Assembly (NCBI GenBank): GCA_902577765.1
Contig: CACHAK010000005.1
Coordinates: forward strand, 3,283-67,282
Length of the DNA: 64,000 nucleotides
Direction: 5' to 3'
Origin: an uncultured Pelagibacteraceae bacterium
Lineage (GTDB): Bacteria > Pseudomonadota > Alphaproteobacteria > Pelagibacterales > AG-422-B15
Under the pieces are notes generated by a model. That model worked only from the letters and a program-made list of their open reading frames with translations. It made no database searches and was not told the DNA's origin. Below are positions 1 to 64,000 of this stretch, one piece after another. Within the stretch, counting starts at the first letter, position 1. The number at the start of each line of letters is the position of its first letter. The translations under genes and the position numbers were made by a program.

Positions 1-93
1 TTAACCATTAAAGATATTTTGCGATCTAATAAAATAATGGCTTGAATTCAAACTAAATTAAAAGTAAGAGTCAAGCGATTTCATTATCTAGGA

Positions 94-1626
94 GTGTATT
101 TGACTAGAAATAATAATCAATATGATGTTGCAATTGTTGGGTTTGGACTAATTGGCCAAATATGTGCAAAGGTATGTAGCGACTTCAATCTTAGAACATT
201 AGTTATTGAGTCTAGATCAAATGTTGAATTATCTTCAAATGCGATATCACTTGACGATGAAAGTTCACGATTACTAAAAGGCATTGGCTTATATGATTCT
301 ATAAAAGGGTTCCTAAATAAGCCAGATTTTACAGATATTATACTTTCTAATAGAAGAGTAATTCAACGTAATCCTGTTCTAAATACTGATAATGAATTTC
401 CATCTATTAGTACTTTTTTTCATCCTGAAATCGAAGAAATAATAAAAAAGATATGCAAAGCTGATAAAAATATAGATTTGTATTTAGATAATGAATTAAT
501 TAATTTTGAATCAAATAACAATACAGTGAGACTAGATACAAAAAAAAATAACAAATTAATTAATTTTGACGTCTCTTATCTTATAGCCTGTGACGGTTCA
601 AATTCATTTGTAAGAAAAAAATTAAATATTGAAACTATCGATCAAAGATACTCAAAAAATTGGCTTTTAATTGACATTTTGTTAAATGAAAATGAAGTCT
701 TAGAAAATGTTTTTAGGCAAATTTGTGATGAAAAAAGACCAACCTCATTTATTTCATTATCGAAGTTAAGACATAGATTTGAATTTCAATTACTTGCTGG
801 TGAAGAGCATCAAAAAATTGTCCAACTAAATAATATTCAGAAATTATTGTCAAAATGGATAAAGCCTAATCAATATAAAATAATAAATATTTCAATACAT
901 AGTTTTAGAGGTTATTACTCTAAAACTTTCCAGAAAGACAATATATTTTTAATTGGTGATTCCGCATACCAAATCCCTCCATACGCGAGCCAAGGGCTAA
1001 ATACTGGAATTAGAGATATATTAAATTTGATATGGAAAATAAATTTAGTAGTGAATTTAAGTTGCAATAAAAATTTACTACATACATACAGTTTAGAGAG
1101 ATGCCACCAAGTAAAGCAAACAATTAAATCATCTATCGCTCTTGGTCAATTAATTGACTCATTATCAATGGCATTTCAGAAAAATATTCCATTAGAGGAG
1201 GCAATTGCTCCTGAGGCAAGAGACCAAGCATTTGGAAGAAGAAAAAGTATACAAGAAATAGACTCAAACAAAGGTATTTTTTCTCACTCACAGAGTGAAA
1301 GGATCAGAAATAGACGTCTTACCAACAGAGAAATCACTGATAAAGCTGATATGGCTTGTTTAGATAAAATGGTTGGTAACAGTTTTGTGATATTTTCAAG
1401 AAAAGATATCAAAGATAAATTGGATAAAAATGTATACAAAAAATTGATTAATTTAAATTTTAAATTTATTTTTGACTTTAAAGATCTTAATACTGGACCC
1501 GAGTTGTCAGAATATTTAGAAACAGGTGAAATTATTATAAGGCCGGACAAAAAAATATACGGACTCTCATCAAAAAACCTGAATATTAATCAACTCGCAT
1601 CTGAATTATTAACGCAGATTCAATAG
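94..1626 (+). CDS. FAD-dependent aromatic hydroxylase, MhpA/PHBH-like family
   Basis: N-terminal dinucleotide motif VAIVGFGLIG, DG motif (ACDGSNS) and GD motif (GDSAYQIPPYASQGLNTGIRD). GTG start. Confidence 0.75.
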   Translation: MYLTRNNNQYDVAIVGFGLIGQICAKVCSDFNLRTLVIESRSNVELSSNAISLDDESSRLLKGIGLYDSIKGFLNKPDFTDIILSNRRVIQRNPVLNTDNEFPSISTFFHPEIEEIIKKICKADKNIDLYLDNELINFESNNNTVRLDTKKNNKLINFDVSYLIACDGSNSFVRKKLNIETIDQRYSKNWLLIDILLNENEVLENVFRQICDEKRPTSFISLSKLRHRFEFQLLAGEEHQKIVQLNNIQKLLSKWIKPNQYKIINISIHSFRGYYSKTFQKDNIFLIGDSAYQIPPYASQGLNTGIRDILNLIWKINLVVNLSCNKNLLHTYSLERCHQVKQTIKSSIALGQLIDSLSMAFQKNIPLEEAIAPEARDQAFGRRKSIQEIDSNKGIFSHSQSERIRNRRLTNREITDKADMACLDKMVGNSFVIFSRKDIKDKLDKNVYKKLINLNFKFIFDFKDLNTGPELSEYLETGEIIIRPDKKIYGLSSKNLNINQLASELLTQIQ

Positions 1627-1816
1627 AATCAACTCATTGCACACAGATAAAAAAAATGTTGTATAAATGTTACATTTTTAAATTTTAGAAAAAAACAAAT
1701 AAATTCAATTACTTAAATTTAAAAAGAAGCTTGTTTTACCATATTTTGAATATAGTGTTCATGTATGTACTAAATATAGTACTACTTTCTAAATAAACAT
1801 AACGGAGGGGAAAGTT

Positions 1817-2032
1817 ATGATTAGAAACGCACAGAACGCGATAAAGGCTCTTACTAGCCTTGGTCTTTCACTGCTAGCATTGGGTATAGTTGTTGGCCTG
1901 CTTAGTGGAGGAAGTATCCCTTTTGTTGGCAATATAGCCAACAATATCGTTTCTCTTGTAAATCAGTTAGGTAATGCCGGAGTTGTTGGATTAATTGCTG
2001 TTGGTGTTATTCTCTGGTTATTTAGAGATTAA
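1817..2032 (+). CDS. Small two-helix membrane protein (71 aa), function unknown; paralog of the next gene
   Basis: Strong RBS GGAGGGG at 1804-1810, two hydrophobic segments, followed by a perfect hairpin. Confidence 0.8.
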   Translation: MIRNAQNAIKALTSLGLSLLALGIVVGLLSGGSIPFVGNIANNIVSLVNQLGNAGVVGLIAVGVILWLFRD

Positions 2033-2040
2033 ATATATTG

Positions 2041-2070
2041 TCACTTCCCATGTTTGTGCATGGGAAGTGA
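2041..2070 (+). terminator. Perfect 12-bp hairpin (TCACTTCCCATG-tttgtg-CATGGGAAGTGA) between the paralogs
   Basis: Exact inverted repeat. The A-run on the 3' side gives a U-tract on the minus strand; on the plus strand it may be a weak terminator or a stabilising stem. Confidence 0.65.
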
Positions 2071-2084
2071 TAAAAAATTAAAAT

Positions 2085-2312
2085 ATGATCTCAAAAATTA
2101 AGCAAATATTAAGAGAAATCATAGATTTTGGCTTATTGTTGATTGCAATAGCTATAATATTGGAAGTACTCTTTGGACCATCATCACCTTTTTTAGGAAA
2201 AAATATTACTCAAAACTTGGTAGGTTTGATTAACCAACTAGGAAGTGAGGGTGTTGTGGGCATAATTTCTGTAGCAATTGTTATATACCTTTGGAATAGA
2301 CTTCAAAAATAA
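2085..2312 (+). CDS. Small membrane protein (75 aa), paralog of 1817..2032
   Basis: Shares the pattern PF.G.NI..N.V.L.NQLG..GVVG.I with the upstream ORF. Confidence 0.8.
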   Translation: MISKIKQILREIIDFGLLLIAIAIILEVLFGPSSPFLGKNITQNLVGLINQLGSEGVVGIISVAIVIYLWNRLQK

Positions 2313-2396
2313 TAGGTAAAACTAACATTTTTCTTGCTCATTTAGCAATTTTAATAGACCCTAATTTTCTGTTTATTTCAATTTGGAGGAAATTTA

Positions 2397-3233
2397 GTGA
2401 AAAATTTAAAATTATTAATAATTGGGCTCGTAATAAGTACCATATCTTCAATGGCATTAGCGGACGGTCATTGGTCAAAAATTAGAATTGGTACAGAAGG
2501 GGCATATAAGCCGTGGAATTTTACAGATGAGTCTGGAAATCTTGTTGGTGCTGAGCTAGACCTTGCAAGAGATCTTTGTAAAAGAATGAATGCTGAATGT
2601 GAATTTGTTCAGCAAGATTGGGACGGTATTATTCCTGCATTAGTTAATGGTAAATATGATGTGATCATGGCAGGAATGTCAGTTACTGAGGAAAGAATGA
2701 AAACGATCAGCTTTTCTGATGTTTATATGACAGAACCTGCACGATTTTATACCACAAACAGCAATAGTTTAAGTACATTTAAATCTGGAGATAAAACATT
2801 AAATTTAGATAAAGATTCTAGTGTTACTTCTGGCACTATCTCGTCGCTTAATAATGCAATGAAAGGTATGAATATTGGTGTTACTGTAGCAACAATACAT
2901 GAAAATTTTGCAAACGAGTATTTAGATGTAAATTTAAAAACTTATCCTACTCAAGATGAGATGAACCTTGATCTTGTAGCTGGAAGAATCGATGCAATGT
3001 TATGTGACACTGGAGCTGCAGAATCACTTATGGAAACTTCAAGCGGTAAAGATGTTGTTACATTTGGACCTAACATCTTTGGCGGATTACTTGGTTCTGG
3101 CGTTGGTGCCGGTATAAGACAAGGTGATACCGACTTAAAAGCAATGTTTGACAAAGCAATAGCTGAGGCAAATGCAGATGGAACTATTTCAAGAATCTCT
3201 ATGGAGTGGTTCAAGAAAGATATTGCGCCATAA
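2397..3233 (+). CDS. Polar amino acid ABC transporter substrate-binding protein (Lys/Arg/Orn/octopine type)
   Basis: Signal peptide; IGTEGAYKPWNF, QDWDGIIPAL, MSVTEERMKTISFS, DLVAGRIDA. Confidence 0.9.
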   Translation: MKNLKLLIIGLVISTISSMALADGHWSKIRIGTEGAYKPWNFTDESGNLVGAELDLARDLCKRMNAECEFVQQDWDGIIPALVNGKYDVIMAGMSVTEERMKTISFSDVYMTEPARFYTTNSNSLSTFKSGDKTLNLDKDSSVTSGTISSLNNAMKGMNIGVTVATIHENFANEYLDVNLKTYPTQDEMNLDLVAGRIDAMLCDTGAAESLMETSSGKDVVTFGPNIFGGLLGSGVGAGIRQGDTDLKAMFDKAIAEANADGTISRISMEWFKKDIAP

Positions 3234-3250
3234 ATTTTAATTAATAATGT

Positions 3251-3288
3251 AAAAAAACGGCTGACTTAATAATCAGCCGTTTTTTTTT
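3251..3288. terminator. Intrinsic terminator (possibly bidirectional) after the binding-protein gene
   Basis: AAAAAAACGGCTGA-cttaataa-TCAGCCGTTTTTTTTT. Confidence 0.85.
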
Positions 3289-3300
3289 ATATAAATAAAT

Positions 3301-4014
3301 ATGTTTGAAGTATTTTCCTTTGGTTCATCTGGATGGGGAGATGAAATGCTTATGGGTGCACTGATGACAGTTCTTGTAAGCGCGTCATCTTTACTTTTAG
3401 GTATCCTAATAGGAATTATTTTTGCTGCATGTAAACTGTCAAATATTTTTATTCTAAAAATAATAGCCAACACATACACAACAATAATAAGAGGAATACC
3501 GGAGCTTCTAGTCATATATCTTCTTTTTTTTGGTGGCAGTGGGGCAGTTATGTATATTGCTAAAATTTTCGGATATGATGGTTATATTGAACTGAATGCA
3601 TTTACTATTGGCACAATTGCTGTTGGTGCAATTTCAGGGGCTTACTCAACAGAAGTTATTCGAGGTGCGGTTAACTCCGTTCATAAAGGTCAGTTTGAGG
3701 CAGGCAAAACTCTTGGACTGAGTGGATATGGTCTATATGGAAGAGTAATATTTCCACAGGTTGCAAGAATTGCACTACCTGGAATTGGGAATGTTTGGCA
3801 AATCACTCTTAAAGACACTGCACTAATAAGTGTAACTGGGTTGGTTGAGATAATGCGTCAGTCGCGTATTGCGGCAGGTTCAACACATGAACCTTTTATA
3901 TTTTATACGGCTGCAATTATTTTGTATTTGGTAATCACCAGGCTTTCTAACATTTTATTTGATAAGGCTGAAGACACTTACTCCAAAGGCTTTATATCCA
4001 AGGGGGCATTATGA
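3301..4014 (+). CDS. Polar amino acid ABC permease (HisQ/OccQ type)
   Basis: IRGIPELLVI, EVIRGA, EAA loop GQFEAGKTLG, LKDTALISV. Confidence 0.9.
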   Translation: MFEVFSFGSSGWGDEMLMGALMTVLVSASSLLLGILIGIIFAACKLSNIFILKIIANTYTTIIRGIPELLVIYLLFFGGSGAVMYIAKIFGYDGYIELNAFTIGTIAVGAISGAYSTEVIRGAVNSVHKGQFEAGKTLGLSGYGLYGRVIFPQVARIALPGIGNVWQITLKDTALISVTGLVEIMRQSRIAAGSTHEPFIFYTAAIILYLVITRLSNILFDKAEDTYSKGFISKGAL

Positions 4015-4694
4015 GATTTGAATTAATGTATGAGTCATTTTTTAAAATAATTGAGGGTATTCCTCTTACATTACAAGTCGTTTCTATTTCAACAGTACTT
4101 GGACTTGCATTAGCAATAATTGTGGCATTGATGAGAATTTCTGGAAGAAAATCAATGTCAATTCCTGCTTATTATTTTGTTTATTTAATTAGGGGGACAC
4201 CACTGTTACTGCAGTTGTATTTTGTTTATTACGGGCTTGGTCAATTTTCATTTATTCGAGAGAGTATATTGTGGCCAATTTTAAAAGAGCCATATTGGTG
4301 TGGTATCATCACACTGACTATCAGCACTGGTGCTTATTCCTCAGAAATAATTCGTGGAGGTATCCTGTCTGTGTCAAAAAATTTTATAGAAGCATCAGGA
4401 GCATTAGGACTGAATAAAATTAAGACATTTTTGCTAATTACACTACCAATTACTGTACGACAAGCATTGCCAGCTTATGGTAATGAGTTGATATTAATGG
4501 TTAAAGCCAGTTCATTGATTTCAATTATCACGCTCATGGAAATTACTGGAATAGCTCGAACTATAATCTCAAAAACCTATGCACCTGTTGAAATATTTTT
4601 AGTAGCGGGATCAATATATTTAATTATCAACTTCATTATAGTTTTAGCTGTTGGGTTAGCGGAGAGAAAATTAGGAACAGTGAAAGCTAATTAA
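4011..4694 (+). CDS. Polar amino acid ABC permease (HisM/OccM type)
   Basis: IRGTPLLLQL, AYSSEIIRGG, EASGALG, KASSL; ATGA overlap with the previous gene. Confidence 0.9.
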   Translation: MRFELMYESFFKIIEGIPLTLQVVSISTVLGLALAIIVALMRISGRKSMSIPAYYFVYLIRGTPLLLQLYFVYYGLGQFSFIRESILWPILKEPYWCGIITLTISTGAYSSEIIRGGILSVSKNFIEASGALGLNKIKTFLLITLPITVRQALPAYGNELILMVKASSLISIITLMEITGIARTIISKTYAPVEIFLVAGSIYLIINFIIVLAVGLAERKLGTVKAN

Positions 4695-5160
4695 TTACTT
4701 TTTGAAAGGCATATTCAGTTGTATTGCTTATGTCATTTAACTTTCTTGTTTTTGACATTTTTTTATAATTTAATTTTTTATACATTTTGTGAGCTTCCTT
4801 GAATCTAGTATCAGTCCATAGCACTATCTTTCTTTTTTTATATTTCTTTGCAATACTCTCAATCCTTAATATTAGTTTTTTTGCCAAGCCCATCATTCGA
4901 TAATTTTTATCTATATATAGTTTATGTATTTCTAAGTTATTTTTTTCATGTGGTAGATAACCCATGCATCCGATAATTTTATTTTTATCAACATATACCC
5001 AGAACTTTCCTTTTTTATTTTTAAAGTAAGAATAAACATCTCTTAACTCTGGAGAGTCGTTGTCTACATCAAGGTAGCAATTTTTATAATCTTTAAAACA
5101 TCTTTTGATTAAGTTGATTATTTGATTTCCGTCTTTATTTCTTGCTAGTCTTAGTTGCAT
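4687..5160 (-). CDS. GNAT-family N-acetyltransferase
   Basis: EIHKLYIDKNYRMMGLAKKL acetyl-CoA motif; AHKMYKKLNY. Confidence 0.85.
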   Translation of the reverse strand: MQLRLARNKDGNQIINLIKRCFKDYKNCYLDVDNDSPELRDVYSYFKNKKGKFWVYVDKNKIIGCMGYLPHEKNNLEIHKLYIDKNYRMMGLAKKLILRIESIAKKYKKRKIVLWTDTRFKEAHKMYKKLNYKKMSKTRKLNDISNTTEYAFQKVIN

Positions 5161-5181
5161 AATGTTAGATTATATAATTCT

Positions 5182-5994
5182 ATGAGCTATTTTCATAATA
5201 AAAGAATTTGGGTTACGGGCGCTTCATCTGGCATCGGTCGATCAGTTGCAATTAAGTTATCAAAATTAGGTGCAGAAGTAATAATAACTGCGCGAAATAG
5301 AGAAAAATTAGAAGAAGTAAAAAAAGAATGTGGAAATGCAAAGACTCATATTTTTGACCACGATCTATCAAATCTGGAGTCCATTGATGATTTAGTAAAC
5401 AGAGTTACACGTGAGGTGGGCTCAATAGATATACTCTTTAATAATGCAGGAGTATCTGCATATTCTGCGGCAAATGAAACAGATTTTAATGTGTATACAC
5501 AAGTTATGAATCTAAATTTCCTCTCTGTTGTTAAATTAACTAAGTGTTTGCTGCCACAAATGATATCAAATAAAAAAGGTCAGATAGTAACGAATACTAG
5601 TTTGTCTGGAAAATTTGGATCAAAAAAAAGAACTGTTTATGCTTCATCAAAACACGCTTTGCACGGTTTTATGGACTCTCTTCGAGCTGAAGTTCATGAA
5701 CATAATATTAAAGTTAATACTGTCGCACCGGGATTTGTTAACACTGAGATAGGTATGAAAGCTTTAACTGGAGACGGCACTCCTTATGGTGCCAATGATA
5801 GAGGCCATGAAAGTCAAGGTATGGATTTGGATAAAGCCTCAGAAATGATTATTAAATCAATAGAGGCAAATAAAAGAGAAGCTTATATTGTTCCTAGAAT
5901 AAGCTTTCCAAAAATAGCATTATATATATCAAGATATTTCCCTGGTTTAGGGGCTATTATTGCTCGTAATTATAATGAAGAGGATAATGGCTGA
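5182..5994 (+). CDS. Short-chain dehydrogenase/reductase (DHRS7-like)
   Basis: TGASSGIG, NNAG, YASSK. The track starts at 5155; the Met at 5182 avoids overlap with the divergent GNAT gene. Confidence 0.9.
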   Translation: MSYFHNKRIWVTGASSGIGRSVAIKLSKLGAEVIITARNREKLEEVKKECGNAKTHIFDHDLSNLESIDDLVNRVTREVGSIDILFNNAGVSAYSAANETDFNVYTQVMNLNFLSVVKLTKCLLPQMISNKKGQIVTNTSLSGKFGSKKRTVYASSKHALHGFMDSLRAEVHEHNIKVNTVAPGFVNTEIGMKALTGDGTPYGANDRGHESQGMDLDKASEMIIKSIEANKREAYIVPRISFPKIALYISRYFPGLGAIIARNYNEEDNG

Positions 5995-6582
5995 TTATTG
6001 ATTTTTTAAATATTCAACAAGAAATTTCATACTGTCAATACCCCAATACATTTCATCGTCGATGTAAAATGTTGGTACTCCAAACGCTCCTTTATTAATA
6101 GCAAATTCAGTATTCTCTCTTAATTTATTTTTAATTTCATCACTTGAAATTCCCTCAGCAAAACTATTTGCATCCATTCCAGATTCAGTAGCGACTTGGG
6201 TCAGAAGTTCCTGATCATTAAGATTCATTGCTTTTGTCCAAATAGACTCAAACATAACTTGCATGTAATTTTCTAAAATATCATTTTTTTGGGCTAAGAC
6301 CGCCCCTCGCATGTGAGGCACTGTTAATATTGGAAAATAGGGATTCATCTTAAATGGAATATTGAGTGTTTTTGTCCAACGAGTAATATCTTTAAACATA
6401 TATTCTCCCTTTTTTTGGACAGTTGCAGGCGGTTGATTTCCTGTAGCCTTAAATATGCCTCCCAACAGAACAGGCATAATTTCAATTTCTGCTCCTTCGT
6501 CTTTAATTGCTTTAAGATTATTATAGGCTAGGTAGGAGTAAGGACTTCCAAAATCAAAGCAAAATGTTACGTTTTTAGACAT
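5995..6582 (-). CDS. 2-hydroxychromene-2-carboxylate isomerase / GST-kappa (DsbA fold)
   Basis: FDFGSPYSY, GAFGVPTF, YWGIDS. Likely start Met 6582 (track 6606). Confidence 0.9.
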   Translation of the reverse strand: MSKNVTFCFDFGSPYSYLAYNNLKAIKDEGAEIEIMPVLLGGIFKATGNQPPATVQKKGEYMFKDITRWTKTLNIPFKMNPYFPILTVPHMRGAVLAQKNDILENYMQVMFESIWTKAMNLNDQELLTQVATESGMDANSFAEGISSDEIKNKLRENTEFAINKGAFGVPTFYIDDEMYWGIDSMKFLVEYLKNQ

Positions 6583-6623
6583 ATATAATGTTATAAATAT
6601 AAACAATTAGATCAAATAGTAAA

Positions 6624-7760
6624 ATGAAGATTGTAATAATAACCGGTGAAGAGTCTGGCGATAAATTAGCCGCATCAGCTATAAAAGAACTAAAAAAAAT
6701 TTCAAATGAGCCTCTTAAAATTTTTGGTATTGGTGGAGGAGCCCTTGAAAAAGAGGGTATTCAAAAATTTTTTGATATATCAGACATTAACGTTATGGGA
6801 TTAATTGAAGTTCTTCCTAAGATATTTAAAATAAATCGCATAATAAAATCAGTGGTTAATCAAATTATTGAACTTGATCCTGATATTATTTTCACAGTTG
6901 ATAGTCCGGATTTTACATTGAGAATTGCTGAACAGATAAAAAAACGAAACAATAAATTAAAAATTCTTCATTATGTGGCTCCTAGCGTTTGGGCATGGAG
7001 GCCTGGACGTGTCCATACAGTAAAAAAATCAGTAGATCACTTGCTTACAATTCTACCCTTTGAGAAGAAAATATTTGAGAAATATGAAGTGCCGACAACT
7101 TTTGTAGGTCATCCGATAACAGAGATAAATATTGAAAACTTTAAAAAGAATGAAATTACTGAAAAAAACAGAGAAGTTTTCCTAATTTTACCGGGAAGCA
7201 GAAAAAAAGAAGTTGTATCTCTTTTACCAATTTACTTAGAAGTAATAAGGGCCATGAAGTTAGATGATAAGTATGAGCTTGTAATGCCACTTACAAAAGA
7301 AATGACCTTTTATGCAGAAGATATCTTAAGTCAATTCGGTTTACAAAATAGAATAAAAATAATTCTAGATGAGCATATTAAATACTCTTATTACTATCAT
7401 GCAAAACTTGGTATTGTGACCTCAGGGACTGCAGCTCTAGAAGTTTCATATTTTAATACACCATATGTGACAGCATATAAATTCAATCCTGTAACCTATT
7501 TTATACTGCAATTTCTTATTAAAACTAGAATGGGCAATCTGATTAATATTATACAAGGGAAATTTATCATTCCTGAACTGCTACAAAGTAAAAGTAATAA
7601 AGATAACATTATGTATTATTTAAAAAAATTTTTAGATGATAATGATTACCTTCAAGAAGTTCTATCAAATGCAAGTGAAGCTGCTGCGAAACTCAAATCT
7701 CAAAGCACACCAAGCATAATGGCAGCAGAAAAAATTATTCAGATAGTGAATGAAAAATAA
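6624..7760 (+). CDS. lpxB: Lipid-A-disaccharide synthase
   Basis: GEESGD, DSPDF, HYVAPSVWAWR, FVGHP, LPGSR, SGTAALE. Confidence 0.95.
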   Translation: MKIVIITGEESGDKLAASAIKELKKISNEPLKIFGIGGGALEKEGIQKFFDISDINVMGLIEVLPKIFKINRIIKSVVNQIIELDPDIIFTVDSPDFTLRIAEQIKKRNNKLKILHYVAPSVWAWRPGRVHTVKKSVDHLLTILPFEKKIFEKYEVPTTFVGHPITEINIENFKKNEITEKNREVFLILPGSRKKEVVSLLPIYLEVIRAMKLDDKYELVMPLTKEMTFYAEDILSQFGLQNRIKIILDEHIKYSYYYHAKLGIVTSGTAALEVSYFNTPYVTAYKFNPVTYFILQFLIKTRMGNLINIIQGKFIIPELLQSKSNKDNIMYYLKKFLDDNDYLQEVLSNASEAAAKLKSQSTPSIMAAEKIIQIVNEK

Positions 7761-8280
7761 ATCTAATTATACTGAAATAGAGTCAAAAGCGTTATGGTAC
7801 TTACAAAGATATGCATCAAGCTCAGAAAACTTAAGAAATTATCTAAGACGAAAAGTTAAAGATAGCCATTTAAGTATTAACTCAGAGGAAATTATTAATG
7901 AAATAATCTTTTCATTAGAAAGACAAAAAATTCTTAATGATCAGCTTTTTTCTGAGAGTAAAATCAGGAATTATCTAAATAAGGGTTGGTCACTAAAAAA
8001 AATTGAATTCAAACTTAAGGAACTATACGTAAAGGATAGTATAATTATCGATGCAATACAGAACATCAGAAATTCAGTTAAAAATATTGATCTTATAGCC
8101 GCTTGTAGGTTAGCAAAAAAGAAATCTATAGGACCTTATAGGAAAAATGAACTTACAGAAAAAATAAAAATGAGAGAGCTTGGAGTTTTGTCAAGAGCAG
8201 GTTTTTCATATAACATCGTAAAGAAGATATTATTTGAAATGAGCAAGGAGGAGCTAGAAGATATTTATGATCAAAGATAA
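7750..8280 (+). CDS. recX: RecX family regulator
   Basis: ALWYLQRYASSSENLRNYLRRK, LND..F, LSRAGFSY; alphaproteobacterial RecX pattern. Confidence 0.85.
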   Translation: MKNKSNYTEIESKALWYLQRYASSSENLRNYLRRKVKDSHLSINSEEIINEIIFSLERQKILNDQLFSESKIRNYLNKGWSLKKIEFKLKELYVKDSIIIDAIQNIRNSVKNIDLIAACRLAKKKSIGPYRKNELTEKIKMRELGVLSRAGFSYNIVKKILFEMSKEELEDIYDQR

Positions 8281-9022
8281 AACAATTATTGTTACAGGTG
8301 CCGCAAGAGGCTTGGGACAGAAATATTCCTTTGAATTTGCGAAAGCAGGAGCCAATATCATTTTTGCAGATATATCTGATTGTTCTGAGACAGAAAAAAA
8401 AGTAAGCGAAGTTACAGATAAATTTTTGAGTCTAAATCTTGATGTGACAGATATAAACTCATGCAAAAATATGATGGCGAAGGCTGTTGATAAATTTTCT
8501 AAAATAGATGTATTGGTAAATAACGCCGCACTATATGGCGCTCTTAAAAGTTCAAGATTTGAAGATATTGATCCAGATCAATGGGACAAAGCGATGAATG
8601 TTAATGTCAAAGGACTCTGGAATTGCTGCAGAGCAATATCTCCAATCATGAGAGAAAACAAAAGTGGCTCAATAATAAATATCGCTTCTCTAGCAGCTAA
8701 ATTTGGCATGCCTTACGCTGCAGATTATGCTACATCAAAAGCTGCCGTGATTGGACTTACTCGAGTTATGGCAAGAGAAATGGGAAAAGATAACATTCGT
8801 GTAAATGCAGTAGCACCATCTATGGTAAGAACCGAGTCGGCAAAGGAATTTTTAGGAGAAAAAGCAGAACGTGGTTTTGAGGTTATTTCTAAAGGACAGA
8901 TATTACAAAAGACACTTGAAGTTGATGATATATATGGAACCGTTCTTTATCTTGCAAGTGATCAAAGTAAATTCGTTACAGGACAAACCCTGATGGTAGA
9001 TGGAGGCAGTGTGCTTCTGTAA
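8267..9022 (+). CDS. SDR oxidoreductase (FabG-like)
   Basis: TGAARGLG, NNAA, YATSK, NAVAPS, TGQTLMVDGG. Confidence 0.9.
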   Translation: MIKDKTIIVTGAARGLGQKYSFEFAKAGANIIFADISDCSETEKKVSEVTDKFLSLNLDVTDINSCKNMMAKAVDKFSKIDVLVNNAALYGALKSSRFEDIDPDQWDKAMNVNVKGLWNCCRAISPIMRENKSGSIINIASLAAKFGMPYAADYATSKAAVIGLTRVMAREMGKDNIRVNAVAPSMVRTESAKEFLGEKAERGFEVISKGQILQKTLEVDDIYGTVLYLASDQSKFVTGQTLMVDGGSVLL

Positions 9023-9025
9023 AGA

Positions 9026-9157
9026 ATGAAAAAGAAAAGAAGTAAATTAAAAAGCAATCCTATTGCAAGACAGTTAAGGACAGATAAGTTTAGACCAAAA
9101 AAGGTCGCAAATAAAAAAAAACTTCATGAAAAAAAAAGAATAAAAATTAAATTATGA
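9026..9157 (+). CDS. 43-aa very basic protein with partial ArfA-like core (not in the ORF track)
   Basis: Translated by hand: MKKKRSKLKSNPIARQLRTDKFRPKKVANKKKLHEKKRIKIKL. Fills the gap exactly; its TGA overlaps the next ATG (ATGA). Confidence 0.7.
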   Translation: MKKKRSKLKSNPIARQLRTDKFRPKKVANKKKLHEKKRIKIKL

Positions 9158-9816
9158 CAACCGTTTCAGAGGCCGTAAACAATCGCCAATCAGTTAGAGC
9201 TTTTACAAAAAAGCTGGTATCGAATGAAATACTAGAAAGCCTAATTTATAAGTCTTCTAGATCCCCATCGGGAGGAAACTTACAGCCATGGAGAATATTT
9301 ATAATAAATGGGAACTCGATGAAACGTTTTCTTGAATTTCAGGATAAATGGAAGGGCACAGATACACCTGAGTACCCAATTTATCCTGCAAAACTAAAAG
9401 AGCCTTATAGAACTTCACGGTTTGAAGTTGGTGAACAGTTATATGGTTCTATTGGAATTGAAAGATCAGATTCGCAAGCAAGGGTAGATCAAATGCTTAA
9501 AAATTTCTCTTTTTTTGGTGCACCAGCAGCATTATTCTGTTTTGTAGACCGCCAAATGAACCAACCTCAGTGGTCAGATTTAGGAATGTTCCTACAAACA
9601 TTTATGCTACTTGCTCAAGAAGAAGGAATTGATACTTGTGCACAGGAATCTTGGTCACTTAGGCAGAAAATGGTATCTGAATTTGTTGAAGCTGACTCTG
9701 ATCTCATGTTATTCTGTGGTATGGCAATTGGATATAGAGATGTTTCCTCGCCTTTAAACAATTATAAAACGAATAGAAGACCAGTTGATACCTGGTGTAA
9801 AATTATAGATAAGTGA
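9154..9816 (+). CDS. Nitroreductase family protein
   Basis: RQSVRAF, SPSGGNLQPW, NFSFFGAPA, DLGMFLQTFML. Confidence 0.9.
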   Translation: MTTVSEAVNNRQSVRAFTKKLVSNEILESLIYKSSRSPSGGNLQPWRIFIINGNSMKRFLEFQDKWKGTDTPEYPIYPAKLKEPYRTSRFEVGEQLYGSIGIERSDSQARVDQMLKNFSFFGAPAALFCFVDRQMNQPQWSDLGMFLQTFMLLAQEEGIDTCAQESWSLRQKMVSEFVEADSDLMLFCGMAIGYRDVSSPLNNYKTNRRPVDTWCKIIDK

Positions 9817-10673
9817 CAGAAAAAAAATTTTTTAAATATGATGATAGGAGAATTGCTTACGTAGATGAAGGCGAAGGAGATCCTATAATCTTTTTTCATG
9901 GAAATCCCACATCATCTTTTTTATATAGAAATATAATTAAGAATCTTAAAAATCATTACAGATGTATTGCAGCTGATATGTTGGGCATGGGTGACTCAGA
10001 TAAGTTGGAAAATTCAGGTCATATGTCCTATACCTTTGAATTACATTATAAATATTTATCAGAATTTATTAGAAGCTTAGAATTAACTCAACCAGTTACA
10101 CTAGTTGGTCAGGATTGGGGAGGACCTCTTGCTATTAAATGGGCAAGAGAAAATAATGATAATGTTCGAGGTATTTGCTATTTTGAAACTGTAATTGCAC
10201 CAATTAAGTCAGATGAAATGGTTGAGCCAACTAGAGGACTTTTTCTTATGATTAGATCTGAAAAAGGAGACAAAAAAGTTCTTGAAGAAAACTTTTTTGT
10301 AGAAAAAATGCTCGGAACTGATCCCATAGAACCATTGAGTGATGAGGTTATGAATGAATACAGAAAACCATTTATTAATCCTGGTGAAGATAGAAGACCA
10401 ACATTAGATTGGCCTCGGCAAATTCCAATCGATAATGAACCAATTGAAGTTTATAATGAGGTTAAAGATAATTTGAAATTTATGATGGAAACTAATTTAC
10501 CAAAGTTCCTCATAGTAGGTAATCCTGGAAGAATAATGCCAAAACCCTTAATCGAATTTTGTAGAAAATTTAAGAATCAAAAGGAGATTACGGTAAAAGG
10601 ACACCATTTCCTTCAGGAAGAAGCACCAGACGAAATAAGTGATGGTTTAAAAGACTGGCTAAGCTCAATCTAA
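9813..10673 (+). CDS. Haloalkane dehalogenase (HLD-II, LinB/DhaA-like)
   Basis: FHGNPTSS, nucleophile QDWG, acid YFET, TLDWPRQIP, base GHHFLQE. Confidence 0.85.
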   Translation: MTEKKFFKYDDRRIAYVDEGEGDPIIFFHGNPTSSFLYRNIIKNLKNHYRCIAADMLGMGDSDKLENSGHMSYTFELHYKYLSEFIRSLELTQPVTLVGQDWGGPLAIKWARENNDNVRGICYFETVIAPIKSDEMVEPTRGLFLMIRSEKGDKKVLEENFFVEKMLGTDPIEPLSDEVMNEYRKPFINPGEDRRPTLDWPRQIPIDNEPIEVYNEVKDNLKFMMETNLPKFLIVGNPGRIMPKPLIEFCRKFKNQKEITVKGHHFLQEEAPDEISDGLKDWLSSI

Positions 10674-10674
10674 T

Positions 10675-11904
10675 TTATTTTTCTTCCGCAACGGGATATA
10701 ACTCCATAGAAACTGGAGACGCACGACTACTAACTAAAACAGTGGTACCTTGTTCTTCTAGTGGAACCGCAGTCCTTATTGTCATTCTATAAACTCCAAA
10801 TAGACCCAAACTTGTGTGTATAAGAAATAGGTATATCCAAAATCCAGAGGCGCCGATAACGTCAATCACAAATCCCCCTATGACAGGTCCTAATGTAAGA
10901 CCTATACCGCCTGCCAATTGAAGGCCAGAGCTTGCTGCAACCATTTCCCTTTTTGACAAAAAGTCATTTGTATGAGCAATCGAAAGTGCATAAAGAGGCA
11001 CAGTCAGACCTCCGAATATGAAAGTAATTGCCACGAGAACTGAGAAAGTATTACCAAAAATAAGAGCTAAAATAGAGAAGATACCTGCTAAAAAAGCAAC
11101 AATTACGATAATTGTTCTTCTGTCATACGTATCTGATAAATAGCCGATAAGATACTGATTGAGCGCTCCTCCAATAATAAATGTAAACATAAAAATTGAT
11201 ACTTGCTCAATTGATAGTCCACTTTTTAAACCATATATGGTTCCGATACCCCAAAGAGTTCCATGAGCTAAACCTGTCATCATAGCAGTAATCACTCCAA
11301 GAGGTGATGCTTCGTAAAGCTGTTTGATATTCAAAAACTCGGTAACACTGAAATCTGGCTGTTTACTTACAACAATTAATATTGGAACGAGAGAAATGGA
11401 AATTAGAATTGAAACGAGCATAAACAAAGATGCAGTTTCTGGGTTTGCTATATTTAGAAATAACTGACCTACTGCACTTCCAGCCATACTAACCATCATA
11501 TAAATAGATAAAGCTTTACCTCTATTATTATTTTCTGATAGGTCATTGATCCAACTTTCTGCAACGGTGTACATGCCTACAAAACATATTCCAGATATAA
11601 AACGCATTAAAAACCATCCAAAGAAACTTACATGAATTGAATGCAAGAGAATTGAGATAGAGGCTATTGATGCAAGCGCTGCAAACATTCTTACATGTCC
11701 GACACTTTTTATGCGACGGGGTATCAAGAGGGCTCCAGATAAGAATCCAGCATAATATCCAGTGAGTATAATACCTGCTGATGCAGCAGAGTACCCTTCG
11801 ATTGATGCTCTGACTCCTATCAAGCTACCTTGAAGCCCATTCGCAAGCATTATCATTGCAACACCAAAAAATAGGGCCCACGTTCCCTTAAGCAAGCTGT
11901 ACAT
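10675..11904 (-). CDS. MFS transporter (YcaD-like)
   Basis: About 12 hydrophobic segments; ESWIN, GYLSDTYDRR. Confidence 0.9.
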   Translation of the reverse strand: MYSLLKGTWALFFGVAMIMLANGLQGSLIGVRASIEGYSAASAGIILTGYYAGFLSGALLIPRRIKSVGHVRMFAALASIASISILLHSIHVSFFGWFLMRFISGICFVGMYTVAESWINDLSENNNRGKALSIYMMVSMAGSAVGQLFLNIANPETASLFMLVSILISISLVPILIVVSKQPDFSVTEFLNIKQLYEASPLGVITAMMTGLAHGTLWGIGTIYGLKSGLSIEQVSIFMFTFIIGGALNQYLIGYLSDTYDRRTIIVIVAFLAGIFSILALIFGNTFSVLVAITFIFGGLTVPLYALSIAHTNDFLSKREMVAASSGLQLAGGIGLTLGPVIGGFVIDVIGASGFWIYLFLIHTSLGLFGVYRMTIRTAVPLEEQGTTVLVSSRASPVSMELYPVAEEK

Positions 11905-11927
11905 ATATAAAAATTTATGAAGTTATT

Positions 11928-12425
11928 TCAAAGCCATCTTCTGACGGACTTCTTATAGTCTAAGTAAACATTTCCGAATTCTTTTTCAAGATATTTTTCT
12001 TCTGGAATTATTACTCCATACGTCAATAGCGGTATTGATATAGCTGCACTAATTACATACCACCAGGAGTTGAATGCTAGTCCGCAACTTAATAGAATTA
12101 TAACCATTGCTAAATAAATTGGATTTCTTGAGTATTTGAAAGTTCCGCCAACAAATAATTGATTTTGAACTGATTTTGGGTGAGGGTTTTCTTCATTGTC
12201 AGAAAATATTTTTAAGGTGTAAATAGCCATTAAAAATGAGCAAACTGCAATAATTAACCCGATGATTAAAACTATTATACTTCCCTTAAAGAGGGGTAAA
12301 TGTATGAAAAAACTATCAAGGAGGCTTGATGCTATCAATCCAATCATTAAGGCGTAAGGAGGAAAAAACGTTGTCCTAGCCCCTTGGGCTCTGACTGGTT
12401 TTATAGGATCTTTATTGTTTGCCAT
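11928..12425 (-). CDS. Isoprenylcysteine carboxyl methyltransferase / PEMT-family membrane methyltransferase
   Basis: GGTFKYSRNPIYL, EEKYLEKEFG..Y..YKKSVRRWL. Confidence 0.85.
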   Translation of the reverse strand: MANNKDPIKPVRAQGARTTFFPPYALMIGLIASSLLDSFFIHLPLFKGSIIVLIIGLIIAVCSFLMAIYTLKIFSDNEENPHPKSVQNQLFVGGTFKYSRNPIYLAMVIILLSCGLAFNSWWYVISAAISIPLLTYGVIIPEEKYLEKEFGNVYLDYKKSVRRWL

Positions 12426-12499
12426 ATTTATGTTTAATTAATTGAATTATCTAATTTTTTAAGTTAAACCCACCCTAAATTATTTGACAAGTATAAATT

Positions 12500-12964
12500 A
12501 TGTTTAAGAAAAGACAATCAGTACAGCAAGTTGAAGAGAGCAATGAACTTGCCCCTAAATTTGATGATAATGGTTTGATAGTTGTTACAACAGTTGATTA
12601 TCGAACTAATGAAATTTTAATGACAGGTTTTATGAATGAAGAGGCACTTGAAAAAACTATTACAAAGAAAGAAGCATTCTACTTTAGCAGAAGCCGAAAT
12701 GCCTTATGGCATAAAGGGGCTAAAAGTGGATATACTCAGAAAGTAAAGGAAATCCTAATAGACGATGATCAAGATGCTCTTTGTTTGAAGGTTGATATAG
12801 GAAAAAATGGTGCTAGTTGTCATGTTGGTTATAAGTCTTGTTTTTACCGCGAAATTGACTTAGAAGATACTGCAAATAAGTCTGGATTAAGGTTCACTAC
12901 AGAAGAAAAAGTTTTTGATCCTGATGAAGTTTACGGAGATGAACCTAATCCAACTAAATTATAA
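12500..12964 (+). CDS. hisI: Phosphoribosyl-AMP cyclohydrolase
   Basis: FYFSRSRNALWHKG..SG, DDDQD, SCHVGYKSCFY. Confidence 0.9.
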   Translation: MFKKRQSVQQVEESNELAPKFDDNGLIVVTTVDYRTNEILMTGFMNEEALEKTITKKEAFYFSRSRNALWHKGAKSGYTQKVKEILIDDDQDALCLKVDIGKNGASCHVGYKSCFYREIDLEDTANKSGLRFTTEEKVFDPDEVYGDEPNPTKL

Positions 12965-12975
12965 AGGAAAGTTAA

Positions 12976-13161
12976 ATGGCTGTCCCAAAGAGTAAGATAT
13001 CGAATTCTAAAAGAGGCATGAGACGATCTCATTTACGTCTAAAGGGAAAAAATTTTATTGAAGATAAAGAGTCTGGTGAAATGAGACTTTCTCACCATGT
13101 TGATATGACAACTGGTACTTATAATGGAAAGAAAATCTTTACACCAAAAGCAGAAAAATAA
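12976..13161 (+). CDS. rpmF: 50S ribosomal protein L32 (Cys-free, Zn-independent form)
   Basis: MAVPKSKISNSKRGMRRSH ... HHVD..TGTYNG. Confidence 0.95.
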   Translation: MAVPKSKISNSKRGMRRSHLRLKGKNFIEDKESGEMRLSHHVDMTTGTYNGKKIFTPKAEK

Positions 13162-13162
13162 T

Positions 13163-14146
13163 TTAACCCCAACAAAGATCTTCCTTAACTAGCATCATAC
13201 CTTTTTCATAAATAAGTCCGTTTTTTCTATCGTTAGCTATAAAGCAAGGTCCATCGAGATCTATAAAATCTGCGTATTCATATAGCGGTAATAACGGCAA
13301 CATTGATAAGGAACTTGAGACCATGCATCCAAGCATGATATTTAGATCTAACTTTTTTGCTTCTTTGACTATTTTTAATGCTTCTGAAAGGCCACCAGTT
13401 TTGTCAAGTTTAATATTTATCGTATTATATTTATGAGCCATTTTTGCCAAATCAGAACTGTCATGAAATGACTCATCTGCACAAATAGAAATAGGAAAAT
13501 TTAATCCTTTTAACTCATTGTCATTTTCAGATAATAGTGGTTGTTCTATTAAATCAATCTTTGTTTTAACAAATAAATCAGCGTTTGATTTTAAGTCATC
13601 TATATTGAATGCCTCGTTAGCATCAACGATTATTACTTTATTTGGAGAAAGTTCTCTTGTTTTTGTTAAGATTTTGTGAAGATTGTTTTTATTAACTTTT
13701 AATTTTAATGTTGGAAATTCTTGATGATTACTAACATCCTCTATCATTTTTTCTGGTTCATCTAATACTACGGTATAGCTACCAGGTAATGTAGTCGGCT
13801 TTGTAACTCCCATTACTTTCCAAATCGAGGTATTTTTCATCTTACATTCGAGATCCCACATTGCGCAGTCAATTGCATTTCTTGCTGCCCCATTTTTTAA
13901 GAAACGATCGAGATTAGTTAAGTTGATATTACCTTCTTCAATTTCAGGTATTAAATTGTGAATTTCCGAAGTTACACTATCAATAGTTTCATCATACCTT
14001 TTATAAGGAACACACTCGCCATAACCATAGAAATTATTAGTTTCTATCTTTACTTCGATTGTTTCGGCTGTAGTTTTAGAGCCTCTAGAAATATTAAATG
14101 ATTTATTTAAATCCCAAGATATATGCTTTATCTGAATGTTGGACAT
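13163..14146 (-). CDS. dgcA: N-acetyl-D-Glu racemase / L-Ala-D/L-Glu epimerase (enolase superfamily)
   Basis: KxK (KLKV), DANE, EQP, ADES, NIKLDKTGG, DLDG; adjacent to DUF1611. Likely start 14146 (track 14188). Confidence 0.85.
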   Translation of the reverse strand: MSNIQIKHISWDLNKSFNISRGSKTTAETIEVKIETNNFYGYGECVPYKRYDETIDSVTSEIHNLIPEIEEGNINLTNLDRFLKNGAARNAIDCAMWDLECKMKNTSIWKVMGVTKPTTLPGSYTVVLDEPEKMIEDVSNHQEFPTLKLKVNKNNLHKILTKTRELSPNKVIIVDANEAFNIDDLKSNADLFVKTKIDLIEQPLLSENDNELKGLNFPISICADESFHDSSDLAKMAHKYNTINIKLDKTGGLSEALKIVKEAKKLDLNIMLGCMVSSSLSMLPLLPLYEYADFIDLDGPCFIANDRKNGLIYEKGMMLVKEDLCWG

Positions 14147-14153
14147 TAATGTT

Positions 14154-15149
14154 TCAAATTTTTTCAATAATCCGAATGAATGGATCAAGGTTGTCTTGTA
14201 AAGGGTCTAAACATGGCAAGTTATATTCTTTAGATAATCTGTCCTTATGATCACTTGCCTCAGATTGACAATTTGATGTATTAAGTGCAATGCCAATACA
14301 TTGTATTTGCTTATTAGTGAGCTTACCATTTTGAATTGTCTGATCGATAACCTCTCTGATGCTCGGTAAAGGTGTATCCACGCCCCTCATATTAGTTCGT
14401 GTTGGTTCATGACATACAACAAATGCATCTGGTTGGCTTCCATGAAGCAATCCAAGTGAAACTCCTGCGAATGAAGGATGAAATAGAGATCCCTGACCTT
14501 CAATAATATCCCAGTGATTATCATCATTGTCAGGCGATAACCATTCAACTGCTCCTGAGATAAAATCAGAAACAATAGCATCAATCGCAATGCCACTTTC
14601 TGCAATTAAGATTCCAGTTTGTCCAGTTGCCTTGAAAGATGCATCTATTTGATTGCTCTGCATCGCTTTTTCAATTGCGAGTGCTGTATATTTCTTTCCC
14701 ACAGAACAATCTGTTCCAACAGTAAGGAGTCTTTTGCCTGATCGTTTTCCTCCTTTTCCTGTCTGAAATTGTTTATCACTAAACCGTAAATCATGAAGTT
14801 GAACATTGTTTCTTTCAGCTGCCTCTGCAATTACACTAAACGAAGATAGTCTTGAATGCATTCCGCTGGCTACATTCATTCCAGATGATATTGCATTAAT
14901 TATAATGGATTTCCATTCTTCAGGCATAACACCTCCGGCATTCACCACGCCAATAACAAATGTCTTAGCGCCATTCTTAACAGCTTCCTCTATACTCATT
15001 TCTTGTAAACCTAAGCTTGATTTAGCATTTGGAAGTCTCATTTGGCCAATGCACCAATCTGGACGCCAGTAATTAACCCCTGCAGCAGTTTTTATTGCCA
15101 AATCATCTTGAGCATCACCAAGAAATAATAAATACGGTTTTGATATCAT
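14154..15149 (-). CDS. dgcN: D-glutamate N-acetyltransferase (DUF1611 family)
   Basis: GTDCSVGKKYT, ATGQTG, EGQGSLFHP, GLLHGSQPD. Confidence 0.9.
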   Translation of the reverse strand: MISKPYLLFLGDAQDDLAIKTAAGVNYWRPDWCIGQMRLPNAKSSLGLQEMSIEEAVKNGAKTFVIGVVNAGGVMPEEWKSIIINAISSGMNVASGMHSRLSSFSVIAEAAERNNVQLHDLRFSDKQFQTGKGGKRSGKRLLTVGTDCSVGKKYTALAIEKAMQSNQIDASFKATGQTGILIAESGIAIDAIVSDFISGAVEWLSPDNDDNHWDIIEGQGSLFHPSFAGVSLGLLHGSQPDAFVVCHEPTRTNMRGVDTPLPSIREVIDQTIQNGKLTNKQIQCIGIALNTSNCQSEASDHKDRLSKEYNLPCLDPLQDNLDPFIRIIEKI

Positions 15150-15170
15150 GTTAATAAGCTGTTGCTTGAG

Positions 15171-15215
15171 TGGGGATAAGTGAGCTTAATTCGTGTGGAT
15201 AACTTTTTTGCATAA
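15171..15215 (-). promoter_or_regulatory. Cluster of co-oriented DnaA boxes
   Basis: TGTGGATAA at 15194-15202 is a perfect TTATCCACA. TGGGGATAA (15171-15179) and TTTGCATAA (15207-15215) each have one mismatch to TTWTNCACA. Confidence 0.6.
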
Positions 15216-15223
15216 ATAACCCC

Positions 15224-15252
15224 TTGTTTCAAAAAAAATACCTTTCTAAGAT
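15224..15252 (+). promoter_or_regulatory. Sigma70-type promoter candidate
   Basis: TTGTTT (15224-15229), 17-nt spacer, TAAGAT (15247-15252). Confidence 0.5.
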
Positions 15253-15257
15253 GATCG

Positions 15258-15345
15258 TTCGCAATGAGACGTTCATGCGTTTCGGGGTTCGACCGGCCCC
15301 AGAAAAAGCGCTAAAGTGAGAAAATTCTTGCCTTGGCGCTTTTTT
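15258..15345 (+). ncRNA. Candidate structured sRNA or leader RNA (three hairpins, ending in a terminator)
   Basis: GC-rich island in an AT-rich intergenic region. Hairpins at 15260-15279, 15284-15300 and 15303-15344, then a U-tract. Confidence 0.55.
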
Positions 15346-15400
15346 GATGTATTTGATCCCCTTAAGCAATGCATTTTTAAATATTCTTAAAAAAATCTCA

Positions 15401-15721
15401 ATGGCAAAGATCAAATATATCGAATTTAGCGGCGCGGAGCACGAAATTAATGTCAGTAGTGGACTGACTGTCATGGAGGGTGCGATTAAGAATAAAATAC
15501 CTGGCATCGATGCAGATTGTGGCGGTGCATGCGCATGTGCAACTTGCCATGTATATGTAGCAAAAGAATGGATAGAAAAACTGCCTCCAAAAGAGGATTC
15601 TGAAGAAGATATGCTAGATTTTGCTTTCGACGTAAAAGATAATAGCAGATTAAGCTGTCAAATTACTGTTTCTGACGAGCTAGACGGTTTAGTTGTTAAT
15701 ATGCCTGAGAAGCAGTTTTAA
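15401..15721 (+). CDS. 2Fe-2S ferredoxin (adrenodoxin/FdVI type)
   Basis: [11 protein letters not shown] ... RLSCQI; likely start MAKIKYIE at 15401 (track 15344). Confidence 0.95.
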
Positions 15722-16245
15722 GACCCCTCAAGACTACAGCCTAAACTATTTTGTATCTCATTTAATTTATCAATTTTAGAACCATCTCCTATAAATTGTC
15801 TCATTAACATAAGGCCTTTATTAGACGGAGAAACAACAATAAACCCATCATTTACCTTAGTTGGCATAGAATTTGGTCCAAACAAATAAATTTTAAGCTT
15901 ACCAAAGTTGTGCGCATTTTCATTTATTGTAGAAAAGTTGTCAGTGTTCTCTGAAAAGAACGATATCGACCAGTAAGACTCAGGTATTTCAGTTTCTATA
16001 ACCAATGGAAAGTAACTAACGTCATAAGCGCATCCACCATAAAGTATATCAGCGCTTGGTCTTATAACTTCTGTAAATTCTGAGTCAGGTAAATCACGAG
16101 CAAAGGAATTATTAATCATATTTTGATCTTCCCAATTTCTACCGATAAACATCATCATTAAACTAGGTGTGTAGTAAATTATCACTAGATGAAGTGAAAA
16201 CCCAATGAGCACAAGTGCAAATAATTTTTTTGCTAAATTACTCAT
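15718..16245 (-). CDS. DUF1254-like membrane-anchored protein
   Basis: N-terminal TM helix; [22 protein letters not shown]. Likely start 16245 (track 16266). Confidence 0.7.
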
Positions 16246-16837
16246 CACCACACTCCAATTTTTCAATAACTGGTAAATCCACTCTCTTTAATTTTGAGAA
16301 ATATTCTTCGCCTGGTAAATAAATTCTTAATGCGACAGAAAAACTCTCATCACTAGGTGTTCTCATCCAATTTTTGTCGGCTATTTTTGAAATAAAATTA
16401 TTGTCACTAGTTAAAAAAATATCGAACCCACCATCAATATTGAAATCAATTGTTTCACTATTTAAAGCATATATTTTTTCATTATTTTCAACTAAATAAC
16501 CTTCCTCATTGTAGACAGTGATGCTCCACCATCTAGATTCAATGTCATTACCAAATAAATGATAATTGCAGTTGCCTTGTAATTCTAGTTCTTCAATGTC
16601 ATTAAATGCATGGAAATATGCAGCTTCAGGCTTTGCCAAAGCAAATGTTCCTCTCATTGCGACAGCGGCCCTTGTGTAAATATCTCTATTTTTATCGCCT
16701 GGAGATGGCAAAATTTGCCAATTGTCGTTCTTGATAAATGCAAATTCTTCGTAAAGCTTGGCGGAGGCATAAGTAAAGGCTACAGCAATCAATATTACTG
16801 CAATTAAATATAATAGGTATCTGCGCAATAAAATCAT
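16238..16837 (-). CDS. DUF1214-like membrane-anchored protein
   Basis: N-terminal TM helix; RAAVA, EAAYF, RWWSITVYN, LRIYLP. Confidence 0.75.
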   Translation of the reverse strand: MILLRRYLLYLIAVILIAVAFTYASAKLYEEFAFIKNDNWQILPSPGDKNRDIYTRAAVAMRGTFALAKPEAAYFHAFNDIEELELQGNCNYHLFGNDIESRWWSITVYNEEGYLVENNEKIYALNSETIDFNIDGGFDIFLTSDNNFISKIADKNWMRTPSDESFSVALRIYLPGEEYFSKLKRVDLPVIEKLECGDE

Positions 16838-16889
16838 TGTATAATCAATAAGTAATATTATTTATTATCATATAACAAGGAATAAATAT

Positions 16890-17915
16890 ATGTCTGAAAC
16901 TATCAAGACAGATTGTCTAATAATTGGAGCGGGCCCTGTGGGTCTGTTTGCAGTATTTGAGTTGGGTATATTAGGACTTGATAGTCACGTTGTAGATAAT
17001 CTTGACAAAATTGGAGGACAATGTGCTGAATTATATCCAGACAAACCAATTTACGATATACCCGCGCTTCCAGAGTGTACTGGATTATCATTAATTGAAA
17101 ATTTACAAAAACAAATCAAGCCATTTAATACGCCGTTTCACCTAAATGAAAGAATTGATGAAATAATAAATACTGGCAACTTATGGAAACTTAAAACTAC
17201 GGGTAATAAAGTTTTTGAAACTCCTAATATATTTATAGCTGGTGGCGTTGGCTCATTCGAGCCACGAAAACCACCAATTGAAAATGTATCTAAATATGAA
17301 AATAAAGGCATTCAATATTCGATACCTGATAAAAACTTTTATAAGGATAAAAAGATTATAATTTTTGGCGGAGGTGATAGCGCACTTGACTGGACTGTTG
17401 AACTTTCAAAAATTGCTTCTCATGTAACATTAGTTCATAGACGTGACGAGTTTAAAGCAGCTAATCACACAGTTAATTTAATGAAACAACTCGTTAAAGA
17501 AGGTCAAGTTGAATTGATCACTAAAAATCAAATTGGTGATGTTCAGGGCAGTAATAGAGTCGAAAAAGCAATCATTAAAGATATTGATGGACACGAAAAA
17601 ATAATAGAATGTGACGAAATTTTAATTTTTTATGGACTTAAAATGGAGCTTGGACCTATCAATGATTGGGGCTTAAATTTAAATGAAAAACAAATTGAGG
17701 TAAATACAGAAAATTTTGAAACAAATTTACCAGGTGTATTTGCAATGGGAGATATCTCTCATTATCCAGGTAAACTAAAGTTAATTCTATCAGGCTTTCA
17801 TGAAGCCGCCCTGGCAGCACAGAAAGCATTTATACGTGCTAGACCAGATGAAACGCTAACTTTTCGATATACAACTTCATCAAGCGATATTCAAAAAAAA
17901 TTAGGTGTAAAATAA
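16890..17915 (+). CDS. Ferredoxin--NADP(+) reductase, thioredoxin-reductase type
   Basis: IIGAGPVG, GGQCAELYPDKPIYDIP, GGGDSALDW, YPGKLKLILSGFHE; no CxxC. Confidence 0.9.
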   Translation: MSETIKTDCLIIGAGPVGLFAVFELGILGLDSHVVDNLDKIGGQCAELYPDKPIYDIPALPECTGLSLIENLQKQIKPFNTPFHLNERIDEIINTGNLWKLKTTGNKVFETPNIFIAGGVGSFEPRKPPIENVSKYENKGIQYSIPDKNFYKDKKIIIFGGGDSALDWTVELSKIASHVTLVHRRDEFKAANHTVNLMKQLVKEGQVELITKNQIGDVQGSNRVEKAIIKDIDGHEKIIECDEILIFYGLKMELGPINDWGLNLNEKQIEVNTENFETNLPGVFAMGDISHYPGKLKLILSGFHEAALAAQKAFIRARPDETLTFRYTTSSSDIQKKLGVK

Positions 17916-18542
17916 TTGCTGCAAAAACTATACGATAAATATATTTGTCCGCATCTCATTAATTATGCGATGCAAATGAAACCCTTTAGAAAACAAAGAG
18001 AAAAAGTAATACCCTTTGCGTCCGGTAGAATATTAGAAATAGGTATTGGTTCAGGATTAAATTTTAATTATTACAATAAAGCAAATGTATCTGAGGTTTT
18101 TGCTGTTGAGCCAGATGGTGTATTGTTGAAAAAAGCAAAACAAAATGCGGAATTAAACAATATAGATTTGAATATCCAGCAACTTAAGGCTGAGGAGCTG
18201 CCTTTCGATAATAACTCATTTGATACAGTAATAAGCACTTACACAATGTGTTCCATTCCTGGCTTAGGCAGTGCTATGTCTGAAATAAATAGAGTTATGA
18301 AACCAAACGCTAAATTTCTTTTTTCTGAACATGGCAAATCTCCTGACTCAAATATTTTGAAATGGCAAAAAAGAATGAATGGGATTCAAAAAAGAATAGC
18401 GGGTGGTTGTCATCTCGATGTAGATATTCCAAATGAGATAACGAAAGCTAATTTTAAACTTGATAAAATAGACAGCATGTATGTTCCTGGACCAAAATTT
18501 TTAAGTTATCATTACTGGGGCGCCGCTAGTCCGCTAAAATAA
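17916..18542 (+). CDS. Class I SAM-dependent methyltransferase
   Basis: ILEIGIGSGLN, AEELPFDNNSFDTV, GGCHL. TTG start. Confidence 0.85.
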   Translation: MLQKLYDKYICPHLINYAMQMKPFRKQREKVIPFASGRILEIGIGSGLNFNYYNKANVSEVFAVEPDGVLLKKAKQNAELNNIDLNIQQLKAEELPFDNNSFDTVISTYTMCSIPGLGSAMSEINRVMKPNAKFLFSEHGKSPDSNILKWQKRMNGIQKRIAGGCHLDVDIPNEITKANFKLDKIDSMYVPGPKFLSYHYWGAASPLK

Positions 18543-18545
18543 GTT

Positions 18546-19175
18546 ATGTTGATGCGACAAACTCTGGATTATGTTTTTTCAAATGCTGAAAGAAACAATC
18601 CAAAATCTATTCTGCAAACAATAGATAATTTTGTTCTAGAAAGCGGCCAATTCTTAATGAATGTCGGTCCAGAAAAAGGGGAAATTTTAAAAAATCATCT
18701 TTTAAAGTCAGTACCAAATAATGTAATAGAGTTAGGAACTTTTATTGGATATTCAGCAGTATTAATCTCGTCTACTATTGGAGAAAAAAGTCAATTAACT
18801 TCGATTGACTCAGATATTCACTCTATAGAAATAGCGAAAGAATTAATTAACTATGCTGGACTAGATCATAAAGTAAATTTGATACACGGAAGTGCTGAGG
18901 AAATAATACCAAAATTAAATTTCAACGCTGATTTTGTATTTATTGATCATGCGAAGAAAAAGTACCTTTCGGATTTACAGCTTTTGGAATCAGAGGGTAT
19001 GATACTCAAAAATTGTGTAGTATTTGCAGATAATGTTGGGATTTTTAAAGATGAAATGGCTGAATATTTCGACCATGTGAGAGAATCCGGGGAATATCTT
19101 TCTCAAAATTTTAGCTCGAAATTAGAGTATAGAAATAATATATATGATGCAGTGGAAATATCGATTAAGAATTAA
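18546..19175 (+). CDS. Catechol O-methyltransferase-like O-methyltransferase
   Basis: MNVGPEKG, ELGTFIGYS, FIDHAKKKY..DL and ADNV match COMT-family motifs. Confidence 0.85.
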   Translation: MLMRQTLDYVFSNAERNNPKSILQTIDNFVLESGQFLMNVGPEKGEILKNHLLKSVPNNVIELGTFIGYSAVLISSTIGEKSQLTSIDSDIHSIEIAKELINYAGLDHKVNLIHGSAEEIIPKLNFNADFVFIDHAKKKYLSDLQLLESEGMILKNCVVFADNVGIFKDEMAEYFDHVRESGEYLSQNFSSKLEYRNNIYDAVEISIKN

Positions 19176-19180
19176 TATCA

Positions 19181-20632
19181 ATGGAAAATAGTAACCATTT
19201 TAATGTAATTGTAATTGGCGCTGGAATCTCTGGTATAGGAGCTGGATACTACTTAAAAAAAAATTGTCCGAATAAATCCTTTTGTATAATTGAAGGGAGA
19301 GAAAACATAGGCGGCACATGGGACTTATTTAGGTATCCAGGAATAAGATCAGATTCAGATATGTTCACACTCGGGTATGCATTTAAGCCGTGGAAGGAGC
19401 AAAAAACAATAGCAAATGGACCTTCCATCTTAAGTTATTTAGAAGAAACAGTTGAAGAAAATAATTTACGCGAAAAAATAAAATTTAGTCATAAAGTCTT
19501 AAGCGCTAACTGGAATTCTGTAGAGCGAAAATGGGAAGTAAGAGCTGCTTATCATGAGCAAGAAATATTATTCACAGCAAACTTTCTATTCATGGGAACA
19601 GGATATTATAATTACGATGAGGGATACACACCTGAATTTGATGACCTAGATAAGTATGAAGGTAAATTAATACATCCTCAGAAGTGGCCTGAAGGCTATG
19701 ACTATACAGATAAGAAAATGGTTGTTATCGGCAGTGGCGCAACAGCAGCAACTATAGTTCCCGAACTATCAAAAAAAGCGAAACACGTAACGATGTTGCA
19801 ACGCTCACCAACATATTATTTTCCAAGTCCAGATGAAGATAGATTTGCAAATTTTTTAAAAAAAGTTTTACCACAAAAAATGTCTTATACTCTTGTTAGG
19901 TTACGAAATGTTTTTTTTCAGCAACTTCTCTACAGAATTTGTAGATCATATCCGAAGTATGTAAAAAGAAAGCTCATCGATGGAGTTAAACAACTATTGC
20001 CTAACCATGATATTTCAAAACATTTTACTCCACGATATTATCCTTGGGAACAGAGAATGTGCCTTATTCCAAATGGTGATTTGTTTGAGTCTATAAGAGA
20101 CAACAGAGCAACGGTTGTTACAGATCACATCGATAAATTTACTAGCAAGGGTATAAAGCTTAAATCAGGTCAAAATATTGAGGCTGATGTTGTCGTAACT
20201 GCTACAGGCTTAAACTTACAATCTTTTGGTGGTGTCCAAGTTCATATCGATGGCAAGTTGGTCGAGCCTTCTGAAACAATGACTTATAAAAGTATGATGT
20301 TCAGTGGAATTCCAAATTTTGTAAATTCTTTTGGTTATATTAATGCATCTTGGACCTTGAAAGCAGATTTAACCTGTGAATATGCTTGTAGATTAATTAA
20401 TTATCTTGATAAGAATAATTACAGTCATTGTGTACCAAGAGTGCCAGTGGATGTGAAAGCTGAAAAAGACTGGCTCGCAACTGAGTTTTCCTCAGGATAT
20501 ATACATCGTGCTATTCATTTATTCCCCCAACAAGGCAGCAGGTCACCATGGATCAATACACAAAATTATTTCAAAGATTTCTTTGGTATTAAATTTGGCC
20601 GATTAAACGACGATTCTATTCATTTTTCTTAA
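19181..20632 (+). CDS. Baeyer-Villiger / flavin monooxygenase (EthA-like)
   Basis: IGAGISG, GGTWDLFRYPGIRSDSD, fingerprint YEGKLIHPQKWP, IGSGATA. Confidence 0.9.
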   Translation: MENSNHFNVIVIGAGISGIGAGYYLKKNCPNKSFCIIEGRENIGGTWDLFRYPGIRSDSDMFTLGYAFKPWKEQKTIANGPSILSYLEETVEENNLREKIKFSHKVLSANWNSVERKWEVRAAYHEQEILFTANFLFMGTGYYNYDEGYTPEFDDLDKYEGKLIHPQKWPEGYDYTDKKMVVIGSGATAATIVPELSKKAKHVTMLQRSPTYYFPSPDEDRFANFLKKVLPQKMSYTLVRLRNVFFQQLLYRICRSYPKYVKRKLIDGVKQLLPNHDISKHFTPRYYPWEQRMCLIPNGDLFESIRDNRATVVTDHIDKFTSKGIKLKSGQNIEADVVVTATGLNLQSFGGVQVHIDGKLVEPSETMTYKSMMFSGIPNFVNSFGYINASWTLKADLTCEYACRLINYLDKNNYSHCVPRVPVDVKAEKDWLATEFSSGYIHRAIHLFPQQGSRSPWINTQNYFKDFFGIKFGRLNDDSIHFS

Positions 20633-22272
20633 GCGTCGGCGGCTTTAGCCATTTCTCTCAGTTCGTATTTTAATATTTTGCCTGTTGAAGTTTTTGGCAG
20701 TTCAGTAAAAACGACTTTTTTAGGACACTTAAAGCCAGCAAGAGTTTCTTTGCAAAACGAAATAATATCGTCTTCACTCACGCTGTCATTTTGATCTTTT
20801 AATTCAATAAAAGCACATGGTGTTTCACCCCATTTTGCATCTGGTTTTGCTACCACTGCGGCAAATAATACAGATGGATGTTTATAAAGTGTATTTTCTA
20901 TTTCAACTGATGAGACATTTTCACCACCAGAGATGATTATATCTTTGCTTCTATCTTTTATTTGAATGTAACCATTAGGATGCATTACAGCCAGATCACC
21001 TGAGTGAAACCAGCCTCCTGCCATAGCTTTATCTGTTTCTTCCTTATTTTTTAAATATCCCTTCATTACACAGTTGCCGCGTATCATGATCTCACCTATT
21101 TCTTCACCGTCATTCTTAACGTGCTCCATAGTCTCAGGGTTCATAATGGCTAGACCATCCATCATCGGAAACTTTACGCCCTGCCTTGATCTAAGCTTTG
21201 ACTGTTCTTCAACTGATAGCTCATTCCATTCATCCTGCCATGCGCATAATGAAATATGTCCGTATGTCTCAGTCAGTCCATAAACATGAGTAACGTCGAA
21301 ACCCATTTTTTGAACCGCTTCTAATGTGGCTGCGGGTGGAGGAGCTCCAGCTGTTACTACATATACTTGTTGAGAGTATTCTCTTTTTTCCTCAGCTGTT
21401 GCTTGTGCTAGAAAATTTAAAACAATTGGTGCGCCACCAAAATGAGTTACTTTATGATCTGCAATAGCATCAAACATATTTTTAGCTGAAACATATCTAA
21501 GGCATACACTTGTGCCTGCTAGGGCTGTAAGCGTGTAGGGATTGCCCCAACCATTACAATGAAACATTGGAACTACCCACATATAAGTAGGATGCATTGG
21601 CATACTAAAAGCAGTAACAGATCCAAGTGCCATCAAGTAGGAGCCTCTATGATGATAGACAACCCCTTTTGGTAATCCAGTGGTGCCAGATGTATAATTG
21701 AGTGCTAGTGATTGCCATTCATCATCTGGTAAACTCCATTCGAGATCACTGTCACCTGTTAAAAGAAAATCCTCATAATTAATTTCTCCTAGATTCTCTC
21801 CAGCTCCCTCAGGATGATTCGCTAGCTCATCATCAATATCTATTACTAGAATTTTATTTTTTATCTTATCGAGTACTTGTTTTATCGTCGGTGAAAGCTC
21901 ATTATCAGTAATCAACGCTTTTGCTTCACCGTGCTCAAGAATATAGCTAATTGTATCTACATCTAATCTAATGTTTATCGTATTTAATACAGCGCCTATC
22001 ATCGGAACACCAAAATGTGTCTCATATATTTCAGGAGTATTAAAACAAAGAACCGCAACAGTATCTCCCTTTCCTATACCTCTTTTAGAAAGTGCGCTCG
22101 CAAGTTGTTTGCTTCTTTTATATGTTTCAGACCATGTAAATTGTTTTTTGCCATGTATAATCGAAGTTTTGTTTGGATAAACTTCCGCTGCTCGTATGAG
22201 AAAACTTAAAGGAGACAACGGTGTAAAATTTGCATCGTTTTTGTCTAAATTTGTATCATACATGTGAGCCAT
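20629..22272 (-). CDS. dmdB: Acyl-CoA synthetase, DmdB-like (3-methylmercaptopropionyl-CoA ligase type)
   Basis: YTSGTTGLPKG, YGLTE, GWFHSGD, PKTSTGKI. The N-terminus MYDTNLDKNDANFTPLSPLSFL resembles SAR11/Roseobacter DmdB as I recall it; substrate is inferred. Confidence 0.6.
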   Translation of the reverse strand: MAHMYDTNLDKNDANFTPLSPLSFLIRAAEVYPNKTSIIHGKKQFTWSETYKRSKQLASALSKRGIGKGDTVAVLCFNTPEIYETHFGVPMIGAVLNTINIRLDVDTISYILEHGEAKALITDNELSPTIKQVLDKIKNKILVIDIDDELANHPEGAGENLGEINYEDFLLTGDSDLEWSLPDDEWQSLALNYTSGTTGLPKGVVYHHRGSYLMALGSVTAFSMPMHPTYMWVVPMFHCNGWGNPYTLTALAGTSVCLRYVSAKNMFDAIADHKVTHFGGAPIVLNFLAQATAEEKREYSQQVYVVTAGAPPPAATLEAVQKMGFDVTHVYGLTETYGHISLCAWQDEWNELSVEEQSKLRSRQGVKFPMMDGLAIMNPETMEHVKNDGEEIGEIMIRGNCVMKGYLKNKEETDKAMAGGWFHSGDLAVMHPNGYIQIKDRSKDIIISGGENVSSVEIENTLYKHPSVLFAAVVAKPDAKWGETPCAFIELKDQNDSVSEDDIISFCKETLAGFKCPKKVVFTELPKTSTGKILKYELREMAKAADA

Positions 22273-23939
22273 TAAAACAATCCCTCTATGTCGCCATTTT
22301 TATTTAAGTGTATAGCATTTGCAGCTGGAACTCTAGGCAGACCTGGCATAGTCATAATCTTATCGCATACAACTACAAGAAATTCTGCACCCGCTGCTAG
22401 TCTAACTTCTCTGATAGGAACTACATGGTCTTTTGGAGCGCCTCTTAGATTTGGATCAGTTGAGAAGCTGTATTGAGTTTTAGCTACACATATTGGGTAA
22501 TGGCCATATTTTTCCTCCAAGTCGTCAAACTGCATTCTTATTTTTTTGTCAGCAATAATATCGCTCGCTCCATATATTTCTTGTGCAATTTTTTTCATCT
22601 TATCCCACAATTTCATTTCGTCCGGATACAGGTGCTTTATCTTTGGAGCATTTTGCTCAGTAATTTCTACTATGTGCTTTGCTAGGTCCTCTGTGCCTGC
22701 ACCACCATTGCTCCAATGTGTGCAATTAAATGACTTTACATTTAATGAGTCACAGCAATTGCTGATTGCTGATAATTCTTTTTCACTGTCAGATATGAAA
22801 TGATTAATAGCAACTGTAACAGGCGCCCCATACATTTGCATATTTGCAATGTGCTGCTTTAAATTTGATAAACCTTTTTTTACAGCTTCAACATTTTCAT
22901 TTTTTAATTCTTTTTTATCCATACCGCCATGCATTTTTAAAGCTCGAACTGTTGCAACTATTACTATTGCTGAAGGATTTAATTTTCCTTTACGGCATTT
23001 TATGTCTAAAAATTTTTCTGCTCCAAGATCTGCACCAAAGCCTGCTTCTGTTACAACATAATCACTTAATTTAAGAGCAGTTTGAGTAGCAACTAAAGAA
23101 TTACATCCATGGGCAATATTTGCAAAAGGACCCCCATGAATGATAGCAGGATTTTTCTCCAGTGTTTGAACAAGATTAGGTAAGAAAGCATCTTTTAGCA
23201 AAGTAGTCATCGCGCCATCTGCATTTAAGTCTCGCGCCGTAATTTCTTTCTTCTCCCTTGTATAACCAACAATGATATTCCCAAGTCTATTTTGTAAATC
23301 GTCTAAACTTGTAGATAAACAAAAAATTGCCATCACTTCAGATGCAACAGTAATATCGAATTTATCCTCACGTGGGTATCCGTTGGCTATACCGCCTAAA
23401 TTAACATTAATATTTCTTAAAGCACGATCATTTAAATCTACAACACGTCCCCAAACCACTCTTCTTGTATCAATTCCTAAATCGTTTCCCCAATAAATAT
23501 GGTTATCAATCATCGATGCAAGGAGGTTATGTGCTGATGTGATCGCATGGAAATCACCCGTGAAATGTAAATTAATTTTATCCATTGGTACTACTTGGGC
23601 GTAACCGCCTCCTGCAGCACCCCCTTTGACACCAAAGCAAGGTCCTAAACTAGGTTCTCTCAAGCATACCAATGACTGTTTTCCAATTTTATTTAAGCCA
23701 TCACTAAGACCGACTGATGTAGTAGTCTTTCCTTCGCCCGCTGGGGTAGGTGAAATGGCTGTCACTAAAATGAGTTTTCCGTTCTTGTTATTACCTTCTA
23801 TATGTTGAGTATCAATTTTAGCAATATGGTGTCCAAATTTTTGGAGATTTTGATCTTTTAAGTCTAATTTTGAAGCAATTTCTTCAATAGGAGCCATGCT
23901 ATTTTCTCTAGCAATTTCAATATCTGAGAGTACAGCCAT
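22272..23939 (-). CDS. fhs: Formate--tetrahydrofolate ligase
   Basis: [43 protein letters not shown]. Likely start 23939 (track 23969). Confidence 0.95.
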
Positions 23940-24056
23940 AAATAATACTAATATTAAAAACCTAGACAACTTAAGAACTTTACAGATAGGAGTCTACAAA
24001 AATGTATTGCTATAGAACACATTTTTACTTAAATTTTGTTTTAGGAGACTCAAATA

Positions 24057-24106
24057 GCGCTGCAAAATTAAGCCAAGCAGTGCAATTGAAAATTCGCGTG
24101 GCTTAA
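24057..24106 (+). ncRNA. Candidate cis-regulatory H-type pseudoknot upstream of the metF-like gene
   Basis: P1 GCGCUGC (24057-63) pairs with GCAGUGC (24077-83); P2 UUAAGCCA (24068-75) pairs with UGGCUUAA (24099-106). Confidence 0.4.
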
Positions 24107-24129
24107 GCGGTACACTCATTTACAGCATT

Positions 24130-24870
24130 ATGGGAAATGTAAATTTTTCATTGGAAGTTACTACAAGAACAAATCTGTCTGATTTGCCTAAACTCAATGA
24201 CATTTATATTACATTTTTGCCTGGCACAAGTTATCTTGACGTTATTGAACAAACCAAAGCGTTAGCTAGTGCAGGTTATAATCCCATTCCTCACTTTCCA
24301 GCTCGTTCAATTACTGATTCAGATATGTTAAAATCATATATAGAGCAAGTTAAAGAGGCTGGAGTTAAACAAGTTTTAATAATTGGTGGCGATCGCGATA
24401 TACTAGGAAAATATCATTGCTCGCTTCAACTTATTGAAACCGGATTATTTGATGGAATGAAAATAGGCATTGCTGGTCACCCTGAAGGATCTCCAAATAT
24501 GAGCGATACAGCTATTGAAGAAGCAATGAAATCAAAGGCCCCATTTGCCGATTATATAGTAACACAGTGGACACAAGATACAGACGCATTATCGTCTTTT
24601 ATTTCTGGAGCACCACTTCCTGTTCATGTAGGCGTTGCGGGTCCGGCTTCTATGAAGACGCTAGTTAAATTCGCTGGATTTGTTGGATTAAAGAATACGC
24701 TTAATTTCGCAAAAAAAAATGCATCTAAGATTTTTGATTTATTGACTGTTCAGACACCTGATGATGTAATTCAAGAATTAAAAGAGAACGTTGAACATTT
24801 TCACATTTATGCATTTGGTGGAATAAAAAAAGCAAACGAATGGTTAGAAAAGGAGAACTACTATGTCTAA
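24130..24870 (+). CDS. metF: Methylenetetrahydrofolate reductase-like protein (short marine type)
   Basis: FSLEVT, PHFPARSI, LIIGGD, IAGHPEG, IVTQW, VHVGVAGP. Confidence 0.8.
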   Translation: MGNVNFSLEVTTRTNLSDLPKLNDIYITFLPGTSYLDVIEQTKALASAGYNPIPHFPARSITDSDMLKSYIEQVKEAGVKQVLIIGGDRDILGKYHCSLQLIETGLFDGMKIGIAGHPEGSPNMSDTAIEEAMKSKAPFADYIVTQWTQDTDALSSFISGAPLPVHVGVAGPASMKTLVKFAGFVGLKNTLNFAKKNASKIFDLLTVQTPDDVIQELKENVEHFHIYAFGGIKKANEWLEKENYYV

Positions 24871-26206
24871 AAAAATAGAACATAACACTACTGTTGATCA
24901 AAGCGACAGACATGTTCCTTACAATTTACGCCAAAGTGGACCAACAAAAGTTGAAATGTTGATTTCAACTCGAGTAAGAAAGTCACCATATTGGCATAAG
25001 TCGATGGAGGCAGGATGCTGGAGAGCAACAGTTTATAACCGTATTTATCATCCCAGAGGTTATGTAAAGCCTGAAGATGGTGGAGCAATGGTTGAATATG
25101 AAGCAATTAAAAATCATGTGACTATGTGGAATGTCGCAGTTGAGAGACAAATACGTGTAATTGGTCCAGATGCAGAAAAATTTACAGACTATGTAATTAC
25201 AAGGGATGCCACAAAGATATCACCATTACGAGCTAGGTACGTAATATTATGTAACTATAAAGGCGGAGTCTTAAATGATCCTATTCTCTTAAGAATCTCG
25301 AAAGATGAGTTTTGGTTTAGTTTGTCAGACTCTGATATTGGACTTTATTTACAAGGTGTAAACGCTGATAAAAGATTTGATGTGGAAATTGATGAAATTG
25401 ATGCGTGCCCTGTTCAGATTCAAGGACCAAAAGCCATTGCCTTGATGAAAGACCTAGTGGGTGATCAAGTTGATCTTGATAATATTCCTTTCTATGGTCT
25501 AGCAGAAGTTACAGTTGGTGGAAGAAGTTGTGTGATTTCTCAAACTGGTTTCTCTGGCGAGTCCGGTTATGAAATTTATTTACGAAATGCGACGCTCTAT
25601 GCCGACGATATGTGGGACGCTGTTTTGGAAGCAGGAAAGAAACATAATCTAATGGTTATAGCGCCTGCTCACCACAGAAGAATACAAGCAGGCATATTAT
25701 CTTGGGGTCAGGACTTAGATCATGAACACAATCCTTTCCAATGTAATCTTGGCTATCAAGTTTCTTTATCTGGAAAAGGTGAGTGGGAGAAAAAAGGTGA
25801 TTATATCGGTAAGCAAGCGCTTGAAAAGATGAAGACTGACTTGAAAGATGGTCATAAGCCTTACAAGTTACAATTGGTGGGATTTGAAATTGGAGGCAAA
25901 CCAATTGATGAGTATGCGCCTGATTTTTGGCTTGTGTCTCCTGGTGAAGGTGGAGACCCATGTGGCTTTATTACTTCACCTTGGTATCATCCTGAAAAAG
26001 GGAAAAATATAGCTATGGGTTATATACCTTTTGATGGAACTCTTAATGCAAATGGCTTTCCAAAATGGGAACTAGGTAAAAAATTTAAAGTTCATTTACC
26101 TGATATTTATGCTGATGAGCCAGGAGTACCAGTAGACGCTGTAACAGTTGATGTACCGTTTACTGAGTCTTTCAACGCGAATACAAGAGAAGTTGTAAAG
26201 GGCTAG
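24863..26206 (+). CDS. GcvT-family THF-dependent aminomethyltransferase/demethylase
   Basis: RVRKSPYW, WNVAVERQI, NDPILLR, SQTGFSGESGYEI, RRIQAG; coupled to metF. Confidence 0.9.
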   Translation: MSKKIEHNTTVDQSDRHVPYNLRQSGPTKVEMLISTRVRKSPYWHKSMEAGCWRATVYNRIYHPRGYVKPEDGGAMVEYEAIKNHVTMWNVAVERQIRVIGPDAEKFTDYVITRDATKISPLRARYVILCNYKGGVLNDPILLRISKDEFWFSLSDSDIGLYLQGVNADKRFDVEIDEIDACPVQIQGPKAIALMKDLVGDQVDLDNIPFYGLAEVTVGGRSCVISQTGFSGESGYEIYLRNATLYADDMWDAVLEAGKKHNLMVIAPAHHRRIQAGILSWGQDLDHEHNPFQCNLGYQVSLSGKGEWEKKGDYIGKQALEKMKTDLKDGHKPYKLQLVGFEIGGKPIDEYAPDFWLVSPGEGGDPCGFITSPWYHPEKGKNIAMGYIPFDGTLNANGFPKWELGKKFKVHLPDIYADEPGVPVDAVTVDVPFTESFNANTREVVKG

Positions 26207-26217
26207 TTTATATTAAT

Positions 26218-26245
26218 TGCTCAGCACAAATCAACGTGCTGAGCA
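26218..26245. terminator. Hairpin between the convergent demethylase and msrA genes
   Basis: TGCTCAGCAC-aaatcaac-GTGCTGAGCA (10-bp perfect stem). Confidence 0.75.
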
Positions 26246-26261
26246 TTAATAATAATACAAT

Positions 26262-26756
26262 TTAGGATTTGTGTTGCACGTAAAGTTGGTGATAGCAAAC
26301 TTTACCATTTTTTTCTATGAAGTCTTGGTGGTATTCTTCAGCAGGCCAAAATTTAGCATTCTCTCTTAATTCTGTAACTACTTCGTTTTGATGTTCGCCT
26401 GAGTTATTAATCTCATCAATTTTACTTTCCGATATTCTTCTTTCTTCATCAGAATTACAAAAAATAACTGATTTGTATTGTTCACCAATGTCTGGACCTT
26501 GACGATTCATCTGAGTTGGATCATGAATAAAGAAAAACTTGTCTAACAATTCCTCAAACTTTACTTCACTATTATCATACTCAATCTCAACAACTTCAAT
26601 GTGTCCTGACTTACCTGTACAGACTTCTTCGTATGTAGGGTTTTCTGTATGCCCGCCGGCATACCCTGAAATTACTTTTTTAACGCCAGACATTTCTTCA
26701 AAAAGAACTTCTACTCCCCAAAAACAACCTGCGCCTAGTATTAACTTTGAAATCAT
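26262..26756 (-). CDS. msrA: Peptide-methionine (S)-S-oxide reductase
   Basis: GAGCFWGVE, GYAGG, PTYEEVC, AEEYHQ. Confidence 0.95.
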   Translation of the reverse strand: MISKLILGAGCFWGVEVLFEEMSGVKKVISGYAGGHTENPTYEEVCTGKSGHIEVVEIEYDNSEVKFEELLDKFFFIHDPTQMNRQGPDIGEQYKSVIFCNSDEERRISESKIDEINNSGEHQNEVVTELRENAKFWPAEEYHQDFIEKNGKVCYHQLYVQHKS

Positions 26757-26831
26757 ACCTTAACATAAGGTTTTTTTTATATATGTTAAAGATCAAATTA
26801 AATTATATTCCATCTAATATTAATACTGATA

Positions 26832-27977
26832 ATGAATAATCAAGATATAAGCATTGGTAAACTCTCAAGGTTAAAGATCTGGATAACCGATAATCATCTG
26901 TCTGATGATCAATGGTCAAATACAAAAAAATTTATCATCATAAAAATAACTACTGAAGATGGAATTGAAGGTTGGGGAGAAGCATTCTCTATTAATCTTA
27001 GAGAAAAGGGTATTGCGATTATTATAAAAGAGCTATTCAGAGAAATTTCAAATATTCCAAATCTATCAATAAAGTCTTTTTATAATAAAATTTCATTGTT
27101 AAGTGATGGTCACAGAGGTTTAGATTTCAGCTCTGCTACAAGCGCCATTGAAATTGCATTATGGGACATATCAGGGAAGTTAAAAAATCTTCCTTTAAAT
27201 TCTTTACTAACAAAAAGTCCCAAACCAAATGTTCCCATTTATGCTACGTGTTGGAGCGATTTAAAAAAAGACACAAATGACTATTTGAGACAAATAGAAA
27301 AATTTTATGGAGAGAAATATGGGGGGATCAAGATATATCCAATGCTAGATAACGTATCAATTTCAATTCAGTTTGTTGAAAAAGTTAGAGAAATAGTAGG
27401 AGATGAATTACCGCTAATGCTTGATTTAGCTGTACCTAAAGATTTAGATAAGACAAAATCTTTTTTAAAAGAAGTATCGTCATTTAATCCTTACTGGATA
27501 GAAGAGCCTGTTGATGGTGAGAATATAAGCTTACTTACTGAGATCAAAAATGCTTTTAATATGAAAGTTGTAACAGGTGAAAAGCAATCAGGCTTGGTCC
27601 ATTTCAGAGAATTAATACACAGAAATGCAGTAGATATATTTAATCCTGATATTTCAGGTATGGGCGGACTCATTGATATTATCACGATATCAAATGAAGC
27701 ATCAAATAATGGCATCTCTATTTCTCCACATTGCTGGAATTCAATGTCCGTTTCAGCATCTGCGATGCTTCATGTTTGCTCAAGTATTTCTAATTCAGAA
27801 AAGGCTGAAATATTTCCAGATTATATAAACTTTTCAAAGAAATTTTGTGAGTTACCTTTTGATATTGTAGATAATAAAGCACATATAAATAAATCAGCTG
27901 GACTTGGAATAGTTATTCATGAAGATATTTTATCTCGGTTGAGTATTTATTCATTGGATGAAAAGAGTAATGACTGA
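26832..27977 (+). CDS. Mandelate racemase-subgroup enolase-superfamily enzyme (probable acid-sugar dehydratase)
   Basis: GWGEA, SAIEIALWDISGK, LMLD, WIEEP, TGEK, PHC. Confidence 0.85.
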   Translation: MNNQDISIGKLSRLKIWITDNHLSDDQWSNTKKFIIIKITTEDGIEGWGEAFSINLREKGIAIIIKELFREISNIPNLSIKSFYNKISLLSDGHRGLDFSSATSAIEIALWDISGKLKNLPLNSLLTKSPKPNVPIYATCWSDLKKDTNDYLRQIEKFYGEKYGGIKIYPMLDNVSISIQFVEKVREIVGDELPLMLDLAVPKDLDKTKSFLKEVSSFNPYWIEEPVDGENISLLTEIKNAFNMKVVTGEKQSGLVHFRELIHRNAVDIFNPDISGMGGLIDIITISNEASNNGISISPHCWNSMSVSASAMLHVCSSISNSEKAEIFPDYINFSKKFCELPFDIVDNKAHINKSAGLGIVIHEDILSRLSIYSLDEKSND

Positions 27978-29481
27978 ATCAAACTATCTATTTGATGAAA
28001 TATTCAAATCTAACGAAACGAGTCCAAATATTTTTTTGATCAATGAAACTAAAGAGATAAGTTACTTAGAATTCAATGAAATTGTAAATCAAATTTCTAA
28101 TTACTTAATAGATATAAATTTATTACCAGGTGACCGCGTGGCCATACAGGCAGAAAAGAATGTAATTCAACTTGCTACATACGTAGCAACCGTTAAAGCT
28201 GGAGGTGTTTATCTGCCACTCAATACTGGCTATACCCTAAGTGAATTAGAATATTTCTTCAATGACGCCAAACCTAAGGTGATAATTGTCGATGACAAAA
28301 TTCAAAATGAAGTAAAAAACTTAGTGAGCTATTCTTCGGTTTCAATTTTATCATTAAATTTAGATGAAACTGGTTCATTGATTGAGCAGATAAAAAAATA
28401 TCCAAAAAAATTTCAATCTATTAAAAGAAACGAAAATGACTTAGCTGCCATTTTATATACATCCGGTACTACTGGAAAATCAAAAGGAGCGATGCTATCG
28501 CATAGAAATTTGGTTTCAAATTCTGAAGTTTTAAGAAAATTTTGGAAATTTACAGAAAATGATGTTCTTTTACATATGCTACCTATTTACCATACGCACG
28601 GTCTTTTTGTTGCATGTAATCTTCTTGCAATTGTCGGAGGATCAATGATTTTCTTGGAAAAATTTGATGCTGAAAAAGCCTTGCTTTGGATGAAAAGAGC
28701 CACATCCATGATGGGCGTGCCGACTTTTTATACAAGATTGTTGGCAAATGAAAAATTAAATAATGAGTCAGCAAAACACATGAGACTATTTATTTCTGGT
28801 TCAGCACCTTTACTTTCAGAAACCCACATTGAATTTGAAAAAAGAACTGGTAAAAAAATTCTTGAGAGATATGGCATGACAGAAACAAATATGAATATTT
28901 CAAATCCATATGACGGATCACGGAAAGCAGGCACAGTGGGCATACCTCTTCCAGGTATTGAAATAAGAATAGTCAATGAAGAAGGTAAGGAAGTAAAGGT
29001 GGGTCAAATAGGAACTATTGAACTTAAGGGCGAAAATATTTTCAAGGGGTACTGGGGAATGGAAGAAAAGACCAAAGAATCATTTAAAGATGATGGTTTC
29101 TTCATAACAGGTGATCTCGCAAAGAAAGATGAAAATGGCTACTTTACTATTGTTGGTAGAGATAAAGATATGATTATAAGCGGTGGACTAAATGTTTATC
29201 CTAAGGAAATAGAAGATGTGATAAATGAGTTACCAAATATTACAGAGTCAGCAGTTTTTGGTGTTCAACATGATGATTTTGGCGAAGCAGTTGTTGCAGC
29301 AGTAGTGACAACAGATGATAAAAATGATGATAGTCAAATATTGGATTATACAAAAGATAAAATTGCCAAATATAAACAGCCAAAAAAAATAATATTTATG
29401 TCAAATTTACCAAGAAATTCTATGGGCAAAGTTCAAAAAAATAAATTGAGAGAAAATAATAAAAGTTTATTTAAGAGTTAA
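27970..29481 (+). CDS. matB: Malonyl-CoA synthetase (MatB-like)
   Basis: YTSGTTGKSKGAM, LPIYHTHGLFV, ERYGMTET, PRNSMGKVQK. Likely start 27970. Confidence 0.8.
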   Translation: MTESNYLFDEIFKSNETSPNIFLINETKEISYLEFNEIVNQISNYLIDINLLPGDRVAIQAEKNVIQLATYVATVKAGGVYLPLNTGYTLSELEYFFNDAKPKVIIVDDKIQNEVKNLVSYSSVSILSLNLDETGSLIEQIKKYPKKFQSIKRNENDLAAILYTSGTTGKSKGAMLSHRNLVSNSEVLRKFWKFTENDVLLHMLPIYHTHGLFVACNLLAIVGGSMIFLEKFDAEKALLWMKRATSMMGVPTFYTRLLANEKLNNESAKHMRLFISGSAPLLSETHIEFEKRTGKKILERYGMTETNMNISNPYDGSRKAGTVGIPLPGIEIRIVNEEGKEVKVGQIGTIELKGENIFKGYWGMEEKTKESFKDDGFFITGDLAKKDENGYFTIVGRDKDMIISGGLNVYPKEIEDVINELPNITESAVFGVQHDDFGEAVVAAVVTTDDKNDDSQILDYTKDKIAKYKQPKKIIFMSNLPRNSMGKVQKNKLRENNKSLFKS

Positions 29482-30463
29482 CTTCTATCCAGTTATTGAT
29501 TTCCTCAACAAAGAAATCATCTTGTGGGGAGTTTAGAATTCCAATAATATCATGATAATTAAAGCCTCCTAAATTAGTATCGTTATTAATTATTTTCTTA
29601 GGTCCTTTCCATTGTTCAAATATTTTTTTAACTCCTTCAGCGTTTACTACTTTATCTTTTTCTTCATAAAATACTAATAGTGGAATCTTAGTCTCTTGAA
29701 ATTCAAGTTTCCTTCCAGAAAATGCCGCCACCCAAAGCTGTCTTGGAAGTTCCCTGTGAAATTCATTGACCCAAAAAGGATCCCATTCTTCATTTGGCAA
29801 GTCAAACATTCTAGGAAAATTAAACTTGTATTGGCTTTTAAAAAATAACCCAGTCGCCGCTAAGAAATAAGGAGGAGATAGCTTGGGAGTCCATGGCGCC
29901 ACAAGTACCAAATGATCAATTTTTTCACTTAAGTTCTGATCTTTTGCAGCCATTAATGCAAATGAACCTCCAGCTGAAAAACCCATTAATATAACTTTGT
30001 TTCCGATTTTATTGCCTACTGCAACGGCTTCGGCTGCATCTTCGAGAAAATTTTTGGCCTCCAGAAATTTTGTAGATTCAAAACCAGAGCCATGGCCAGC
30101 TAGTCTTGATATAAATAAATTAGCCTTTAATTTTTTGGCAATCTTTACCAAAACTTCTTCTTGTTGACGCCCCGTCGCAAAACTTCCATGAAGATAAACA
30201 ATTGAATATTCAGTTTTAATTTTCGCATCATCATGCCATATGATTTTTTTCTTTGCTCGGGGATCAGTATTCTCAAAAAGCAGTTCTTTTTCAGCAATAT
30301 AGCTTTCAACATCTTTATCAATGACAATATCAGGAAAAGTTATTTTTATTGTATTAAATAAATAGGGCAGAGTAATTCCTACAACAAAGACGACAGGCAC
30401 TATTAAAACAATAGCAACTATAAGCAATGCTCGATATAATTTAAACCTGGTAGCCCTAGACAT
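29471..30463 (-). CDS. Membrane-anchored alpha/beta hydrolase (esterase/lipase-like)
   Basis: N-terminal TM helix; YLHG, nucleophile elbow GFSAG, DKVV, H near the C-terminus. Confidence 0.8.
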   Translation of the reverse strand: MSRATRFKLYRALLIVAIVLIVPVVFVVGITLPYLFNTIKITFPDIVIDKDVESYIAEKELLFENTDPRAKKKIIWHDDAKIKTEYSIVYLHGSFATGRQQEEVLVKIAKKLKANLFISRLAGHGSGFESTKFLEAKNFLEDAAEAVAVGNKIGNKVILMGFSAGGSFALMAAKDQNLSEKIDHLVLVAPWTPKLSPPYFLAATGLFFKSQYKFNFPRMFDLPNEEWDPFWVNEFHRELPRQLWVAAFSGRKLEFQETKIPLLVFYEEKDKVVNAEGVKKIFEQWKGPKKIINNDTNLGGFNYHDIIGILNSPQDDFFVEEINNWIEVNS

Positions 30464-30839
30464 TTACACTTGTATATGAGCAAATTTTGTTACCATCTGG
30501 GTCTCTGATGTATGCATAATAAACATTACTGTCGCTTGGTCTAAAACCTGGATCACCTTCATTTTGTGCTCCAAGTCCTAAAGCAGTTTTGTGAAACTTA
30601 TCAACTTGTTCTTTTGACTCGGTCAAAAAGGATATCTGTGTACCATTTCCAAATGTAACAGGCTTTCCATTTGCCGGTTTGGTTATATAGAACTCAACAT
30701 CTTGTTTCCCCTCTCGAGCATAACCTACACACACCTCATCCTCATAAATTGAAACTATTCCCATTACTGCGAGGACAACATCGTAGAATGCTTTAGATTC
30801 TTTTAAATTACTTGACCCAACCATTACGTATCCTCTCAT
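30456..30839 (-). CDS. VOC/glyoxalase family protein
   Basis: FYDVVL, GNGTQISF, YYAYIRDPDGNKI. Confidence 0.9.
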   Translation of the reverse strand: MRGYVMVGSSNLKESKAFYDVVLAVMGIVSIYEDEVCVGYAREGKQDVEFYITKPANGKPVTFGNGTQISFLTESKEQVDKFHKTALGLGAQNEGDPGFRPSDSNVYYAYIRDPDGNKICSYTSVNV

Positions 30840-30851
30840 TATCTATCCTTT

Positions 30852-32015
30852 CTATGAATATTGCTTTGATGTTACTTCCTCAAGCATGAGAATCATTTTG
30901 GCTTTATAGTCTTCATCAGTTGCTGAGTCGGTTTCTAAAACAGAAAAAAAACTTGCAACAACATTTGTTTCTAAGTTAATCATTAAAAATTGCCCACCGT
31001 ATCCAGAATGCCCAATCCAATTATTAGATTTCATAGTTTGATTTGCATAATAAACATATTTTTCATCTTTTAAGTGCATATATTTTGGACCTTTTTCAAA
31101 AACTGTATCATCAATAAATTTACGAGAGCCAGCTAATCTATTTCTGATCCCAAGACCTTTTCTTGAGAAATGCAGTCCCATGCGTAGCAAATCTCTTGCA
31201 ACAAGACAACCACCACCGGACAGCCATGGCATCCCACCTCTATCTGTTGCCATATACAAACCATCTTCAAGACCCATTGCTTCTACTGACGAGAGAAGCC
31301 ACTCTCGCAGCTCTCTTCCACTTAATTTTTCAATTAGTAGAGCAATCACATCGCTGTTTGCTGACTTATAAAATGCTTTATCAGAATTGTTTATTACAGA
31401 ATTAGTTCCATCTGTTTGAATACTGTTCAAGAAATCTTCTTGAAACTTTTCATCTTTATCTTTATCTGGTATTCGCCAGCCACCAACAGTTTCATGCATA
31501 AATGATGTTGAATACGGATCAGTATAATCTTCGGTAAAAGCATTAATAATGTTCATATTTAATACGTTTTGAACCGTCGCTTTTGAATATCCTTCTCCAA
31601 TATTGGGCAAATAATAGCCAATAGGTTTTTCCAATTGCAATTCACCTTTCTCAACTAATTCACCGACAAATAGATTTAAAAACATCTTTGAAATTGACAT
31701 TATTGTATGCGGTGTTTCAGAAGAGAAATCTTTTGCATATTTCTCAAAAAATATTTCTTGCCCTCTTCCAACTATTAAAGAACAAAAAGATTTATGGCTC
31801 GTCATTTCCCTTACTGAGTTTATTTTATCTATTTCATCTTTACTGTTCTCATTAAGCAAAAGAACGTAATCTGATCTTAACAAAAGACCATATCTGTTTA
31901 TTTTATGAAGATTCCTATAGCCAGTTCTTCTATATTCAGGCAGGTTCCATTTAGCTTTATTGTTGCGTAATGTTACAAGAGTTGGGTTTGGGGTATCGAC
32001 TAACTTATTAACCAT
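30852..32015 (-). CDS. Serine hydrolase, beta-lactamase class C / NylB-like fold
   Basis: SxxK (MSISK), Y-x-S (YKSAN), GHSGYGGQ. Confidence 0.85.
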   Translation of the reverse strand: MVNKLVDTPNPTLVTLRNNKAKWNLPEYRRTGYRNLHKINRYGLLLRSDYVLLLNENSKDEIDKINSVREMTSHKSFCSLIVGRGQEIFFEKYAKDFSSETPHTIMSISKMFLNLFVGELVEKGELQLEKPIGYYLPNIGEGYSKATVQNVLNMNIINAFTEDYTDPYSTSFMHETVGGWRIPDKDKDEKFQEDFLNSIQTDGTNSVINNSDKAFYKSANSDVIALLIEKLSGRELREWLLSSVEAMGLEDGLYMATDRGGMPWLSGGGCLVARDLLRMGLHFSRKGLGIRNRLAGSRKFIDDTVFEKGPKYMHLKDEKYVYYANQTMKSNNWIGHSGYGGQFLMINLETNVVASFFSVLETDSATDEDYKAKMILMLEEVTSKQYS

Positions 32016-33432
32016 TAATTATATTAGGTTTTATTTTTGAATGATTAAAGATTTCTTCATAATATTTTCCAATTTGTATAACTTTTTCATCTGATTTATT
32101 TTTTCCAATTAATTGCATACCCATTGGCAGTCCCTCAGCATTAAAGCCAACTGGTAATGAGATGGTAGGCAATTGAAACATGCTTGCAAATACCGTAACT
32201 TCCATCCAGCGATGGTATGTGTCCATCTGGGTTTTTGAAATACTTTTTGGAAAATCTATTTCTTTGTTAAATGGAAATAATTGTGCTGATGGTAAAGCAA
32301 TAAAATCATAGTTTTCAAATATACTATCGACATACTTTTTATAATTATTATACCAATCAATGGAATTAGAAACTTGATCGTCTGAAACTTTACTTCCTTC
32401 TTCGTATTCCCATTTAGCTGGAAAGCTTAGTTCATTAAAATCCTTAATTTGCATTGCAGAAATATCATTAAATGTGATTTTTGACCTGAGAGTGCACCAT
32501 GTATCCCATAGTTTATCTGGATCAATATTAACTTTGCATTGTTCTACAAATATCTTTTTGTCTGTTTCCACGAGTTTGTTTAAAGAAGCTTCGCATAATT
32601 CTATAATTCCTTCTTCAAAAGAATAGTGTTCAACAAAGTTACTAATCCAACCAATCTTTATTTCACTAGATAAATTTTTAGTTATTGACTGAAATGAACC
32701 CTCAAAGTTAAACGAGTAGGGATCTTCTATATCTTTTCCAACGACGGCATCTAAAAAAATACTTAAGTCATCAGGTGTTCTGGCAAGTCCACCTGGAGTC
32801 GTCAATACAGGAAATTTACTGGTTTCTCTTTTATCAGATATCAGTCCAGGAGATGGTCTAAAACCATATAGATTTGTGAAAGCTGCAGGGTTTCTGCAAG
32901 AGCCCATCATGTCGGTACCATCAGAAAATGGTATGAGGCAGCTGGCTACAGCTGCTGACGCTCCTCCGCTTGAGCCGCCAGGTGATAGATTATAGTTATA
33001 AGGATTTGAAACTGGATCAAATAATTTATTCTTTGTATGAGATCCAATTGCTAGTTCTGCCATATTTGATTTTCCAATAATTGTGGCTCCTTGATGCTTT
33101 ATTTTTTTTACAATTAACGAGTCATTTTGTGGAAAATTATTTTGATATTCAAGTATTCCATAAGTAGTTGGCAGTCCAGTGACGTCGAATAATTCTTTTG
33201 AAACAAATGGAAGCCCAAATAAAATTTGTTTTCTTGTAACATCAACTTTTTGTGCATCTTGTGCCTTTGCTTTATCTATAATCCAATCTTTGTCTCTCAG
33301 TGACACAATGGCGTTAAGCTTAGGATTAAGCTTTTCAATATTGGACAAGTATTCTTGAAAAAGCTCTTCAACTTTTATTTCTTTTTTAGAAATTAAATCA
33401 ATTTGTTTCCGAACAGATAAATGAGTAATCAT
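32008..33432 (-). CDS. Amidase signature family amidase
   Basis: Lys in FVSKELF, PGGSSGG, GTDMMGSCRNPA. Confidence 0.9.
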   Translation of the reverse strand: MITHLSVRKQIDLISKKEIKVEELFQEYLSNIEKLNPKLNAIVSLRDKDWIIDKAKAQDAQKVDVTRKQILFGLPFVSKELFDVTGLPTTYGILEYQNNFPQNDSLIVKKIKHQGATIIGKSNMAELAIGSHTKNKLFDPVSNPYNYNLSPGGSSGGASAAVASCLIPFSDGTDMMGSCRNPAAFTNLYGFRPSPGLISDKRETSKFPVLTTPGGLARTPDDLSIFLDAVVGKDIEDPYSFNFEGSFQSITKNLSSEIKIGWISNFVEHYSFEEGIIELCEASLNKLVETDKKIFVEQCKVNIDPDKLWDTWCTLRSKITFNDISAMQIKDFNELSFPAKWEYEEGSKVSDDQVSNSIDWYNNYKKYVDSIFENYDFIALPSAQLFPFNKEIDFPKSISKTQMDTYHRWMEVTVFASMFQLPTISLPVGFNAEGLPMGMQLIGKNKSDEKVIQIGKYYEEIFNHSKIKPNIING

Positions 33433-33444
33433 CTACGAGGTTTT

Positions 33445-34635
33445 TTATCGAGCTCCAAAAATACTGACCTTGACGAGCTCTCTAACATCATCCAATGTGG
33501 CTGAACGAGGGTTAGTACCAAAGGCTGTATCAATCATTGACTTTTCAGATATTCTCTCAATACAATCTTCTGGAACACCAATTTCATTTAAACCCTTAGG
33601 TATCTTAATTCGATCAAGAATTTTTTCCATGCTTTCGATAAAATGATTTGCACTATGATCTTTATATTGCATTGCCTGAGCCATTCTCATCACTTTCTCT
33701 TCCATATCTGGTAGGTTGTATCTTAGAACTGCTGGCAAAATAATAGCATTAGTTAGTCCGTGATGCGTATTAAATTCTGCTCCAACCATATGCGCAATAG
33801 CGTGCACAAGACCCAGCCCTTTTATAAAAGAAACTCCTCCCAAGCACGAGGCAACTAACATAGCCCCTCTTGCTTCAAGATTATTTGGCTCTTCTACAGC
33901 TGTAATAAGTGATTTAGAAATTAAGTTTAGACTTTCGAGTGCGGCGCCGTCACATAAGGGGTGAAAACCTGGCACACAATAACCTTCAATTGAGTGAATC
34001 ATTGCATCTGCACCTGTCCATGCTGTAAGGTTTGAGGGCAATCCCAACGTTAGTTCAGGATCGAGCAATGCCAATGAAGGCTTCAATTCAGGATGCATTA
34101 TACAAAGTTTAATTCCTTGTTTTGTATCTGTTACCATTGCTGTGCTCTCTGTTTCAGCTCCTGTTCCAGCTGTTGTAGGAATTGTAATAAGTTTAGGAAA
34201 TTTATTATTTGGTCCAATGACTTGAGGTGTCTTCTCCCACTCAAAGTCAAATAACTCAATATCATTATTAGCAGTTAGACAAATTGACTTGCCACCATCC
34301 ATGGCACTTCCGCCGCCAATAGCAATTATTGCATCGTGATTGTTATCATTGAAAAGTTTTTTTCCTGATGCAATTTCATCATCTCTTGGGTTGGGTGAAA
34401 TTTTTGAGTAAATACCCGAATTAATTTTCGATTTTTTTAAAATTTCAACCAAGTTATCAATGAAGGGAAGATCAACACTGCCACTATCAGTGACAATAAG
34501 TGGATTGGTTATCTCATTCTCAGAACAATAAGTTCCTATTTCGGAAAATCTACCTGGACCATATGCTATCGGTACAGGGAAGCCCCAATCTTGAGGGGCA
34601 AGAATTTCTTCTTTGTTCAAATTGAAAAGCGTCAT
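33445..34635 (-). CDS. Iron-containing alcohol dehydrogenase
   Basis: GGGSAMD, TTAGTGAE, DAMIH, VHAIAH, HHG. Confidence 0.9.
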   Translation of the reverse strand: MTLFNLNKEEILAPQDWGFPVPIAYGPGRFSEIGTYCSENEITNPLIVTDSGSVDLPFIDNLVEILKKSKINSGIYSKISPNPRDDEIASGKKLFNDNNHDAIIAIGGGSAMDGGKSICLTANNDIELFDFEWEKTPQVIGPNNKFPKLITIPTTAGTGAETESTAMVTDTKQGIKLCIMHPELKPSLALLDPELTLGLPSNLTAWTGADAMIHSIEGYCVPGFHPLCDGAALESLNLISKSLITAVEEPNNLEARGAMLVASCLGGVSFIKGLGLVHAIAHMVGAEFNTHHGLTNAIILPAVLRYNLPDMEEKVMRMAQAMQYKDHSANHFIESMEKILDRIKIPKGLNEIGVPEDCIERISEKSMIDTAFGTNPRSATLDDVRELVKVSIFGAR

Positions 34636-34655
34636 GGTTTATTTATTTAAATTAA

Positions 34656-35696
34656 TTAAGATGTCATTGATTTTAAGACAATTGACCGATCAATTTCACC
34701 AATTAGTTCTCCTGAAACTGCATCGATTACAGGATATTTTTTGTCAGTGTCAGCTATCTGATTAATTAAAGTATCGATTTTAACGTCACTTTTAATACAC
34801 TCATTGCCCTGGGCAAACAGGGTTTTTGTATCTTCGCAGCATTCTTTTCTTGCGCATTTACCCGCACTTAAAACTTTGTATTTGGGAACATCTTCAGTGA
34901 AGTCTTTTACATATTGATCTACGGGATTTGCAACAATTTCCTCTGGTGTACCAACTTGTGATATTTCTCCATCTTTCATTATCGCAATATGATCACCCAT
35001 TTTAATAGCTTCAGAAAAATCATGCGTAATAAATACCATTGTTTTTTGAACCATTTTTTGAATGCTAATCAACTCGTCTTGCATTTCCCTTCTAATCAAT
35101 GGATCCAGTGCCGAGAAAGGTTCGTCAAAAATTAGAATTTCTGGATCAACCGCTAGAGCTCTAGCTAGTCCAACTCTTTGCTGCATTCCACCTGATAATT
35201 CACGAGGGTAATGTTGATCCCAACCTTCTAGTCCTACAAGGTTAAGTGTTTCCATTGACTTATCTAAACGATCTTTTTTATTTACCCCCCTTATTTCAAG
35301 TCCATAGCCTATATTTTCTATCACTCTTCTATGAGGAAAAAGACCAAAGTGCTGAAATACCATACTCATTCTATTACGCCTCAGGTCTGTTAAATCTTTA
35401 TTACTCATTTGTGTAACATCTTGATTATCAATTTTTACTTCACCTGCTGTTGGCTCAATCAGTCTTGATAAACATCTTACTAATGTAGATTTGCCACTAC
35501 CTGATAAACCCATTACAACGAACGTTTCACCTTTTTGAACTGAGAAACTCACATCTTTAACTGCAACCACATGTCCAGTTTTTTCTTGTACTTCACTTCT
35601 TGAGAGGTTTTTGTCTAAATTTATAAGAACATTTTTTTCATTCGGCCCAAATACCTTCCATATATTTGTGCAAACTATTTTGTCGTTTTTTTCCAT
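34656..35696 (-). CDS. Betaine/proline-type ABC transporter ATPase (ProV/OpuAA-like)
   Basis: GLSGSGKS, LSGGMQQR, DEPFSALD. Confidence 0.95.
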   Translation of the reverse strand: MEKNDKIVCTNIWKVFGPNEKNVLINLDKNLSRSEVQEKTGHVVAVKDVSFSVQKGETFVVMGLSGSGKSTLVRCLSRLIEPTAGEVKIDNQDVTQMSNKDLTDLRRNRMSMVFQHFGLFPHRRVIENIGYGLEIRGVNKKDRLDKSMETLNLVGLEGWDQHYPRELSGGMQQRVGLARALAVDPEILIFDEPFSALDPLIRREMQDELISIQKMVQKTMVFITHDFSEAIKMGDHIAIMKDGEISQVGTPEEIVANPVDQYVKDFTEDVPKYKVLSAGKCARKECCEDTKTLFAQGNECIKSDVKIDTLINQIADTDKKYPVIDAVSGELIGEIDRSIVLKSMTS

Positions 35697-35701
35697 TATT
35701 T

Positions 35702-35731
35702 TTGAGTGCTTTATCTGCTGAATGTTATACT
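35702..35731 (+). promoter_or_regulatory. Sigma70 promoter with extended -10 upstream of the permease
   Basis: TTGAGT (35702-07), 18-nt spacer, TGnTATACT (35723-31). Confidence 0.5.
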
Positions 35732-35782
35732 ATGTTGAGGATTTTTGAATAATTTATTTAACCTTTAGAAATACTATTTTAC

Positions 35783-37903
35783 ATGGCATTAACGCAAGAT
35801 ACATCGCTTTTATCTTCTAAAGGTAGTACTCAGAGTCTTATTATTCCTGGGCTTATTTTTACTATAATTCTAGCTTCAATCTGGCTTGCATTTCAGGGAG
35901 AAGATGTTTCAGAATTTCCTGTCTTTATAACTGATGCTTTTACTTTTACGGCTTGGGTCAATGCTGGTGAAGACTTTTTAAAAGATAATATTAAAGTTTA
36001 TACAAGGATGGTTGCTGGTTATGTAAAAGACCTTTATTTGATGCTCGAGGATTTTTTACTAGATTCATCTTGGGTATTTATAGCAGCGCTATTACTCATT
36101 CCATCACTTGCATTCGGTGGAATTAAATTAGGTTTTCTCGTTCTTTTTGGCACCATGTATTGGGGAATGGTTGGACTTTGGGATTCTGCTATGGAAACTC
36201 TCGCTCTTATGGGTCTATCAGTATTTTTGTCTGTAGCCGTTGGAGTGATTCTTGGGATTTTTTGTGCATTAAGTGATCGTTTTGAGAGAAATATGAAACC
36301 AGCGCTCGACATAATGCAAGTGATGCCAGCATTTGTTTATCTTATTCCAGCAATGTTTTTCTTTGGAATTGGAGGCGCACCTGCAATTCTTGCAACAATG
36401 ATTTATTCAATGCCTCCTATTATTCGTCTTACAAACTTGGGAATACGTCAAGTACCCAATGAAACAGTAGAAACAGCAACAGCTTTTGGCTCTAGTAAGA
36501 GTCAAATTTTATTCAAAGTACAAATTCCATTAGCTCTTCCTAGCATCATGATGGGCGTTAACCAAACAATAATGATGGCATTGGCACTGGTTGTTTTAGC
36601 AACGTTTATTGGTGCTCAAGGTCTAGGCTCAGATATTTGGGTATCGATAAAAAAACTAGAAGTTGGAGCTGCTTTGGAGGGGGGTATTTGTGTTCTTTTA
36701 ATGGCAATTATGTTCGATAGATTTGGCAAAGCTGCTAGCCGAGAAACAGTAACTCTACCATCTGATAGTCAAAAATTTTATCTTTTACCACAAACATGGG
36801 ATATTTATCCTATTGCTCGACAAGTTGAAAAACCTTTTCAATTAATCCATTTCGCATTTGCATTTCTATTTTCAAGTATTATCAAAATTTTATCTTTCAT
36901 TTTAAATTCAGCTATTTCTCTATTTAATAAGGATTATGGTTCAGCGATTGCACAATTTATAAATGCTCATTATTTCTTTTTCTCTGGATTACTGATATTA
37001 ATAGGCATCACTTATTATGATGCGAATGTTGCAGCAATAGGAAGTTTTCCAGATGCATGGAATCTTTCAATAAGAGAGGAAATTTCTGCTGGTATAAAGT
37101 CATTAGTTGTTAATGATACTTTCATTTCAATTACCAAAGCAATCAGATCTTCTATTGTCATTTACCTTCTAAGACCATTTGATTTTTATCTAACATATTT
37201 ACCGTATTGGTTCACTATCAGTGTTTTGGTGTTAATTAGCTGGAAATCTGTTGGAATTAGATTTGCGGTTATTACAGCTATTCTTCTAACATTCATAGGT
37301 GCTTGCAATATTTGGACTGAAGCAATGATTACTCTTTCTTCAGTGCTTATCTCTGTCCTTTTATGTTTTGTAATTGGCGTACCAATAGGTATCTTGGCGT
37401 CTTACAGTAAAAGATTTCAAAATATCAATGAGGTAATCCTAGATGCAATGCAAACATTGCCATATTTTTGTTACCTTGTTCCAGTTTTAATGTTTTTTGG
37501 TGGTGGAGCATTTTCTGCACTGCTCGCAACAATTATATATTCTATTCCTCCAATTATTCGTTTAACTGTATTGGGCTTATCTCAAGTATCTTCTACGTAT
37601 TCTGAGGTTTCAAGGTCTTTTGGGGGATCAACTTTGCAGACTTTGAATAAAATTAAATTTCCTTTAGCGGTTCCAAGTTTAGTCATGGGGTTCAACCAAA
37701 CAGTAATGATGGCGTTTGCGATGCAAATAGTAACTCCCCTAATCGGTGGAAAAGGTCTGGGACTTGAAGTTTTCAATGGTTTAGCTCGATCCGATACGGG
37801 AAGAGCTCTTGCCGCTGGAGTAGGCATTTGTTTATTAGCAATAATTATTGATAGAATAAGCCTCGCTTGGACAAAAAAACAAAGGGACGCGCTTGGTTTG
37901 TAA
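35783..37903 (+). CDS. Fused double ProW/OpuAB-type ABC permease
   Basis: Two repeats of D.MQ..P.F.YL.P and two EAA loops (ETATAFG, EVSRSFG) in 706 aa. Confidence 0.9.
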   Translation: MALTQDTSLLSSKGSTQSLIIPGLIFTIILASIWLAFQGEDVSEFPVFITDAFTFTAWVNAGEDFLKDNIKVYTRMVAGYVKDLYLMLEDFLLDSSWVFIAALLLIPSLAFGGIKLGFLVLFGTMYWGMVGLWDSAMETLALMGLSVFLSVAVGVILGIFCALSDRFERNMKPALDIMQVMPAFVYLIPAMFFFGIGGAPAILATMIYSMPPIIRLTNLGIRQVPNETVETATAFGSSKSQILFKVQIPLALPSIMMGVNQTIMMALALVVLATFIGAQGLGSDIWVSIKKLEVGAALEGGICVLLMAIMFDRFGKAASRETVTLPSDSQKFYLLPQTWDIYPIARQVEKPFQLIHFAFAFLFSSIIKILSFILNSAISLFNKDYGSAIAQFINAHYFFFSGLLILIGITYYDANVAAIGSFPDAWNLSIREEISAGIKSLVVNDTFISITKAIRSSIVIYLLRPFDFYLTYLPYWFTISVLVLISWKSVGIRFAVITAILLTFIGACNIWTEAMITLSSVLISVLLCFVIGVPIGILASYSKRFQNINEVILDAMQTLPYFCYLVPVLMFFGGGAFSALLATIIYSIPPIIRLTVLGLSQVSSTYSEVSRSFGGSTLQTLNKIKFPLAVPSLVMGFNQTVMMAFAMQIVTPLIGGKGLGLEVFNGLARSDTGRALAAGVGICLLAIIIDRISLAWTKKQRDALGL

Positions 37904-38013
37904 ATATTTCCATATTTTAGGCTAAAAATTTGATATATTTGTTTATTTAAAAAAGTTTATTTCAATCTATTAGTAAGCTAGGATAAGCTCTTTTTTTAAA
38001 AATGGGGTAAAAT

Positions 38014-39033
38014 ATGAAGAATAAATTTAGTATAAAAAGTGCTATTATTTTAATAGCCTCTTCTTTGATTTTATTTGTTGCCGCATGTGATAGGCAAGAT
38101 AGTGCTCAGAAATCTCAGTTAAAGGCAGCGGTAGCTGACTGGACTGGTGGAGAAATCACATGCCAAGTAGCTGTTAGTATACTCGAGGAAGAACTTAACT
38201 ACGAAGTAGAAAGAATCGAATTTGCATCAGGAACCGGACTATGGGAAGCAATCGCAGCAGGAGACATTGATTTTGCGTGTGAAAGTTGGCCAAGTTACGC
38301 TGAGGCTGATGATGTAATGATTAACATGAATCTTGTATACGAAGGAGAGGTTGTTAAAGAGTATTCTGGTGATGGATCTGTTGATGCGTATACAAGTGGT
38401 ATAATTGGAATGTCTGATTACTATGTTCCAAAATATTTTGTTGATGCTAACCCAGACTTTAAAGACTGGTCAGATCTGAATAAATTTAAAGATCAATTTG
38501 CGACACCTGAAACAGGTTCAAAAGGTAGATTAATCGGATGTCCAGTTGCTGGTTGGAACTGTCATGATCAAAAAAGATTAGATCTTTTAGGAATTGATTT
38601 TGAAGCATCAGAACTAGGTACTGAGGTTGCTGCCTTAGCAGAAGCTCAAGGAGCTTACGATAGAGGTGAAGCATTCCTTCTATATCTTTGGGAACCACAC
38701 TTTTTCTTCGGTAAGAATGAAATGGTTGGTGTAAAACTTCCAACATACAAATACTGTGACAGTTTTACTGAAGCTAATAACTGGCAAGATTGTGGAACTG
38801 AAGCATGGCCTGCCACAGGTTGGGATAAAGACTACACGATGAATTATATGAATCCTGAAGTTATGTCTAAACCTGAGAACGCTGATGCAGTTGCATTCTT
38901 CAAAAAAATGGCTTTCTCTAACACAGATCAAGCAAAAATGCTTGTACGAGTTGGTGACGACGGACTATCTGTAGAAGAAGCTGTTGCTGAATGGAAAAAC
39001 AGTACAGACGAATGGAAAGCTTGGCTTCCATAA
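38014..39033 (+). CDS. Betaine/proline-family substrate-binding protein with lipobox
   Basis: DWTGG, GDIDFACESW, LIGCP.GWNC, LYLWEPH; lipobox VAAC at Cys25. Confidence 0.85.
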   Translation: MKNKFSIKSAIILIASSLILFVAACDRQDSAQKSQLKAAVADWTGGEITCQVAVSILEEELNYEVERIEFASGTGLWEAIAAGDIDFACESWPSYAEADDVMINMNLVYEGEVVKEYSGDGSVDAYTSGIIGMSDYYVPKYFVDANPDFKDWSDLNKFKDQFATPETGSKGRLIGCPVAGWNCHDQKRLDLLGIDFEASELGTEVAALAEAQGAYDRGEAFLLYLWEPHFFFGKNEMVGVKLPTYKYCDSFTEANNWQDCGTEAWPATGWDKDYTMNYMNPEVMSKPENADAVAFFKKMAFSNTDQAKMLVRVGDDGLSVEEAVAEWKNSTDEWKAWLP

Positions 39034-39059
39034 GTCCTAAATAGCTAAATCAGAAAATT

Positions 39060-39094
39060 AAGGCCTTGTTACTTTTGTGCAAGGCCTTTTTTTT
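39060..39094 (+). terminator. Intrinsic terminator after the binding-protein gene
   Basis: AAGGCCTTG...CAAGGCCTT followed by a T-run. Confidence 0.85.
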
Positions 39095-39105
39095 AATTAA
39101 TTATC

Positions 39106-40017
39106 ATGATAACCACACCGAGACATCCTTACTATTATACAATTAGTTTCGCATTATTAGTTGCTGCGGGTATGTGGGGTTTATTCTGGATCCCCCAAAG
39201 AGCACTAGAATCTGGCGGTTTAACTGGTGGATGGGCAACGATTTCTCAAATGGTTATACCTTTTGTAATGTTGCTACCAATCTCGTTTTGGAGGCTTTAT
39301 AAAGGTCAGTCTTTTGGCCTAGAGTATCCTTTAATTGGACTTTTGTTTGGAGGTGGTATTGCTTGCTACGCTAATAGTTTTTTACTTACAGATGTAGTCA
39401 GAGCTTTAATACTCTTTTATATAACTCCTGTTTGGACGACTCTTTTTGAAATAGTATTTCTTAGAAAAATTCCACGTTTTTATAGGTACATAACATTAGC
39501 TCTTGCACTATCTGGTGTTTGGATTGTTTTTGGACAAGACGGCGTGATACCATTACCACAAAATTCTGGTGACTGGATTGCTTTATTGGGCGGAATTCTT
39601 ATTGCCGCATCAGCAGTTAGAATGGAGATTAAAAAGCCAGAAGGAATATATCCTATCCTATTTTCATTCTTTTTTTATGGCGGCTTATTTACATTAATAC
39701 AATCATATTTCTTGAGCGACTACCTTGGTAATGCTCCATCAATAGAGTCATGGATTTCAATGATGCCTTGGCTAATTTTAATTGCAATTTTATTTCATAT
39801 ACCGACAAATATCGTGATCTTAGGTGCACCAAGTAGAATTGGTGCAGGCATATTTTCTATAATTATACTTTTTGAAATAGTTGTAGGAACTTTCAGTGCC
39901 GCGGTATTAACAGATGAGCTTATTGGATGGCGAGAAATATTAGGCAGCTCTTTCATTATATTTGCTGGATTAACAGAAATAATATTTGCATCAAAGACTG
40001 AAGAAGATACGGGCTAA
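39106..40017 (+). CDS. DMT/EamA family transporter
   Basis: About 10 TM segments; GMWGL, LFYITPVWTTL, LFEIV. Confidence 0.85.
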   Translation: MITTPRHPYYYTISFALLVAAGMWGLFWIPQRALESGGLTGGWATISQMVIPFVMLLPISFWRLYKGQSFGLEYPLIGLLFGGGIACYANSFLLTDVVRALILFYITPVWTTLFEIVFLRKIPRFYRYITLALALSGVWIVFGQDGVIPLPQNSGDWIALLGGILIAASAVRMEIKKPEGIYPILFSFFFYGGLFTLIQSYFLSDYLGNAPSIESWISMMPWLILIAILFHIPTNIVILGAPSRIGAGIFSIIILFEIVVGTFSAAVLTDELIGWREILGSSFIIFAGLTEIIFASKTEEDTG

Positions 40018-40944
40018 CTATAATTGATTGAGTACTTTAATGTGTTCAACTGTAGTGCCGCAACATCCACCTATAATTTGCGCTCCAGCATCCTTCCACT
40101 TTTTTGCTTCAATTAAATAATCATCAGGAGAAATTACATTGCTCATGTCGTAGTGTGGAAAATTAAATACTGCTACTTCTGGATACGCCATAACAGGAAG
40201 GTCATATACTTCTTTAAGTTCTTTAATACTTTGTTCTATTACATTAATTTCACAATGCATTATTCCTACAGCATCCAATTTATGATGTTTCACATTACTA
40301 ATCATTTTTTTAAAACTATAGTCATAGTCTGTAGTAAGGGCTATTAACCCGTCTTTATTTCTAGATGAGAATCCGGCCCACACAGGCAATCCCGCCTTGC
40401 TTGCTGAGTCAAAAATTATTTCAATTCGATCTGGTCGATACATTAACTCTAGTAGAATAAAATCACACCCATTATCGGCTAGAAAAAAAGCGAGCTCATC
40501 AAAAGACTTTTGAAAATATTCGGGTGTGAGTTTTTTTTTAAATTTCTCTCTTTCCTCTTGTGTTTCAAAAGCATCCTCATACGGTATTTGATGAGACAAG
40601 GACCCAGCTACAAGTACATCATCTCTACCACATTCTTCCCTTGCTTCTAGAGCTGCATTTATTGCACTTAGATTTATTTCTTTGAATTGATTATCTACCC
40701 CCGCAGTTTCTAAGATCATTCGATTTGTTGCATAAGTATTTGTAGTTATAATACTTGAACCAGCCTCAATATAATCTTTATGTATTTGCTTTAATGTATC
40801 GCTCTCTAAGGAAGCTGTGCCACACCAAGAATTATCCATTTTAATACCACGGTTTTCAAGCTCCGAACCAGTGGCCCCATCAAGAAGAATATTTTCTCCG
40901 GCATGAATACGTTTCATTAAATTTTCATATCTTTTGCTCATCAT
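40018..40944 (-). CDS. Homocysteine S-methyltransferase (MmuM/BHMT family)
   Basis: LLDGATGSEL, HKDYIEAG, TTNTY, Zn ligands MHC and GGCCG. Confidence 0.9.
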   Translation of the reverse strand: MMSKRYENLMKRIHAGENILLDGATGSELENRGIKMDNSWCGTASLESDTLKQIHKDYIEAGSSIITTNTYATNRMILETAGVDNQFKEINLSAINAALEAREECGRDDVLVAGSLSHQIPYEDAFETQEEREKFKKKLTPEYFQKSFDELAFFLADNGCDFILLELMYRPDRIEIIFDSASKAGLPVWAGFSSRNKDGLIALTTDYDYSFKKMISNVKHHKLDAVGIMHCEINVIEQSIKELKEVYDLPVMAYPEVAVFNFPHYDMSNVISPDDYLIEAKKWKDAGAQIIGGCCGTTVEHIKVLNQL

Positions 40945-41049
40945 TATTTTTTAGCATTTATAGTTTTAATTAGTAAGTAGAAACTTAGGAAAAGGATTTA
41001 CTTTTTATGACTTTATGGTCTATAAGGTCTGATCATTAAGGAGAACAGA

Positions 41050-42186
41050 ATGTCAAAAGGTATTATATACACCCCAAGGATTAGAAAATCACCTTTCTTT
41101 GAAGAGACACTAAAATACGGCGCTACCAATTTTACAACTTATAACCGTATGACGATGCCTGTTGGCTATACGACTCCTGAGGAGGAGTACCAATCATTAA
41201 TAAACGATGTAACATTATGGGATGTGGCAGCAGAGAGACAAATTGAAATTATTGGAGAGGACGCCGCTAAATTTGTTCAGTATATGACGCCAAGAAATCT
41301 ATCAACTTTTAAAGATGGGTTTTGTCGTTACGCATTTATGACAGATGAAAATGGTGGAATCATAAATGATCCATTAATTTTAAAGTTTAATGAAAATAAG
41401 TATTGGCTGAGTATTGCAGATTCTGATGCGATACTATGGTGTAAAGGCGTTGCTTTATCTGGTAAGTTTAATGTTAAAATTTCGGAGCCTGAAGCTTGTC
41501 CGCTTTCATTGCAAGGCCCGCGCGCAAAAGAACTCATGAGAAAAGCTACAAATGATGATCCAGTTATTATGGGATTAAAATATTATCAATTTATCGAAAC
41601 TAACTTATTTGGATTAGATATCGTCATTGCACGCAGCGGTTGGAGTAATCAGTTTGGATACGAAATTTATATAACAAGAGAAGTAGATGGTCCGGCATTA
41701 TGGAATGCATTAATGGAAGCAGGAAAAGAGTTTAAAATTGTACCAAGTTGTCCTAATCAAATAGATAGAATTGAAGCCGGTATGATTTCCCACCAAGGAG
41801 ATACCTCATTAGCTGAGAACCCTTTAGAACTAAACTTACCAAAATTTTATGATCTTGATCAAGAAGCGGACTTTGTAGGAAAAGATGCTCTCTTAAAAAT
41901 AAGAGAAGAGGGCATTAAAAAACAATTCACTGGTTTTAAAATTTCAGGAAAGAAAATTGGTTATAATATGGCAAGAATACCATTGTTTGACAATAACTCT
42001 GAAAAAAAAGGATTTGTAACCAGCTGTATTTATAGCCCAAACTTTGGATGCAATATTGCCTTAGGGTTCATTGATATTGATTTAATTAATTCAGAAGAAG
42101 TTTATCAGATTGATCATGATGGAGAGAAACGAGAAGTTGAAGTTGTCCCTTTACCATTTAGTTCTAGACTCGAAAAAATGGAATAA
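41050..42186 (+). CDS. DmdA-like GcvT-family THF-dependent demethylase
   Basis: RIRKSPFF, TYNRM, LWDVAAERQIEI, NDP, SIADSD, RSGWS...GYEI, RIEAG; RBS AAGGAGA. Confidence 0.85.
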   Translation: MSKGIIYTPRIRKSPFFEETLKYGATNFTTYNRMTMPVGYTTPEEEYQSLINDVTLWDVAAERQIEIIGEDAAKFVQYMTPRNLSTFKDGFCRYAFMTDENGGIINDPLILKFNENKYWLSIADSDAILWCKGVALSGKFNVKISEPEACPLSLQGPRAKELMRKATNDDPVIMGLKYYQFIETNLFGLDIVIARSGWSNQFGYEIYITREVDGPALWNALMEAGKEFKIVPSCPNQIDRIEAGMISHQGDTSLAENPLELNLPKFYDLDQEADFVGKDALLKIREEGIKKQFTGFKISGKKIGYNMARIPLFDNNSEKKGFVTSCIYSPNFGCNIALGFIDIDLINSEEVYQIDHDGEKREVEVVPLPFSSRLEKME

Positions 42187-42836
42187 TGATTTCAAGAAGT
42201 AGAGTTAATCAACTTTTATTCCTCTCAATAATTATATTAGCAGTCGTCACTGGTTGGGCAGTTTCTGAATTATTTAGAGACAATACTTCAGAAGTATCAA
42301 ATGATATTGATTTAAAATTCACAGCAGTTGACCATTTTGGAGTTGATGTAAGCGAAAGAACTTACAGCGGATATAGTAAAGTATTCTTTTTTGGCTTTAC
42401 TCATTGCCCAGATATTTGTCCAATTAGTGCAAATCTTATGAGTAATGCCATTGATCAATTAAATAGAGAAAACCATTCAATAGAAAATATAAAATTTTTC
42501 TTTGTAACAGTTGATCCTGCTAGGGATAACCCTGACCGATTAAAAGAATTTCTTAGCAACTTTAGCAATAATTTAATTGGTTTAACGGGGACACATGAAA
42601 ATCTTATGCCAATATGGAAAGATTTTTTTGTACATGTAGAGCCGGCAACAAATTCAGAACATCAAAATTATCTAGGTACATCTGAACAATCTGATGAAAT
42701 AACTAATAAAGAAAAAAATTACATGGTTCAACATACTGCTTTCTATTATATTTTTGATGATAATGATGTATTAAGAAGCATACTTCCCTTTGGTTCTAGT
42801 ATTGAACAAATGGTTGAAGATTTAAAAAATCTATAA
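42186..42836 (+). CDS. SCO/SenC copper chaperone
   Basis: N-terminal TM helix, FGFTHCPDIC (CxxxC), TVDPARD, distal His (VQHT). Confidence 0.95.
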   Translation: MISRSRVNQLLFLSIIILAVVTGWAVSELFRDNTSEVSNDIDLKFTAVDHFGVDVSERTYSGYSKVFFFGFTHCPDICPISANLMSNAIDQLNRENHSIENIKFFFVTVDPARDNPDRLKEFLSNFSNNLIGLTGTHENLMPIWKDFFVHVEPATNSEHQNYLGTSEQSDEITNKEKNYMVQHTAFYYIFDDNDVLRSILPFGSSIEQMVEDLKNL

Positions 42837-42838
42837 CA

Positions 42839-43084
42839 ATGTATAAAATATCAATATTTATTTTTTTTATTTTATTGTCTTGTTCCGAAATAATAGAAAC
42901 AAATAAATATAGAGAATTGGCATCTGAACAAGCATCAAAAAAAAATTGTGATGCTAATGTTGAGCTTCTTTTAAAACATGAAAAGACTGAATTATGGGCA
43001 TCTTATCATAACAAAGATAAAAACTTATTATGCGTTTTAACTTGTGTTAACGATGTCTGTATGTTTTCGACAGAGAGAGATTAA
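42839..43084 (+). CDS. Small Cys-rich lipoprotein, function unknown
   Basis: Lipobox LLSC at Cys15; four more Cys (KNC, CVLTCVNDVC). Confidence 0.7.
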   Translation: MYKISIFIFFILLSCSEIIETNKYRELASEQASKKNCDANVELLLKHEKTELWASYHNKDKNLLCVLTCVNDVCMFSTERD

Positions 43085-43087
43085 GGG

Positions 43088-43543
43088 TTGTATAAAGCAC
43101 TAATAATAGTTTTGTTTTTAGTTTCTACAAAAATTGGAGCTGCTCACCAATTTCAAAAAGATCATATTAATATAAATCACCCACACATTAAGTTTGTAAT
43201 TTCATCAGGCCCTGCAGCTGGATATATGAAAATAGTAAACATGGGTTTCGAGACAGATCGTTTAATTAAAGTTGTTACTGACTTTGCAGATACTGAGTTA
43301 CATTATTCAAGTGAAGAAAATGGAATAGTTACAATGAGTAAAGTTGATTTTATTGAAATCCCTCCACAAAAAGCTAAATCGCTCAAACCCGGCACGCACC
43401 ATATAATGTTTTCAAATTTTAGTATTGAATTAACTCATGGAATAAGTTTAGAAGGGTTTTTAGTATTTGAAAATGCAGGCGAGATCAAAGTGCTTTTTGA
43501 GGTTGAAACTCAAAAAAGTTTAGATGATCATACAGAACATTAA
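43088..43543 (+). CDS. PCu(A)C periplasmic copper chaperone
   Basis: Signal peptide; AAGYMKI, ELH...TM, LKPGTHHIM (H-M-HxM ligand pattern). TTG start. Confidence 0.9.
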   Translation: MYKALIIVLFLVSTKIGAAHQFQKDHININHPHIKFVISSGPAAGYMKIVNMGFETDRLIKVVTDFADTELHYSSEENGIVTMSKVDFIEIPPQKAKSLKPGTHHIMFSNFSIELTHGISLEGFLVFENAGEIKVLFEVETQKSLDDHTEH

Positions 43544-44424
43544 TGAAAACATTTAAAATTGAATATATCACCACACTTTTTTTTCTCACCTTGCTAATTG
43601 CTTTAGCTTGGTATTATTTATTCCTCATGGCATCTAATCCAATGGACTCAATGATGCAAAATAAAAATCCAATGACAATGTCAATGGAAACCGCGTCAGA
43701 AAATGAAATGTCAATGAACTCGATGTCTAATACAGAAATGACTATGGACTCAATGAATATGAATGAAAAAAACTCATCAATCAATTTTCTTATGATGCCA
43801 ATGACAGGAAAGTGGACAATAAATGATTTTATCGTGATGTTCGTAATGTGGACCGTCATGATGTTTGCGATGATGCTTCCATCTACATTTATCTTTTTAA
43901 ATATTTTTAGAATGATGAGATCGAATATGCAAATATCGTCGAATATTATTATTGAGATGATAGTGATTTCATTCACTTATATTTTAATTTGGACAATTTT
44001 TTCACTTATTGCATGTACTCTTCAATATATTTTTCACAATAACGGAGTAGTCGATATGATGGGAACATTACAAAACAATATTCTTGCAGGATTATTTCTT
44101 GTTGGAGCAGGTGCATTTCAATTTACAAGTTTGAAAGATACATGTCTTGAGAAATGCAGAAACCCCTTATCGTTTCTGATGGCTGGTCCTATTAAAGGAT
44201 ACGGAAATGTTGCCTATGTGGGTCTAAAGCATGGTTTATTTTGCCTAGGGTGTTGCTGGGTTCTTATGCTTCTGCTTTTTGTAAATGGAGTTATGAATTT
44301 ACTTTGGGTTGTCGCAATAACAATAATTGTATTGGCTGAAAAAATGCTGCCTTACGAGAAACTTAGCTCTAGATTTCTGGGCATTCTTCTTGTAGGTTGG
44401 GGGGCGTATTTAATACTTATTTAA
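43543..44424 (+). CDS. DUF2182 predicted metal-binding integral membrane protein
   Basis: MWTVMMFAMMLPS, QFTSLKDTCLEKCRNP, GLFCLGCCWVLM, GVMNLLW; Met-rich loop. Confidence 0.9.
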   Translation: MKTFKIEYITTLFFLTLLIALAWYYLFLMASNPMDSMMQNKNPMTMSMETASENEMSMNSMSNTEMTMDSMNMNEKNSSINFLMMPMTGKWTINDFIVMFVMWTVMMFAMMLPSTFIFLNIFRMMRSNMQISSNIIIEMIVISFTYILIWTIFSLIACTLQYIFHNNGVVDMMGTLQNNILAGLFLVGAGAFQFTSLKDTCLEKCRNPLSFLMAGPIKGYGNVAYVGLKHGLFCLGCCWVLMLLLFVNGVMNLLWVVAITIIVLAEKMLPYEKLSSRFLGILLVGWGAYLILI

Positions 44425-44428
44425 CTAT

Positions 44429-45109
44429 ATGACTGTAAATCCACTAAACTTACATTGGGAAATAAAAGGAAATTTTTTGCTGAATTGTAACTGCGATGTA
44501 TTTTGCAATTGTCCGATGTCCCTGGGGAGAGCGGTTCCAAATTCACCAAATGGTAAATGCTTTTCATGGTGGGGAATTAATATCGAAGAAGGATACGCAG
44601 AAGAAAAGTGGTCTGGATTTAACCCTATCAAAAGAGAGTCTAAAGGAATTATGGATTTAAGTGGTTTAAATGTTGCTATTCTTTTAGAAGTTCCTGGCCC
44701 TTTAGGTTCAGGCGGTTGGACAGCAGGATTATATATTGATGAAAAAGCATCTGATGATGCAGCTGATGCGCTCGCAGTTATTTTCTCAGGTCAAGCAGGT
44801 GGACAAACAGGTTGGTTTAGACATATGATTGCAAACTTCCTTGGCGTAAAAAGATGTTCTATATCATATAAAGAAACCGACGATGGATGGTCGTTTACAA
44901 TTCCAGAAATCTTAGATGGTCGAATTGAACATGAGCCAGGAAAAGAGAGAGGCGAAGTAGTAAAAGTATCAAACTTAAAATATTGGGTTGCGCCAGAAAT
45001 AATTGTTTGTAAAGGATCAAAAAGAAGTAGGATTAGAGATCACGGCCGTAATTGGGATTTCACAGGTGGAAGTGCCGAATATTGTGCTGTTGATTGGGCC
45101 GGACCATAA
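44429..45109 (+). CDS. DUF1326 Cys-rich protein
   Basis: W.IKG...NCNCDVFCNCP...C, YIDEKAS, IFSGQAGG, RDHGRNWDF. Confidence 0.9.
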   Translation: MTVNPLNLHWEIKGNFLLNCNCDVFCNCPMSLGRAVPNSPNGKCFSWWGINIEEGYAEEKWSGFNPIKRESKGIMDLSGLNVAILLEVPGPLGSGGWTAGLYIDEKASDDAADALAVIFSGQAGGQTGWFRHMIANFLGVKRCSISYKETDDGWSFTIPEILDGRIEHEPGKERGEVVKVSNLKYWVAPEIIVCKGSKRSRIRDHGRNWDFTGGSAEYCAVDWAGP

Positions 45110-45114
45110 TTCAT

Positions 45115-47550
45115 ATGAAAAACAAAGCTAAAGTTGTCGTCATTGGTGGCGGTGTAGTTGGAGTTAGTTCGCTTTACCACCTTGCAAAAAAAGGATGGTC
45201 TGATGTTGTTTTGTGCGAACGCAAAGAACTTACATCAGGTTCGACGTGGCACGCTGCGGGTTTGATGCCTTTATTCAACATGAGTTACTCTGTTGGTCAA
45301 ATCCATAAATACTCAGTTAAATTTTATCAAGAACTTGAAAAAGAAACTGGTCAAGATGTTGGCTTTAGGCAAGTAAGTAATATTCGACTTGCTGAAAACC
45401 AGGATAGAATGGATGAGTATCGTCAATATGCAGGTGTTGCGGAAACAATAGGTGTTAAAGTCAATTTTTTAACTCCCGAAGAAGTTCAAAAAGTTTGGCC
45501 GCTTTGTTCAACTGAGGGCTTAGTGGGTGCTATACAGCACCCTGAGGATGGATACATACAACCCAATGATCTTACGCAAGCTCTAGCAAAAGGAGCAAGA
45601 GCGCTTGGAGCTGAAATTTACAGACAAACAGCAGTCATAGGACTTGAACAGTTACCAGATGATAGTTGGATTGTTACAACTGATAAAGGTGAAATCAAAT
45701 GTGATATTGTTGTTTCATGCTCGGGAAATTTTGTCAGGCAAACCGGAGAAATGGTTGGATTAGATATCCCAGTGATACCTGTTGAGCATCAATATATCGT
45801 TACAGAAGCTCATCCTAAAATTCTAGAAAGACAAAAAGAAGGCCTTCCTGAAATGGGTGTACTTAGAGGATCTGACGGCGCATGGTATATGCGTGAGGAA
45901 GCTGGTGGATTAATTCTTGGACCATATGAAAATGGTGCACCATGTTGCTATGTCAATGGACCTAGCAAAGACTGTGAGTATGAATTATTCCAAGAAGACT
46001 TAGACAGACTTGGCCCCCATATAGAGCATGCCATTCACAGAGTTCCTATTTTTGGAGAAGCAGGAATTAAGAAAGTTTATAATGGTGCTATTTGTTATAC
46101 TCCAGATGGAAGCCCAATTATCGGTCCAGCATGGGATAGAAAAAATTTATATTTAAATGACGGTCATTCGTTTGGCGTTACAGCTGCTGGTGGTGCAGGC
46201 TGGCAGATCGCAGAATGGATTGTTGATGGCGAACCGACTATTGATATGCTCGGGGTTGAACCCAGAAGGTTTGGCGATTACGCATCAAAATCATATTTAA
46301 TCAAAAAAAATGAAGAGGCTTATGCAAACGTTTTCACAATCCATTATCCTGATGAAGAAAGGCCCGCAGGCCGACCATTAAGACAAGCTCCTTGTTATGA
46401 TAGGTTGAAAAATTTAGGTGCAGTGTTTGGTCAAAAGTTTGGTTGGGAGCGCGCAAACTGGTTTGCTCCTGAAGGAGTTCCTCAAGAAGACGATTGGTCA
46501 TTCAGGCGATCAGCATGGTTTGAGCACATTGGAAATGAATGTAAAAATGTAACAGAAAATGTAGGTCTTTTAGATATGACCGCATTTGCAAAATGCAGAA
46601 TAAGCGGACCAGGAGCAGAAGAATTCCTAGATAATTTAGTTGCTAATAAATTACCAAAAAAGATAGGAAGGACAAATCTCTGTCATGCTTTGAATTCTAA
46701 AGGAGGAGTACACTCAGAATTTACAATAATGAGAGAGTCTCATGACAGTTTTTATTGTGTTTCTGCTGGAGCTTGGCAGCGGCTGGACCATGATTGGGTA
46801 AAAAAACATATGCCCGATGACAGAAGTGTAAAATTTGAAAATATTACAAATCAAATTGGAGTATTAGTTGTCGCTGGTCCGAAGTCGAGAGAACTTCTTC
46901 AAAGAGTATCTGAGGATGATTTCACAAATGAGGGTTTCCCTTGGCTATCTGGTAAAAAAGTAAAAATTGGTGCTGCAGAAACACTTGCAATAAGAGTAAA
47001 TTTCGTTGGCGAATTAGGATGGGAAATCCACTCACCAATTGAAGTACAAAATCATATATTCGATACATTAATGGATGCAGGAAAAGATCTGGGTTTAAAG
47101 CCTTTTGGCATAAGAGCAATGGACTCTTTGAGAATTGAGAAATCATACAAACTAATTGGTACAGAATTATCAATTGAATACGCAGGATATGAGTCAGGAA
47201 TAGACAGGTTCATTCACCCAAACAAAGGTCAATTCATAGGCAGAGATGCATTAGTTCAGTGGAGAGAAAAAGGTTTTGAAAATTCCTTCGTAACACTTGA
47301 AGTTCATGGCGTCAAAGATGCTGATGTGCTTGGCAATAATCCAATATATGCTGATGGCAAAGTTATTGGTCGCGCTACAGGTGGAAATTTTGGCTTTCGA
47401 GTTAATAAGTCTCTCGCTTTAGCTATGGTCAATCCAGCTCATTCAGAAGTAGGCACAAAGTTAAAGATCGATATTTTGGGAGATATGTTTGATGTAACGG
47501 TAATACCCGAAAGTCCATACGATCCTGATAATCAGAAACTTAGATCTTAG
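45115..47550 (+). CDS. Dimethylglycine dehydrogenase-like flavoprotein (DAO + GcvT domains)
   Basis: IGGGVVG, TSGSTWHAAG (covalent FAD His), YTPDG, GWERANW, FVGELGWEIH. Likely start 45115 (track 45094). Confidence 0.9.
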   Translation: MKNKAKVVVIGGGVVGVSSLYHLAKKGWSDVVLCERKELTSGSTWHAAGLMPLFNMSYSVGQIHKYSVKFYQELEKETGQDVGFRQVSNIRLAENQDRMDEYRQYAGVAETIGVKVNFLTPEEVQKVWPLCSTEGLVGAIQHPEDGYIQPNDLTQALAKGARALGAEIYRQTAVIGLEQLPDDSWIVTTDKGEIKCDIVVSCSGNFVRQTGEMVGLDIPVIPVEHQYIVTEAHPKILERQKEGLPEMGVLRGSDGAWYMREEAGGLILGPYENGAPCCYVNGPSKDCEYELFQEDLDRLGPHIEHAIHRVPIFGEAGIKKVYNGAICYTPDGSPIIGPAWDRKNLYLNDGHSFGVTAAGGAGWQIAEWIVDGEPTIDMLGVEPRRFGDYASKSYLIKKNEEAYANVFTIHYPDEERPAGRPLRQAPCYDRLKNLGAVFGQKFGWERANWFAPEGVPQEDDWSFRRSAWFEHIGNECKNVTENVGLLDMTAFAKCRISGPGAEEFLDNLVANKLPKKIGRTNLCHALNSKGGVHSEFTIMRESHDSFYCVSAGAWQRLDHDWVKKHMPDDRSVKFENITNQIGVLVVAGPKSRELLQRVSEDDFTNEGFPWLSGKKVKIGAAETLAIRVNFVGELGWEIHSPIEVQNHIFDTLMDAGKDLGLKPFGIRAMDSLRIEKSYKLIGTELSIEYAGYESGIDRFIHPNKGQFIGRDALVQWREKGFENSFVTLEVHGVKDADVLGNNPIYADGKVIGRATGGNFGFRVNKSLALAMVNPAHSEVGTKLKIDILGDMFDVTVIPESPYDPDNQKLRS

Positions 47551-47562
47551 CTACTTGAAAAA

Positions 47563-48618
47563 GTGTCAGAAGCTTTAAAAGTTTACGAACAGCTCTGTAA
47601 AGATAAGCATATTGAACATAATATTAAGCAAAAAGATTTAGTTATTGAATTAGATAAATTTTTGTCAGGTTCGAGCAGAAATTTTATAAAAAAACTATTT
47701 CGATATAATTTAAATCAAAAGAAATGCTTTTATTTATACGGGGGAGTGGGCATTGGAAAAACACTCATTATGGATTTATTCTATGATGACGTAAATTTCA
47801 AAGAAAAACAAAGAGTCCATTTTCATGAGTTTATGATTGATATACATGATCAGTTACACCAACTCAGAAATGAAAAAAATTCTAGAGATTTTATAATTTC
47901 AAAACTTGTAAAAGGTATTAAATCGAAATCAAGTCTCATATTTTTTGATGAATTCCAGGTCACAAATATAGCTGACGCAATGATTCTAGGGCATTTATTT
48001 GAGGAGTTCTTTAAAAATAATATTTTAATTGTATTAACTTCTAATTCCAGCCCAGAAGACTTATACAAAGATGGGCTGCAAAGAGAACTTTTTATTCCAT
48101 TTATTAATTTAATTAAAAATAACTCCTTAATTCATCATCTATCAATAGACATTGACTATAGAACAAGATCTTTAAAAGAAGAAAAGAACTTTTTTTTATC
48201 AAATTCACCAGTTAGCAAGCTTAAAATAAATGATATTTTTTCTATCCATTCAAATAAAACTTCAGTAGAGAATAAAGTAATAAGTGTGAAGAAGAGAAAT
48301 TTTGTTGTTAAGAATTTGTCTAATAGAATAGCTCGTTTTCAATTCAATGAAATTTGTGGAGATGATAGAGGCACTGAAGACTACCTCGAGTTAATTAAAT
48401 TAATTGATAGATTAATCGTTGAAAATGTTCCAAATTTTGGAAATACAAATTCTAATCTTCAAGAAAGATTTATTAATTTAATTGATGTTCTCTATGATAA
48501 TAAAATTAAATTATATTTAAGCACAGAAAAAGAAATAAGCGATCTTGGCAGTGCATATCATTTGAAAGATAAATTTAACAGAACCATAAGCAGACTTCTA
48601 GAAATGAAATCACAATAA
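47563..48618 (+). CDS. zapE: AFG1/ZapE family ATPase
   Basis: YGGVGIGKT, FFDEFQV, LTSN, RFINLIDVLYD, RTISRLLEM. Confidence 0.9.
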   Translation: MSEALKVYEQLCKDKHIEHNIKQKDLVIELDKFLSGSSRNFIKKLFRYNLNQKKCFYLYGGVGIGKTLIMDLFYDDVNFKEKQRVHFHEFMIDIHDQLHQLRNEKNSRDFIISKLVKGIKSKSSLIFFDEFQVTNIADAMILGHLFEEFFKNNILIVLTSNSSPEDLYKDGLQRELFIPFINLIKNNSLIHHLSIDIDYRTRSLKEEKNFFLSNSPVSKLKINDIFSIHSNKTSVENKVISVKKRNFVVKNLSNRIARFQFNEICGDDRGTEDYLELIKLIDRLIVENVPNFGNTNSNLQERFINLIDVLYDNKIKLYLSTEKEISDLGSAYHLKDKFNRTISRLLEMKSQ

Positions 48619-48624
48619 TTACAA

Positions 48625-49860
48625 ATGAAAATAGCAGTAATAGGAGCGGGAATAGTTGGTATTTCTTCAGCTAATTGGCTTAAGAAGTACGGTCAAGATG
48701 TGACTTTGTATGATATGAATGATCCTGGATCACAAGCAAGTTACGGCAATGCTGGAACTTATGCAAAATATGCAAATATACCAACAAATTCATCATCCTA
48801 TTTTTATTTATTTCCATATCTATTGCTAAACAAAAACAGCCCCTTATTCATTAGCCTAAAACGATTAAATGAAACATTTCCTTGGATTATTAAATACTTG
48901 AGCAATTGCAGAAATGAAAAAGTTAACCACACTGTTCAACATTTAACAACTTTACTGTCACATATGGATGATGGTTATGAAGATCTTTTCAACGAAGCAA
49001 ATGTAGAAAATTATATTTCAAGAGAGTCTATTATGTATGGATGGTCTACAAAATTATTTTTTAATGCTGCAAAACGAGATTTTTCTAAAAGAAAAGAAAC
49101 AGGAGTTAAAATAACAACTCTAAGTCGAGATGATATTTCTGATCTTGAACCTAATATTAATAATATCTTTTACAAAGGGGCCTTATTTGAAGGTAGTTAT
49201 TTTGCGAAAAGTCCGATCAAGGTTAGCGAAGCATTAATGAAACTGTTTATTAAAAAAGGAGGAAAATTCAAAAAAGAGAAAGTTATATCCATCAAAAAAA
49301 CTGAAACTAGTCAAATAAATATTAAAACAAACTCAGGAGAGACCCTGCACGATAGAGTCGTGATTACATCTGGAGTGTGGTCTAATGATCTGCTTAAGCA
49401 TATAGGCGACAAAGTGCCACTGGAAGCTGAGAGGGGCTACCATTTGGTCAATCCGGAATTGAAGAATATTGTAAAAAGACCAATATCTTGGCAAGAAAGA
49501 GGAACATATTTTACTCCTATGTCTGACGGTCTAAGAACGGGTGGAATTGTTGAATTTGGAGCGTTAAATGAAACAAAAAATGAAAAAGTCCTTAACTTTT
49601 TAAACCGAGCATTAAAGGAAGTTTTTCCCTCAGCAGACCTTCCTCAAAAAACATGGGTAGGGTTCAGGCCATCGGTGCCTGACTCTCTTCCAGTGATTGG
49701 ACAATCTCCAAAAAACCCTTATATTTATTATAATTTTGGTCATCAACATATTGGGTGGTCATTAGGTGGCATATCAGGAAAACTGGTTGCACAACAAATT
49801 TGCGCAAACAATACAGATTTAGATTTGTCACCGTATTCTGTAAAGAGGTTTAAGTTATGA
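48625..49860 (+). CDS. D-amino acid dehydrogenase-like FAD oxidoreductase
   Basis: IGAGIVG, QASYGNAG, ERGYH, WVGFRP, FGHQHIGWSLG. Confidence 0.85.
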   Translation: MKIAVIGAGIVGISSANWLKKYGQDVTLYDMNDPGSQASYGNAGTYAKYANIPTNSSSYFYLFPYLLLNKNSPLFISLKRLNETFPWIIKYLSNCRNEKVNHTVQHLTTLLSHMDDGYEDLFNEANVENYISRESIMYGWSTKLFFNAAKRDFSKRKETGVKITTLSRDDISDLEPNINNIFYKGALFEGSYFAKSPIKVSEALMKLFIKKGGKFKKEKVISIKKTETSQINIKTNSGETLHDRVVITSGVWSNDLLKHIGDKVPLEAERGYHLVNPELKNIVKRPISWQERGTYFTPMSDGLRTGGIVEFGALNETKNEKVLNFLNRALKEVFPSADLPQKTWVGFRPSVPDSLPVIGQSPKNPYIYYNFGHQHIGWSLGGISGKLVAQQICANNTDLDLSPYSVKRFKL

Positions 49861-51098
49861 AATACTCACTATACAATTTAGTTAAGAATTCATTTTCTTA
49901 TCATGAGAATTGGGAAAAAGCATGGAGCAGTCCTGATCTTAAACCTGAATATGATGTAGTAATAGTTGGAGGCGGCGGCCATGGATTAGGAACTGCCTAT
50001 TACCTAGCAAAAGAATTTGGTGTTAAAAATATTGCTGTTCTTGAGAAGGGATGGATTGGTGGGGGTAATACAGGACGTAACACAACCATAATAAGATCTA
50101 ATTACTTATGGGATGAAAGTGCAGCTCTTTATAATCATGCTGTTAATTTATGGGAAGGCCTTTCTAGTGAGCTTAATTTTAATGTAATGTTTTCACAAAG
50201 AGGTTTATTTCACTTAGCGCATTCGGTTCATGACATGCAAGAAATCACAAGGAGAGGTTATTCTAATTATTTAAATGGTATTGACGCTGAAATTCTAAAT
50301 CAGGATCAAGTCGCAAAAAAAATACCTCATATTAATGTTAATGGCAGGTATCCTGTTTTAGGGGCTTTACTTCAGAGGCGAGCGGGAACAGCTCGTCACG
50401 ATGCTGTAGCATGGGGGTATGCAAGAGCGGCAGAAAATCTTGGTGTCGATATAATTCAAAACTGTGAGGTTAAAGGAATAGATATTTCAAATGGCAAGGT
50501 TGTTGGATTACAAACAACAAAAGGTTCTGTTAAAGTTGATAAAGTTGGCCTCGTACCTGCTGGACACTCCTCAGTATTAGCTAATATGGCAGGTTTTTCT
50601 CTTCCAATAAACTCTGTACCCTTACAGGCTTTAGTTAGTGAACCTGTCAAACCAATCTTAGATTGTGTCATCATGTCAAACTCAGTTCATGTTTACGTAA
50701 GTCAATCCGATAAAGGTGAACTAGTTGTTGGAGCAGGCTCTGATGCCTACAATTCATATTCTCAGAGAGGATCCTTTGACATGATTGAACATATGATGGC
50801 TCCTTTAGTTGAATTATTCCCAATATTCTCAAGACTTAAAATGCTTCGCAGCTGGGGAGGCATTGTAGATGTAACCCCAGATAGAAGTCCAATAATAGGA
50901 AAGACCCCTGTAAAAGACTTGTTTATTAACTGCGGTTGGGGAACTGGAGGGTTTAAAGCAACTCCAGGGTCAGCTCATGTATTTGCTGAGACAGTTTTTA
51001 GAGGAGAGCCAAATGATATTGCAGCTCCTTTTTCATTAGAAAGACATTTCTCAGGAGCCTTAGTTGATGAAGCTGCAGCGGCAGCAGTTGCTCATTAA
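49857..51098 (+). CDS. soxB: Heterotetrameric sarcosine oxidase beta subunit
   Basis: GGGGHG, GRNTTIIRSNY, RHDAVAWGY, GWGTGGFK. Confidence 0.95.
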   Translation: MKYSLYNLVKNSFSYHENWEKAWSSPDLKPEYDVVIVGGGGHGLGTAYYLAKEFGVKNIAVLEKGWIGGGNTGRNTTIIRSNYLWDESAALYNHAVNLWEGLSSELNFNVMFSQRGLFHLAHSVHDMQEITRRGYSNYLNGIDAEILNQDQVAKKIPHINVNGRYPVLGALLQRRAGTARHDAVAWGYARAAENLGVDIIQNCEVKGIDISNGKVVGLQTTKGSVKVDKVGLVPAGHSSVLANMAGFSLPINSVPLQALVSEPVKPILDCVIMSNSVHVYVSQSDKGELVVGAGSDAYNSYSQRGSFDMIEHMMAPLVELFPIFSRLKMLRSWGGIVDVTPDRSPIIGKTPVKDLFINCGWGTGGFKATPGSAHVFAETVFRGEPNDIAAPFSLERHFSGALVDEAAAAAVAH

Positions 51099-51108
51099 TA
51101 ATTTTTTT

Positions 51109-51393
51109 ATGTTTATAATTAATTGTCCATATTGTGGGGAAAGAGATCAGACAGAATTTACATGTCACGGCGAAGCTCACATCGCAAGACCAGATAACCC
51201 ATCTGAAATAAGTGATGAAGAATGGGGCAGGTATCTTTTTTTTAGAGAAAATCCAAAAGGGACCCATTTTGAAAGATGGACTCACGATCATGGATGTAGA
51301 CGATGGTTTAATGTAATGAGAGACACTGTCACAGATGAAATAATAAAAACATATAAAATGGGCGAAGCGAAGCCAGTGATATCAAATGAGTAA
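51109..51393 (+). CDS. soxD: Sarcosine oxidase delta subunit
   Basis: CPYCG, NPKG, H..GC.RW. Likely start 51109 (track 51064). Confidence 0.95.
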   Translation: MFIINCPYCGERDQTEFTCHGEAHIARPDNPSEISDEEWGRYLFFRENPKGTHFERWTHDHGCRRWFNVMRDTVTDEIIKTYKMGEAKPVISNE

Positions 51394-54391
51394 TCAAAAT
51401 AGGACAATTTACGGCGGCAAAGTAAATAGGGAAAAGCCGATTAACTTTATTTTTAATGGAAAGCATTATGTTGGTTATCAGGGTGATACGCTAGCTTCTG
51501 CGTTATTGGCTAACGATGTTCATTTAATTGGTAGAAGTTTTAAGTATCATCGCGCAAGAGGAATATTAACTGCAGGTTCAGAGGAGCCAAATGCAATTGT
51601 TCAATTAGGACTTGGAGCACGAACAGAGCCAAATATTCGTGCGACAGAAGTAGAGCTTTATGAAGGACTAGAAGCTTCTAGCCAAAATTGTTGGCCATCA
51701 GTTAATTTTGACATAGGAGCAATGAACAACTTTCTATCAAGAATATTCCCTGCAGGTTTTTATTACAAAACATTTAAATGGCCTCCAAGCATGTGGTTAT
51801 TTTATGAGCATTTCATAAGAAAAGCTGCTGGTTTAGGTCAGTCACCTACAGCAAAAAACCCAGATAGATATGAACAGAAATTTTATTACACTGATATCAC
51901 TATTGTAGGTGGTGGCATCTCAGGTTTACTCGCAGCTTTGGGCGCAGGTCGTTCTGGCTGTAAAGTCTTACTTATAGATGAAAATCCAGAATTAGGAGGA
52001 TATCTACTAGATTATAATTTTAGTATCAATGAAAAAGACGGAAAAAAATGGCTGAAAAAAATCATAGATGAATTAAACAGCTTAGCTAATGTTGTAATTC
52101 TCAAAAGAACTACCGCAATGGGGTATTATGATTACAACTATTTAACGGCCTTAGAAAAAGTTACTAATCACCATGTAGAATTTTCAAGTACTTTACCGAG
52201 AGAGAGATATTGGCGCATACGTTCAAAAAAAGTTATTTTGGCACAAGGAGCTTTTGAAAGACCACTTGTTTTTGCCGACAATGATAGACCCGGTATCATG
52301 ATGGCGTCTGCAGGTCAAAAGTACCTCTCTAGGTACGGAGTATTACCGGGTAAGTCAGTTGTACTTTTTACTAACAATGACCATGCTTATTTAACGGCTT
52401 TTGAATTTGTGGAAAAGGGAGCTAAAGTTACAGTTGTAGATACAAGAGATCTTTTAAATGCAAAAATTAGTGAAAAATGTAAATCATTAAATATTACAGT
52501 TTTTAATTCTTATTCAGTTATTAAGACCTATGGTGATAAGAAAGTAAACAAAATTGAAATACAGCAAGTTGACAAAGATCAAAATCAACTAATAGGAGAA
52601 GTTGAAGATATTCAAACTGATTGTGTTTTAATGTCTGGCGGTTGGAACCCAGCAGTTCAACTGTTTAGTCAATCAAGAGGTAAATTAAAATACGATCTTA
52701 AGATAAATACTTTTGTTCCTGATAAAATCATCGAAAACCAAAAAATAATTGGTTCGAATAACGGTCAGTTTAATCTGCAAGAAAATCTTAATGAATCATT
52801 TGAAGCAGGAATAGCAGCAGCTAATGAACTTAATTTCAATAGTGTAGAAAAAGTTAATTGGACTGGAAAAGAAGAGATAGAATTCACACATTCAGATGTT
52901 GAGCCGTATATGCTAGGTAAGAAAAAAGTTACAAAAGGATCTAAGCATTTCATTGATTTTCAAAACGATGTAACTGCTGCAGATATTTTTCTAGCGCAAA
53001 GAGAGGGTTATATAAGTGTAGAACATACAAAAAGGTATACAACAACTGGAATGGGCACTGACCAAGGAAAAACTTCCAATGTTAATGCATTGGCTTTAAT
53101 GTCTCATATTCATAATAAACCTGTTGACGAAATAGGACACACAACCTTTAGACCGCCTTATGCTCCTCAGACAATCGGAGCAATAGCTGGAAGAAGTGTT
53201 GACAAACTTTTTGATCCTGAACGAAAAACATCAATGCATGAATGGCATGTTGAAAATAAAGCTGTATTTGAGGATGTTGGGCAATGGAAAAGACCATATT
53301 ATTTTCCACAAAACAAAGAGGATATTCACCAGGCAGTTAAAAGAGAATGTTTAGCAGTAAGGAACAGCCTGGGTATATTAGATGCATCAACTCTTGGAAA
53401 GATTGATTTACAAGGGTCTGATGCTGCCAAATTCCTCAATATGATTTACACAAACGCTTGGTCAAAACTTGAAATTGGCTCATGCAGATACGGATTAATG
53501 TGCAATGAGCATGGCATGATATTTGATGATGGGGTTACTAGTAGGTTGGGAGAAAATCATTACCACATGACAACAACAACAGGCGGTGCTGCAAGAGTAA
53601 TGTCCTGGTTGGAAGAATTTCTACAGACAGAATGGATTGATATGAAAGTGTTTTGCACCTCAGTTACTGAACAGTGGGCTGTGCTATCTGTATCGGGACC
53701 AAATTCAAGAGACTTTCTAAAAGATTTAACAAATATTGATTTATCAAAAGAAAATTTTCCATTCATGAAATTTAGAGAAGGGGAAGTTTGTGGAGTTAAA
53801 GCAAGGATATTTAGAATCAGCTTTACCGGAGAGTTAAGCTTTGAGGTTAATGTACCTGCACGTTATGGACGTTATGTTTGGGAAAAATTTATGGAACACG
53901 GAAAAAAATACAATATTACTCCATATGGTACAGAGGCAATGCATGTATTGCGAGCTGAGAAAGGGTTTATAATTGTTGGACAAGATACAGATGGAAGTGT
54001 CACGCCAAGTGATATGAATATGGATTGGATCGTTTCAAAGAAGAAAGAAGATTTTCTTGGAAAGAGATCCTTTACAAGACCTGATACCATTAGACATGAT
54101 AGAAAAAAATTTGTTGGACTTTTAGTTAATGACAAAAAAACAATCCTTCCAGAAGGATCACATATCGTTGAAAAGGCATTAAAACAGCCACCGATGAAAA
54201 TGTTAGGACATGTTACATCTAGTTATTACAGTCCTACTTTAGGTTATCCAATAGCTCTAGCGATGTTAAAAGATGGCTTTAGTAAAATGGGTGAACAGGT
54301 AGTTGTACCACTTATGAATGGTAAGATTATTGAAGCTACTGTGACAGATACAATATTTTACGACAAAGAAGGTAGGAGAAATAATGAGTAA
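51386..54391 (+). CDS. soxA: Sarcosine oxidase alpha subunit
   Basis: GDTLASALLAN, RSFKYHR, DFQNDV, KRYTTTGMGTDQGK, C-terminal GcvT domains. Confidence 0.95.
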   Translation: MSNQNRTIYGGKVNREKPINFIFNGKHYVGYQGDTLASALLANDVHLIGRSFKYHRARGILTAGSEEPNAIVQLGLGARTEPNIRATEVELYEGLEASSQNCWPSVNFDIGAMNNFLSRIFPAGFYYKTFKWPPSMWLFYEHFIRKAAGLGQSPTAKNPDRYEQKFYYTDITIVGGGISGLLAALGAGRSGCKVLLIDENPELGGYLLDYNFSINEKDGKKWLKKIIDELNSLANVVILKRTTAMGYYDYNYLTALEKVTNHHVEFSSTLPRERYWRIRSKKVILAQGAFERPLVFADNDRPGIMMASAGQKYLSRYGVLPGKSVVLFTNNDHAYLTAFEFVEKGAKVTVVDTRDLLNAKISEKCKSLNITVFNSYSVIKTYGDKKVNKIEIQQVDKDQNQLIGEVEDIQTDCVLMSGGWNPAVQLFSQSRGKLKYDLKINTFVPDKIIENQKIIGSNNGQFNLQENLNESFEAGIAAANELNFNSVEKVNWTGKEEIEFTHSDVEPYMLGKKKVTKGSKHFIDFQNDVTAADIFLAQREGYISVEHTKRYTTTGMGTDQGKTSNVNALALMSHIHNKPVDEIGHTTFRPPYAPQTIGAIAGRSVDKLFDPERKTSMHEWHVENKAVFEDVGQWKRPYYFPQNKEDIHQAVKRECLAVRNSLGILDASTLGKIDLQGSDAAKFLNMIYTNAWSKLEIGSCRYGLMCNEHGMIFDDGVTSRLGENHYHMTTTTGGAARVMSWLEEFLQTEWIDMKVFCTSVTEQWAVLSVSGPNSRDFLKDLTNIDLSKENFPFMKFREGEVCGVKARIFRISFTGELSFEVNVPARYGRYVWEKFMEHGKKYNITPYGTEAMHVLRAEKGFIIVGQDTDGSVTPSDMNMDWIVSKKKEDFLGKRSFTRPDTIRHDRKKFVGLLVNDKKTILPEGSHIVEKALKQPPMKMLGHVTSSYYSPTLGYPIALAMLKDGFSKMGEQVVVPLMNGKIIEATVTDTIFYDKEGRRNNE

Positions 54392-54968
54392 TCAACCGCA
54401 AATTTTTTCCCCTCTTACACAAAAAGAAAAAATCGCTTCGGATAATATTTCATTGGAGCCAATTGATTTTTTAGGAAAAATTAATTTGAGATTAAAGGAA
54501 GATGATGCACAAGCAAGAGATGCAGTAGAAAAATACCTTACATATAGTCTTCCAAAAAGTGCTGGTGAAGCTACTGGAAATAATGAGACTAGAGTTTTGT
54601 GGTTAGGACCAAATGAATATTTGTTATTAAGTGAAGATGAAAAAAAAGACAATGTTATCAATGGATTAAGAGAAATACTTTCAGATTTATTTTGCGCACT
54701 TACCGATGTATCTGATTATTATTTGACGATGAGGCTTAGTGGCCCAAAAAGTATTGAAGTCTTATCAAAAGCTTGCCCTCTTAATTTTGATCAATATCTC
54801 ACAAAAGGGAATTCTTGCGCTCAATCATATATAAGTAAGGCAACAGTCCTTATTGACAGATTATCAGATGACCTAGTTTTTGATATATCAGTTAGATGGA
54901 GTTTTGCTGATTATTTATGGGATTGGTTAGCGGATTCAAGCAATGAATTTATTTTAAGCGAAAAGTAA
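54384..54968 (+). CDS. soxG: Sarcosine oxidase gamma subunit
   Basis: LWLGPNEYL, TDVS, CAQS, RWSFADYLW.WL. Confidence 0.9.
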   Translation: MSNQPQIFSPLTQKEKIASDNISLEPIDFLGKINLRLKEDDAQARDAVEKYLTYSLPKSAGEATGNNETRVLWLGPNEYLLLSEDEKKDNVINGLREILSDLFCALTDVSDYYLTMRLSGPKSIEVLSKACPLNFDQYLTKGNSCAQSYISKATVLIDRLSDDLVFDISVRWSFADYLWDWLADSSNEFILSEK

Positions 54969-54973
54969 TTATT

Positions 54974-55321
54974 GTGAAAGTATCATTATTACTTGCCTTA
55001 TCTCGATCAGTTTTTAAAAAATGCCCGCAATGCGGAAAAGAAAAAATTTATAAGCAATATTTGAAACTGAAGCCTAATTGCAATAATTGTAATGAAAAGC
55101 TATCAATTTATAGAACTGATGATTTTGGTCCTTGGCTTACAATTATTATCGTTGGCCACATCATTGTTCCTCTAGTTTTATATATAGAACAAAACTATAC
55201 ACCTCAGTTATGGTTGCAAGCAATTACATGGATACCAATTACAATACTGACCGTACTCTATATGCTTCCGATATCAAAAAGTATATGCCTGGCTATATTA
55301 TGGAGCTTAAGGGATAAATAA
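54974..55321 (+). CDS. DUF983 family membrane protein
   Basis: CPQCG...CNNC knuckle, DDFGPW, two TM helices. Confidence 0.85.
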   Translation: MKVSLLLALSRSVFKKCPQCGKEKIYKQYLKLKPNCNNCNEKLSIYRTDDFGPWLTIIIVGHIIVPLVLYIEQNYTPQLWLQAITWIPITILTVLYMLPISKSICLAILWSLRDK

Positions 55322-55323
55322 TT

Positions 55324-56346
55324 ATGAGATTATTTTTGATATTCTTATTTTTATTTTATGCTGCATCAGCAAGTGCTGAAAATCTGCCACAAACCCCCAC
55401 ACATCATTTATCGGATGGAACTTATGCAAACACTAATGGAGTACCATATGAAAGTAGTTTTAAAAAACTAATACAATGGAGTTGGGAGAGAAGAAGTAAA
55501 GATTTATCAACATTTAAATTTGAAATGGAGAAACCAAATTATAAAGAAATATATAACAATGATAACATTGTTACTACATGGATTGGGCATGAGACTTTTT
55601 TATATCAAAACAAGGATATAAATGTACTTACAGATCCACATTTTACTGATCGAGCCTCACCATTAAGTTTTGCTGGACCAAAGAGATATATGCCACCCGG
55701 TATGGAAATTGATGATTTACCAAACATTGATGTCGTAACAATTTCTCATAGTCATTATGACCACCTTGATTATAGAAGCGTGAAATTAATCTCGGAAAAA
55801 TACGAAGATGTACTTTTTTTAGTCCCACTGGGTCTCGAAGAATGGTTCATAAATAAAGGGATAAAAAATGTGAGAGAACTAGATTGGTGGGACTCAATTA
55901 AAGTAAGTGATACAGAAATTACTTTTGCTCCTGTGCAACATTGGTCGGCAAGGGGCTTATTTGATAGAAATGTAACTTTATGGGGAGCGTGGCATTTTAA
56001 AAACTATTATCACAGCTTTATTCATTTAGGTGATACAGGCTATTCTGATGATTTTAAAGAAATCAGAAAAAGATTAGGGTCAGTTGATTTAGCTGCTATT
56101 CCAATCGGTGCTTACGAGCCAAGATGGATCATGGAAGTTTCACACATGAATCCTGAAGAGGCAGTTATGTCTTTCTTAGATTTAGAAGCTTCTAAAGCCA
56201 TTGGTATGTCTTGGGGAACATTTATTTTAACCGATGAGCCTGTAAGAGAGCCGCCTCAAAAATTAATTGAAGTCGTCTCAAAATACAATATTTCTCAAGA
56301 TAGATTTTTCACATTAAAGCATGGAGAAACTTACTTGGATAATTGA
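55324..56346 (+). CDS. Metallo-beta-lactamase fold hydrolase (NAPE-PLD/RomA-like)
   Basis: Signal peptide; WIGH, LTDP, SHSHYDHLD, QHWSAR, GDTGY. Confidence 0.9.
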   Translation: MRLFLIFLFLFYAASASAENLPQTPTHHLSDGTYANTNGVPYESSFKKLIQWSWERRSKDLSTFKFEMEKPNYKEIYNNDNIVTTWIGHETFLYQNKDINVLTDPHFTDRASPLSFAGPKRYMPPGMEIDDLPNIDVVTISHSHYDHLDYRSVKLISEKYEDVLFLVPLGLEEWFINKGIKNVRELDWWDSIKVSDTEITFAPVQHWSARGLFDRNVTLWGAWHFKNYYHSFIHLGDTGYSDDFKEIRKRLGSVDLAAIPIGAYEPRWIMEVSHMNPEEAVMSFLDLEASKAIGMSWGTFILTDEPVREPPQKLIEVVSKYNISQDRFFTLKHGETYLDN

Positions 56347-57221
56347 AGTTTAATTTTTGAAAGTAAGTAAAGAGATAAAAAAGAAATATAAAAGCCTAGT
56401 ATTAATGAACTTAAAGCTGTTTCAAGCTCTAAAGGCAAGTTCACTTTTTCAAAAGCTAAATTTAGATATTCATTAAATAAAAGAAATAAAACTAATGCTA
56501 AAAAGCATGATGTGTAGTGAGCAATTGCACTAGAATTACGAACAAAATTAAATTGTTTGTGGTCAATATCTTTGCCGATAAAGAAACCAATCATTAGACC
56601 TCCGATTGCTAATGCTGCTTCATTTCCATGCGCAGTCGGCCATGTAAGATAAAATAAAAGAAAGATTACAACTAATGATAAATATTTTGTAAAGGTACTG
56701 AATTCAATATTTCCTCTTTCAATGCTTTTGTAGATAACGTCTGCAATATAAAGAGTAACTAATCCAACAACCAATCCTCCTAAAATATCTCCAATGTCAT
56801 GAACTCCCAAGTAAACTCGGCTTAGGGGTACTCCAAAGAGAAAAATTATTGAAAGTGATTTCACAAATATATTTTTCACATTTAAGGCTATATAAAGCCA
56901 AATCACGACCGCAATTTGAGTGTGACCGCTTGGAAATCCGAATGAAGTTTCAGTTTGAAGCCATGGATCAATATTAAGAGCAAAATCTGGCCTAGGATCT
57001 TGGAAAATATCTTTCAGAAATGAATTTATAATTGCGGAAAAGAAAACTATTACAAGAAGTTTGCCAAAAACTTTTCGGTCATAACACCAATAAATAAATG
57101 GGATAAACATGAATAAAAAATCTCGATATCCCAACCATGTAAAAAATTCAAATATAGGAGTTAAAAAGGGTGTTCGAATATTGACTACCCAAGTAATGTC
57201 ATTAAGTAAACTATAAATCAT
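56331..57221 (-). CDS. PAP2-family membrane phosphatase
   Basis: K......RP, FPSGH, SRVYLGVH...D. Confidence 0.9.
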   Translation of the reverse strand: MIYSLLNDITWVVNIRTPFLTPIFEFFTWLGYRDFLFMFIPFIYWCYDRKVFGKLLVIVFFSAIINSFLKDIFQDPRPDFALNIDPWLQTETSFGFPSGHTQIAVVIWLYIALNVKNIFVKSLSIIFLFGVPLSRVYLGVHDIGDILGGLVVGLVTLYIADVIYKSIERGNIEFSTFTKYLSLVVIFLLFYLTWPTAHGNEAALAIGGLMIGFFIGKDIDHKQFNFVRNSSAIAHYTSCFLALVLFLLFNEYLNLAFEKVNLPLELETALSSLILGFYISFLSLYLLSKIKLQLSK

Positions 57222-57285
57222 GAATATCTGTTGTATTTGTGGTTTTATTAATTATATATCAAAAAATTATTAATTAGATATTTAA

Positions 57286-58236
57286 ATGAAAGCTATAGGA
57301 TACAACTCATACGGAGATATTGATAATCTTGAAATTTTAGAGGTTGCTGAGCCAAGACCTAAAAGAACAGAAGTAATTGTGAAAATCGAGGCAGTATCGC
57401 TTAATCCAGTTGATATCAAAAAAATGCAAGGTGGGTTTAAGCCTATAACAAATCTGAATAAGTTCCCAATATTTACTGCCTGTGATTTCAGTGGTGAAAT
57501 TACTGAAATTGGAAGAGATGTAGGAGCTTTTAAAGTTGGTGATAAAGTATTTGGTATGACAGACATATTATTCAATGGAAGTGCCGCAGAAAAAATTAAA
57601 ATTTCTCAAAAGTTAGTTTCACTTGTACCAAAAAATATCAAGTTACACGAAGCAGCCGCTATTCCTCAAGTAGCAAATACATCGTTGCTAGCATTGCGAA
57701 ATATTGCCTCAATCCGAAAGGGACACAAAATCCTTATTAATGGTGCATCTGGAGGAGTGGGTTCTTTTGCAATTCAAATGGCTAAAATATATGAAACAGA
57801 AATAACTGCAGTAACAAGTGATAGAAATTACGAATGGATTAAAAATGATTTTAATATAGATGACGTAGTTGATTATACAAAAGAAGATATTTTATCTTCA
57901 TCAAAAAAATATGATATCGTTTTTGACGCAAATGGAAATCTATCTTTTCCTAATGCATCAAAAATCTTGTCAGCTAATGGAATATATGTGACTACAAAAA
58001 ATAATATCTACAATAATATCGATGTGGCAAAACAACTGTTTCAAAGAAAAAAATCAAGAGTTGTATTATCTGGTAGAACATCAACTGCAAATTTAGATTT
58101 ATTTAGAATGTGGATTGAAGATGGAAAGATTAAGCCCGTCATCGAAAAAATATTTTCTTTTGATCAATATCTTAATGCTTACAATCATCTCAAAAGTGGG
58201 CGCGCAAAAGGCAAAATACTTTTAAATTTTAATTAA
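57286..58236 (+). CDS. NADPH:quinone oxidoreductase-like MDR (Zn-independent)
   Basis: LNPVD, DFSG, NGASGGVG, GRAKGKI. Confidence 0.9.
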   Translation: MKAIGYNSYGDIDNLEILEVAEPRPKRTEVIVKIEAVSLNPVDIKKMQGGFKPITNLNKFPIFTACDFSGEITEIGRDVGAFKVGDKVFGMTDILFNGSAAEKIKISQKLVSLVPKNIKLHEAAAIPQVANTSLLALRNIASIRKGHKILINGASGGVGSFAIQMAKIYETEITAVTSDRNYEWIKNDFNIDDVVDYTKEDILSSSKKYDIVFDANGNLSFPNASKILSANGIYVTTKNNIYNNIDVAKQLFQRKKSRVVLSGRTSTANLDLFRMWIEDGKIKPVIEKIFSFDQYLNAYNHLKSGRAKGKILLNFN

Positions 58237-58239
58237 AAT

Positions 58240-59076
58240 ATGTCTGACATTGAGGTTAAAAATATTATTAATCCTGTTCCTGCCACAGACGGTGCTGGAG
58301 TAAAATTAAAAAGAAGTATAGGTGTGGAGCCAAACTATTTTGATCCTTTTTTAATGTTGGACGAATTTGGTTCTGAAGACAGCAAGGATTATATAGCTGG
58401 TTTTCCTTCACATCCTCATAGAGGAATAGAGACGGTGACTTATATGCTGGCTGGAGAATTTGAGCATAAAGATAGTACTGGTGGAGAAGGAAGAATGACA
58501 GCAGGCGATGTGCAGTGGATGAAAACTGGCAGTGGAATTATTCACTCTGAAATGCCTGCTATGAAGGAGGGTAAGCTTCATGGTTTTCAGTTATGGATTA
58601 ATATGCCTGCTAGCTTAAAAATGAGTAAGCCTGAATATCATTATATTGATGCCAATGAGATGAGTGTGCATCGCGATGAAGATAAAAAAGTCAAAGTAAT
58701 TGCTGGAAAATTTGAGAATGCTGAAGGCCCAATCAAAAAGCATAATGTTGAGCCAATATTCTTTGATATTGAACTTAAACAAAATAAACAGTTTAGTTTT
58801 TCAATACCAAAATCGCATAACAGTTTTGTTTACTTGGTTGATGGCAGAATAAAAATCGGTAACCTATCTCATGATAATATTGAGGGATCTAAACTAGTAT
58901 TGTTGACAAATGGCAATAGTTTGAAAGTATCTGCTGAAACCAATGCTAAGTTCCTATTAATCGCAGGTGAACCAATTGGTGAGAGCATTGCTCGCGGCGG
59001 ACCATTTGTAATGAATACCAAAAGTGAGATCATTCAAGCGATTAATGACTATAATAACGGAACATTTGTAAGATAA
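58240..59076 (+). CDS. Pirin family protein
   Basis: DPFLMLDEF, HPHRGIETVTY, HSE, QLWINMP, GPFVMN. Confidence 0.95.
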   Translation: MSDIEVKNIINPVPATDGAGVKLKRSIGVEPNYFDPFLMLDEFGSEDSKDYIAGFPSHPHRGIETVTYMLAGEFEHKDSTGGEGRMTAGDVQWMKTGSGIIHSEMPAMKEGKLHGFQLWINMPASLKMSKPEYHYIDANEMSVHRDEDKKVKVIAGKFENAEGPIKKHNVEPIFFDIELKQNKQFSFSIPKSHNSFVYLVDGRIKIGNLSHDNIEGSKLVLLTNGNSLKVSAETNAKFLLIAGEPIGESIARGGPFVMNTKSEIIQAINDYNNGTFVR

Positions 59077-59084
59077 GGGAAAAT

Positions 59085-59546
59085 ATGAGTATTTATGACA
59101 TTGAAGTAAAAGACATTGATATGAACTCTATCAAAATGGAAGAATTCAAGGGAAAAACTCTATTAATTGTGAACGTGGCAAGTGCTTGTGGTTTTACGCC
59201 GCAATATACTGGCTTACAAAATCTCTATGATAGATATAAAGATAAAGGGTTAGAAATTTTAGCATTTCCTTGTAATCAATTTGGTGCCCAAGAAAAAGGA
59301 ACGAATGAAGAAATAAAAGATTTTTGTGACACAAAGTATAATGTATCCTTTCGCCTGTTTGATAAGATTGATGTTAATGGAGAGAATGCATCACCTCTTT
59401 TTGTTAAGCTTACTGAAGAAGCTGGCAGAGAGATACAGTGGAATTTTACAAAGTTTTTAATCAATAAAGAAGGTGAATTTGTTAGAGGTTTTGGTACACA
59501 AAAAAAACCTGAAGAGATTGAAGAGCATATTAAAGCTATTATTTAA
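59085..59546 (+). CDS. Glutathione peroxidase-family peroxidase (Cys type)
   Basis: NVASACG, FPCNQFG, WNFTKFL. Confidence 0.95.
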   Translation: MSIYDIEVKDIDMNSIKMEEFKGKTLLIVNVASACGFTPQYTGLQNLYDRYKDKGLEILAFPCNQFGAQEKGTNEEIKDFCDTKYNVSFRLFDKIDVNGENASPLFVKLTEEAGREIQWNFTKFLINKEGEFVRGFGTQKKPEEIEEHIKAII

Positions 59547-59547
59547 A

Positions 59548-60123
59548 ATGTCAGACAGATTAAAAGAAATTTTTGTTAAACCACAAACTTGCTATAAATT
59601 TACTGAAAAGGAAGTTGCAAACGACACGCTTAATGAACTTTATAATCTTGTTAAGTGGGGCCCAACTTCGTTTAACTCTAGTCCAATGAGATTAAAGTTT
59701 CTTAAAAGCAGTACCTCAAAGAAAAAGTTATCAAAATTAGTGAGTGATGATAATATCAGCAAAGTTATCAACGCACCTGTATGCACAATTATTGGGATGG
59801 ACATAGAATTTTGGCGTGATCTTCCCAAAAACTATTTACGTGAGGATGCAAAGCAATATTTTGAAAACGATATAACCAAGTCTGAGGTTACAGCTTTTAG
59901 AAACTCATCAATTCAAGGAGGTTACTTTATAAAAGCAGCAAATTCCCTCAGTTTATCAGTTGGACCAATGTCTGGCTTCTCAAATGATTTGGTTGATAAA
60001 GAATTTTTTAATGGCACAACAATTAAAAGCAATTTTCTATGTAATTTGGGATACGCTGCTGAAGGTGGTTTTTACGAGAGAGCGCCGAGGTATGACTTTT
60101 CAGATATTGCTGAAATAATTTAA
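59548..60123 (+). CDS. RutE-like nitroreductase (malonic semialdehyde reductase type)
   Basis: WGPTSFNSSP, RNSSIQGGY, GPMSGF, NFLCNLGY. Likely start 59548 (track 59473). Confidence 0.85.
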   Translation: MSDRLKEIFVKPQTCYKFTEKEVANDTLNELYNLVKWGPTSFNSSPMRLKFLKSSTSKKKLSKLVSDDNISKVINAPVCTIIGMDIEFWRDLPKNYLREDAKQYFENDITKSEVTAFRNSSIQGGYFIKAANSLSLSVGPMSGFSNDLVDKEFFNGTTIKSNFLCNLGYAAEGGFYERAPRYDFSDIAEII

Positions 60124-61091
60124 GCGGCAATCAAATTCAGATAAGTATCTTCTAACTTATTGATATCTCTCACTCTTATTAATTCATTCACTTCTTGTTT
60201 AAATTTTTTAGATCCTGGAACTCCAAAACAAAGTGAAAGTAGTGGACTGAGCAATTCGTAAGTAGATACAGTTTCAATATTCATTTTAATATAATCAAAA
60301 TACTTTTTCACAACATCGGAACTGTTAACTTGAATATTACTTTGACCATAAAAAATATGATCAACGTCTTTTATAAAGAAAGGATTTGCCTGTATTGCTC
60401 GACCTACCATCACTCCATCTAAATATTTCAATTGTTCAATACAGTCGTCAATATTTGTCAAACCTCCATTCATTATAAATTTAATGTCAGGAAACTCTTT
60501 TTTGATACTGTAAACAAATTCATATTTAAGTTCGGGCAATGTGCGATTTTTTTTAGGATCAAGACCTTTTAGAAAAGCTTTGCGAGCGTGAATAAAAATG
60601 ATTTTTACATCACTCTCAAGAACTGTAGAGATGAAATTTCTAAAAAAATTATAAGAGTCAAATTCATCAACGCCAATTCTACATTTTAATGAAACGTCCA
60701 TTGAAGTTTCTTCTCTCATACCACTTAAGCAATCTCTAACCAATTCTGCTTCTTTCATCAAACACGCCCCCATTTTCCCTTGAGAGACTTTTTTAGAGGG
60801 GCAGCCAACATTTAAATTGATACCCTGATAATCAAACTTATTTGCTAAACTTGTTGAATATTTTAATAAGCTTATATCAGAACCGCCAACTTGCAGGATG
60901 ACAGGTTTTTCGATATTTTCTTTTCTAAGAAGTTTTTTGTAATCGCCTCTGTGTAAAGCCTGACTAGCAATCATTTCAGTAAATAAAACAGCTTCTTTTG
61001 AAATAAGTCGGTACATGTACCTTGCGCTTGGAGTTGTCACTCCCATCATTGGTGCTACGGAAAAGCGATAGTTAACGTTCAAATTATTCAT
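60120..61091 (-). CDS. dusA: tRNA-dihydrouridine synthase A
   Basis: APMMG, TEM, QVGGS, NLNVGCPS, KCRIG, HARKA, VMVGR. Confidence 0.9.
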   Translation of the reverse strand: MNNLNVNYRFSVAPMMGVTTPSARYMYRLISKEAVLFTEMIASQALHRGDYKKLLRKENIEKPVILQVGGSDISLLKYSTSLANKFDYQGINLNVGCPSKKVSQGKMGACLMKEAELVRDCLSGMREETSMDVSLKCRIGVDEFDSYNFFRNFISTVLESDVKIIFIHARKAFLKGLDPKKNRTLPELKYEFVYSIKKEFPDIKFIMNGGLTNIDDCIEQLKYLDGVMVGRAIQANPFFIKDVDHIFYGQSNIQVNSSDVVKKYFDYIKMNIETVSTYELLSPLLSLCFGVPGSKKFKQEVNELIRVRDINKLEDTYLNLIAA

Positions 61092-61953
61092 AATTTAGTT
61101 TTTGCCTAACAGTTATAAGTACTCCGCTACTCACAATACAAAGAATTCCAAAGCACACTATTATGCTTGGAATATCTCTAAAAAATAAGACGCTTATTAG
61201 CATATTACTGACGATTTCAAAATAGTGAAATGGAGCTAAAATGCTTGCTTCAGCATTTTGATAAGCTTTTATAAATATAAAATGCACCAGAATCACAACT
61301 AAACCAATTGAGCCCATCAAAATAATCTGACTAAAATTAGGATCACTGTTCCAATAAAAAGGAAGAAAGATAGTCATTATTAGTGCCCCAGGAATAGCGG
61401 TATAACATAAGCTAACCCATGGATCAGAAGTAAAGTTTACGCGGCGTGTGTAAACAAGATACATTGCATAAAAGAAGCCTGAAAATAAGGCAAATAAAGA
61501 ATAATAATTAAACTCACTAAACCCTGGCTGTATTACTAAAAGAGTTCCAAAAAAACCAAAAAATGTACAAAAGATCTTTAGCGAATTTAATTTTTCTCCC
61601 AAAATAAATAAGGACATGAATACCACCACAATGGGAGCAATGAGCATTATGCTTAATGCATTTGCTAGAGGGATTTGTGAAATTGATGCATAAAAGAATG
61701 CCGTCGCAAGAAATATAAAAGTACCTCTGATTAATTGATGCTTTGTTGATTGATTAACAAATTCTTTTTTTCCTTTTAAAAAATAAACAAGTGGCACTAA
61801 CAAAATAAAATGGCTGAAAAAACGCCCCCAAATTATTTCAAGTATACCAATGTCCTCGCTTAAGTACTTAGCAAGCGCATCATATAAAGGAGCTATTAAT
61901 AGTCCAAGGCATAACAAAGATACGCCCAAAACAACGTTCTGCTCTTTTAGCAT
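61084..61953 (-). CDS. DMT/EamA family transporter
   Basis: About 10 TM segments; IIWGRF, ILGEK, ASILAPFHY. Confidence 0.9.
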   Translation of the reverse strand: MLKEQNVVLGVSLLCLGLLIAPLYDALAKYLSEDIGILEIIWGRFFSHFILLVPLVYFLKGKKEFVNQSTKHQLIRGTFIFLATAFFYASISQIPLANALSIMLIAPIVVVFMSLFILGEKLNSLKIFCTFFGFFGTLLVIQPGFSEFNYYSLFALFSGFFYAMYLVYTRRVNFTSDPWVSLCYTAIPGALIMTIFLPFYWNSDPNFSQIILMGSIGLVVILVHFIFIKAYQNAEASILAPFHYFEIVSNMLISVLFFRDIPSIIVCFGILCIVSSGVLITVRQKLNYE

Positions 61954-61956
61954 GGT

Positions 61957-63135
61957 TTATTTATTTAGTTCACGCATGGCCTGATCAATTCCCTCAATTG
62001 TGAGAGGAAACATTCGATCAGAAAAGATCTGCTTTATGATGGAAGTTGATGCAATTCTATCCCAATATCGCTCAGGTATTGGATTAAGCCAAATCGCATT
62101 TTCGTATACGTTTAACATTCTAGTTAGCCAAGTCTCACCAGACTCTTCATTCCAGAACTCTACACTTCCACCTGGATATGTAATTTCATACGGACTCATT
62201 TCAGCATCACCAACAAATATTATTTTGTAATCAGATGGATATGTGTGCAAAACATCCCATGTCTTAACGTTATCATTGTATCTACGGTTATTATCTTTCC
62301 AAACCGCATCATATAAGCAATTGTGGTAGTAGAAATATTCCATATGCTTAAACTCTGTTCTTGCTGCAGAAAATAGCTCCTCACAGATTTTAACATGTGC
62401 ATCCATTGATCCGCCTACATCAAAAAAAAGTAATACTTTTATTTTATTTCTTCGCTCAGGCATCATTTTAACATCGATGTACCCCTTATGGGCAGTAGAC
62501 TTAATTGTATTATCTAAATCTAACTCAGTTTCAGCACCTTCACGCGCAAACTTTCTCAACCTTCTGAGGGCAATTTTTATATTTCGAGTACCAAGCTCTA
62601 CGTCACCATCTAAGTTACTAAATTCTCTTTTGTCCCAAACTTTTACTGCCTTTTTATTTCTTCCTTCTTTCTGACCAATTCTTATTCCTTCAGGGTTATA
62701 GCCGTATGCTCCAAATGGAGATGTTCCGCCTGTCCCTATCCATTTGCTTCCACCTTGGTGCCTTTTTTTTTGTTCTTCTAACCTCTGTTTGAGTGTTTCC
62801 ATTAACTTGTCCCAGCCACCCAAAGATTCAATCATCTTTTTTTCTTCATCAGTCAAATACTTTTGTCCCATTAGTTTTAACCATTCTTCTGGTATTTCTT
62901 TAGTTGTTTCACTTTCTGGGTTTTCAAGCCCTTTGAACGAGTGGCCAAAAACACGATCAAATTTATCTAAATATCTCTCATCTTTGACTAATGCCGAGCG
63001 GCTTAAATAATAAAAGTCGTTAACATTAAACGAGTCAACAACTCGCTTATTCATTGCTTCCATCAACATCAAGTATTCTTTTAATGATACGGGTAAGCTC
63101 GCTTGCTTGAGGTCAAAAAAGAAGTTAATAAACAT
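61957..63135 (-). CDS. VWA-domain protein partnered with MoxR
   Basis: MIDAS DVGGSM, WIGTGGTSPFG, FVGDAEMSPYE, WLNP. Confidence 0.9.
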   Translation of the reverse strand: MFINFFFDLKQASLPVSLKEYLMLMEAMNKRVVDSFNVNDFYYLSRSALVKDERYLDKFDRVFGHSFKGLENPESETTKEIPEEWLKLMGQKYLTDEEKKMIESLGGWDKLMETLKQRLEEQKKRHQGGSKWIGTGGTSPFGAYGYNPEGIRIGQKEGRNKKAVKVWDKREFSNLDGDVELGTRNIKIALRRLRKFAREGAETELDLDNTIKSTAHKGYIDVKMMPERRNKIKVLLFFDVGGSMDAHVKICEELFSAARTEFKHMEYFYYHNCLYDAVWKDNNRRYNDNVKTWDVLHTYPSDYKIIFVGDAEMSPYEITYPGGSVEFWNEESGETWLTRMLNVYENAIWLNPIPERYWDRIASTSIIKQIFSDRMFPLTIEGIDQAMRELNK

Positions 63136-63163
63136 AAAATATTATTTTATAGAGATCCTAACT

Positions 63164-64000
63164 CTACTCAACATTCTCTTTTTCTCTACGAGATATGAAA
63201 GCTAAACGCTCAAATAAATGAACATCTTGTTCATTCTTTAATAGAGCTCCATGAAGAGGCGGTATTAGTTTTTTTGGGTCCTTTTCTCTAAGGATTTTGG
63301 CATCTACATCATCCGTCATAAGCAACTTTAACCAATCAATTAGTTCAGAGGTAGATGGCTTCTTTTTAATTCCTGGGACTTCTCTGATATCGTAAAATAT
63401 TTTGAATGCTTCTTGAATTAAATCTTTTTTTATTTCTGGATAATGTACTTCAACAATCTCTTCCATCGTATTAGGATCGGGAAACTTTATATAATGAAAA
63501 AAACACCTTCTAAGAAACGCATCAGGTAATTCCTTTTCATTATTTGATGTTATGATAACTATTGGTCTATTTTGCGCTTTAATTGTCTCACCAGTTTCGT
63601 AAACAAAAAATTCCATTTTATCTAGTTCTAGTAGCAGATCGTTTGGAAATTCAATATCAGCCTTGTCAATTTCATCAATTAATAGGACCGGCCTTTTATC
63701 GCTTTCAAAAGCATTCCATAACTTACCTTTGCTAATATAATTTTTGATATCCTTAACTTTTTCATCTCCAAGCTGCGAATCACGCAATCTTGTAACAGCG
63801 TCATATTCATAGAGTCCCTGTTGAGCTTTAGTTGTGGACTTAATATGCCAAGTGATTATTTCAGCACCTAGAGATTTTGCTACTTCATGAGCTAGCATTG
63901 TTTTACCTGTGCCTGGCTCACCTTTAACTATTATTGGTCTTTCAAGAGTAATAGCAGCATTTACCGCTACTTTAAGATCCTCTGTTGCAATATAAGAGCT
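63164..64000 (-). CDS. MoxR-family AAA+ ATPase, 5' end cut off by the window edge
   Basis: The frame continues upstream of 63898 through KGEPGTGKT to the window end; LLIDEIDKA, ELPDAFLRRC. Confidence 0.9.
   Translation of the reverse strand, partial: SSYIATEDLKVAVNAAITLERPIIVKGEPGTGKTMLAHEVAKSLGAEIITWHIKSTTKAQQGLYEYDAVTRLRDSQLGDEKVKDIKNYISKGKLWNAFESDKRPVLLIDEIDKADIEFPNDLLLELDKMEFFVYETGETIKAQNRPIVIITSNNEKELPDAFLRRCFFHYIKFPDPNTMEEIVEVHYPEIKKDLIQEAFKIFYDIREVPGIKKKPSTSELIDWLKLLMTDDVDAKILREKDPKKLIPPLHGALLKNEQDVHLFERLAFISRREKENVE

Follow-up and report, generated by a model that had tools for sequence, protein, structure and literature searches.

The DNA analysed here, a window of 64 kb, comes from a member of the Pelagibacteraceae (SAR11), and its closest genome match is a single-cell genome with a 99% identical ferredoxin. 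Two divergent genes frame the region of interest: a DUF1611 gene on the minus strand (14154..15149; Pfam DUF1611 and DUF1611_N) and a 2Fe-2S ferredoxin gene of 106 amino acids on the plus strand (15401..15721; Pfam Fer2, E = 1.1e-10), separated by an intergenic space of about 250 nt (15150-15400). Within this space, on the plus strand, lies a structured RNA-like element of about 88 nt (15257-15345), composed of three hairpins in series, H1, H2 and H3, and followed by a spacer that leads to the ferredoxin start (15346..15400). The G+C content of the element is 49%, compared with 34% in the intergenic DNA upstream and 25% in the downstream spacer. The original prediction, made from the letters of the sequence alone, had proposed a candidate promoter followed by a G+C-rich stretch of about 88 nt that folds into stems, the last of them ending in U6, and each of these features was found where it had been placed.

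The surroundings have features of their own. When G+C is followed along the window it ranges from 29 to 40%, mostly about 32-37%. The best-known surface SAR11 strains have about 30% G+C; since the window lies above that value, the carriers of the element may belong to another subclade. On the minus strand, the DUF1611 ORF overlaps the downstream enolase-superfamily (MR_MLE) ORF by 35 nt (14154-14188). The listed start of the MR_MLE ORF is TTG 14188, and the overlap fits either tight gene packing or a wrongly listed upstream start.

Distribution and conservation

About 40 loci from related genomes and metagenomes have the element in this position, and their copies represent four sequence types, namely A (with sub-types A2 and A3), B, C and D. 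Every carrier shows the arrangement DUF1611 (minus), element (plus) and 2Fe-2S ferredoxin (plus), with DUF1611 as the divergent upstream neighbour and the ferredoxin gene directly 3' of the element at every carrier locus. The fuller gene order reads phosphoribosyl-AMP cyclohydrolase, L32, enolase-superfamily (MR_MLE), DUF1611, element, ferredoxin, DUF1254, DUF1214 and a ferredoxin-NADP-reductase-like gene. Eight SAR11 species representatives (L001-L008) have the element upstream of ferredoxin, scanning metagenome contigs for the pattern gave 43 loci, of which about 32 are true copies and the remainder chance matches, and one more copy was located on a 368-kb contig. The geometry varies within narrow limits: the element measures 82-88 nt and lies 106-123 nt from the DUF1611 start, and the spacer from the terminator to the ferredoxin start is 52-57 nt long in types A-C, in type D 75-77 nt. 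The chance pattern matches (L081, L088-L090, L094, L095, L097, L098, L100, L104 and L122) lie in unrelated G+C-rich coding sequence, most of which translates, by eye, as ...WGLDRP....

A covariance model built from 22 sequences matched the window once, with 103.9 bits at 15257-15347, and gave no match upstream of ferredoxin in 72 other alphaproteobacterial or other SAR11 loci. No copy of the element was found beside DUF1611 genes in other contexts, and the other Pelagibacteraceae ferredoxin loci that we recovered lack it (the reference strain HTCC1062 lies outside this comparison). Six of the loci in this family (L019, L035, L047, L056, L064 and L074, at about 1240-1500) have a ferredoxin orthologue or paralogue, 68-72% identical, which by eye sits right after a proteorhodopsin gene. 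The distance from the proteorhodopsin terminator to the ATG is about 20-30 nt in several of them and about 95 nt in L047 and L056. Since a terminator precedes the ATG there as it does in the carriers, ferredoxin lies just behind a strong terminator in both arrangements.

The constraint on the element was gauged by comparing the window with the other types. Identity is 73-95% across the element, compared with 45-58% at the third codon positions of ferredoxin, 51-80% in the upstream intergenic DNA and 48-86% in the spacer. In contigs from eight marine metatranscriptome runs the core of the element (15258-15331) shows zero differences, while the flanking genes vary at many sites. SAR11 bacteria are among the most abundant marine organisms, and their genomes are very compact: intergenic DNA is almost lacking, and protein regulators are few. 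Given this compactness, and because the constraint is far above that on synonymous sites, the unit of about 88 nt is very likely functional. Judged by these sequence comparisons, the element is real, specific to one lineage and strongly constrained.

Other signals share the intergenic space. The stretch from the DUF1611 start to the -35 box contains two sites resembling DnaA boxes (15171-15179 and 15194-15202), spaced by 23 nt and with the motif on the minus strand; one reads TTATCCCCA, and the other, TTATCCACA, is perfect. All types keep a site like TGTGGATAA(G) at about 25 nt from the start codon of DUF1611, and most loci of types A, A2 and A3 have a second one. A replication origin was considered and rejected, as the number of such boxes over the window equals that expected by chance (23 versus 22.7) and there is no GC skew switch at this position. 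The sites are probably a regulatory site for the divergent promoters.

Promoter-like boxes and predicted start

Upstream of H1, a -35-like hexamer TTGTTT (15224..15229) and a -10-like hexamer TAAGAT (15247..15252) can be read directly from the plus strand, separated by a 17-nt spacer and ending 5-8 nt before the first hairpin region. The pair had been proposed as a promoter in the original prediction. The boxes are present and their position is conserved, while their agreement with the consensus is weak (7/12), below the threshold of a consensus promoter scan, whose output therefore did not list them. The -10 box is the more constant of the two: in all sequence types, a TAnnAT-like hexamer (TAAAAT, TAATAT, TATCAT and similar) precedes the first base of H1 by 6-8 nt, whereas TTGTnn at a distance of 17 nt from it is found in types A, A2 and A3 and is weak or absent in B, C and D. 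The predicted transcription start falls at about 15257-15259, 5-7 nt past the -10 box and at the foot of H1; the covariance model match also begins at 15257.

The three hairpins

H1 (15260..15279) is a bulged hairpin, CGC-A-AUGA/UCAU-GCG, with the loop GACGU. In the 22 aligned sequences 91.6% of its cells are paired, with zero compensatory changes. A competing hairpin, GAGACGU/GCGUUUC (15266-15283), overlaps H1 and excludes it; this is the minimum free energy form of the window sequence taken alone, is 87.7% paired in types A-C, and is impossible in type D. In type D, the most divergent, H1 is shorter (CGCAU/AUGCG), its loop is U-rich and unlike that of the other types, and the linker to H2 is 1 nt long. 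Because type D thus keeps the pairing first proposed for H1 and not its competitor, the choice is settled in favour of the former, and the H1 core GCA-UG/CAUGC is also recovered in the RNAalifold consensus of the full leader. The competing hairpin could be either a coincidence or one state of a conformational switch.

H2 (15284..15300) is the near-invariant core, a 17-nt hairpin with the stem GGGGUU/GGCCCC and the loop CGACC (GGGGUUCGACCGGCCCC), and it matches the GGGGU/GCCCC stem of the original prediction. All of its cells (100%) are paired, and stem and loop are identical in the four types. Only three variants were seen, all one-sided and all keeping the pairing: U>C opposite G, G>A opposite U, and C>U opposite G. 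With no double change in H2, the data are compatible with RNA pairing and do not prove it. Within the 64-kb window there is no second copy or complement of H2 or of the other conserved segments, and a screen of 73 start regions by duplex folding, uninformative as a test, gave no signal for the neighbouring genes.

The GGUUCGA of H2 resembles a T-loop or the 5' segment of tmRNA, but its 3' strand fails to close a T-loop of 7 nt, and ARAGORN finds no tRNA or tmRNA gene in the window. A 16-mer of H2 has 11 matches in viral contigs, all in the coding sequence of G+C-rich phages and thus attributable to chance, and the full element pattern has 0 matches in viral contigs, which removes the reading as a phage attachment site or tRNA remnant.

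H3 (15302..15345) consists of an A-tract, an imperfect stem of 19-20 bp at 15302-39 with GCGC at its base, and six U residues (U6) at 15340-45, as in the long imperfect stem ending in U6 that had been predicted. Being a G+C-rich stem-loop with a U-tract directly after it, H3 qualifies as an intrinsic (Rho-independent) terminator, and folded alone it reaches -22.1 kcal/mol (z = -6.5). A simple scan for terminator-like sequences failed to list it. The homolog and covariation analysis found the terminator conserved with compensatory changes: 5 pairs have double changes across 31 sequences, and in the A-C alignment double changes affect 10 cells (2.3 in shuffles), while the share of paired cells is 94.5%, compared with 41-56% for slid registers. 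The apical part of H3 differs between types in both length and sequence. Because an A-tract precedes the stem and a U-tract follows it, H3 is also terminator-like on the minus strand.

The 94-nt stretch as a whole folds on the plus strand at -38.9 kcal/mol (z = -4.9, 0/200 shuffles as good) and far more poorly on the minus strand (-27.6 kcal/mol, z = -2.2). Most of this signal comes from the terminator: H1 and H2 folded without it are unexceptional (z = -1.5, with 12/200 shuffles equally good), so thermodynamics by itself proves only the terminator. The case for anything beyond it, and for an excess over chance, comes from the conservation seen among related sequences.

The spacer between terminator and ferredoxin contains an AT-rich block, TTTTTAAATATTCTT (15374-15388, plus strand), that can be aligned in all four types as TTTWAAWTRAWCTT and keeps a constant distance from the terminator, not from the ferredoxin ATG. 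It may represent the -10 region of a promoter for ferredoxin, although such a promoter is only weakly predictable in the spacer and promoter calls in A+T-rich DNA of this kind are unreliable.

Known RNA families and coding potential

Searches of the whole window with Rfam 15 at gathering thresholds gave 0 matches, and a permissive scan of 15100-15450 gave only chance-level ones (E >= 2.4, with scores at least 30 bits under threshold). Together with the ARAGORN result, this bears out the initial view that the element matches no tRNA, SRP RNA, 6S, tmRNA or riboswitch. The alignments of known SAR11 motifs also lack the element, and none of the 12 supplementary files of PMC2704228 contains its H2 core, whether written as RNA or as DNA and whichever strand is searched. 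The literature we consulted describes no small RNA beside the SAR11 ferredoxin gene. By these searches the element matches no described RNA family and is a candidate for a new one.

We also considered whether the region is translated, as the original prediction had offered attenuation through a 22-codon ORF as an alternative to a free small RNA. That ORF exists in the window, from ATG 15251 to TGA 15319. Its ATG overlaps the -10 box and would thus lie upstream of the predicted transcription start, and no type other than A has it. The ORFs that begin at internal AUGs use three frames, measure 1-35 codons and have no conserved stop position. In type C the first internal AUG (in CAAUG) runs directly into UAA, and type D lacks this AUG. 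The AUG within CAUGC occurs in every type, with products of 9 to 35 or more residues and stops that fall anywhere from 2 nt past H2 to beyond the terminator. Since the linker from this AUG to H2 measures 1, 4, 5 or 6 nt, H2 is read in three frames. The comparison therefore rejects a leader peptide or small protein: of what was put forward at the outset, the discrete, conserved and structured unit was upheld and attenuation through the ORF was not.

Coverage in marine RNA runs

Sequence words of the element are present in 14 marine runs listed as RNA, plus one library of uncertain type. Contigs from such runs cover the element in 8/8 runs examined, these being assembled contigs that carry no strand and may include DNA carry-over. 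Their depth over the element is 2.5-6, no higher than over the neighbouring genes. Some contigs begin upstream of the predicted start, at 15097-15208, and some run into ferredoxin, to 15387-15535 (X26, 15204-15535; X38, 15257-15407). Contig ends at 15257/15258 and 15349-55 were considered as transcript ends and rejected, because they coincide with strain-variant sites, where assembly graphs branch, and are thus artefacts. Two bubble contigs end at 15287, which equals 15257 + 30.

Discussion

Our preferred reading, to which we give a probability of about 0.45, is that the element encodes an independently transcribed and constitutively terminated small RNA that acts through H2. In this scheme, a weak sigma-70-type promoter with a conserved position would start transcription at the foot of H1. 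The transcript would pass through H1, the invariant H2 and an A-rich stretch, and the terminator formed by H3 and U6 would make its 3' end in most rounds of transcription. H2 would be the functional determinant, either as a protein-binding site or, once opened, as a pairing surface for a G+C-rich target, with H1 and H3 mainly shielding the ends of the RNA. The A-rich stretch and the U-tail would suit an Hfq-like chaperone. hfq was not found among the genes of the 64-kb window, a result that concerns the window alone and is uninformative for the genome. Most transcription of ferredoxin itself would begin at a promoter of its own within the spacer of 52-77 nt. Independent transcription, the start site, the role of H2 and action in trans are all steps that we infer. 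To our knowledge no trans-acting small RNA has been characterised in SAR11, and the literature on SAR11 small RNAs likewise gave none.

We searched for an antiterminator. In single sequences the A-rich 5' strand of the terminator has a possible partner in the 3' strand of H1 together with the U-rich linker, and in type D in the 5' strand of H1 together with its U-rich loop, in a register that differs between types. Across 15 representatives, pairing of H1 plus linker with the 5' strand of H3 was no better than in dinucleotide shuffles (z -2.0 to +1.4), and the antiterminators found by hand or in truncated folds were rejected on both grounds. A consensus fold that reaches from the predicted transcription start into ferredoxin, as far as codon 8, shows H1, H2 and H3 and no other helix, and nothing in it pairs with the translation start of ferredoxin. 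The lack of a conserved antiterminator leans towards a free small RNA, and, combined with the conserved AT-rich spacer block and the lack of pairing at the start codon, it favours an RNA that is independent and constitutively terminated.

The most serious rival, which we hold to be possible though on balance unlikely, is a cis-acting leader or attenuator, in which ferredoxin is transcribed from the promoter at 15224-52 and the RNA of about 88 nt is a by-product of termination. H1 and H2 would then form a sensor, bound by a protein or a small ligand, that decides between termination and read-through into ferredoxin. The position of the element is what such a leader would have: in about 40 loci and all four types it lies on the same strand as ferredoxin and immediately upstream of it, 52-77 nt from the start codon with the spacing fixed within types, and DUF1611 homologues in other contexts are without it. 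This strict adjacency and co-orientation keep a factor-dependent attenuator in contention, although the synteny as a whole is conserved, so that the fixed adjacency to ferredoxin does not discriminate between the readings. H2 is as invariant as a binding site would be, and, as the loop and length of H1 differ in type D, its 17 nt are the only universal candidate for the sensor. The two mutually exclusive folds of H1, both maintained at about 90% in types A-C, and the RNA-run contigs that cross the terminator into ferredoxin (X26 and X38) would also suit a switch. The known SAR11 regulatory RNAs are moreover cis-acting (PMC2704228), which counts in the same direction. Against this stand the varying register of the complementarity to the terminator, a terminator whose length and stability are unusual among switchable ones, an AT-rich spacer block that is possibly a separate promoter, and the absence of any match to a riboswitch family.

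A more specific and rather improbable version is that the element founds a new class of cis-regulatory RNA, in which H2 with H1 senses a signal relevant to the 2Fe-2S ferredoxin and the neighbouring ferredoxin-NADP reductase and tunes read-through of the terminator. That signal could be the iron or iron-sulfur status of the cell or its redox state, perceived directly or through an RNA-binding protein. SAR11 bacteria have very few transcription factors.

We find it improbable that the element has no dedicated RNA function and is a DNA-level protein-binding site or a plain terminator or insulator, for example a bidirectional terminator combined with a protein site that shields ferredoxin and DUF1611 transcription from each other. 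Since the terminator is flanked by an A-tract and a U-tract, it could act on both strands, and on the minus strand the covariance model scores 27 bits at 15300-15397. The lack of compensatory changes in H2, the unremarkable stability of H1 and H2, and the nearby DnaA-box-like sites, which indicate that this intergenic DNA holds DNA-level signals, are in keeping with such a role. H2, however, is no DNA palindrome beyond GGGG/CCCC, and its three variants keep the RNA pairing, G-U pairs included. The fold is much better on the plus strand than on the minus strand, promoter boxes stand at a fixed distance from H1, and the window has no plus-strand gene directly upstream of the element that would need a terminator there.

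A leader-peptide attenuator or small-protein gene, whether based on the 22-codon ORF or on an internal one, can be dismissed as highly improbable given the linker indels of 1, 4, 5 and 6 nt that shift the frame and the products of 1-35 residues that result.

If the element is a trans-acting small RNA, it would be among the first such regulators proposed for SAR11; if it is instead a switch for ferredoxin, it would suggest RNA-based control of the electron-carrier or iron-sulfur economy in the open ocean. In either case GGGGUUCGACCGGCCCC preceded by CAUGCRU provides a compact, conserved marker for one SAR11 sub-lineage in metagenomes and metatranscriptomes.

Comparison with known systems

Of the systems with which the element can be compared, the guanidine-II (mini-ykkC) riboswitch is alike in having two short serial hairpins with CG-containing loops (ACGU in H1, CGAC in H2). 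The loops of the element are not ACGR tetraloops, however, and the H1 loop of type D is U-rich; there is no Rfam match up to E 10, and the gene context is unrelated.

Terminating riboswitches and attenuators share with the element their co-orientation before a gene, a conserved 5' part, an intrinsic terminator and a short spacer. They differ in that the element has no conserved antiterminator and no junction or pseudoknot aptamer, and its candidate sensor is a pair of small hairpins belonging to no known class.

Small RNAs generally combine one or more 5' hairpins or a seed with an A/U-rich stretch and an intrinsic terminator with a U-tail. The trans-acting, chaperone-dependent members of this group (for example the alphaproteobacterial AbcR and alpha-r families) resemble the element in their length of about 90 nt, in having their own promoter-like boxes, serial hairpins and a short invariant segment, and in the A-rich stretch, here AGAAAAAG, that precedes a strong terminator with U6. 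Unlike an open seed, the invariant segment of the element is a closed, G+C-rich hairpin, and it matches no Rfam small RNA.

The motifs described in SAR11 by Meyer et al. 2009 (pntA, bablM, rhtB and SAR11_0636; PMC2704228) differ from the element in sequence, which is absent from their alignments, and in gene context; its carriers are SAR11 lineages in which ferredoxin is not beside proteorhodopsin. Like these motifs, the element is G+C-enriched and intergenic, is built of serial stems with one near-invariant stem and few covarying pairs, and stands about 60 nt from its gene, as does pntA.

Follow-up and report, generated by a model that had tools for sequence, protein, structure and literature searches.

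A conserved SAR11 operon of a DmdA-family demethylase and a short MetF-like protein, a candidate route for oxidation of osmolyte-derived methyl-THF

The window analysed here, a stretch of 64,000 nucleotides from an uncultured Pelagibacteraceae bacterium, contains a two-gene operon encoding a 246-aa MetF-like protein and a 447-aa demethylase, the latter from a distinct branch of the DmdA family that is strongly conserved. We favour, with moderate confidence, the explanation that this operon couples the demethylation of an onium osmolyte (likely glycine betaine) to the oxidation of methyl-tetrahydrofolate (methyl-THF), passing the carbon on to formate. The explanation builds on observed gene identities, orthology, fold, motif conservation, synteny and co-occurrence.

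Organization and conservation of the locus

The locus is composed of four genes and a structured leader RNA:

20629..22272, minus strand: acyl-CoA synthetase, 547 aa, counterpart of the SAR11 dmdB-cluster ligase (fadD/SAR11_0248 type)
22272..23939, minus strand: formate-tetrahydrofolate ligase (Fhs), 555 aa from the ATG at 23939 (NF010030, PF01268)
24056..24106, plus strand: leader RNA of the metF-like/demethylase operon, with conserved hairpin P1 and downstream P2 (H-type pseudoknot)
24130..24870, plus strand: short MTHFR, 246 aa, relative of type 4 (S6MTHFR) and orthologue of SAR11_1264, with predicted 5-methyl-THF oxidation
24863..26206, plus strand: DmdA-family THF-dependent methyltransferase, 447 aa, orthologue of SAR11_1265 (HMMs, tree, model fold)

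The open reading frames of all four genes agree with those in the preliminary description, in which the ligase and fhs are divergent from the metF-like and GcvT-type genes and fhs was placed at 22272-23969(-). The ATG at 23939 is the more likely fhs start than the TTG at 23969, since the resulting 555-aa protein equals in length the ATG-start frame of the relative L029, aligns with it end to end without gaps, and begins in agreement with the Pfam profile. The 1-nt overlap described earlier is directly visible as TAATG, in which the fhs stop and the ligase start codon have one base in common. The metF-like and demethylase genes share 8 nt, and an AAGGAG box precedes the second start.

The leader RNA upstream of the metF-like gene contains hairpin P1, whose loop is able to pair downstream (P2), forming an H-type pseudoknot. 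Both sides change in three of the eight pairs of P1, and P2 is invariant; across the two helices, 95.7% of cells form standard pairs, compared with at most 44% in slid controls. The leader is present as a single copy in the genome and has no match in Rfam; searches of four further genomes, two from SAR11 Ia and two other low-GC ones, did not recover it. This structured element is conserved within, and specific to, this lineage.

The metF-like/demethylase module is already known as SAR11_1264/1265 of HTCC1062, reported by Sun et al. 2011 as metF and an aminomethyltransferase (AMT) without known substrate, the AMT being similarly abundant to DmdA in metagenomes (PMC3160333). The two pairs are orthologous, with the same order and orientation, and the window proteins are 85% (AMT) and 53-54% (MetF-like) identical to those of SAR11 Ia. 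Of 80 SAR11 loci, 76 have the two genes side by side (the remaining four have too little upstream flank), and the pairing is retained in every SAR11 lineage sampled as well as in one distant low-GC genome. In stationary-phase HTCC1062, both mRNAs drop together 5-10 fold; both proteins are detected, and expression has no specific response to sulfur limitation (PMC5069961). The window pair differs from its HTCC1062 counterpart in its 8-nt overlap and lineage-specific leader. Moreover, it faces fhs and the dmdB-type ligase, whereas the Ia pair faces a Rieske oxygenase. In HTCC1062 fhs is SAR11_1285 (PMC3160333), and SAR11 Ia loci contain no fhs within roughly 6 kb on either side of the pair.

Fhs is assigned by both NF010030 (876 bits, cut-off 652) and PF01268 (860 bits), and its gene is placed likewise in 37 loci from the lineage (79-99% identity); no Ia-type locus has it there. 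The neighbouring ligase is an AMP-binding acyl-CoA synthetase (PRK08162, 867 bits). Its earlier description as DmdB-like stands in one respect, as it and the ligase from the dmdC-dmdB-hydrolase-dmdA cluster of HTCC9565 (SAR11 Ia) are reciprocal best matches (57-58% identity), the latter being the SAR11 fadD that likewise belongs to PRK08162. It does not stand at the level of the DmdB equivalog NF005426, where the window ligase reaches 326 bits against a cut-off of 822, and the gene is coupled to fhs instead of dmdA and dmdC. The suggestion that this ligase activates the acid product of the demethylase was drawn from adjacency, which occurs in this lineage alone (37 loci); the SAR11 Ia orthologue is located with dmdA and dmdC. 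A search to about 8 kb from the demethylase gene in other Alphaproteobacteria detected no ligase homologue, and DMGDH-like and sox genes are the recurrent neighbours there. The link between ligase and demethylase is thus weak, and the suggested activation is not supported.

The demethylase and its MetF-like partner

The 447-aa protein contains a GCV_T domain (140 bits) and scores 236 bits on the DmdA HMM (NCBIfam NF009133, cut-off 410), on which true SAR11 Ia DmdA reaches 624. Its scores are 148 bits for GcvT, 37 for LigM (cut-off 580) and 46 for DesA (cut-off 800). In the phylogenetic tree, it does not group with GcvT and forms its own clade, also apart from DmdA, with 100% SH-aLRT support. 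The protein is therefore a distinct member of the DmdA family and not DmdA, GcvT or LigM, and a LigM-like identity is not supported. A closer DmdA relative (352 bits) is encoded in the same window at 41050-42186.

The predicted model (pLDDT 89.9) has P. ubique DmdA (3tfh) as its top fold match, with a TMt of 0.94, and the two proteins have the three-domain GcvT fold in common. LigM was ranked by Foldseek far below DmdA and GcvT (TM 0.61, rmsd about 8 Å, 16% identity). The folate-contacting Glu-x-Tyr motif of DmdA is retained, and by analogy with DmdA the enzyme probably transfers a methyl group directly, with methyl-THF rather than methylene-THF as the predicted product. The sequence is only 27-30% identical to DmdA. 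In agreement with the earlier remark on its length, it exceeds DmdA and GcvT by a conserved N-terminal extension of ~35 residues bearing the motif VDQSDRxVPxNLRQSG, by three inserts within the chain and by a tail at the C-terminus. W171 of DmdA is a Trp reported to be DMSP-specific (PMC7487153). The equivalent residue is Phe throughout the 447-aa subfamily, save for one Trp in a more distant branch, and other DmdA-like paralogues keep the Trp.

The MetF-like protein matches PF02219 weakly (29 bits, cut-off 24). Among solved structures, S6MTHFR (7xg9/7xlf) of Sphingobium lignivorans SYK-6 is the sole significant MTHFR match by sequence (122 bits, E 2e-34) and also the top Foldseek match (32% identity, TMq 0.78). 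S6MTHFR, a type 4 enzyme encoded in ligM-metF-ligH, oxidises CH3-THF, works in coupling with THF-dependent demethylases and is nearly unreactive towards NADH (Yu et al. 2025, PMC11868366). The catalytic Glu9, Asp88 and Gln146, the Leu30-Pro31 block against NADH, Phe181, Tyr227 and the Phe229-Gly-Gly segment (residues after PMC11868366) are all kept in the window protein. On the other hand, it is ~40 residues shorter and has three substitutions relative to the type 4 motifs (Arg78 to Ser, Cys219 to Val, Pro268 to Ala); a Cys219Ala substitution reduced S6MTHFR activity (PMC11868366).

The protein is the single MTHFR match of the genome, and searches for MetH and MetE found none. This organism and SYK-6 are alike in lacking a usable methyl-THF-dependent methionine synthase, and each has a metF that lies near fhs and forms a coupled pair with the gene of a THF-dependent demethylase. 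The partner demethylase belongs to the DmdA family here, unlike the LigM-family enzyme of SYK-6. In sequence, the MetF-like protein thus resembles a methyl-THF oxidase, from which we infer the direction of the reaction, namely 5-methyl-THF oxidation. The LigM-MetF-LigH logic proposed in the preliminary description, with a THF-dependent demethylase, a methyl-THF-oxidising MetF and Fhs, holds in this respect. DmdA-type systems and SAR11 lie outside the 2025 MTHFR survey, in which neither term occurs (PMC11868366).

Candidate substrate and competing explanations

Glycine betaine is the leading candidate substrate, owing to the gene neighbours of the demethylase elsewhere (DMGDH-like genes, soxBDAG) and to a distribution complementary to that of BHMT. 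Of 13 loci with non-SAR11 alphaproteobacterial orthologues (50-70% identity), 7 have a DMGDH-like gene or soxBDA within 8 kb. In one of the loci the operon runs DMGDH-like, metF-like, AMT, and another has an adjacent GbdR-type AraC regulator. All 17 AMT-positive genomes among the 401 sampled possess a DMGDH-like gene, compared with 124 of 401 overall, a query that also catches sarcosine-dehydrogenase-type paralogues. Within these 124, none of the 17 genomes with AMT is among the 56 with the BHMT equivalog, where an overlap of 7.7 would be expected (nominal P 1.3e-5, kinship ignored). SAR11 Ia has a eukaryote-like bhmT besides the 447-aa-type enzyme, and the BHMT model used probably misses it. 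GbcA was above cut-off in none of the 401 genomes.

With glycine betaine as substrate, the demethylase would be functionally equivalent to BHMT and to the MtgB/corrinoid/MtgA system; the net reaction of MtgB-MtgA, betaine + THF to dimethylglycine + methyl-THF, would be the same. The folds are unrelated, however, and the demethylase has no detectable zinc-thiolate or corrinoid module. We know of no described precedent for direct methyl transfer from a quaternary amine to THF without either.

Alternatively, the enzyme may act like GcvT or the C-terminal domain of DMGDH/Tdm, with a separate oxidase or Rieske oxygenase releasing the iminium or formaldehyde unit that it traps as 5,10-methylene-THF; proximity to metF would then reflect no more than clustering of C1 genes. 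We consider this unlikely. Methylene-THF is the product of most GcvT-fold enzymes, a Rieske oxygenase is divergent from the pair in SAR11 Ia, and the MetF-like protein, as the single MTHFR of the genome, is required anyway for any methyl-THF that the cell makes, such as that from DmdA in SAR11 Ia. Furthermore, in high-GC Alphaproteobacteria no MetF-like gene is found next to the demethylase, so the coupling is not universal. Against this stand the overlap of the two genes, the persistence of their pairing, the kinship in sequence and fold to the methyl-THF former DmdA, and the stand-alone nature of the demethylase, which lacks a flavin domain and is not regularly neighboured by an oxidase.

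Slightly less probable still is a second demethylase for DMSP or another S-methyl compound, with the product MMPA activated by the DmdB-type ligase, as the S-methyl form of the preliminary proposal had it. The nearest solved structure is indeed DmdA, this lineage has the orthologue of the dmd-cluster ligase 1.9 kb away from the operon, and none of the 47 genomes of the genus, 99-100% complete ones included, has DmdA above the NCBIfam cut-off. Yet the low DmdA score, the Phe at the W171 position, the nearer DmdA relative in the window, the failure to detect a ligase homologue near the AMT gene beyond this lineage and the recurrent neighbours in other Alphaproteobacteria all argue against it, and in SAR11 Ia the orthologue is found alongside true DmdA. 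Removal of the second methyl of DMSP by an MMPA demethylase, a speculation of Sun et al. 2011 (PMC3160333), is the least probable reading we weighed: it fits the DmdA kinship, the metagenomic abundance and the nearby ligase, but a thioether is a poorer methyl donor than a sulfonium, orthologues in other bacteria have genes of N-methyl amino acid oxidation as neighbours, and the pair lacks a specific sulfur-limitation response in HTCC1062. Hardly more credible is an aryl methyl ether O-demethylase resembling LigM or DesA, with methoxylated aromatics as substrates. The arrangement of demethylase, S6MTHFR-like MetF and Fhs parallels ligM-metF-ligH, and 447 aa is close to the length of LigM, but the HMM scores for LigM and DesA are far below cut-off, the fold comparison ranks LigM low, and the neighbours examined included no recognisable genes for aromatic ring cleavage.

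In our favoured explanation, the core would be the two-gene operon conserved across SAR11. [quoted passage not shown] In this lineage, the SAR11 DmdB-type ligase has come to sit behind fhs. With neither MetH nor MetE in SAR11, this oxidation would be the sole outlet for methyl-THF in these bacteria.

Organization of the locus and earlier records of the gene pair

The source genome (1.27 Mb, low GC) belongs to SAR11 (Pelagibacteraceae) and lies outside subgroup Ia. All four open reading frames of the preliminary description were recovered at the positions it gave: a ligase gene and fhs on the reverse strand diverge from a metF-like gene and the gene of a 447-aa demethylase on the forward strand. 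The ligase gene begins on the last base of the fhs stop codon (TAATG), the metF-like and 447-aa genes overlap by 8 nt, and AAGGAG precedes the second start. For fhs, the ATG at 23939 is the more likely start: the resulting protein agrees with its relatives and with the point at which the profile begins. The immediate neighbours of the 447-aa gene are the metF-like gene and msrA.

Features of the window
From 23939, reverse strand: fhs, 555 aa from the in-frame ATG; 876 bits against NF010030 (cut-off 652)
24056-24106, forward strand: conserved leader RNA in the 190-bp divergent region, upstream of the metF-like gene
24130-24870, forward strand: metF-like gene, 246 aa
24863-26206, forward strand: gene of the 447-aa demethylase
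26832-29481, forward strand: MR_MLE (enolase-superfamily) gene coupled to a MatB-like malonyl-CoA synthetase gene, just downstream of the module
41050-42186, forward strand: gene of a 378-aa DmdA-like protein

The metF-like and 447-aa genes are orthologues of SAR11_1264 and SAR11_1265, a known SAR11 pair that is biochemically uncharacterised. SAR11_1265 was described as a gcvT-like aminomethyltransferase whose substrate was not known, close to dmdA, adjoining the putative metF SAR11_1264 and present in about one copy per SAR11 genome, and demethylation of MMPA was speculated for it (Sun et al. 2011, PMC3160333). Both proteins have been detected, and their mRNAs drop in parallel to 0.1-0.2 of what they are in exponential phase, in sulfur-limited and control stationary phase alike (Smith et al. 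2016, PMC5069961); the drop is therefore not a sulfur-specific response. Our literature search found neither locus tag named in any later paper, and no characterisation of SAR11_1265 or of a THF-dependent betaine demethylase. Among 5.8 billion proteins searched, thousands of SAR11 sequences matched at 83-98% identity, with no name beyond "aminomethyltransferase". Scanning species genomes gave 497 loci, and the best 80 of these are nearly all from Pelagibacterales, with one in a bin labelled Flavobacteriaceae; the cultured Pelagibacter strains among the 80 show 85-87% identity.

Within the best 80 of the 497 loci, the metF-like gene lies directly 5' of the demethylase gene in 76, and in the other four the upstream flank is too short for a call. 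Among the same 80, fhs occurs at 79-99% identity in 37 loci of the window's lineage and in none of 40 Ia-type loci, and the divergent fhs-ligase pair is confined to the window's lineage. At the Ia locus L085 (3958-5190, reverse strand), the gene divergent from the metF-demethylase pair, where fhs stands here, encodes a Rieske/ring-hydroxylating oxygenase alpha subunit, whose top NCBIfam match is GbcA (124 bits against a cut-off of 670). An MR_MLE gene, such as lies downstream of the module here, is also found at L141, a locus of an unrelated high-GC alphaproteobacterium, 2.5 kb from the orthologue of the demethylase gene (L141:11826-12965).

The ligase contains AMP-binding domains and matches the acyl-CoA synthetase PRK08162 with 867 bits. 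It scores 326 bits against the DmdB equivalog NF005426 (cut-off 822), on which the ligase of the Ia dmd cluster itself reaches only 351. That cluster, ordered acyl-CoA dehydrogenase, ligase, hydrolase and DmdA, corresponds to the fadD/mmgC/dmdA cluster described in 2011 by Sun et al. (PMC3160333). The window ligase is the reciprocal best hit of the Ia cluster ligase at 57-58% identity (next best 30%), and one family profile is common to both, so the term "DmdB-like" was apt in the SAR11 sense despite the low equivalog score. The preliminary description also had the ligase activate the acid product of the demethylase. The position of the ligase beside fhs and the metF-like gene is confined to one lineage, and ligase homologues were detected near the demethylase in no other lineage examined; this proposal therefore has no backing beyond a local adjacency.

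The leader RNA comprises a P1 hairpin (24056-24063 with 24077-24084), with compensatory changes at three of its pairs across the lineage, and an invariant 8-bp pairing of the loop with downstream sequence, P2 (24068-24075 with 24099-24106), which would make the leader an H-type pseudoknot. For P1 and P2 together, 95.7% of cells are paired, compared with no more than 44% in controls with slid partners. An Rfam search of the leader returned no family and no known riboswitch. The genome holds a single copy of the motif, and searches of two SAR11 Ia genomes and two further low-GC genomes recovered none, so no regulon can be read from it.

The metF-like protein and the fate of methyl-THF

The metF-like protein barely clears the Pfam MTHFR model (29 bits against 24). 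In a sequence search of solved structures, its sole significant match is S6MTHFR of Sphingobium lignivorans SYK-6 (PDB 7xg9/7xlf; 122 bits, E 2e-34); the one other entry named MTHFR reaches 13 bits (E 0.44), and the classical bacterial MTHFRs are unlisted even to E 10. The AF2 model (pLDDT 82.6) likewise finds 7xg9 as its best Foldseek match at 32% identity, with the other, classical MTHFRs at 15-18%. By sequence and predicted fold, the metF-like protein thus appears closer to S6MTHFR than to MTHFRs of types 1-3. S6MTHFR oxidises CH3-THF and hardly reacts with NADH, and it founds the "type 4" group of MTHFRs, which couple with THF-dependent demethylases (Yu et al. 2025, PMC11868366). The search in that study was limited to organisms that have homologues of LigM, DesA, CmuAB or Dmt, and neither DmdA nor SAR11 is mentioned in it. 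Placing the SAR11 enzyme beside type 4 is a modest extension of it.

Residues of S6MTHFR and their counterparts in the metF-like protein
Catalytic Glu21, Asp107 and Gln175: Glu9, Asp88 and Gln146; kept
Loop beta2-alpha3, Leu48-Pro49 (NADH block): Leu30-Pro31; kept
Helix alpha8, Phe215 and Cys219: Phe181 kept; Val at the Cys219 position
Loop beta8-alpha11, Pro268-Phe-Gly-Gly-Leu: Phe229-Gly-Gly invariant; Ile at the Leu272 position

Across 24 SAR11 sequences, Pro31 is invariant and Leu30 nearly so. The alignments show that Thr11, Thr28 and Tyr227 are kept as well, and that the Arg78 position of S6MTHFR is occupied by Ser. At the Pro268 position the window protein has Ala and Ia has Thr, while one distant low-GC genome retains Pro. 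Replacing Cys219, the position held by Val here, with Ala reduced the activity of S6MTHFR (Yu et al. 2025, PMC11868366). In the metF-like alignment (A2), Ia orthologues (L085:5250-5981 and others) have Ser or Gly at the catalytic Asp107/Asp88 position. Between the window's lineage and Ia, the demethylase is 85% conserved and the metF-like protein only 53%.

The metF-like protein is the sole MTHFR-family match in the genome, and the assembly (90.5% complete) yielded no MetH and no MetE; HTCC1062 also lacks both (Smith et al.). Oxidation is for these reasons the only visible fate of methyl-THF in the source genome. This is the strongest support for the analogy with the LigM-MetF-LigH unit drawn in the preliminary description, whose interpretation is supported as far as methyl-THF oxidation is concerned and lacks support in the role given to the ligase.

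Family and fold of the 447-aa demethylase

The 447-aa protein contains a GCV_T domain (140 bits) and a weak C-terminal barrel, and it stays under the cut-offs of all the equivalog models compared. For calibration, the DmdA model gives 624 bits to true Ia DmdA, 390 to a third Ia paralogue and 352 to the 378-aa DmdA-like protein of the window.

Scores of the 447-aa protein against family models
DmdA (NF009133): 236 bits, below the cut-off of 410
Tdm: 148 bits, cut-off 1100
GcvT (NF001567): 148 bits, below the cut-off of 300
GcvT (TIGR00528): 126 bits, below the cut-off of 235.85
DesA (NF047633): 46 bits, below the cut-off of 800
LigM (NF047885): 37 bits, below the cut-off of 580

The nearest solved relative, both by sequence (159 bits) and by structure, is DmdA of P. 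ubique. The AF2 model (pLDDT 89.9) adopts the three-domain GcvT fold; Foldseek ranks 3tfh first (TMt 0.94, rmsd 2.3 Å), with GcvT at about 0.89 and LigM structures at TM 0.61 and 16% identity. The preliminary description had proposed a phylogeny with DmdA, LigM, DesA and GcvT. In the maximum-likelihood tree, the protein falls in a 12-row clade (100% SH-aLRT) nested in a 16-row clade (99%), both separate from DmdA and from the GcvT outgroups, and LigM and DesA are far away by score, so a LigM-type demethylase is not what the locus encodes. A separate GcvT-fold gene on contig 4 groups with Ia GcvT in the same tree. Hallmarks of the subfamily are a PEDGG insert and two conserved terminal features, an extension at the N-terminus (VDQSDRxVPxNLRQSG) and a tail at the C-terminus. 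The folate-contacting Glu-x-Tyr is kept as a GYE(I/V)Y motif. The comparison of DMSP contacts covered a single residue, the Trp W171 (PMC7487153 numbering) that is DMSP-specific according to Hernández et al. 2020; this position is Phe in the 447-aa protein and all its close orthologues, and Trp in DmdA and the other DmdA-like paralogues.

We reject a true GcvT on the HMM scores, the tree and the immediate neighbours, which are not the partner genes gcvH and gcvP, and membership of LigM or DesA on the scores of 37/580 and 46/800 together with the TM of 0.61. The 447-aa protein is by every test available neither DmdA nor GcvT nor LigM.

Distribution, neighbours and candidate substrate

The family extends beyond SAR11: of 401 alphaproteobacterial genomes sampled evenly, 17 have a homologue of the demethylase that is at least 50% identical. 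Among them are high-GC genomes (2.5-5.7 Mb) with copies 66-72% identical (genome search, whole gene), and tblastn identity across distant alphaproteobacterial families is 65-70%. Among 13 loci outside SAR11, the metF-like gene is adjacent in none of the ten high-GC loci and in two of the three low-GC loci. A DMGDH-like flavoenzyme gene and/or soxBDA lies within 8 kb of the demethylase gene in 7 of the 13; at one locus the demethylase gene is followed by a DMGDH-like gene on the same strand, at one it adjoins a GbdR-type AraC/DJ-1 regulator, and enolase-superfamily, DHDPS and aldehyde dehydrogenase genes stand beside it at individual loci. At L137 (G079:C1:573500-590700), in a low-GC alphaproteobacterium of 1.4 Mb that is not a member of the SAR11 order, a DMGDH-like gene, a metF-like gene (35% identity) and the demethylase gene (70% identity) follow one another in this order on the same strand (7975-12709, reverse), with soxA/soxD upstream. 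Of the loci seen here, it has the proposed betaine pathway in its most compact form.

A DMGDH-like gene is present in all 17 demethylase-positive genomes, compared with 124 of the 401 overall, counts made with a query that also picks up paralogues. The BHMT equivalog occurs in 59 of the 401 genomes, 56 of them DMGDH-positive; SAR11 Ia has a eukaryote-like bhmT, which this model probably fails to detect. No genome has both the demethylase and BHMT, where an overlap of 7.7 is expected within the DMGDH-positive set; the nominal hypergeometric P, which ignores phylogeny, is 1.3e-5, or 8e-5 with same-genus duplicates collapsed. Three families contain both demethylase-type and BHMT-type genera. This pattern is as expected if the demethylase replaces BHMT in the conversion of betaine to dimethylglycine. 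GbcA is over its cut-off in none of the 401 genomes and is for this reason unusable in a complementarity test.

Action on DMSP or another S-methyl compound is an unlikely reading that two findings keep alive: no DmdA is over the NCBIfam cut-off in any of 47 genomes of the genus, 99-100% complete ones included, and a DmdB-type ligase stands beside the operon. Against this reading, the 447-aa protein has Phe at the DMSP-specific position and a low DmdA score, its orthologue coexists with true DmdA in Ia, a closer relative of DmdA is encoded 15 kb away in the window, and the neighbours in other bacteria are N-methyl genes. The 378-aa DmdA-like protein, the best DmdA candidate of the genus although under the cut-off, retains the DMSP-specific Trp, and DmdB- and DmdC-type genes persist in the genus. 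Returning to glycine betaine, we tentatively propose, as a possibility at clearly less than even chance, that the 447-aa protein is a corrinoid- and homocysteine-independent glycine betaine:THF methyltransferase, served by a dedicated methyl-THF oxidase in an operon that, in this lineage, would be controlled by a previously undescribed pseudoknot leader RNA. Such an enzyme would parallel the MtgB system under aerobic conditions and offer another route beside BHMT.

To the known pair, our analysis adds the putative type-4-like assignment of the metF-like protein, the finding that the ligase is orthologous to that of the SAR11 dmdB cluster and that its adjacency is restricted to one lineage, and independent support for glycine betaine as substrate from neighbourhood and co-occurrence. 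The demethylase matters, though uncharacterised biochemically, because SAR11 genomes have close to one copy each (Sun et al. 2011) and it is kept across distant families. Should it prove to be one more transferase for DMSP or C1 units, there is nothing unusual about the locus. Should it instead demethylate betaine in a folate-dependent manner, it would account for the first step of aerobic betaine catabolism, which is poorly understood, in organisms without BHMT or GbcAB. C1 metabolism based on a type 4 MTHFR plus a THF-dependent demethylase, a kind only recently defined, would then extend from lignin degraders to marine plankton, and SAR11 and many other Alphaproteobacteria would use a methyl-THF oxidase devoted to this task to oxidise the first methyl group that glycine betaine gives up.

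Follow-up and report, generated by a model that had tools for sequence, protein, structure and literature searches.

A conserved leader RNA with a candidate H-type pseudoknot before an MTHFR-like and demethylase gene pair in one SAR11 family

Is the short stretch that precedes an MTHFR-like gene in an uncultured Pelagibacteraceae bacterium, and that can be drawn as an H-type pseudoknot, a regulatory RNA, and if so, to what would it respond? SAR11 bacteria have very few protein regulators and rely on riboswitches, and the scale on which they burn osmolyte methyl groups is relevant to ocean carbon and sulfur cycling. An RNA gating a methyl-THF oxidation/demethylase operon across a SAR11 family would reveal a signal that controls methyl flux. 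The locus lies on contig CACHAK010000005.1 (GCA_902577765.1), of which 64,000 nt were analysed (contig positions 3,283–67,282, forward strand; hereafter the window). A preliminary description of this DNA had proposed a riboswitch candidate consisting of two helices (P1 and P2), a loop L1, a one-nucleotide junction and a 15-nt L3, and direct reading of the sequence bears out every feature of that geometry, including a P1 of 7 bp with a single G-U pair (G24059–U24081; Table 1). Its statement that 23 nt without a clear Shine–Dalgarno (SD) sequence lie before the gene also agrees with the sequence: positions 24107–24129 separate P2 from the ATG at 24130, and GGAG, GAGG and AGGA are all absent from them.

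Table 1. Features of the leader and of the adjoining genes, in window positions.
Feature	Coordinates	Strand	Remarks
fhs, formate-tetrahydrofolate ligase gene	22272..23939	-	Pfam FTHFS 860 bits; divergent, in the same intergenic region as the MTHFR-like operon
Predicted sigma-70-type promoter	24007..24035	+	-35 TTGCTA (24007-24012), 17-nt spacer, -10 TAAATT (24030-24035)
AGGAGAC, SD-like	24043..24049	+	27/28 variants (one AGGAGAT); about 80 nt upstream of the ATG
P1 5' strand, GCGCUGC	24057..24063	+	Pairs with 24077-24083
L1, AAAA	24064..24067	+	Invariant across 28 variants
P2 5' strand, UUAAGCCA	24068..24075	+	Exact complement of 24099-24106; invariant in 28/28 variants
Junction A, P2 5' strand to P1 3' strand	24076	+	One nucleotide, invariant
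P1 3' strand, GCAGUGC	24077..24083	+	Pairs with 24057-24063
L3, 15 nt	24084..24098	+	5' part (24084-24094) of variable sequence, its length differing by 1-2 nt; 3' CGCG (24095-24098) invariant
P2 3' strand, UGGCUUAA	24099..24106	+	Eight Watson-Crick pairs with 24068-24075; invariant
GCG directly 3' of P2	24107..24109	+	Invariant
A/U-rich spacer to the start codon, without SD	24110..24129	+	Sequence variable; GCG-to-ATG length 16-22 nt
MTHFR-like gene, 246 aa	24130..24870	+	First gene of the controlled operon; Pfam MTHFR 29 bits
GcvT-fold, DmdA-like THF-dependent demethylase gene, 447 aa	24863..26206	+	Pfam GCV_T

Gene pair, promoter and transcript

The product of the first gene behind the leader matches PDB 7xg9 (5,10-methylenetetrahydrofolate reductase; E = 2e-34). 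The second gene, whose start overlaps the end of the first by 8 nt, encodes a protein with PDB 3tfh (GcvT-like aminomethyltransferase; E = 1e-45) as its top PDB match and with a score of 236 bits against the NCBIfam DMSP demethylase model, under the cut-off of 410. Judged from these protein matches, the pair is a demethylation and methyl-THF oxidation module and not the metF of the methionine pathway. What had been called the leader of a metF–demethylase operon is therefore the leader of an MTHFR-like/GcvT-like operon, and the canonical metF in that name has to be given up on the Pfam, PDB and NCBIfam matches; this weakens the analogy with SAM-sensing leaders and favours a folate or a methylated substrate as the putative ligand. 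The divergent layout of fhs and the MTHFR-like gene is also found in two other genera, g5 and g6, and at metagenome loci. In other SAR11-type genomes, the MTHFR-like/GcvT-like pair comes after an OpuAC-type binding protein and an ABC permease, stands divergent from a Rieske ring-hydroxylating oxygenase, or comes after an aldehyde dehydrogenase and a BCCT transporter (L032 471–2449; L036 1250–2443, minus strand; the locus of P0036), contexts that hint at a betaine-type demethylase substrate. The spacer between fhs and the MTHFR-like gene also contains the conserved block CTAGACAACTTAAGAACTTT (23962–23981), kept in the window's genus (g1) and in part elsewhere, and the block GTCTA-N-AAAAATGTATTG (about 23992–24009), which extends into the -35 box of the MTHFR-like promoter; these blocks may represent an fhs promoter, an UP element or an operator.

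Transcription is predicted to start at about 24042–24043, behind -35 and -10 boxes that hold their position across three genera, 7–9 nt before AGGAGAC. The promoter match in the window is 8/12, below the scan threshold, and at the g6 locus L088 the scan calls TTGTCA-17-TAAATT (9/12), ending 9 nt before AGGAGAC; back-to-back promoters with a common -35 region were seen in the g6 scan. With the promoter only 7–9 nt upstream, AGGAGAC is probably the 5' end of the mRNA. Direct reading finds no start codon at SD distance after this heptamer, and no conserved pairing partner for it was found in L3, the spacer or the early CDS, where the only pairing is a 3-bp GAC/GUC in a few variants. A complementarity of UGCAAAAUUAA to CDS positions +10 to +20 (9/11, A/U-rich) was considered too weak to count.

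At the 3' end of the leader, the AUG is without an SD in every lineage and the spacer is A/U-rich. No intrinsic terminator was found downstream of the motif in three lineages, and the leader shows neither a sequestered SD nor any other visible expression platform; the missing terminator and the fixed length of the spacer make control at translation initiation more likely than attenuation. In four studies, metatranscriptome contigs cover 23500–25000 including the leader, some of them bridging into fhs and one beginning at 23962; as assembled contigs, they carry no transcript start, end or strand. The conserved start of the MTHFR-like gene is an ATGGG 16–22 nt past the motif, which gives 246 aa. 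Public gene calls of 261 or 288 aa (P0010, P0012, P0013) begin within or upstream of the RNA motif, and at L169 the motif occupies 1462–1533 and the called gene 1501–2286; such long calls arise because no stop codon interrupts the frame within the motif, and the leader corrects them.

Conservation and distribution of the leader

H-type arrangements comparable to that of the leader are rare. With both helices required to have at least 7 bp, at most one G-U pair and at least three G-C pairs, and with L1 ≤ 10, L2 ≤ 3 and L3 ≤ 25, they arose twice when the intergenic region was dinucleotide-shuffled 5,000 times, and in 3 of 6,689 plus-strand genome tiles of 190 nt, a count of three that may or may not include the leader itself. 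Since a few can be expected in any genome, it is conservation that carries the case. For the leader, the nested MFE is ordinary (z = -0.24), which is uninformative because nested folding is unable to represent both helices together. The P1 hairpin has a predicted energy of -7.4 to -11.7 kcal/mol (19 variants, those with a mid-stem mismatch or bulge being left out) and the P2 duplex one of -9.0 kcal/mol; of the nested MFE folds, 8 contain P1 and 18 contain P2, a split that is expected if both helices form together. The GCG behind P2 could alternatively pair with the invariant UGC of P1 (24061–24063), and this is the nested fold in the MFE prediction.

To describe conservation, 28 distinct variants were aligned, drawn from genomes, JGI metagenomes and two ENA contigs that were reached via the protein and not via the RNA pattern. 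In P1, both sides have changed at 6 of the 9 alignment pairs, giving about 12 different stems, all of which pair; 94.5% of the P1 alignment cells are paired, compared with 21–46% when the partners are slid, and none of 500 shuffles reached the observed covariation score. At one mid-stem position a mismatch, a G-U pair or a bulged U is tolerated. Among the P1 variants, G-U and U-G pairs are frequent and are consistent only with RNA of the plus strand. On this comparative evidence, P1 forms, and the leader RNA element exists, is strand-specific and tied to the MTHFR-like gene, and is under strong selection. The preliminary description had allowed that pairing might not be kept in orthologous leaders, and it is kept wherever the leader exists; the covariation that it had proposed to look for is present in P1 and not in P2, which does not vary at all. 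A pattern search that left both P2 8-mers free, covering 185k species genomes, JGI metagenomes, all 60 genomes of the family and viral contigs, yielded no P2 variant among its true matches: SAR11 matches carry only UUAAGCCA/UGGCUUAA, and the matches in viral contigs, which pair at 0–5 of 8 positions, are chance matches. The pseudoknot therefore rests on the complementarity of two invariant strands, from which we infer that P2 pairs.

Invariance extends well beyond P2. Across the 28 variants, 40 of 76 alignment columns are invariant, and the conserved blocks are AGGAGAC, UGC-AAAA-UUAAGCCA-A-GCA and CGCG-UGGCUUAA-GCG; by comparison, identity at third codon positions in the neighbouring CDS is only 49–58% across the same lineages (near-saturated). 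With P1 and P2 stacked in a folded H-type pseudoknot, the helix junction would be surrounded by the invariant parts, namely L1, P2, the junction A, the P1 pairs nearest to it and the 3' CGCG of L3, and the distal part of P1 and the 5' part of L3 would lie away from it. Invariance around the junction would be the usual signature of a binding pocket, be it for a metabolite or a protein.

The motif follows the gene within one family. An MTHFR-like gene occurs in 30 of the 36 other g1 genomes, and all g1 leaders upstream of it carry the motif; the gene is also present in 18 of 18 genomes of a second genus (g3), at 50–54% identity. A covariance model built from the g1 leaders with P1 only (R1) gave strong matches, exactly one per genome, in 37 of 46 genomes of g1, 5 of 5 of g5 and 4 of 6 of g6. 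Of the 60 species genomes in this SAR11 family, 47, spread over three genera, have the motif, each as a single copy, and those motif-less genomes that were checked are also without the MTHFR-like gene. Records that bear it belong to the Pelagibacteraceae or Pelagibacterales, including the AG-422-B15 group, and in 26 representative variants the distance from GCG to ATG is always 16–22 nt. A search of the sister family with R1 returned nothing credible, and weak covariance-model matches in other genera (18–22 bits) were dismissed as terminator-like noise. The motif is absent from the leaders of distant orthologues, namely those of the g3 genomes and of the ENA contigs L174 (60% identity) and L173 (77%), in which the promoter stands a few bases from the ATG and leaders are short. 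On L173 (545–700), a protein 77% identical to that of the window is nonetheless combined with the short leader and the N-terminus MNFSLEI of distant Pelagibacter-type orthologues, and this contig may represent a recombinant lineage or a chimeric assembly.

Within its own genome the motif has no extra copies, and its conserved 11–13-mers are unique, so there is no obvious trans partner. The context is always the same operon in one family, which means that the motif does not recur independently before related genes; validated riboswitch classes usually occur in several gene contexts. We consider it very probable that the element is a real, strongly selected and uncatalogued cis-acting leader RNA.

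Candidate functions

The best single reading, to which we assign a probability of about 0.45, is that the H-type pseudoknot leader RNA is a metabolite-binding riboswitch, its binding being putative. The leader has generic features of an aptamer, being a conserved, structured 5' leader with a covarying helix (P1) and invariant junction and loop nucleotides. In the model that we propose, transcription would start just before AGGAGAC, P1 and P2 would stack as a coaxial pseudoknot, and a small-molecule pocket would be made up of the three junction-proximal P1 pairs, the AAAA of L1, the junction A, the 3' CGCG of L3, and P2. Folding and unfolding of the knot, with its 3' edge held 16–22 nt from the SD-less AUG, would alter 30S access to the A/U-rich initiation region, possibly through exchange with the nested fold, in which UGC would pair with GCG in place of GCA over only 3 bp. 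We infer the ligand pocket, the translational control and the ligand itself; leading guesses for the last are THF, 5-methyl-THF, other folates or a betaine-type methyl donor. More specifically, the knot might be the aptamer of a riboswitch class not described before, responsive to a reduced folate (THF or 5-methyl-THF) or else to a quaternary-amine methyl donor of betaine type, and turning on methyl-group oxidation in this abundant clade of SAR11; we regard that claim as improbable. Several points also count against the riboswitch reading: the strict sequence invariance suits protein recognition equally, P2 does not covary, the start of transcription is a prediction, neither a terminator nor a sequestered SD offers an expression platform, all occurrences share one gene context and fall within one family, a narrow range, and the model leaves the 5' AGGAGAC without an explanation.

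The same invariance invites a reading that we judge unlikely but deserving of weight, in which the knot is a translational operator and a pathway enzyme or a dedicated RNA-binding regulator, bound to it, occludes the SD-less initiation region. In P2, L1, CGCG/GCG and AGGAGAC it is the sequence, not just the pairing, that is invariant, as is typical of protein recognition, and the layout of a candidate 5' pseudoknot with an unstructured, A/U-rich spacer of constant length behind it, in one gene context and with a narrow distribution, would suit such an operator; yet no candidate gene for an RNA-binding protein adjoins the element in the window, and clustering of invariant nucleotides around the junction of a pseudoknot is just as typical of pockets for small molecules. 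Alternatively, the leader could be constitutive, with the SD-like AGGAG and the knot capturing the 30S subunit (as a standby site or translation enhancer) or protecting the 5' end of the mRNA from decay. SD-like 5' stabilisers and S1-binding pseudoknots are known elements, and this reading would give a role to the invariant AAGGAG-like sequence at the predicted 5' end, distant from any start codon, as well as fit an AUG without an SD in all lineages. It is a serious rival but still rather doubtful, because it leaves unexplained why the 16 P2 nucleotides, L1 and CGCG/GCG are frozen and P1 drifts freely, and because other SAR11 make do with a very short leader, devoid of this element, before their orthologue of the gene.

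Explanations at the level of DNA or of a peptide fare worse against the conservation pattern. A perfect, invariant 8-bp inverted repeat (TTAAGCCA...TGGCTTAA) within a divergent promoter region, with no covariation in P2, might be taken for a transcription-factor site serving the fhs and MTHFR-like promoters, the RNA fold being incidental. That is very unlikely given that the stem between the half-sites covaries, with G-U pairs that are workable only in plus-strand RNA, that the half-sites lie downstream of the predicted start with centres 31 bp apart, unusual for a dimeric operator, and that L1, CGCG, GCG and AGGAGAC are also invariant yet not palindromic. An orphan SD might also drive a short peptide encoded within 24043–24106. 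Besides the SD-like sequence itself, such a leader peptide could appeal to the frame of the downstream gene, which is open through the motif in some genomes (270 aa open, against a gene of 246 aa), and to the public calls of 261 and 288 aa that start inside or upstream of the motif; but in the window no ATG, GTG or TTG occurs 5–12 nt past AGGAG, the length of the open frame varies among close relatives (248–293 aa), L3 has indels of 1–2 nt, and changes in P1 track pairing and not codons. The sole common mini-frame, (C/U)UG-CAA-AAU-UAA (24061–24071), would need a CUG start in the window's lineage; although common to all variants, it probably arises as a by-product of RNA sequence conservation. 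With frames that are not conserved, we reject the leader peptide, to which we give almost no credence.

Comparison with catalogued RNAs

A search of the whole window with Rfam 15 gave no matches at the gathering threshold. At E ≤ 10, searches of short stretches of the window and of two further variants, L083 (g5) and L088 (g6), returned only noise to unrelated families, far below gathering, and the models for SAM-II, SAM-V, SAM-SAH, SAH, THF-I, THF-II and ZTP had no match in any of the three. The preliminary description had noted that the SAM-II/V core is not matched, and the covariance models agree even at this permissive threshold; the Rfam scan that it had suggested (SAM-II, SAM-V, SAM-SAH, SAH, THF-II and ZTP) found no family. 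A 2009 survey of structured RNAs in SAR11 described SAM-V, rpsB, rpsL and other motifs, none of them upstream of metF or fhs, and used a genome type that is without the present leader (PMC2704228).

Known RNAs nevertheless resemble the leader in part. The phage T4 gene 32 operator and the S15 and S4 mRNA pseudoknots share with the predicted fold of the leader a pseudoknot near the 5' end, behind which an unstructured, A/U-rich segment extends to the start codon, and sequence-level conservation in the leader is compatible with the protein recognition that such operators entail; host, gene class and sequence are unrelated, and the likeness is one of architecture only. THF-I, THF-II, ZTP and SAH riboswitches resemble the leader in their association with folate one-carbon genes, some of these classes preceding metF, folD or fhs, and its own ligand could plausibly be of folate type. 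To our knowledge, none of them is a simple 50-nt H-type knot with the conserved sequences of the leader.

The closest parallels are SAM-II (RF00521) and SAM-V (RF01826) of marine Alphaproteobacteria, including SAR11, which are short H-type pseudoknots, as the leader is predicted to be, before a gene of one-carbon or methyl metabolism, have their conserved nucleotides gathered in P2, L1 and the junction, and probably share with it a translational mode of action. In SAM-II, a U-rich L1 forms a major-groove triplex with P2, and the 3' strand is of a conserved AAAGCU type. The L1 of the leader is in contrast an invariant AAAA and not U-rich, which would keep the SAM-holding U-A-U major-groove triplex from forming in the same way, and the leader is without the AAAGCU/GCUAAA core, the 3' strand of its P2 being UGGCUUAA. 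SAM-V is typically found no more than about 10 nt from the start codon (PMC2704228), whereas the 3' strand of P2 in the leader contains no SD and leaves 19–25 nt before the start codon, 23 nt in the case of the window. The leader also has an additional AGGAGAC at its 5' end, and the gene that it would regulate is an MTHFR-like gene for methyl-THF oxidation, not one for methionine or SAM synthesis. Set apart by its L1, the sequence of P2, its spacing from the start codon, the missing SD and the 5' heptamer, the leader is not a member of SAM-II/V. If it binds a metabolite directly, as in the riboswitch reading that we favour, it would constitute a new and very small (about 50–65 nt) aptamer class beside these pseudoknots, and a betaine-sensing RNA, if true, would be the first of its kind.

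What the first reader, a model, noticed from the sequence alone, without database searches (positions are those of the whole stretch)
41050..47550. Copper-loading module (SCO, lipoprotein, PCuAC, DUF2182, DUF1326) inserted between two THF-dependent demethylating enzymes: candidate undescribed Cu/thiol redox system of C1 metabolism
Seen in sequence: seven co-directional genes with gaps of 0-5 nt or single-base overlaps, in the order DmdA-like demethylase, SCO, Cys-rich lipoprotein, PCuAC, DUF2182, DUF1326, DMGDH-like flavoprotein. The operon runs on to soxBDAG. Established: SCO and PCuAC load Cu into envelope cuproenzymes such as CuA of aa3 oxidase, and SCO accompanies the Cu enzyme methanethiol oxidase MtoX; DUF2182 and DUF1326 have no function that I know of. 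No cox, mtoX, nosZ or other known Cu client is in the window. Inference: DUF2182 (Met-rich loop, CxxxC and CxxCC) and DUF1326 (five N-terminal Cys) form the client, a membrane-linked metal/thiol redox unit acting on products of methyl-sulfur or methyl-amine demethylation (for example methanethiol) or passing their electrons to respiration.
Basis: partly seen in the sequence, partly recalled or inferred. Interest (0 to 1): 0.85.

Follow-up and report, generated by a model that had tools for sequence, protein, structure and literature searches.

The report
SAR11 DmdEF genes with copper chaperones
Uncultured SAR11 ocean bacteria carry, inside their methyl-group-burning operon, the recently named DmdE/DmdF accessory pair of DMSP demethylation joined to three copper-handling envelope proteins, which suggests this pair works with copper, although the pair itself is no longer undescribed.

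Summary
The gene order is real and conserved. A DmdA-like GcvT protein, SCO, an 81-aa Cys lipoprotein, PCuAC, DUF2182, DUF1326 and a DMGDH-like flavoprotein lie 0-5 nt apart, followed by ZapE/AFG1, a DAO-family enzyme and soxBDAG. The window comes from a Pelagibacteraceae (SAR11) single-cell genome, and the arrangement recurs in more than 40 SAR11 species-level genomes in three forms: full, without PCuAC, and SCO+DUF1326 only.

The "unknown function" premise is outdated. Pfam now calls DUF2182 "PpoB2, copper chaperone". Fu et al. (EMBO J 2026) named DUF2182/DUF1326 DmdE/DmdF and showed both are required for growth on DMSP in a Roseobacter.

Three things are new here. SAR11 lineages do carry dmdEF homologues, although that paper says SAR11 lacks them. 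The pair sits in one operon with copper chaperones, and the paper never mentions copper. The pair also travels with a sister clade of DmdA across phyla.

Best reading, at moderate confidence: a trans-envelope Cu(I) relay from PCuAC/SCO/lipoprotein through the Met-rich loop and Met/Cys motifs of DmdE to the CxCx3CxC...C cluster of DmdF, with DmdF as the slowly evolving, enzyme-like end point. No electron-transfer role is supported. This is a new variant of a known kind, of moderate interest.

The parts
40018..40944 (-). Homocysteine S-methyltransferase (BHMT/MmuM-like), divergent from the operon. This is context. The same family neighbours DUF2182-DUF1326 in 6 non-SAR11 genomes.
   Evidence: PF02574 in the orthologous locus. 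NCBIfam homocysteine S-methyltransferase hits are below cutoff. Neighbour survey.
41050..42186 (+). GcvT-family THF-dependent demethylase of 378 aa. It is a sister clade of validated DmdA, not a confirmed DMSP demethylase. It is the first gene of the operon, with an AAGGAG ribosome-binding site upstream.
   Evidence: Pfam GCV_T+GCV_T_C. NCBIfam DmdA model scores 352.6 bits against a cutoff of 410, whereas Roseobacter DmdA scores 680. 277 bits to P. ubique DmdA 3TFH. NJ tree. Sequence.
42186..42836 (+). SCO1/SenC copper chaperone with an N-terminal membrane anchor and a predicted periplasmic domain. CxxxC (C74, C78) and H183 are present.
   Evidence: Pfam 119 bits. PDB matches to human SCO1 with an identical FTHCPD(I/V)CP motif. 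The ligands are invariant in all three SAR11 architectures (A3).
42839..43084 (+). 81-aa lipoprotein with lipobox Cys15 and invariant C37, C65, C69, C74. No known family. It is present only where DUF2182 is present.
   Evidence: No Pfam or NCBIfam hit. Alignment A4. Co-occurrence.
43088..43543 (+). PCuAC periplasmic copper chaperone with a signal peptide. Invariant residues are H20 (likely the mature N-terminus), H31, Y46-M47, M83 and H105-x-M107.
   Evidence: Pfam 69.7 bits. The best PDB match is PCuAC 6P1G/6P1F. Alignment A5.
43543..44424 (+). DmdE homologue (PF09948 'PpoB2 copper chaperone', formerly DUF2182), a polytopic membrane protein. Loop 31-95 is Met-rich and predicted periplasmic. 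TM2 carries an invariant Met ladder (M102, M106, M107, M110, M111). C201-x3-C205, C234 and C237-C238 are invariant and predicted to lie on the cytoplasmic face.
   Evidence: Pfam 184 bits. 33% identity to Marinovum DmdE. Invariant columns in 39 sequences (A6). Hydropathy and positive-inside analysis. AF2 model pLDDT 72 with helices as predicted.
44429..45109 (+). DmdF homologue (DUF1326), with no signal peptide. It has an invariant C20-x-C22-x3-C26-x-C28 ... C44 cluster on a beta-barrel protein and is the most conserved gene of the inserted module.
   Evidence: Pfam 125.7 bits. 41% identity to Marinovum DmdF. A1 invariants. AF2 pLDDT 80 and ADC-like fold. Conservation table.
45115..47550 (+). 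DMGDH-like flavoprotein (DAO + FAO_M + GcvT). The likely ATG start lies 5 nt after the DmdF stop. A 39%-identical homologue lies beside dmdEF in Marinovum.
   Evidence: Pfam. Sequence. Marinovum locus.
47563..48618 (+). ZapE/AFG1-family ATPase, conserved at this position in every SAR11 locus.
   Evidence: Pfam 288 bits and NCBIfam ZapE 331 bits. Synteny.
48625..49860 (+). DadA-like FAD oxidoreductase (DAO family).
   Evidence: Pfam DAO 177.7 bits.
49857..54968 (+). soxB, soxD, soxA and soxG (heterotetrameric sarcosine oxidase), the downstream end of the co-directional run.
   Evidence: ORFs. Pfam families in orthologous loci.

Best explanation
This locus is the SAR11 version of the DmdE/DmdF (DUF2182/DUF1326) accessory pair that accompanies DmdA-type, 5-methyl-THF-forming demethylases. 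Here the pair has been extended with three envelope proteins that handle copper.

Proposed mechanism. PCuAC, membrane-anchored SCO and the small Cys lipoprotein bind Cu in the periplasm and exchange it with the Met-rich periplasmic loop of DmdE. DmdE is a PpoB2-family membrane copper chaperone. It passes Cu(I) along an invariant methionine ladder in TM2 to invariant Cys motifs (CxxxC, CxxCC) on its cytoplasmic face. From there Cu(I) reaches, or leaves, the CxCx3CxC...C cluster of cytoplasmic DmdF. DmdF is the metallated end point. It behaves like an enzyme rather than a carrier, and it acts in the cytoplasm next to the demethylases, most likely removing a toxic by-product of demethylation. The only activity reported for it is peroxide removal, on weak evidence.

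Shown: gene content and order, conserved synteny, homology to DmdE/DmdF and to PpoB2, and intact Cu ligands in SCO and PCuAC. Predicted from sequence only (hydropathy and the positive-inside rule): the topology of DmdE. Inferred: that copper is the metal of DmdE/DmdF, the direction of transfer, the protein contacts, and the reaction DmdF catalyses.
For: Homology. PF09948 'PpoB2 copper chaperone' scores 184 bits and DUF1326 scores 126 bits. The window proteins are 33% and 41% identical to the DmdE and DmdF of Marinovum algicola, which sit in dmdE-dmdF-dmdB-dmdA-acuI next to a dmdR-position regulator. The Antarctobacter locus is similar.

Genetics. Mutants lacking dmdE or dmdF fail on DMSP, and deleting dmdA partly rescues the dmdE mutant (PMC12992908). 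PpoB2 transfers Cu specifically to its operon partner tyrosinase (PMC2855505). That is the same two-gene logic of membrane chaperone plus soluble client.

Copper signature. SCO keeps CxxxC+His in all three SAR11 architectures. PCuAC keeps its His/Met ligands. The DmdE loop holds 16 Met in 65 residues and is predicted periplasmic, while its invariant Cys are predicted cytoplasmic. DmdF has five invariant Cys including CxC pairs. From general knowledge, CxC motifs are typical of Cu(I)-thiolate clusters.

Synteny. More than 40 SAR11 genomes keep SCO and DUF1326 together between GcvT378 and DMGDH, including the minimal SCO+DUF1326 form.

Constraint. DUF1326 identity to the window protein is 98/83/75% across the three locus groups. 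SCO is 70/42/45%, DUF2182 is 72/50/absent, and DMGDH is 94/85/85%.

Clade. The operon's SCO forms its own clade: identity is 41% or more for hits that, in every locus where context was inspected, lie in this operon, then falls to 36% or less for generic SCOs.
Against: Outside SAR11, no SCO was found within about 10 kb of DUF1326 in 36 genomes from other phyla, and no PCuAC hit was seen there either. Roseobacter and other plasmid loci also lack them. The copper-chaperone link is therefore lineage-specific and could be incidental.

No metal has been measured for DmdE or DmdF. Soft-metal motifs such as CC in a TM helix plus a cytoplasmic CxxxC would also suit Zn, Hg or Cd.

In the minimal SAR11 form, DmdE is absent while periplasmic SCO and cytoplasmic DmdF remain. 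A simple linear relay does not explain that.

The DmdF model resembles an acetoacetate-decarboxylase-type barrel only weakly (TM 0.44), and no catalytic site can be named.

I could not check whether these genomes have a second SCO or PCuAC for cytochrome oxidase.
Confidence: 0.45

Rival explanations
1. Housekeeping chaperones by chance. SCO, PCuAC and the lipoprotein serve cytochrome c oxidase (CuA) assembly. They sit in this operon only because SAR11 genomes pack unrelated genes together. DmdE and DmdF act independently of copper.
For: SAR11 operons do mix functions: a ZapE/AFG1 ATPase lies between DMGDH and DAO in every locus. No Cu client is in the window. DmdEF in all other lineages lacks SCO and PCuAC.
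Against: SCO stays glued to DUF1326 through three rounds of gene loss or rearrangement, with a gap of only 58 nt even in the minimal form. The lipoprotein is present only where DmdE is present. The SCO is a separate clade, seen in this operon in every locus where context was inspected. No named SAR11 isolate appears among the 44 DUF1326-bearing SAR11 genomes. From general knowledge, those isolates respire with an aa3 oxidase, so this module is not what SAR11 generally needs for oxidase assembly. DmdE's own family is annotated as a copper chaperone.
Confidence: 0.2
2. Thiol and peroxide defence without copper delivery. DmdF is a peroxidase, as published. SCO acts as a thioredoxin-fold thiol:disulfide oxidoreductase or peroxiredoxin-like protein. 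The module protects against H2O2 made by the flavoprotein oxidases of the operon (SoxBDAG, DAO) or downstream of demethylation.
For: Fu et al. report catalase-like activity for purified DmdF and raised ROS in the dmdF mutant. The operon encodes H2O2-producing flavoenzymes. SCO has a thioredoxin fold, and related SCO clusters also carry the AhpC-TSA Pfam domain.
Against: The activity assay was crude: 10 mg/ml protein in 1.76 M H2O2, with no cofactor analysis. The DmdF fold model matches no known peroxidase. This reading does not explain PCuAC, the Met-rich loop, or the PpoB2 family membership of DmdE. SCO is predicted to be periplasmic and DmdF cytoplasmic.
Confidence: 0.15
3. DUF2182+DUF1326 form a membrane-linked metal/thiol redox unit. 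This unit oxidises products of demethylation such as methanethiol, or passes their electrons to the respiratory chain.
For: The conserved Cys and Met motifs and the membrane location are real. The unit is linked to demethylases across phyla. The Marinovum dmd operon includes an SBP56 methanethiol-oxidase homologue, which shows that methanethiol handling is co-organised with dmdEF there.
Against: No haem, Fe-S, flavin, quinone or cytochrome signature is present. No Pfam redox domain was found and there is no structural match to redox proteins. PpoB2 precedent makes DUF2182 a chaperone rather than a catalyst. The same pair occurs as a stand-alone unit in soil bacteria with no C1 context.
Confidence: 0.1

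Closest known systems
dmdEF of Roseobacters (Fu et al., EMBO J 2026, PMC12992908)
   Same: The domain pair is the same (DUF2182 membrane protein plus DUF1326), in the same order and adjacency. It lies in an operon with a DmdA-family demethylase, and a DMGDH-like gene and a DmdB-like ligase are nearby. Identity is 33% and 41%.
   Different: There is no DmdR regulator, acuI or dinB here. The partner demethylase is a sister clade of DmdA. SCO, the lipoprotein and PCuAC have been added. DmdE carries a Met-rich loop that Roseobacter DmdE lacks. The host is SAR11, which the paper states lacks dmdEF.
PpoB1/PpoB2 of Marinomonas mediterranea (tyrosinase plus its membrane copper chaperone; COG5486/PF09948)
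   Same: DmdE is a member of the same Pfam family (184 bits). The logic is the same two-gene arrangement of a membrane metal-binding protein and a soluble partner.
   Different: The soluble partner is DUF1326, not a tyrosinase. Copper transfer has not been shown for DmdE. The envelope chaperones are extra.
SenC (SCO) / PccA (PCuAC) relay for cytochrome oxidase CuA and cbb3 assembly in alphaproteobacteria
   Same: The two periplasmic chaperone families are the same, with intact Cu ligands. They are paired with a membrane protein that would connect the cytoplasmic and periplasmic Cu pools.
   Different: No oxidase genes and no P1B-ATPase lie nearby. The membrane partner is a PpoB2-family protein. 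The likely end point is cytoplasmic.
mtoX-SCO1/senC-mauG cluster (Cu-dependent methanethiol oxidase; Eyice et al. 2018, PMC5739008)
   Same: An SCO chaperone is embedded in methyl-sulfur catabolism genes.
   Different: No SBP56 or MauG is in the window. Signal-peptide-less SBP56 genes of Rhodobacterales are not generally next to dmdEF.

Membership tests
DmdE/DmdF accessory pair (PMC12992908) | Adjacent genes for a DUF2182 membrane protein and a DUF1326 protein | tested here: met
   PF09948 scores 184 bits and PF07040 scores 125.7 bits, with a 4-nt gap between the genes. Identity to the Marinovum pair is 33% and 41%.
DmdE/DmdF accessory pair (PMC12992908) | Operon with dmdA and/or acuI under the DmdR regulator | tested here: not met
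   Searches with Marinovum DmdR and AcuI found no homologue in any SAR11 locus. The adjacent GcvT378 is DmdA-like but falls below the equivalog cutoff.
DmdE/DmdF accessory pair (PMC12992908) | Required for growth on DMSP; DmdF consumes H2O2 | not testable with these tools
   This needs genetics and biochemistry. The published assay is described.
PpoB2 / PF09948 membrane copper chaperone | Match to the family model above the gathering score, with conserved Met/Cys motifs in TM segments | tested here: met
   184.1 bits against a cutoff of 28.7. M102, M106, M107, M110, M111, C201, C205, C234, C237 and C238 are invariant in 39 sequences.
PpoB2 / PF09948 membrane copper chaperone | Co-operonic cuproenzyme client (tyrosinase) and demonstrated Cu transfer | tested here: not met
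   No tyrosinase or other known cuproenzyme was found in the window ORFs checked. Cu transfer itself cannot be tested here.
SCO1/SenC | Thioredoxin-fold domain with CxxxC and a distal His as Cu ligands, plus a membrane anchor | tested here: met
   PF02630 scores 119 bits. FTHCPDICP aligns to the human SCO1 motif. C74, C78 and H183 are invariant. An N-terminal hydrophobic segment is present.
SCO1/SenC | Role in CuA/oxidase assembly (linkage to cox or regBA) | not tested
   No cox genes are in the window.
PCuAC | Family model match, signal peptide, and conserved Met/His Cu(I) ligands | tested here: met
   PF04314 scores 69.7 bits. H20, H31, M47, M83, H105 and M107 are invariant in 5 orthologues. 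PDB PCuAC matches.
DmdA (DMSP demethylase) | Scores above the NCBIfam equivalog cutoff and clusters with validated DmdA | tested here: not met
   GcvT378 scores 352.6 bits against a cutoff of 410, whereas Roseobacter DmdA scores 680. In the NJ tree it is sister to the clade of P. ubique and Roseobacter DmdA.
mtoX-SCO1-mauG methanethiol oxidase cluster | SBP56-family oxidase next to SCO | tested here: not met
   No SBP56 hit in the window or in any SAR11 locus.

The most novel reading that the evidence does not exclude
DmdE/DmdF are a previously unrecognised route for putting copper into a cytoplasmic protein, and DmdF is a new Cu-thiolate enzyme. Its activity, detoxifying a thiol or peroxide by-product, would be what makes DmdA-type demethylation tolerable. 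Some open-ocean SAR11 lineages would have bolted periplasmic SCO, PCuAC and a novel lipoprotein onto this pair to scavenge scarce copper. That would make marine methyl-sulfur and methyl-amine turnover by these lineages copper-dependent.
Probability: 0.25. Interest if true: 0.75.

Novelty: new variant of a known kind. Interest (0 to 1): 0.55.

Why it matters
DmdE and DmdF were shown in 2026 to be essential for DMSP demethylation in a Roseobacter, but their mechanism is open. DmdE has no assigned function, and the peroxidase call for DmdF rests on a crude assay.

The SAR11 operon supplies a concrete, testable lead that the paper did not consider: that copper is the cofactor, and that DmdE is DmdF's metallochaperone.

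It also corrects the statement that SAR11 lacks dmdEF. At least 44 species-level Pelagibacteraceae genomes carry a dmdF homologue, and most of these also carry dmdE.

Finally, it widens the association from DmdA to a sister demethylase clade and to marine Acidobacteriota and related phyla. If copper dependence holds, trace-metal supply would bear on organosulfur and methylamine cycling by part of the most abundant bacterial clade in the ocean.

Tried and rejected
(1) I looked for a second, housekeeping SCO of SAR11 by following a weak SCO hit (P0233). Its context is a non-SAR11 Dsb/thioredoxin/DUF411 cluster, which was uninformative. A literature search for SAR11 plus SenC gave nothing usable.

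(2) Exact-protein look-ups for two window proteins returned nothing. I used Pfam scans instead.

(3) Rfam found no RNA family in 38-56 kb. Promoter and terminator scans were at or below shuffle expectation, so they say nothing about operon boundaries.

(4) No PDB sequence homologues exist for DUF1326 or DUF2182. Foldseek on the DmdE model gave no hit with E below 1. For DmdF the only match is a weak acetoacetate-decarboxylase/MppR barrel.

(5) I considered that DmdEF supply Cu to a cytoplasmic SBP56 methanethiol oxidase, prompted by the Marinovum dmd operon. Other Rhodobacterales SBP56 genes have no dmdEF nearby and carry their own conserved membrane partner. No SBP56 is in any SAR11 locus. 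I kept this only as a minor possibility.

(6) I considered that GcvT378 is simply DmdA and rejected it as unproven.

(7) I considered a 5-methyl-THF re-oxidation or electron-conduit role for DmdEF. Nothing in the sequences supports a redox cofactor.

Full report
OBSERVATION. The ORF list and the Pfam and NCBIfam scans confirm seven co-directional genes:
- 41050-42186: GcvT family, 378 aa.
- 42186-42836: SCO1/SenC.
- 42839-43084: 81 aa, LLSC lipobox, no family hit.
- 43088-43543: PCuAC.
- 43543-44424: PF09948.
- 44429-45109: DUF1326.
- 45115-47550: DAO+FAO_M+GcvT, DMGDH-like. The list gives a TTG at 45094, but an ATG lies 5 nt after the DUF1326 stop.

Junctions are overlaps of 1 nt or gaps of 2-5 nt. 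Next come a ZapE/AFG1 ATPase, a DadA-like DAO and soxBDAG. An AAGGAG ribosome-binding site precedes the first gene, and the upstream neighbour is a divergent homocysteine S-methyltransferase. Scans of the remaining ORFs of at least 110 aa (nearly all were checked) found no cytochrome oxidase, NosZ, SBP56, multicopper oxidase or tyrosinase.

ORGANISM AND CONSERVATION. The window is 99.99% identical over 13 kb to a contig of assembly GCA_902619965.1. It is 96-98% identical to several Pelagibacteraceae single-cell genomes. A scan of one genome per GTDB species with a DUF1326 alignment returned 44 Pelagibacteraceae/Pelagibacterales genomes, followed by marine Acidobacteriota, Myxococcota, Entotheonella, Chloroflexota and others. 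No named SAR11 isolate is among them.

I searched all loci with the window's proteins (more contigs). SAR11 shows three architectures between GcvT378 and DMGDH:
- (A) SCO-lipoprotein-PCuAC-DUF2182-DUF1326, the window type and the most common.
- (B) The same without PCuAC.
- (C) SCO-DUF1326 only.

SCO and DUF1326 are never separated. The lipoprotein occurs only where DUF2182 does. Non-SAR11 relatives have the DUF2182-DUF1326 pair, so form C is most simply a secondary loss.

WHAT THE GENES ARE.
- Pfam now names PF09948 'PpoB2, copper chaperone'. The name comes from the Marinomonas mediterranea membrane protein that transfers Cu specifically to its operon partner tyrosinase (PMC2855505).
- The only paper in the library that mentions both DUFs is Fu et al., EMBO J 2026 (PMC12992908). 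It names them DmdE and DmdF.
- That paper shows them in a DmdR-regulated operon with dmdA-acuI in Roseobacters. Mutants lacking dmdE or dmdF cannot grow on DMSP, and deleting dmdA partly rescues the dmdE mutant. It reports catalase-like activity for DmdF.
- The paper never mentions copper. It states that SAR11 lacks dmdE and dmdF.
- The activity assay used 10 mg/ml protein in 1.76 M H2O2, with no cofactor analysis.

The window's proteins are 33% (DmdE) and 41% (DmdF) identical to those in the Marinovum algicola plasmid operon. That operon reads dmdE-dmdF-dmdB-dmdA-acuI-SBP56. It lies beside a transcriptional regulator at the position of dmdR and a DMGDH-like gene that is 39% identical to the window's.

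THE DEMETHYLASE PARTNER.
- GcvT378 scores 352.6 bits on the NCBIfam DmdA equivalog model against a cutoff of 410. Roseobacter DmdA scores 680.
- It scores 277 bits against the crystal-structure DmdA of P. ubique.
- In a neighbour-joining tree it is sister to the validated DmdA clade. It groups with the GcvT proteins that sit next to DUF2182-DUF1326 in Acidobacteriota and other phyla.

An all-against-all clustering of neighbours in 36 non-SAR11 loci gave these recurrent partners:
- that GcvT clade, in 11 loci;
- an AMP-forming acyl-CoA ligase, in 8 loci;
- a ~500-aa membrane-protein cluster that looks like a solute symporter by eye (not Pfam-checked), in 8 loci;
- a homocysteine S-methyltransferase, in 6 loci.

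In SAR11 a ligase closely related to the Marinovum operon's DmdB lies nearby at window 20629-22272. The linkage between DmdEF and DmdA-type demethylation chemistry is therefore broad. The substrate of GcvT378 is unproven.

THE COPPER SIGNATURE.
- SCO has the FTHCPDICP motif of human SCO1 and the distal His. C74, C78 and H183 are invariant in forms A, B and C, and an N-terminal anchor points the domain to the periplasm.
- PCuAC has a signal peptide. H20 (probably the mature N-terminus), H31, Y46-M47, M83 and H105-x-M107 are invariant. Its best solved relatives are PCuAC structures 6P1G/6P1F.
- The lipoprotein keeps four Cys beyond the lipobox.
- In DmdE, hydropathy and the positive-inside rule place the 65-residue loop (16 Met) in the periplasm.
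- The loop is followed by TM2 with invariant M102, M106, M107, M110 and M111.
- C201-x3-C205 lies in a basic cytoplasmic loop, and C234/C237/C238 lie at the cytoplasmic end of TM5.
- DmdF has no signal peptide. Its C20-x-C22-x3-C26-x-C28 and C44 are invariant.
- From general knowledge, Met-rich ectodomains and CxC clusters are typical Cu(I) ligands.
- The operon's SCO is a separate clade. Hits of 41% identity or more lie in this operon in every locus where context was inspected, and identity then drops to 36% or less.

WHICH PART IS THE END POINT. Mean identity to the window protein across three locus groups (more distant full-form loci, form B, form C) is as follows:
- DUF1326: 98, 83 and 75%.
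- DMGDH: 94, 85 and 85%.
- SCO: 70, 42 and 45%.
- DUF2182: 72% and 50%; absent in form C.
- PCuAC: 63%; absent in forms B and C.

DmdF is thus constrained like a catalytic enzyme, while the envelope parts evolve like accessory factors. Its AF2 model (pLDDT 80) is a beta-barrel. The only structural neighbours are acetoacetate decarboxylase/MppR-type proteins, at weak scores (TM 0.44). That is not a known peroxidase fold. The DmdE model (pLDDT 72) has no solved relative.

MECHANISM. The best-supported reading is a trans-envelope Cu(I) relay. In it, DmdE is the dedicated membrane chaperone of DmdF, as PpoB2 is for tyrosinase. SAR11 adds periplasmic Cu capture by PCuAC, SCO and the lipoprotein. 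The direction of transfer (import, or export to the periplasmic chaperones as in SenC/PccA pathways) is undetermined.

WEAKNESSES.
- An HMM built from 113 SCO sequences found no SCO near DUF1326 in 36 non-SAR11 genomes or in plasmid loci.
- Stand-alone DUF1326-DUF2182 pairs in Polaromonas, Streptomyces, Bacillus cereus, Ralstonia, Sinorhizobium, Leisingera and a gammaproteobacterium have no C1 or Cu-chaperone context. The copper-chaperone link is therefore SAR11-specific.
- Form C lacks DmdE.
- No metal data exist for DmdE or DmdF.
- I could not inspect the rest of these genomes for a second SCO or PCuAC.

RIVALS. I also considered that the Cu goes to a cytoplasmic SBP56 methanethiol oxidase, prompted by the Marinovum operon, whose SBP56 has no signal peptide. 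Other Rhodobacterales SBP56 genes lack dmdEF neighbours, and no SAR11 locus has SBP56.

VERDICT. The system is not undescribed, because it is a lineage-specific, copper-augmented variant of DmdEF/PpoB2. It adds two useful things: SAR11 does carry dmdEF homologues, and copper is a testable cofactor hypothesis for a module whose mechanism is open.

Noticed in passing
window 20629-26206: A DmdB-like acyl-CoA ligase and formate-THF ligase lie on the minus strand. They are followed on the plus strand by a 246-aa MTHFR-like protein and a 447-aa GcvT-family protein (236 bits on the DmdA model). In SAR11 loci of forms B and C this block lies directly upstream of GcvT378. The layout recalls the ligM-metF-ligH logic of a 5-methyl-THF-forming demethylase with its folate-recycling enzymes.
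   Followed up: partly
window 47563-48618: A ZapE/AFG1-family ATPase is conserved between DMGDH and the DAO gene in every SAR11 locus examined. That is an odd position for a protein annotated as a cell-division factor. From general knowledge, its mitochondrial relatives act on cytochrome oxidase subunits.
   Followed up: no
L100 (S. meliloti pSymB) 3341-6627; L104 2454-8765: Stand-alone DUF1326-DUF2182 pairs sit next to a PhoU_div/DUF47 gene and a PHO4-type phosphate transporter in two unrelated proteobacteria.
   Followed up: no
L091 12454-14599; L105 7001-9064; L106 7001-9082: Rhodobacterales SBP56 (methanethiol-oxidase-like) genes are each followed by a 200-218 aa hypothetical gene. The Marinovum SBP56, the only one whose N-terminus was read, lacks a signal peptide, and its partner is multi-TM with no Pfam family.
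   Followed up: partly
L102 9001-9771: An orphan PpoB2-family gene without DUF1326 occurs in a 32% GC marine contig near the nuo operon. Paralogues of this kind could serve the SAR11 genomes that keep only SCO+DUF1326.
   Followed up: no
L007-L050 versus PMC12992908: The published statement that SAR11 lacks dmdE and dmdF holds for named isolates, none of which appeared in the scan. It does not hold for at least 44 uncultured Pelagibacteraceae species-level genomes.
   Followed up: yes
window 15718-16837 and 14154-15149: A DUF1254/DUF1214 gene pair and a DUF1611 protein, all of unknown function, lie next to a 2Fe-2S ferredoxin and a pyridine-nucleotide disulfide oxidoreductase.
   Followed up: no
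L067 4893-6262: A Chloroflexota genome has two tandem DUF1326 genes and no DUF2182 within 10 kb.
   Followed up: no
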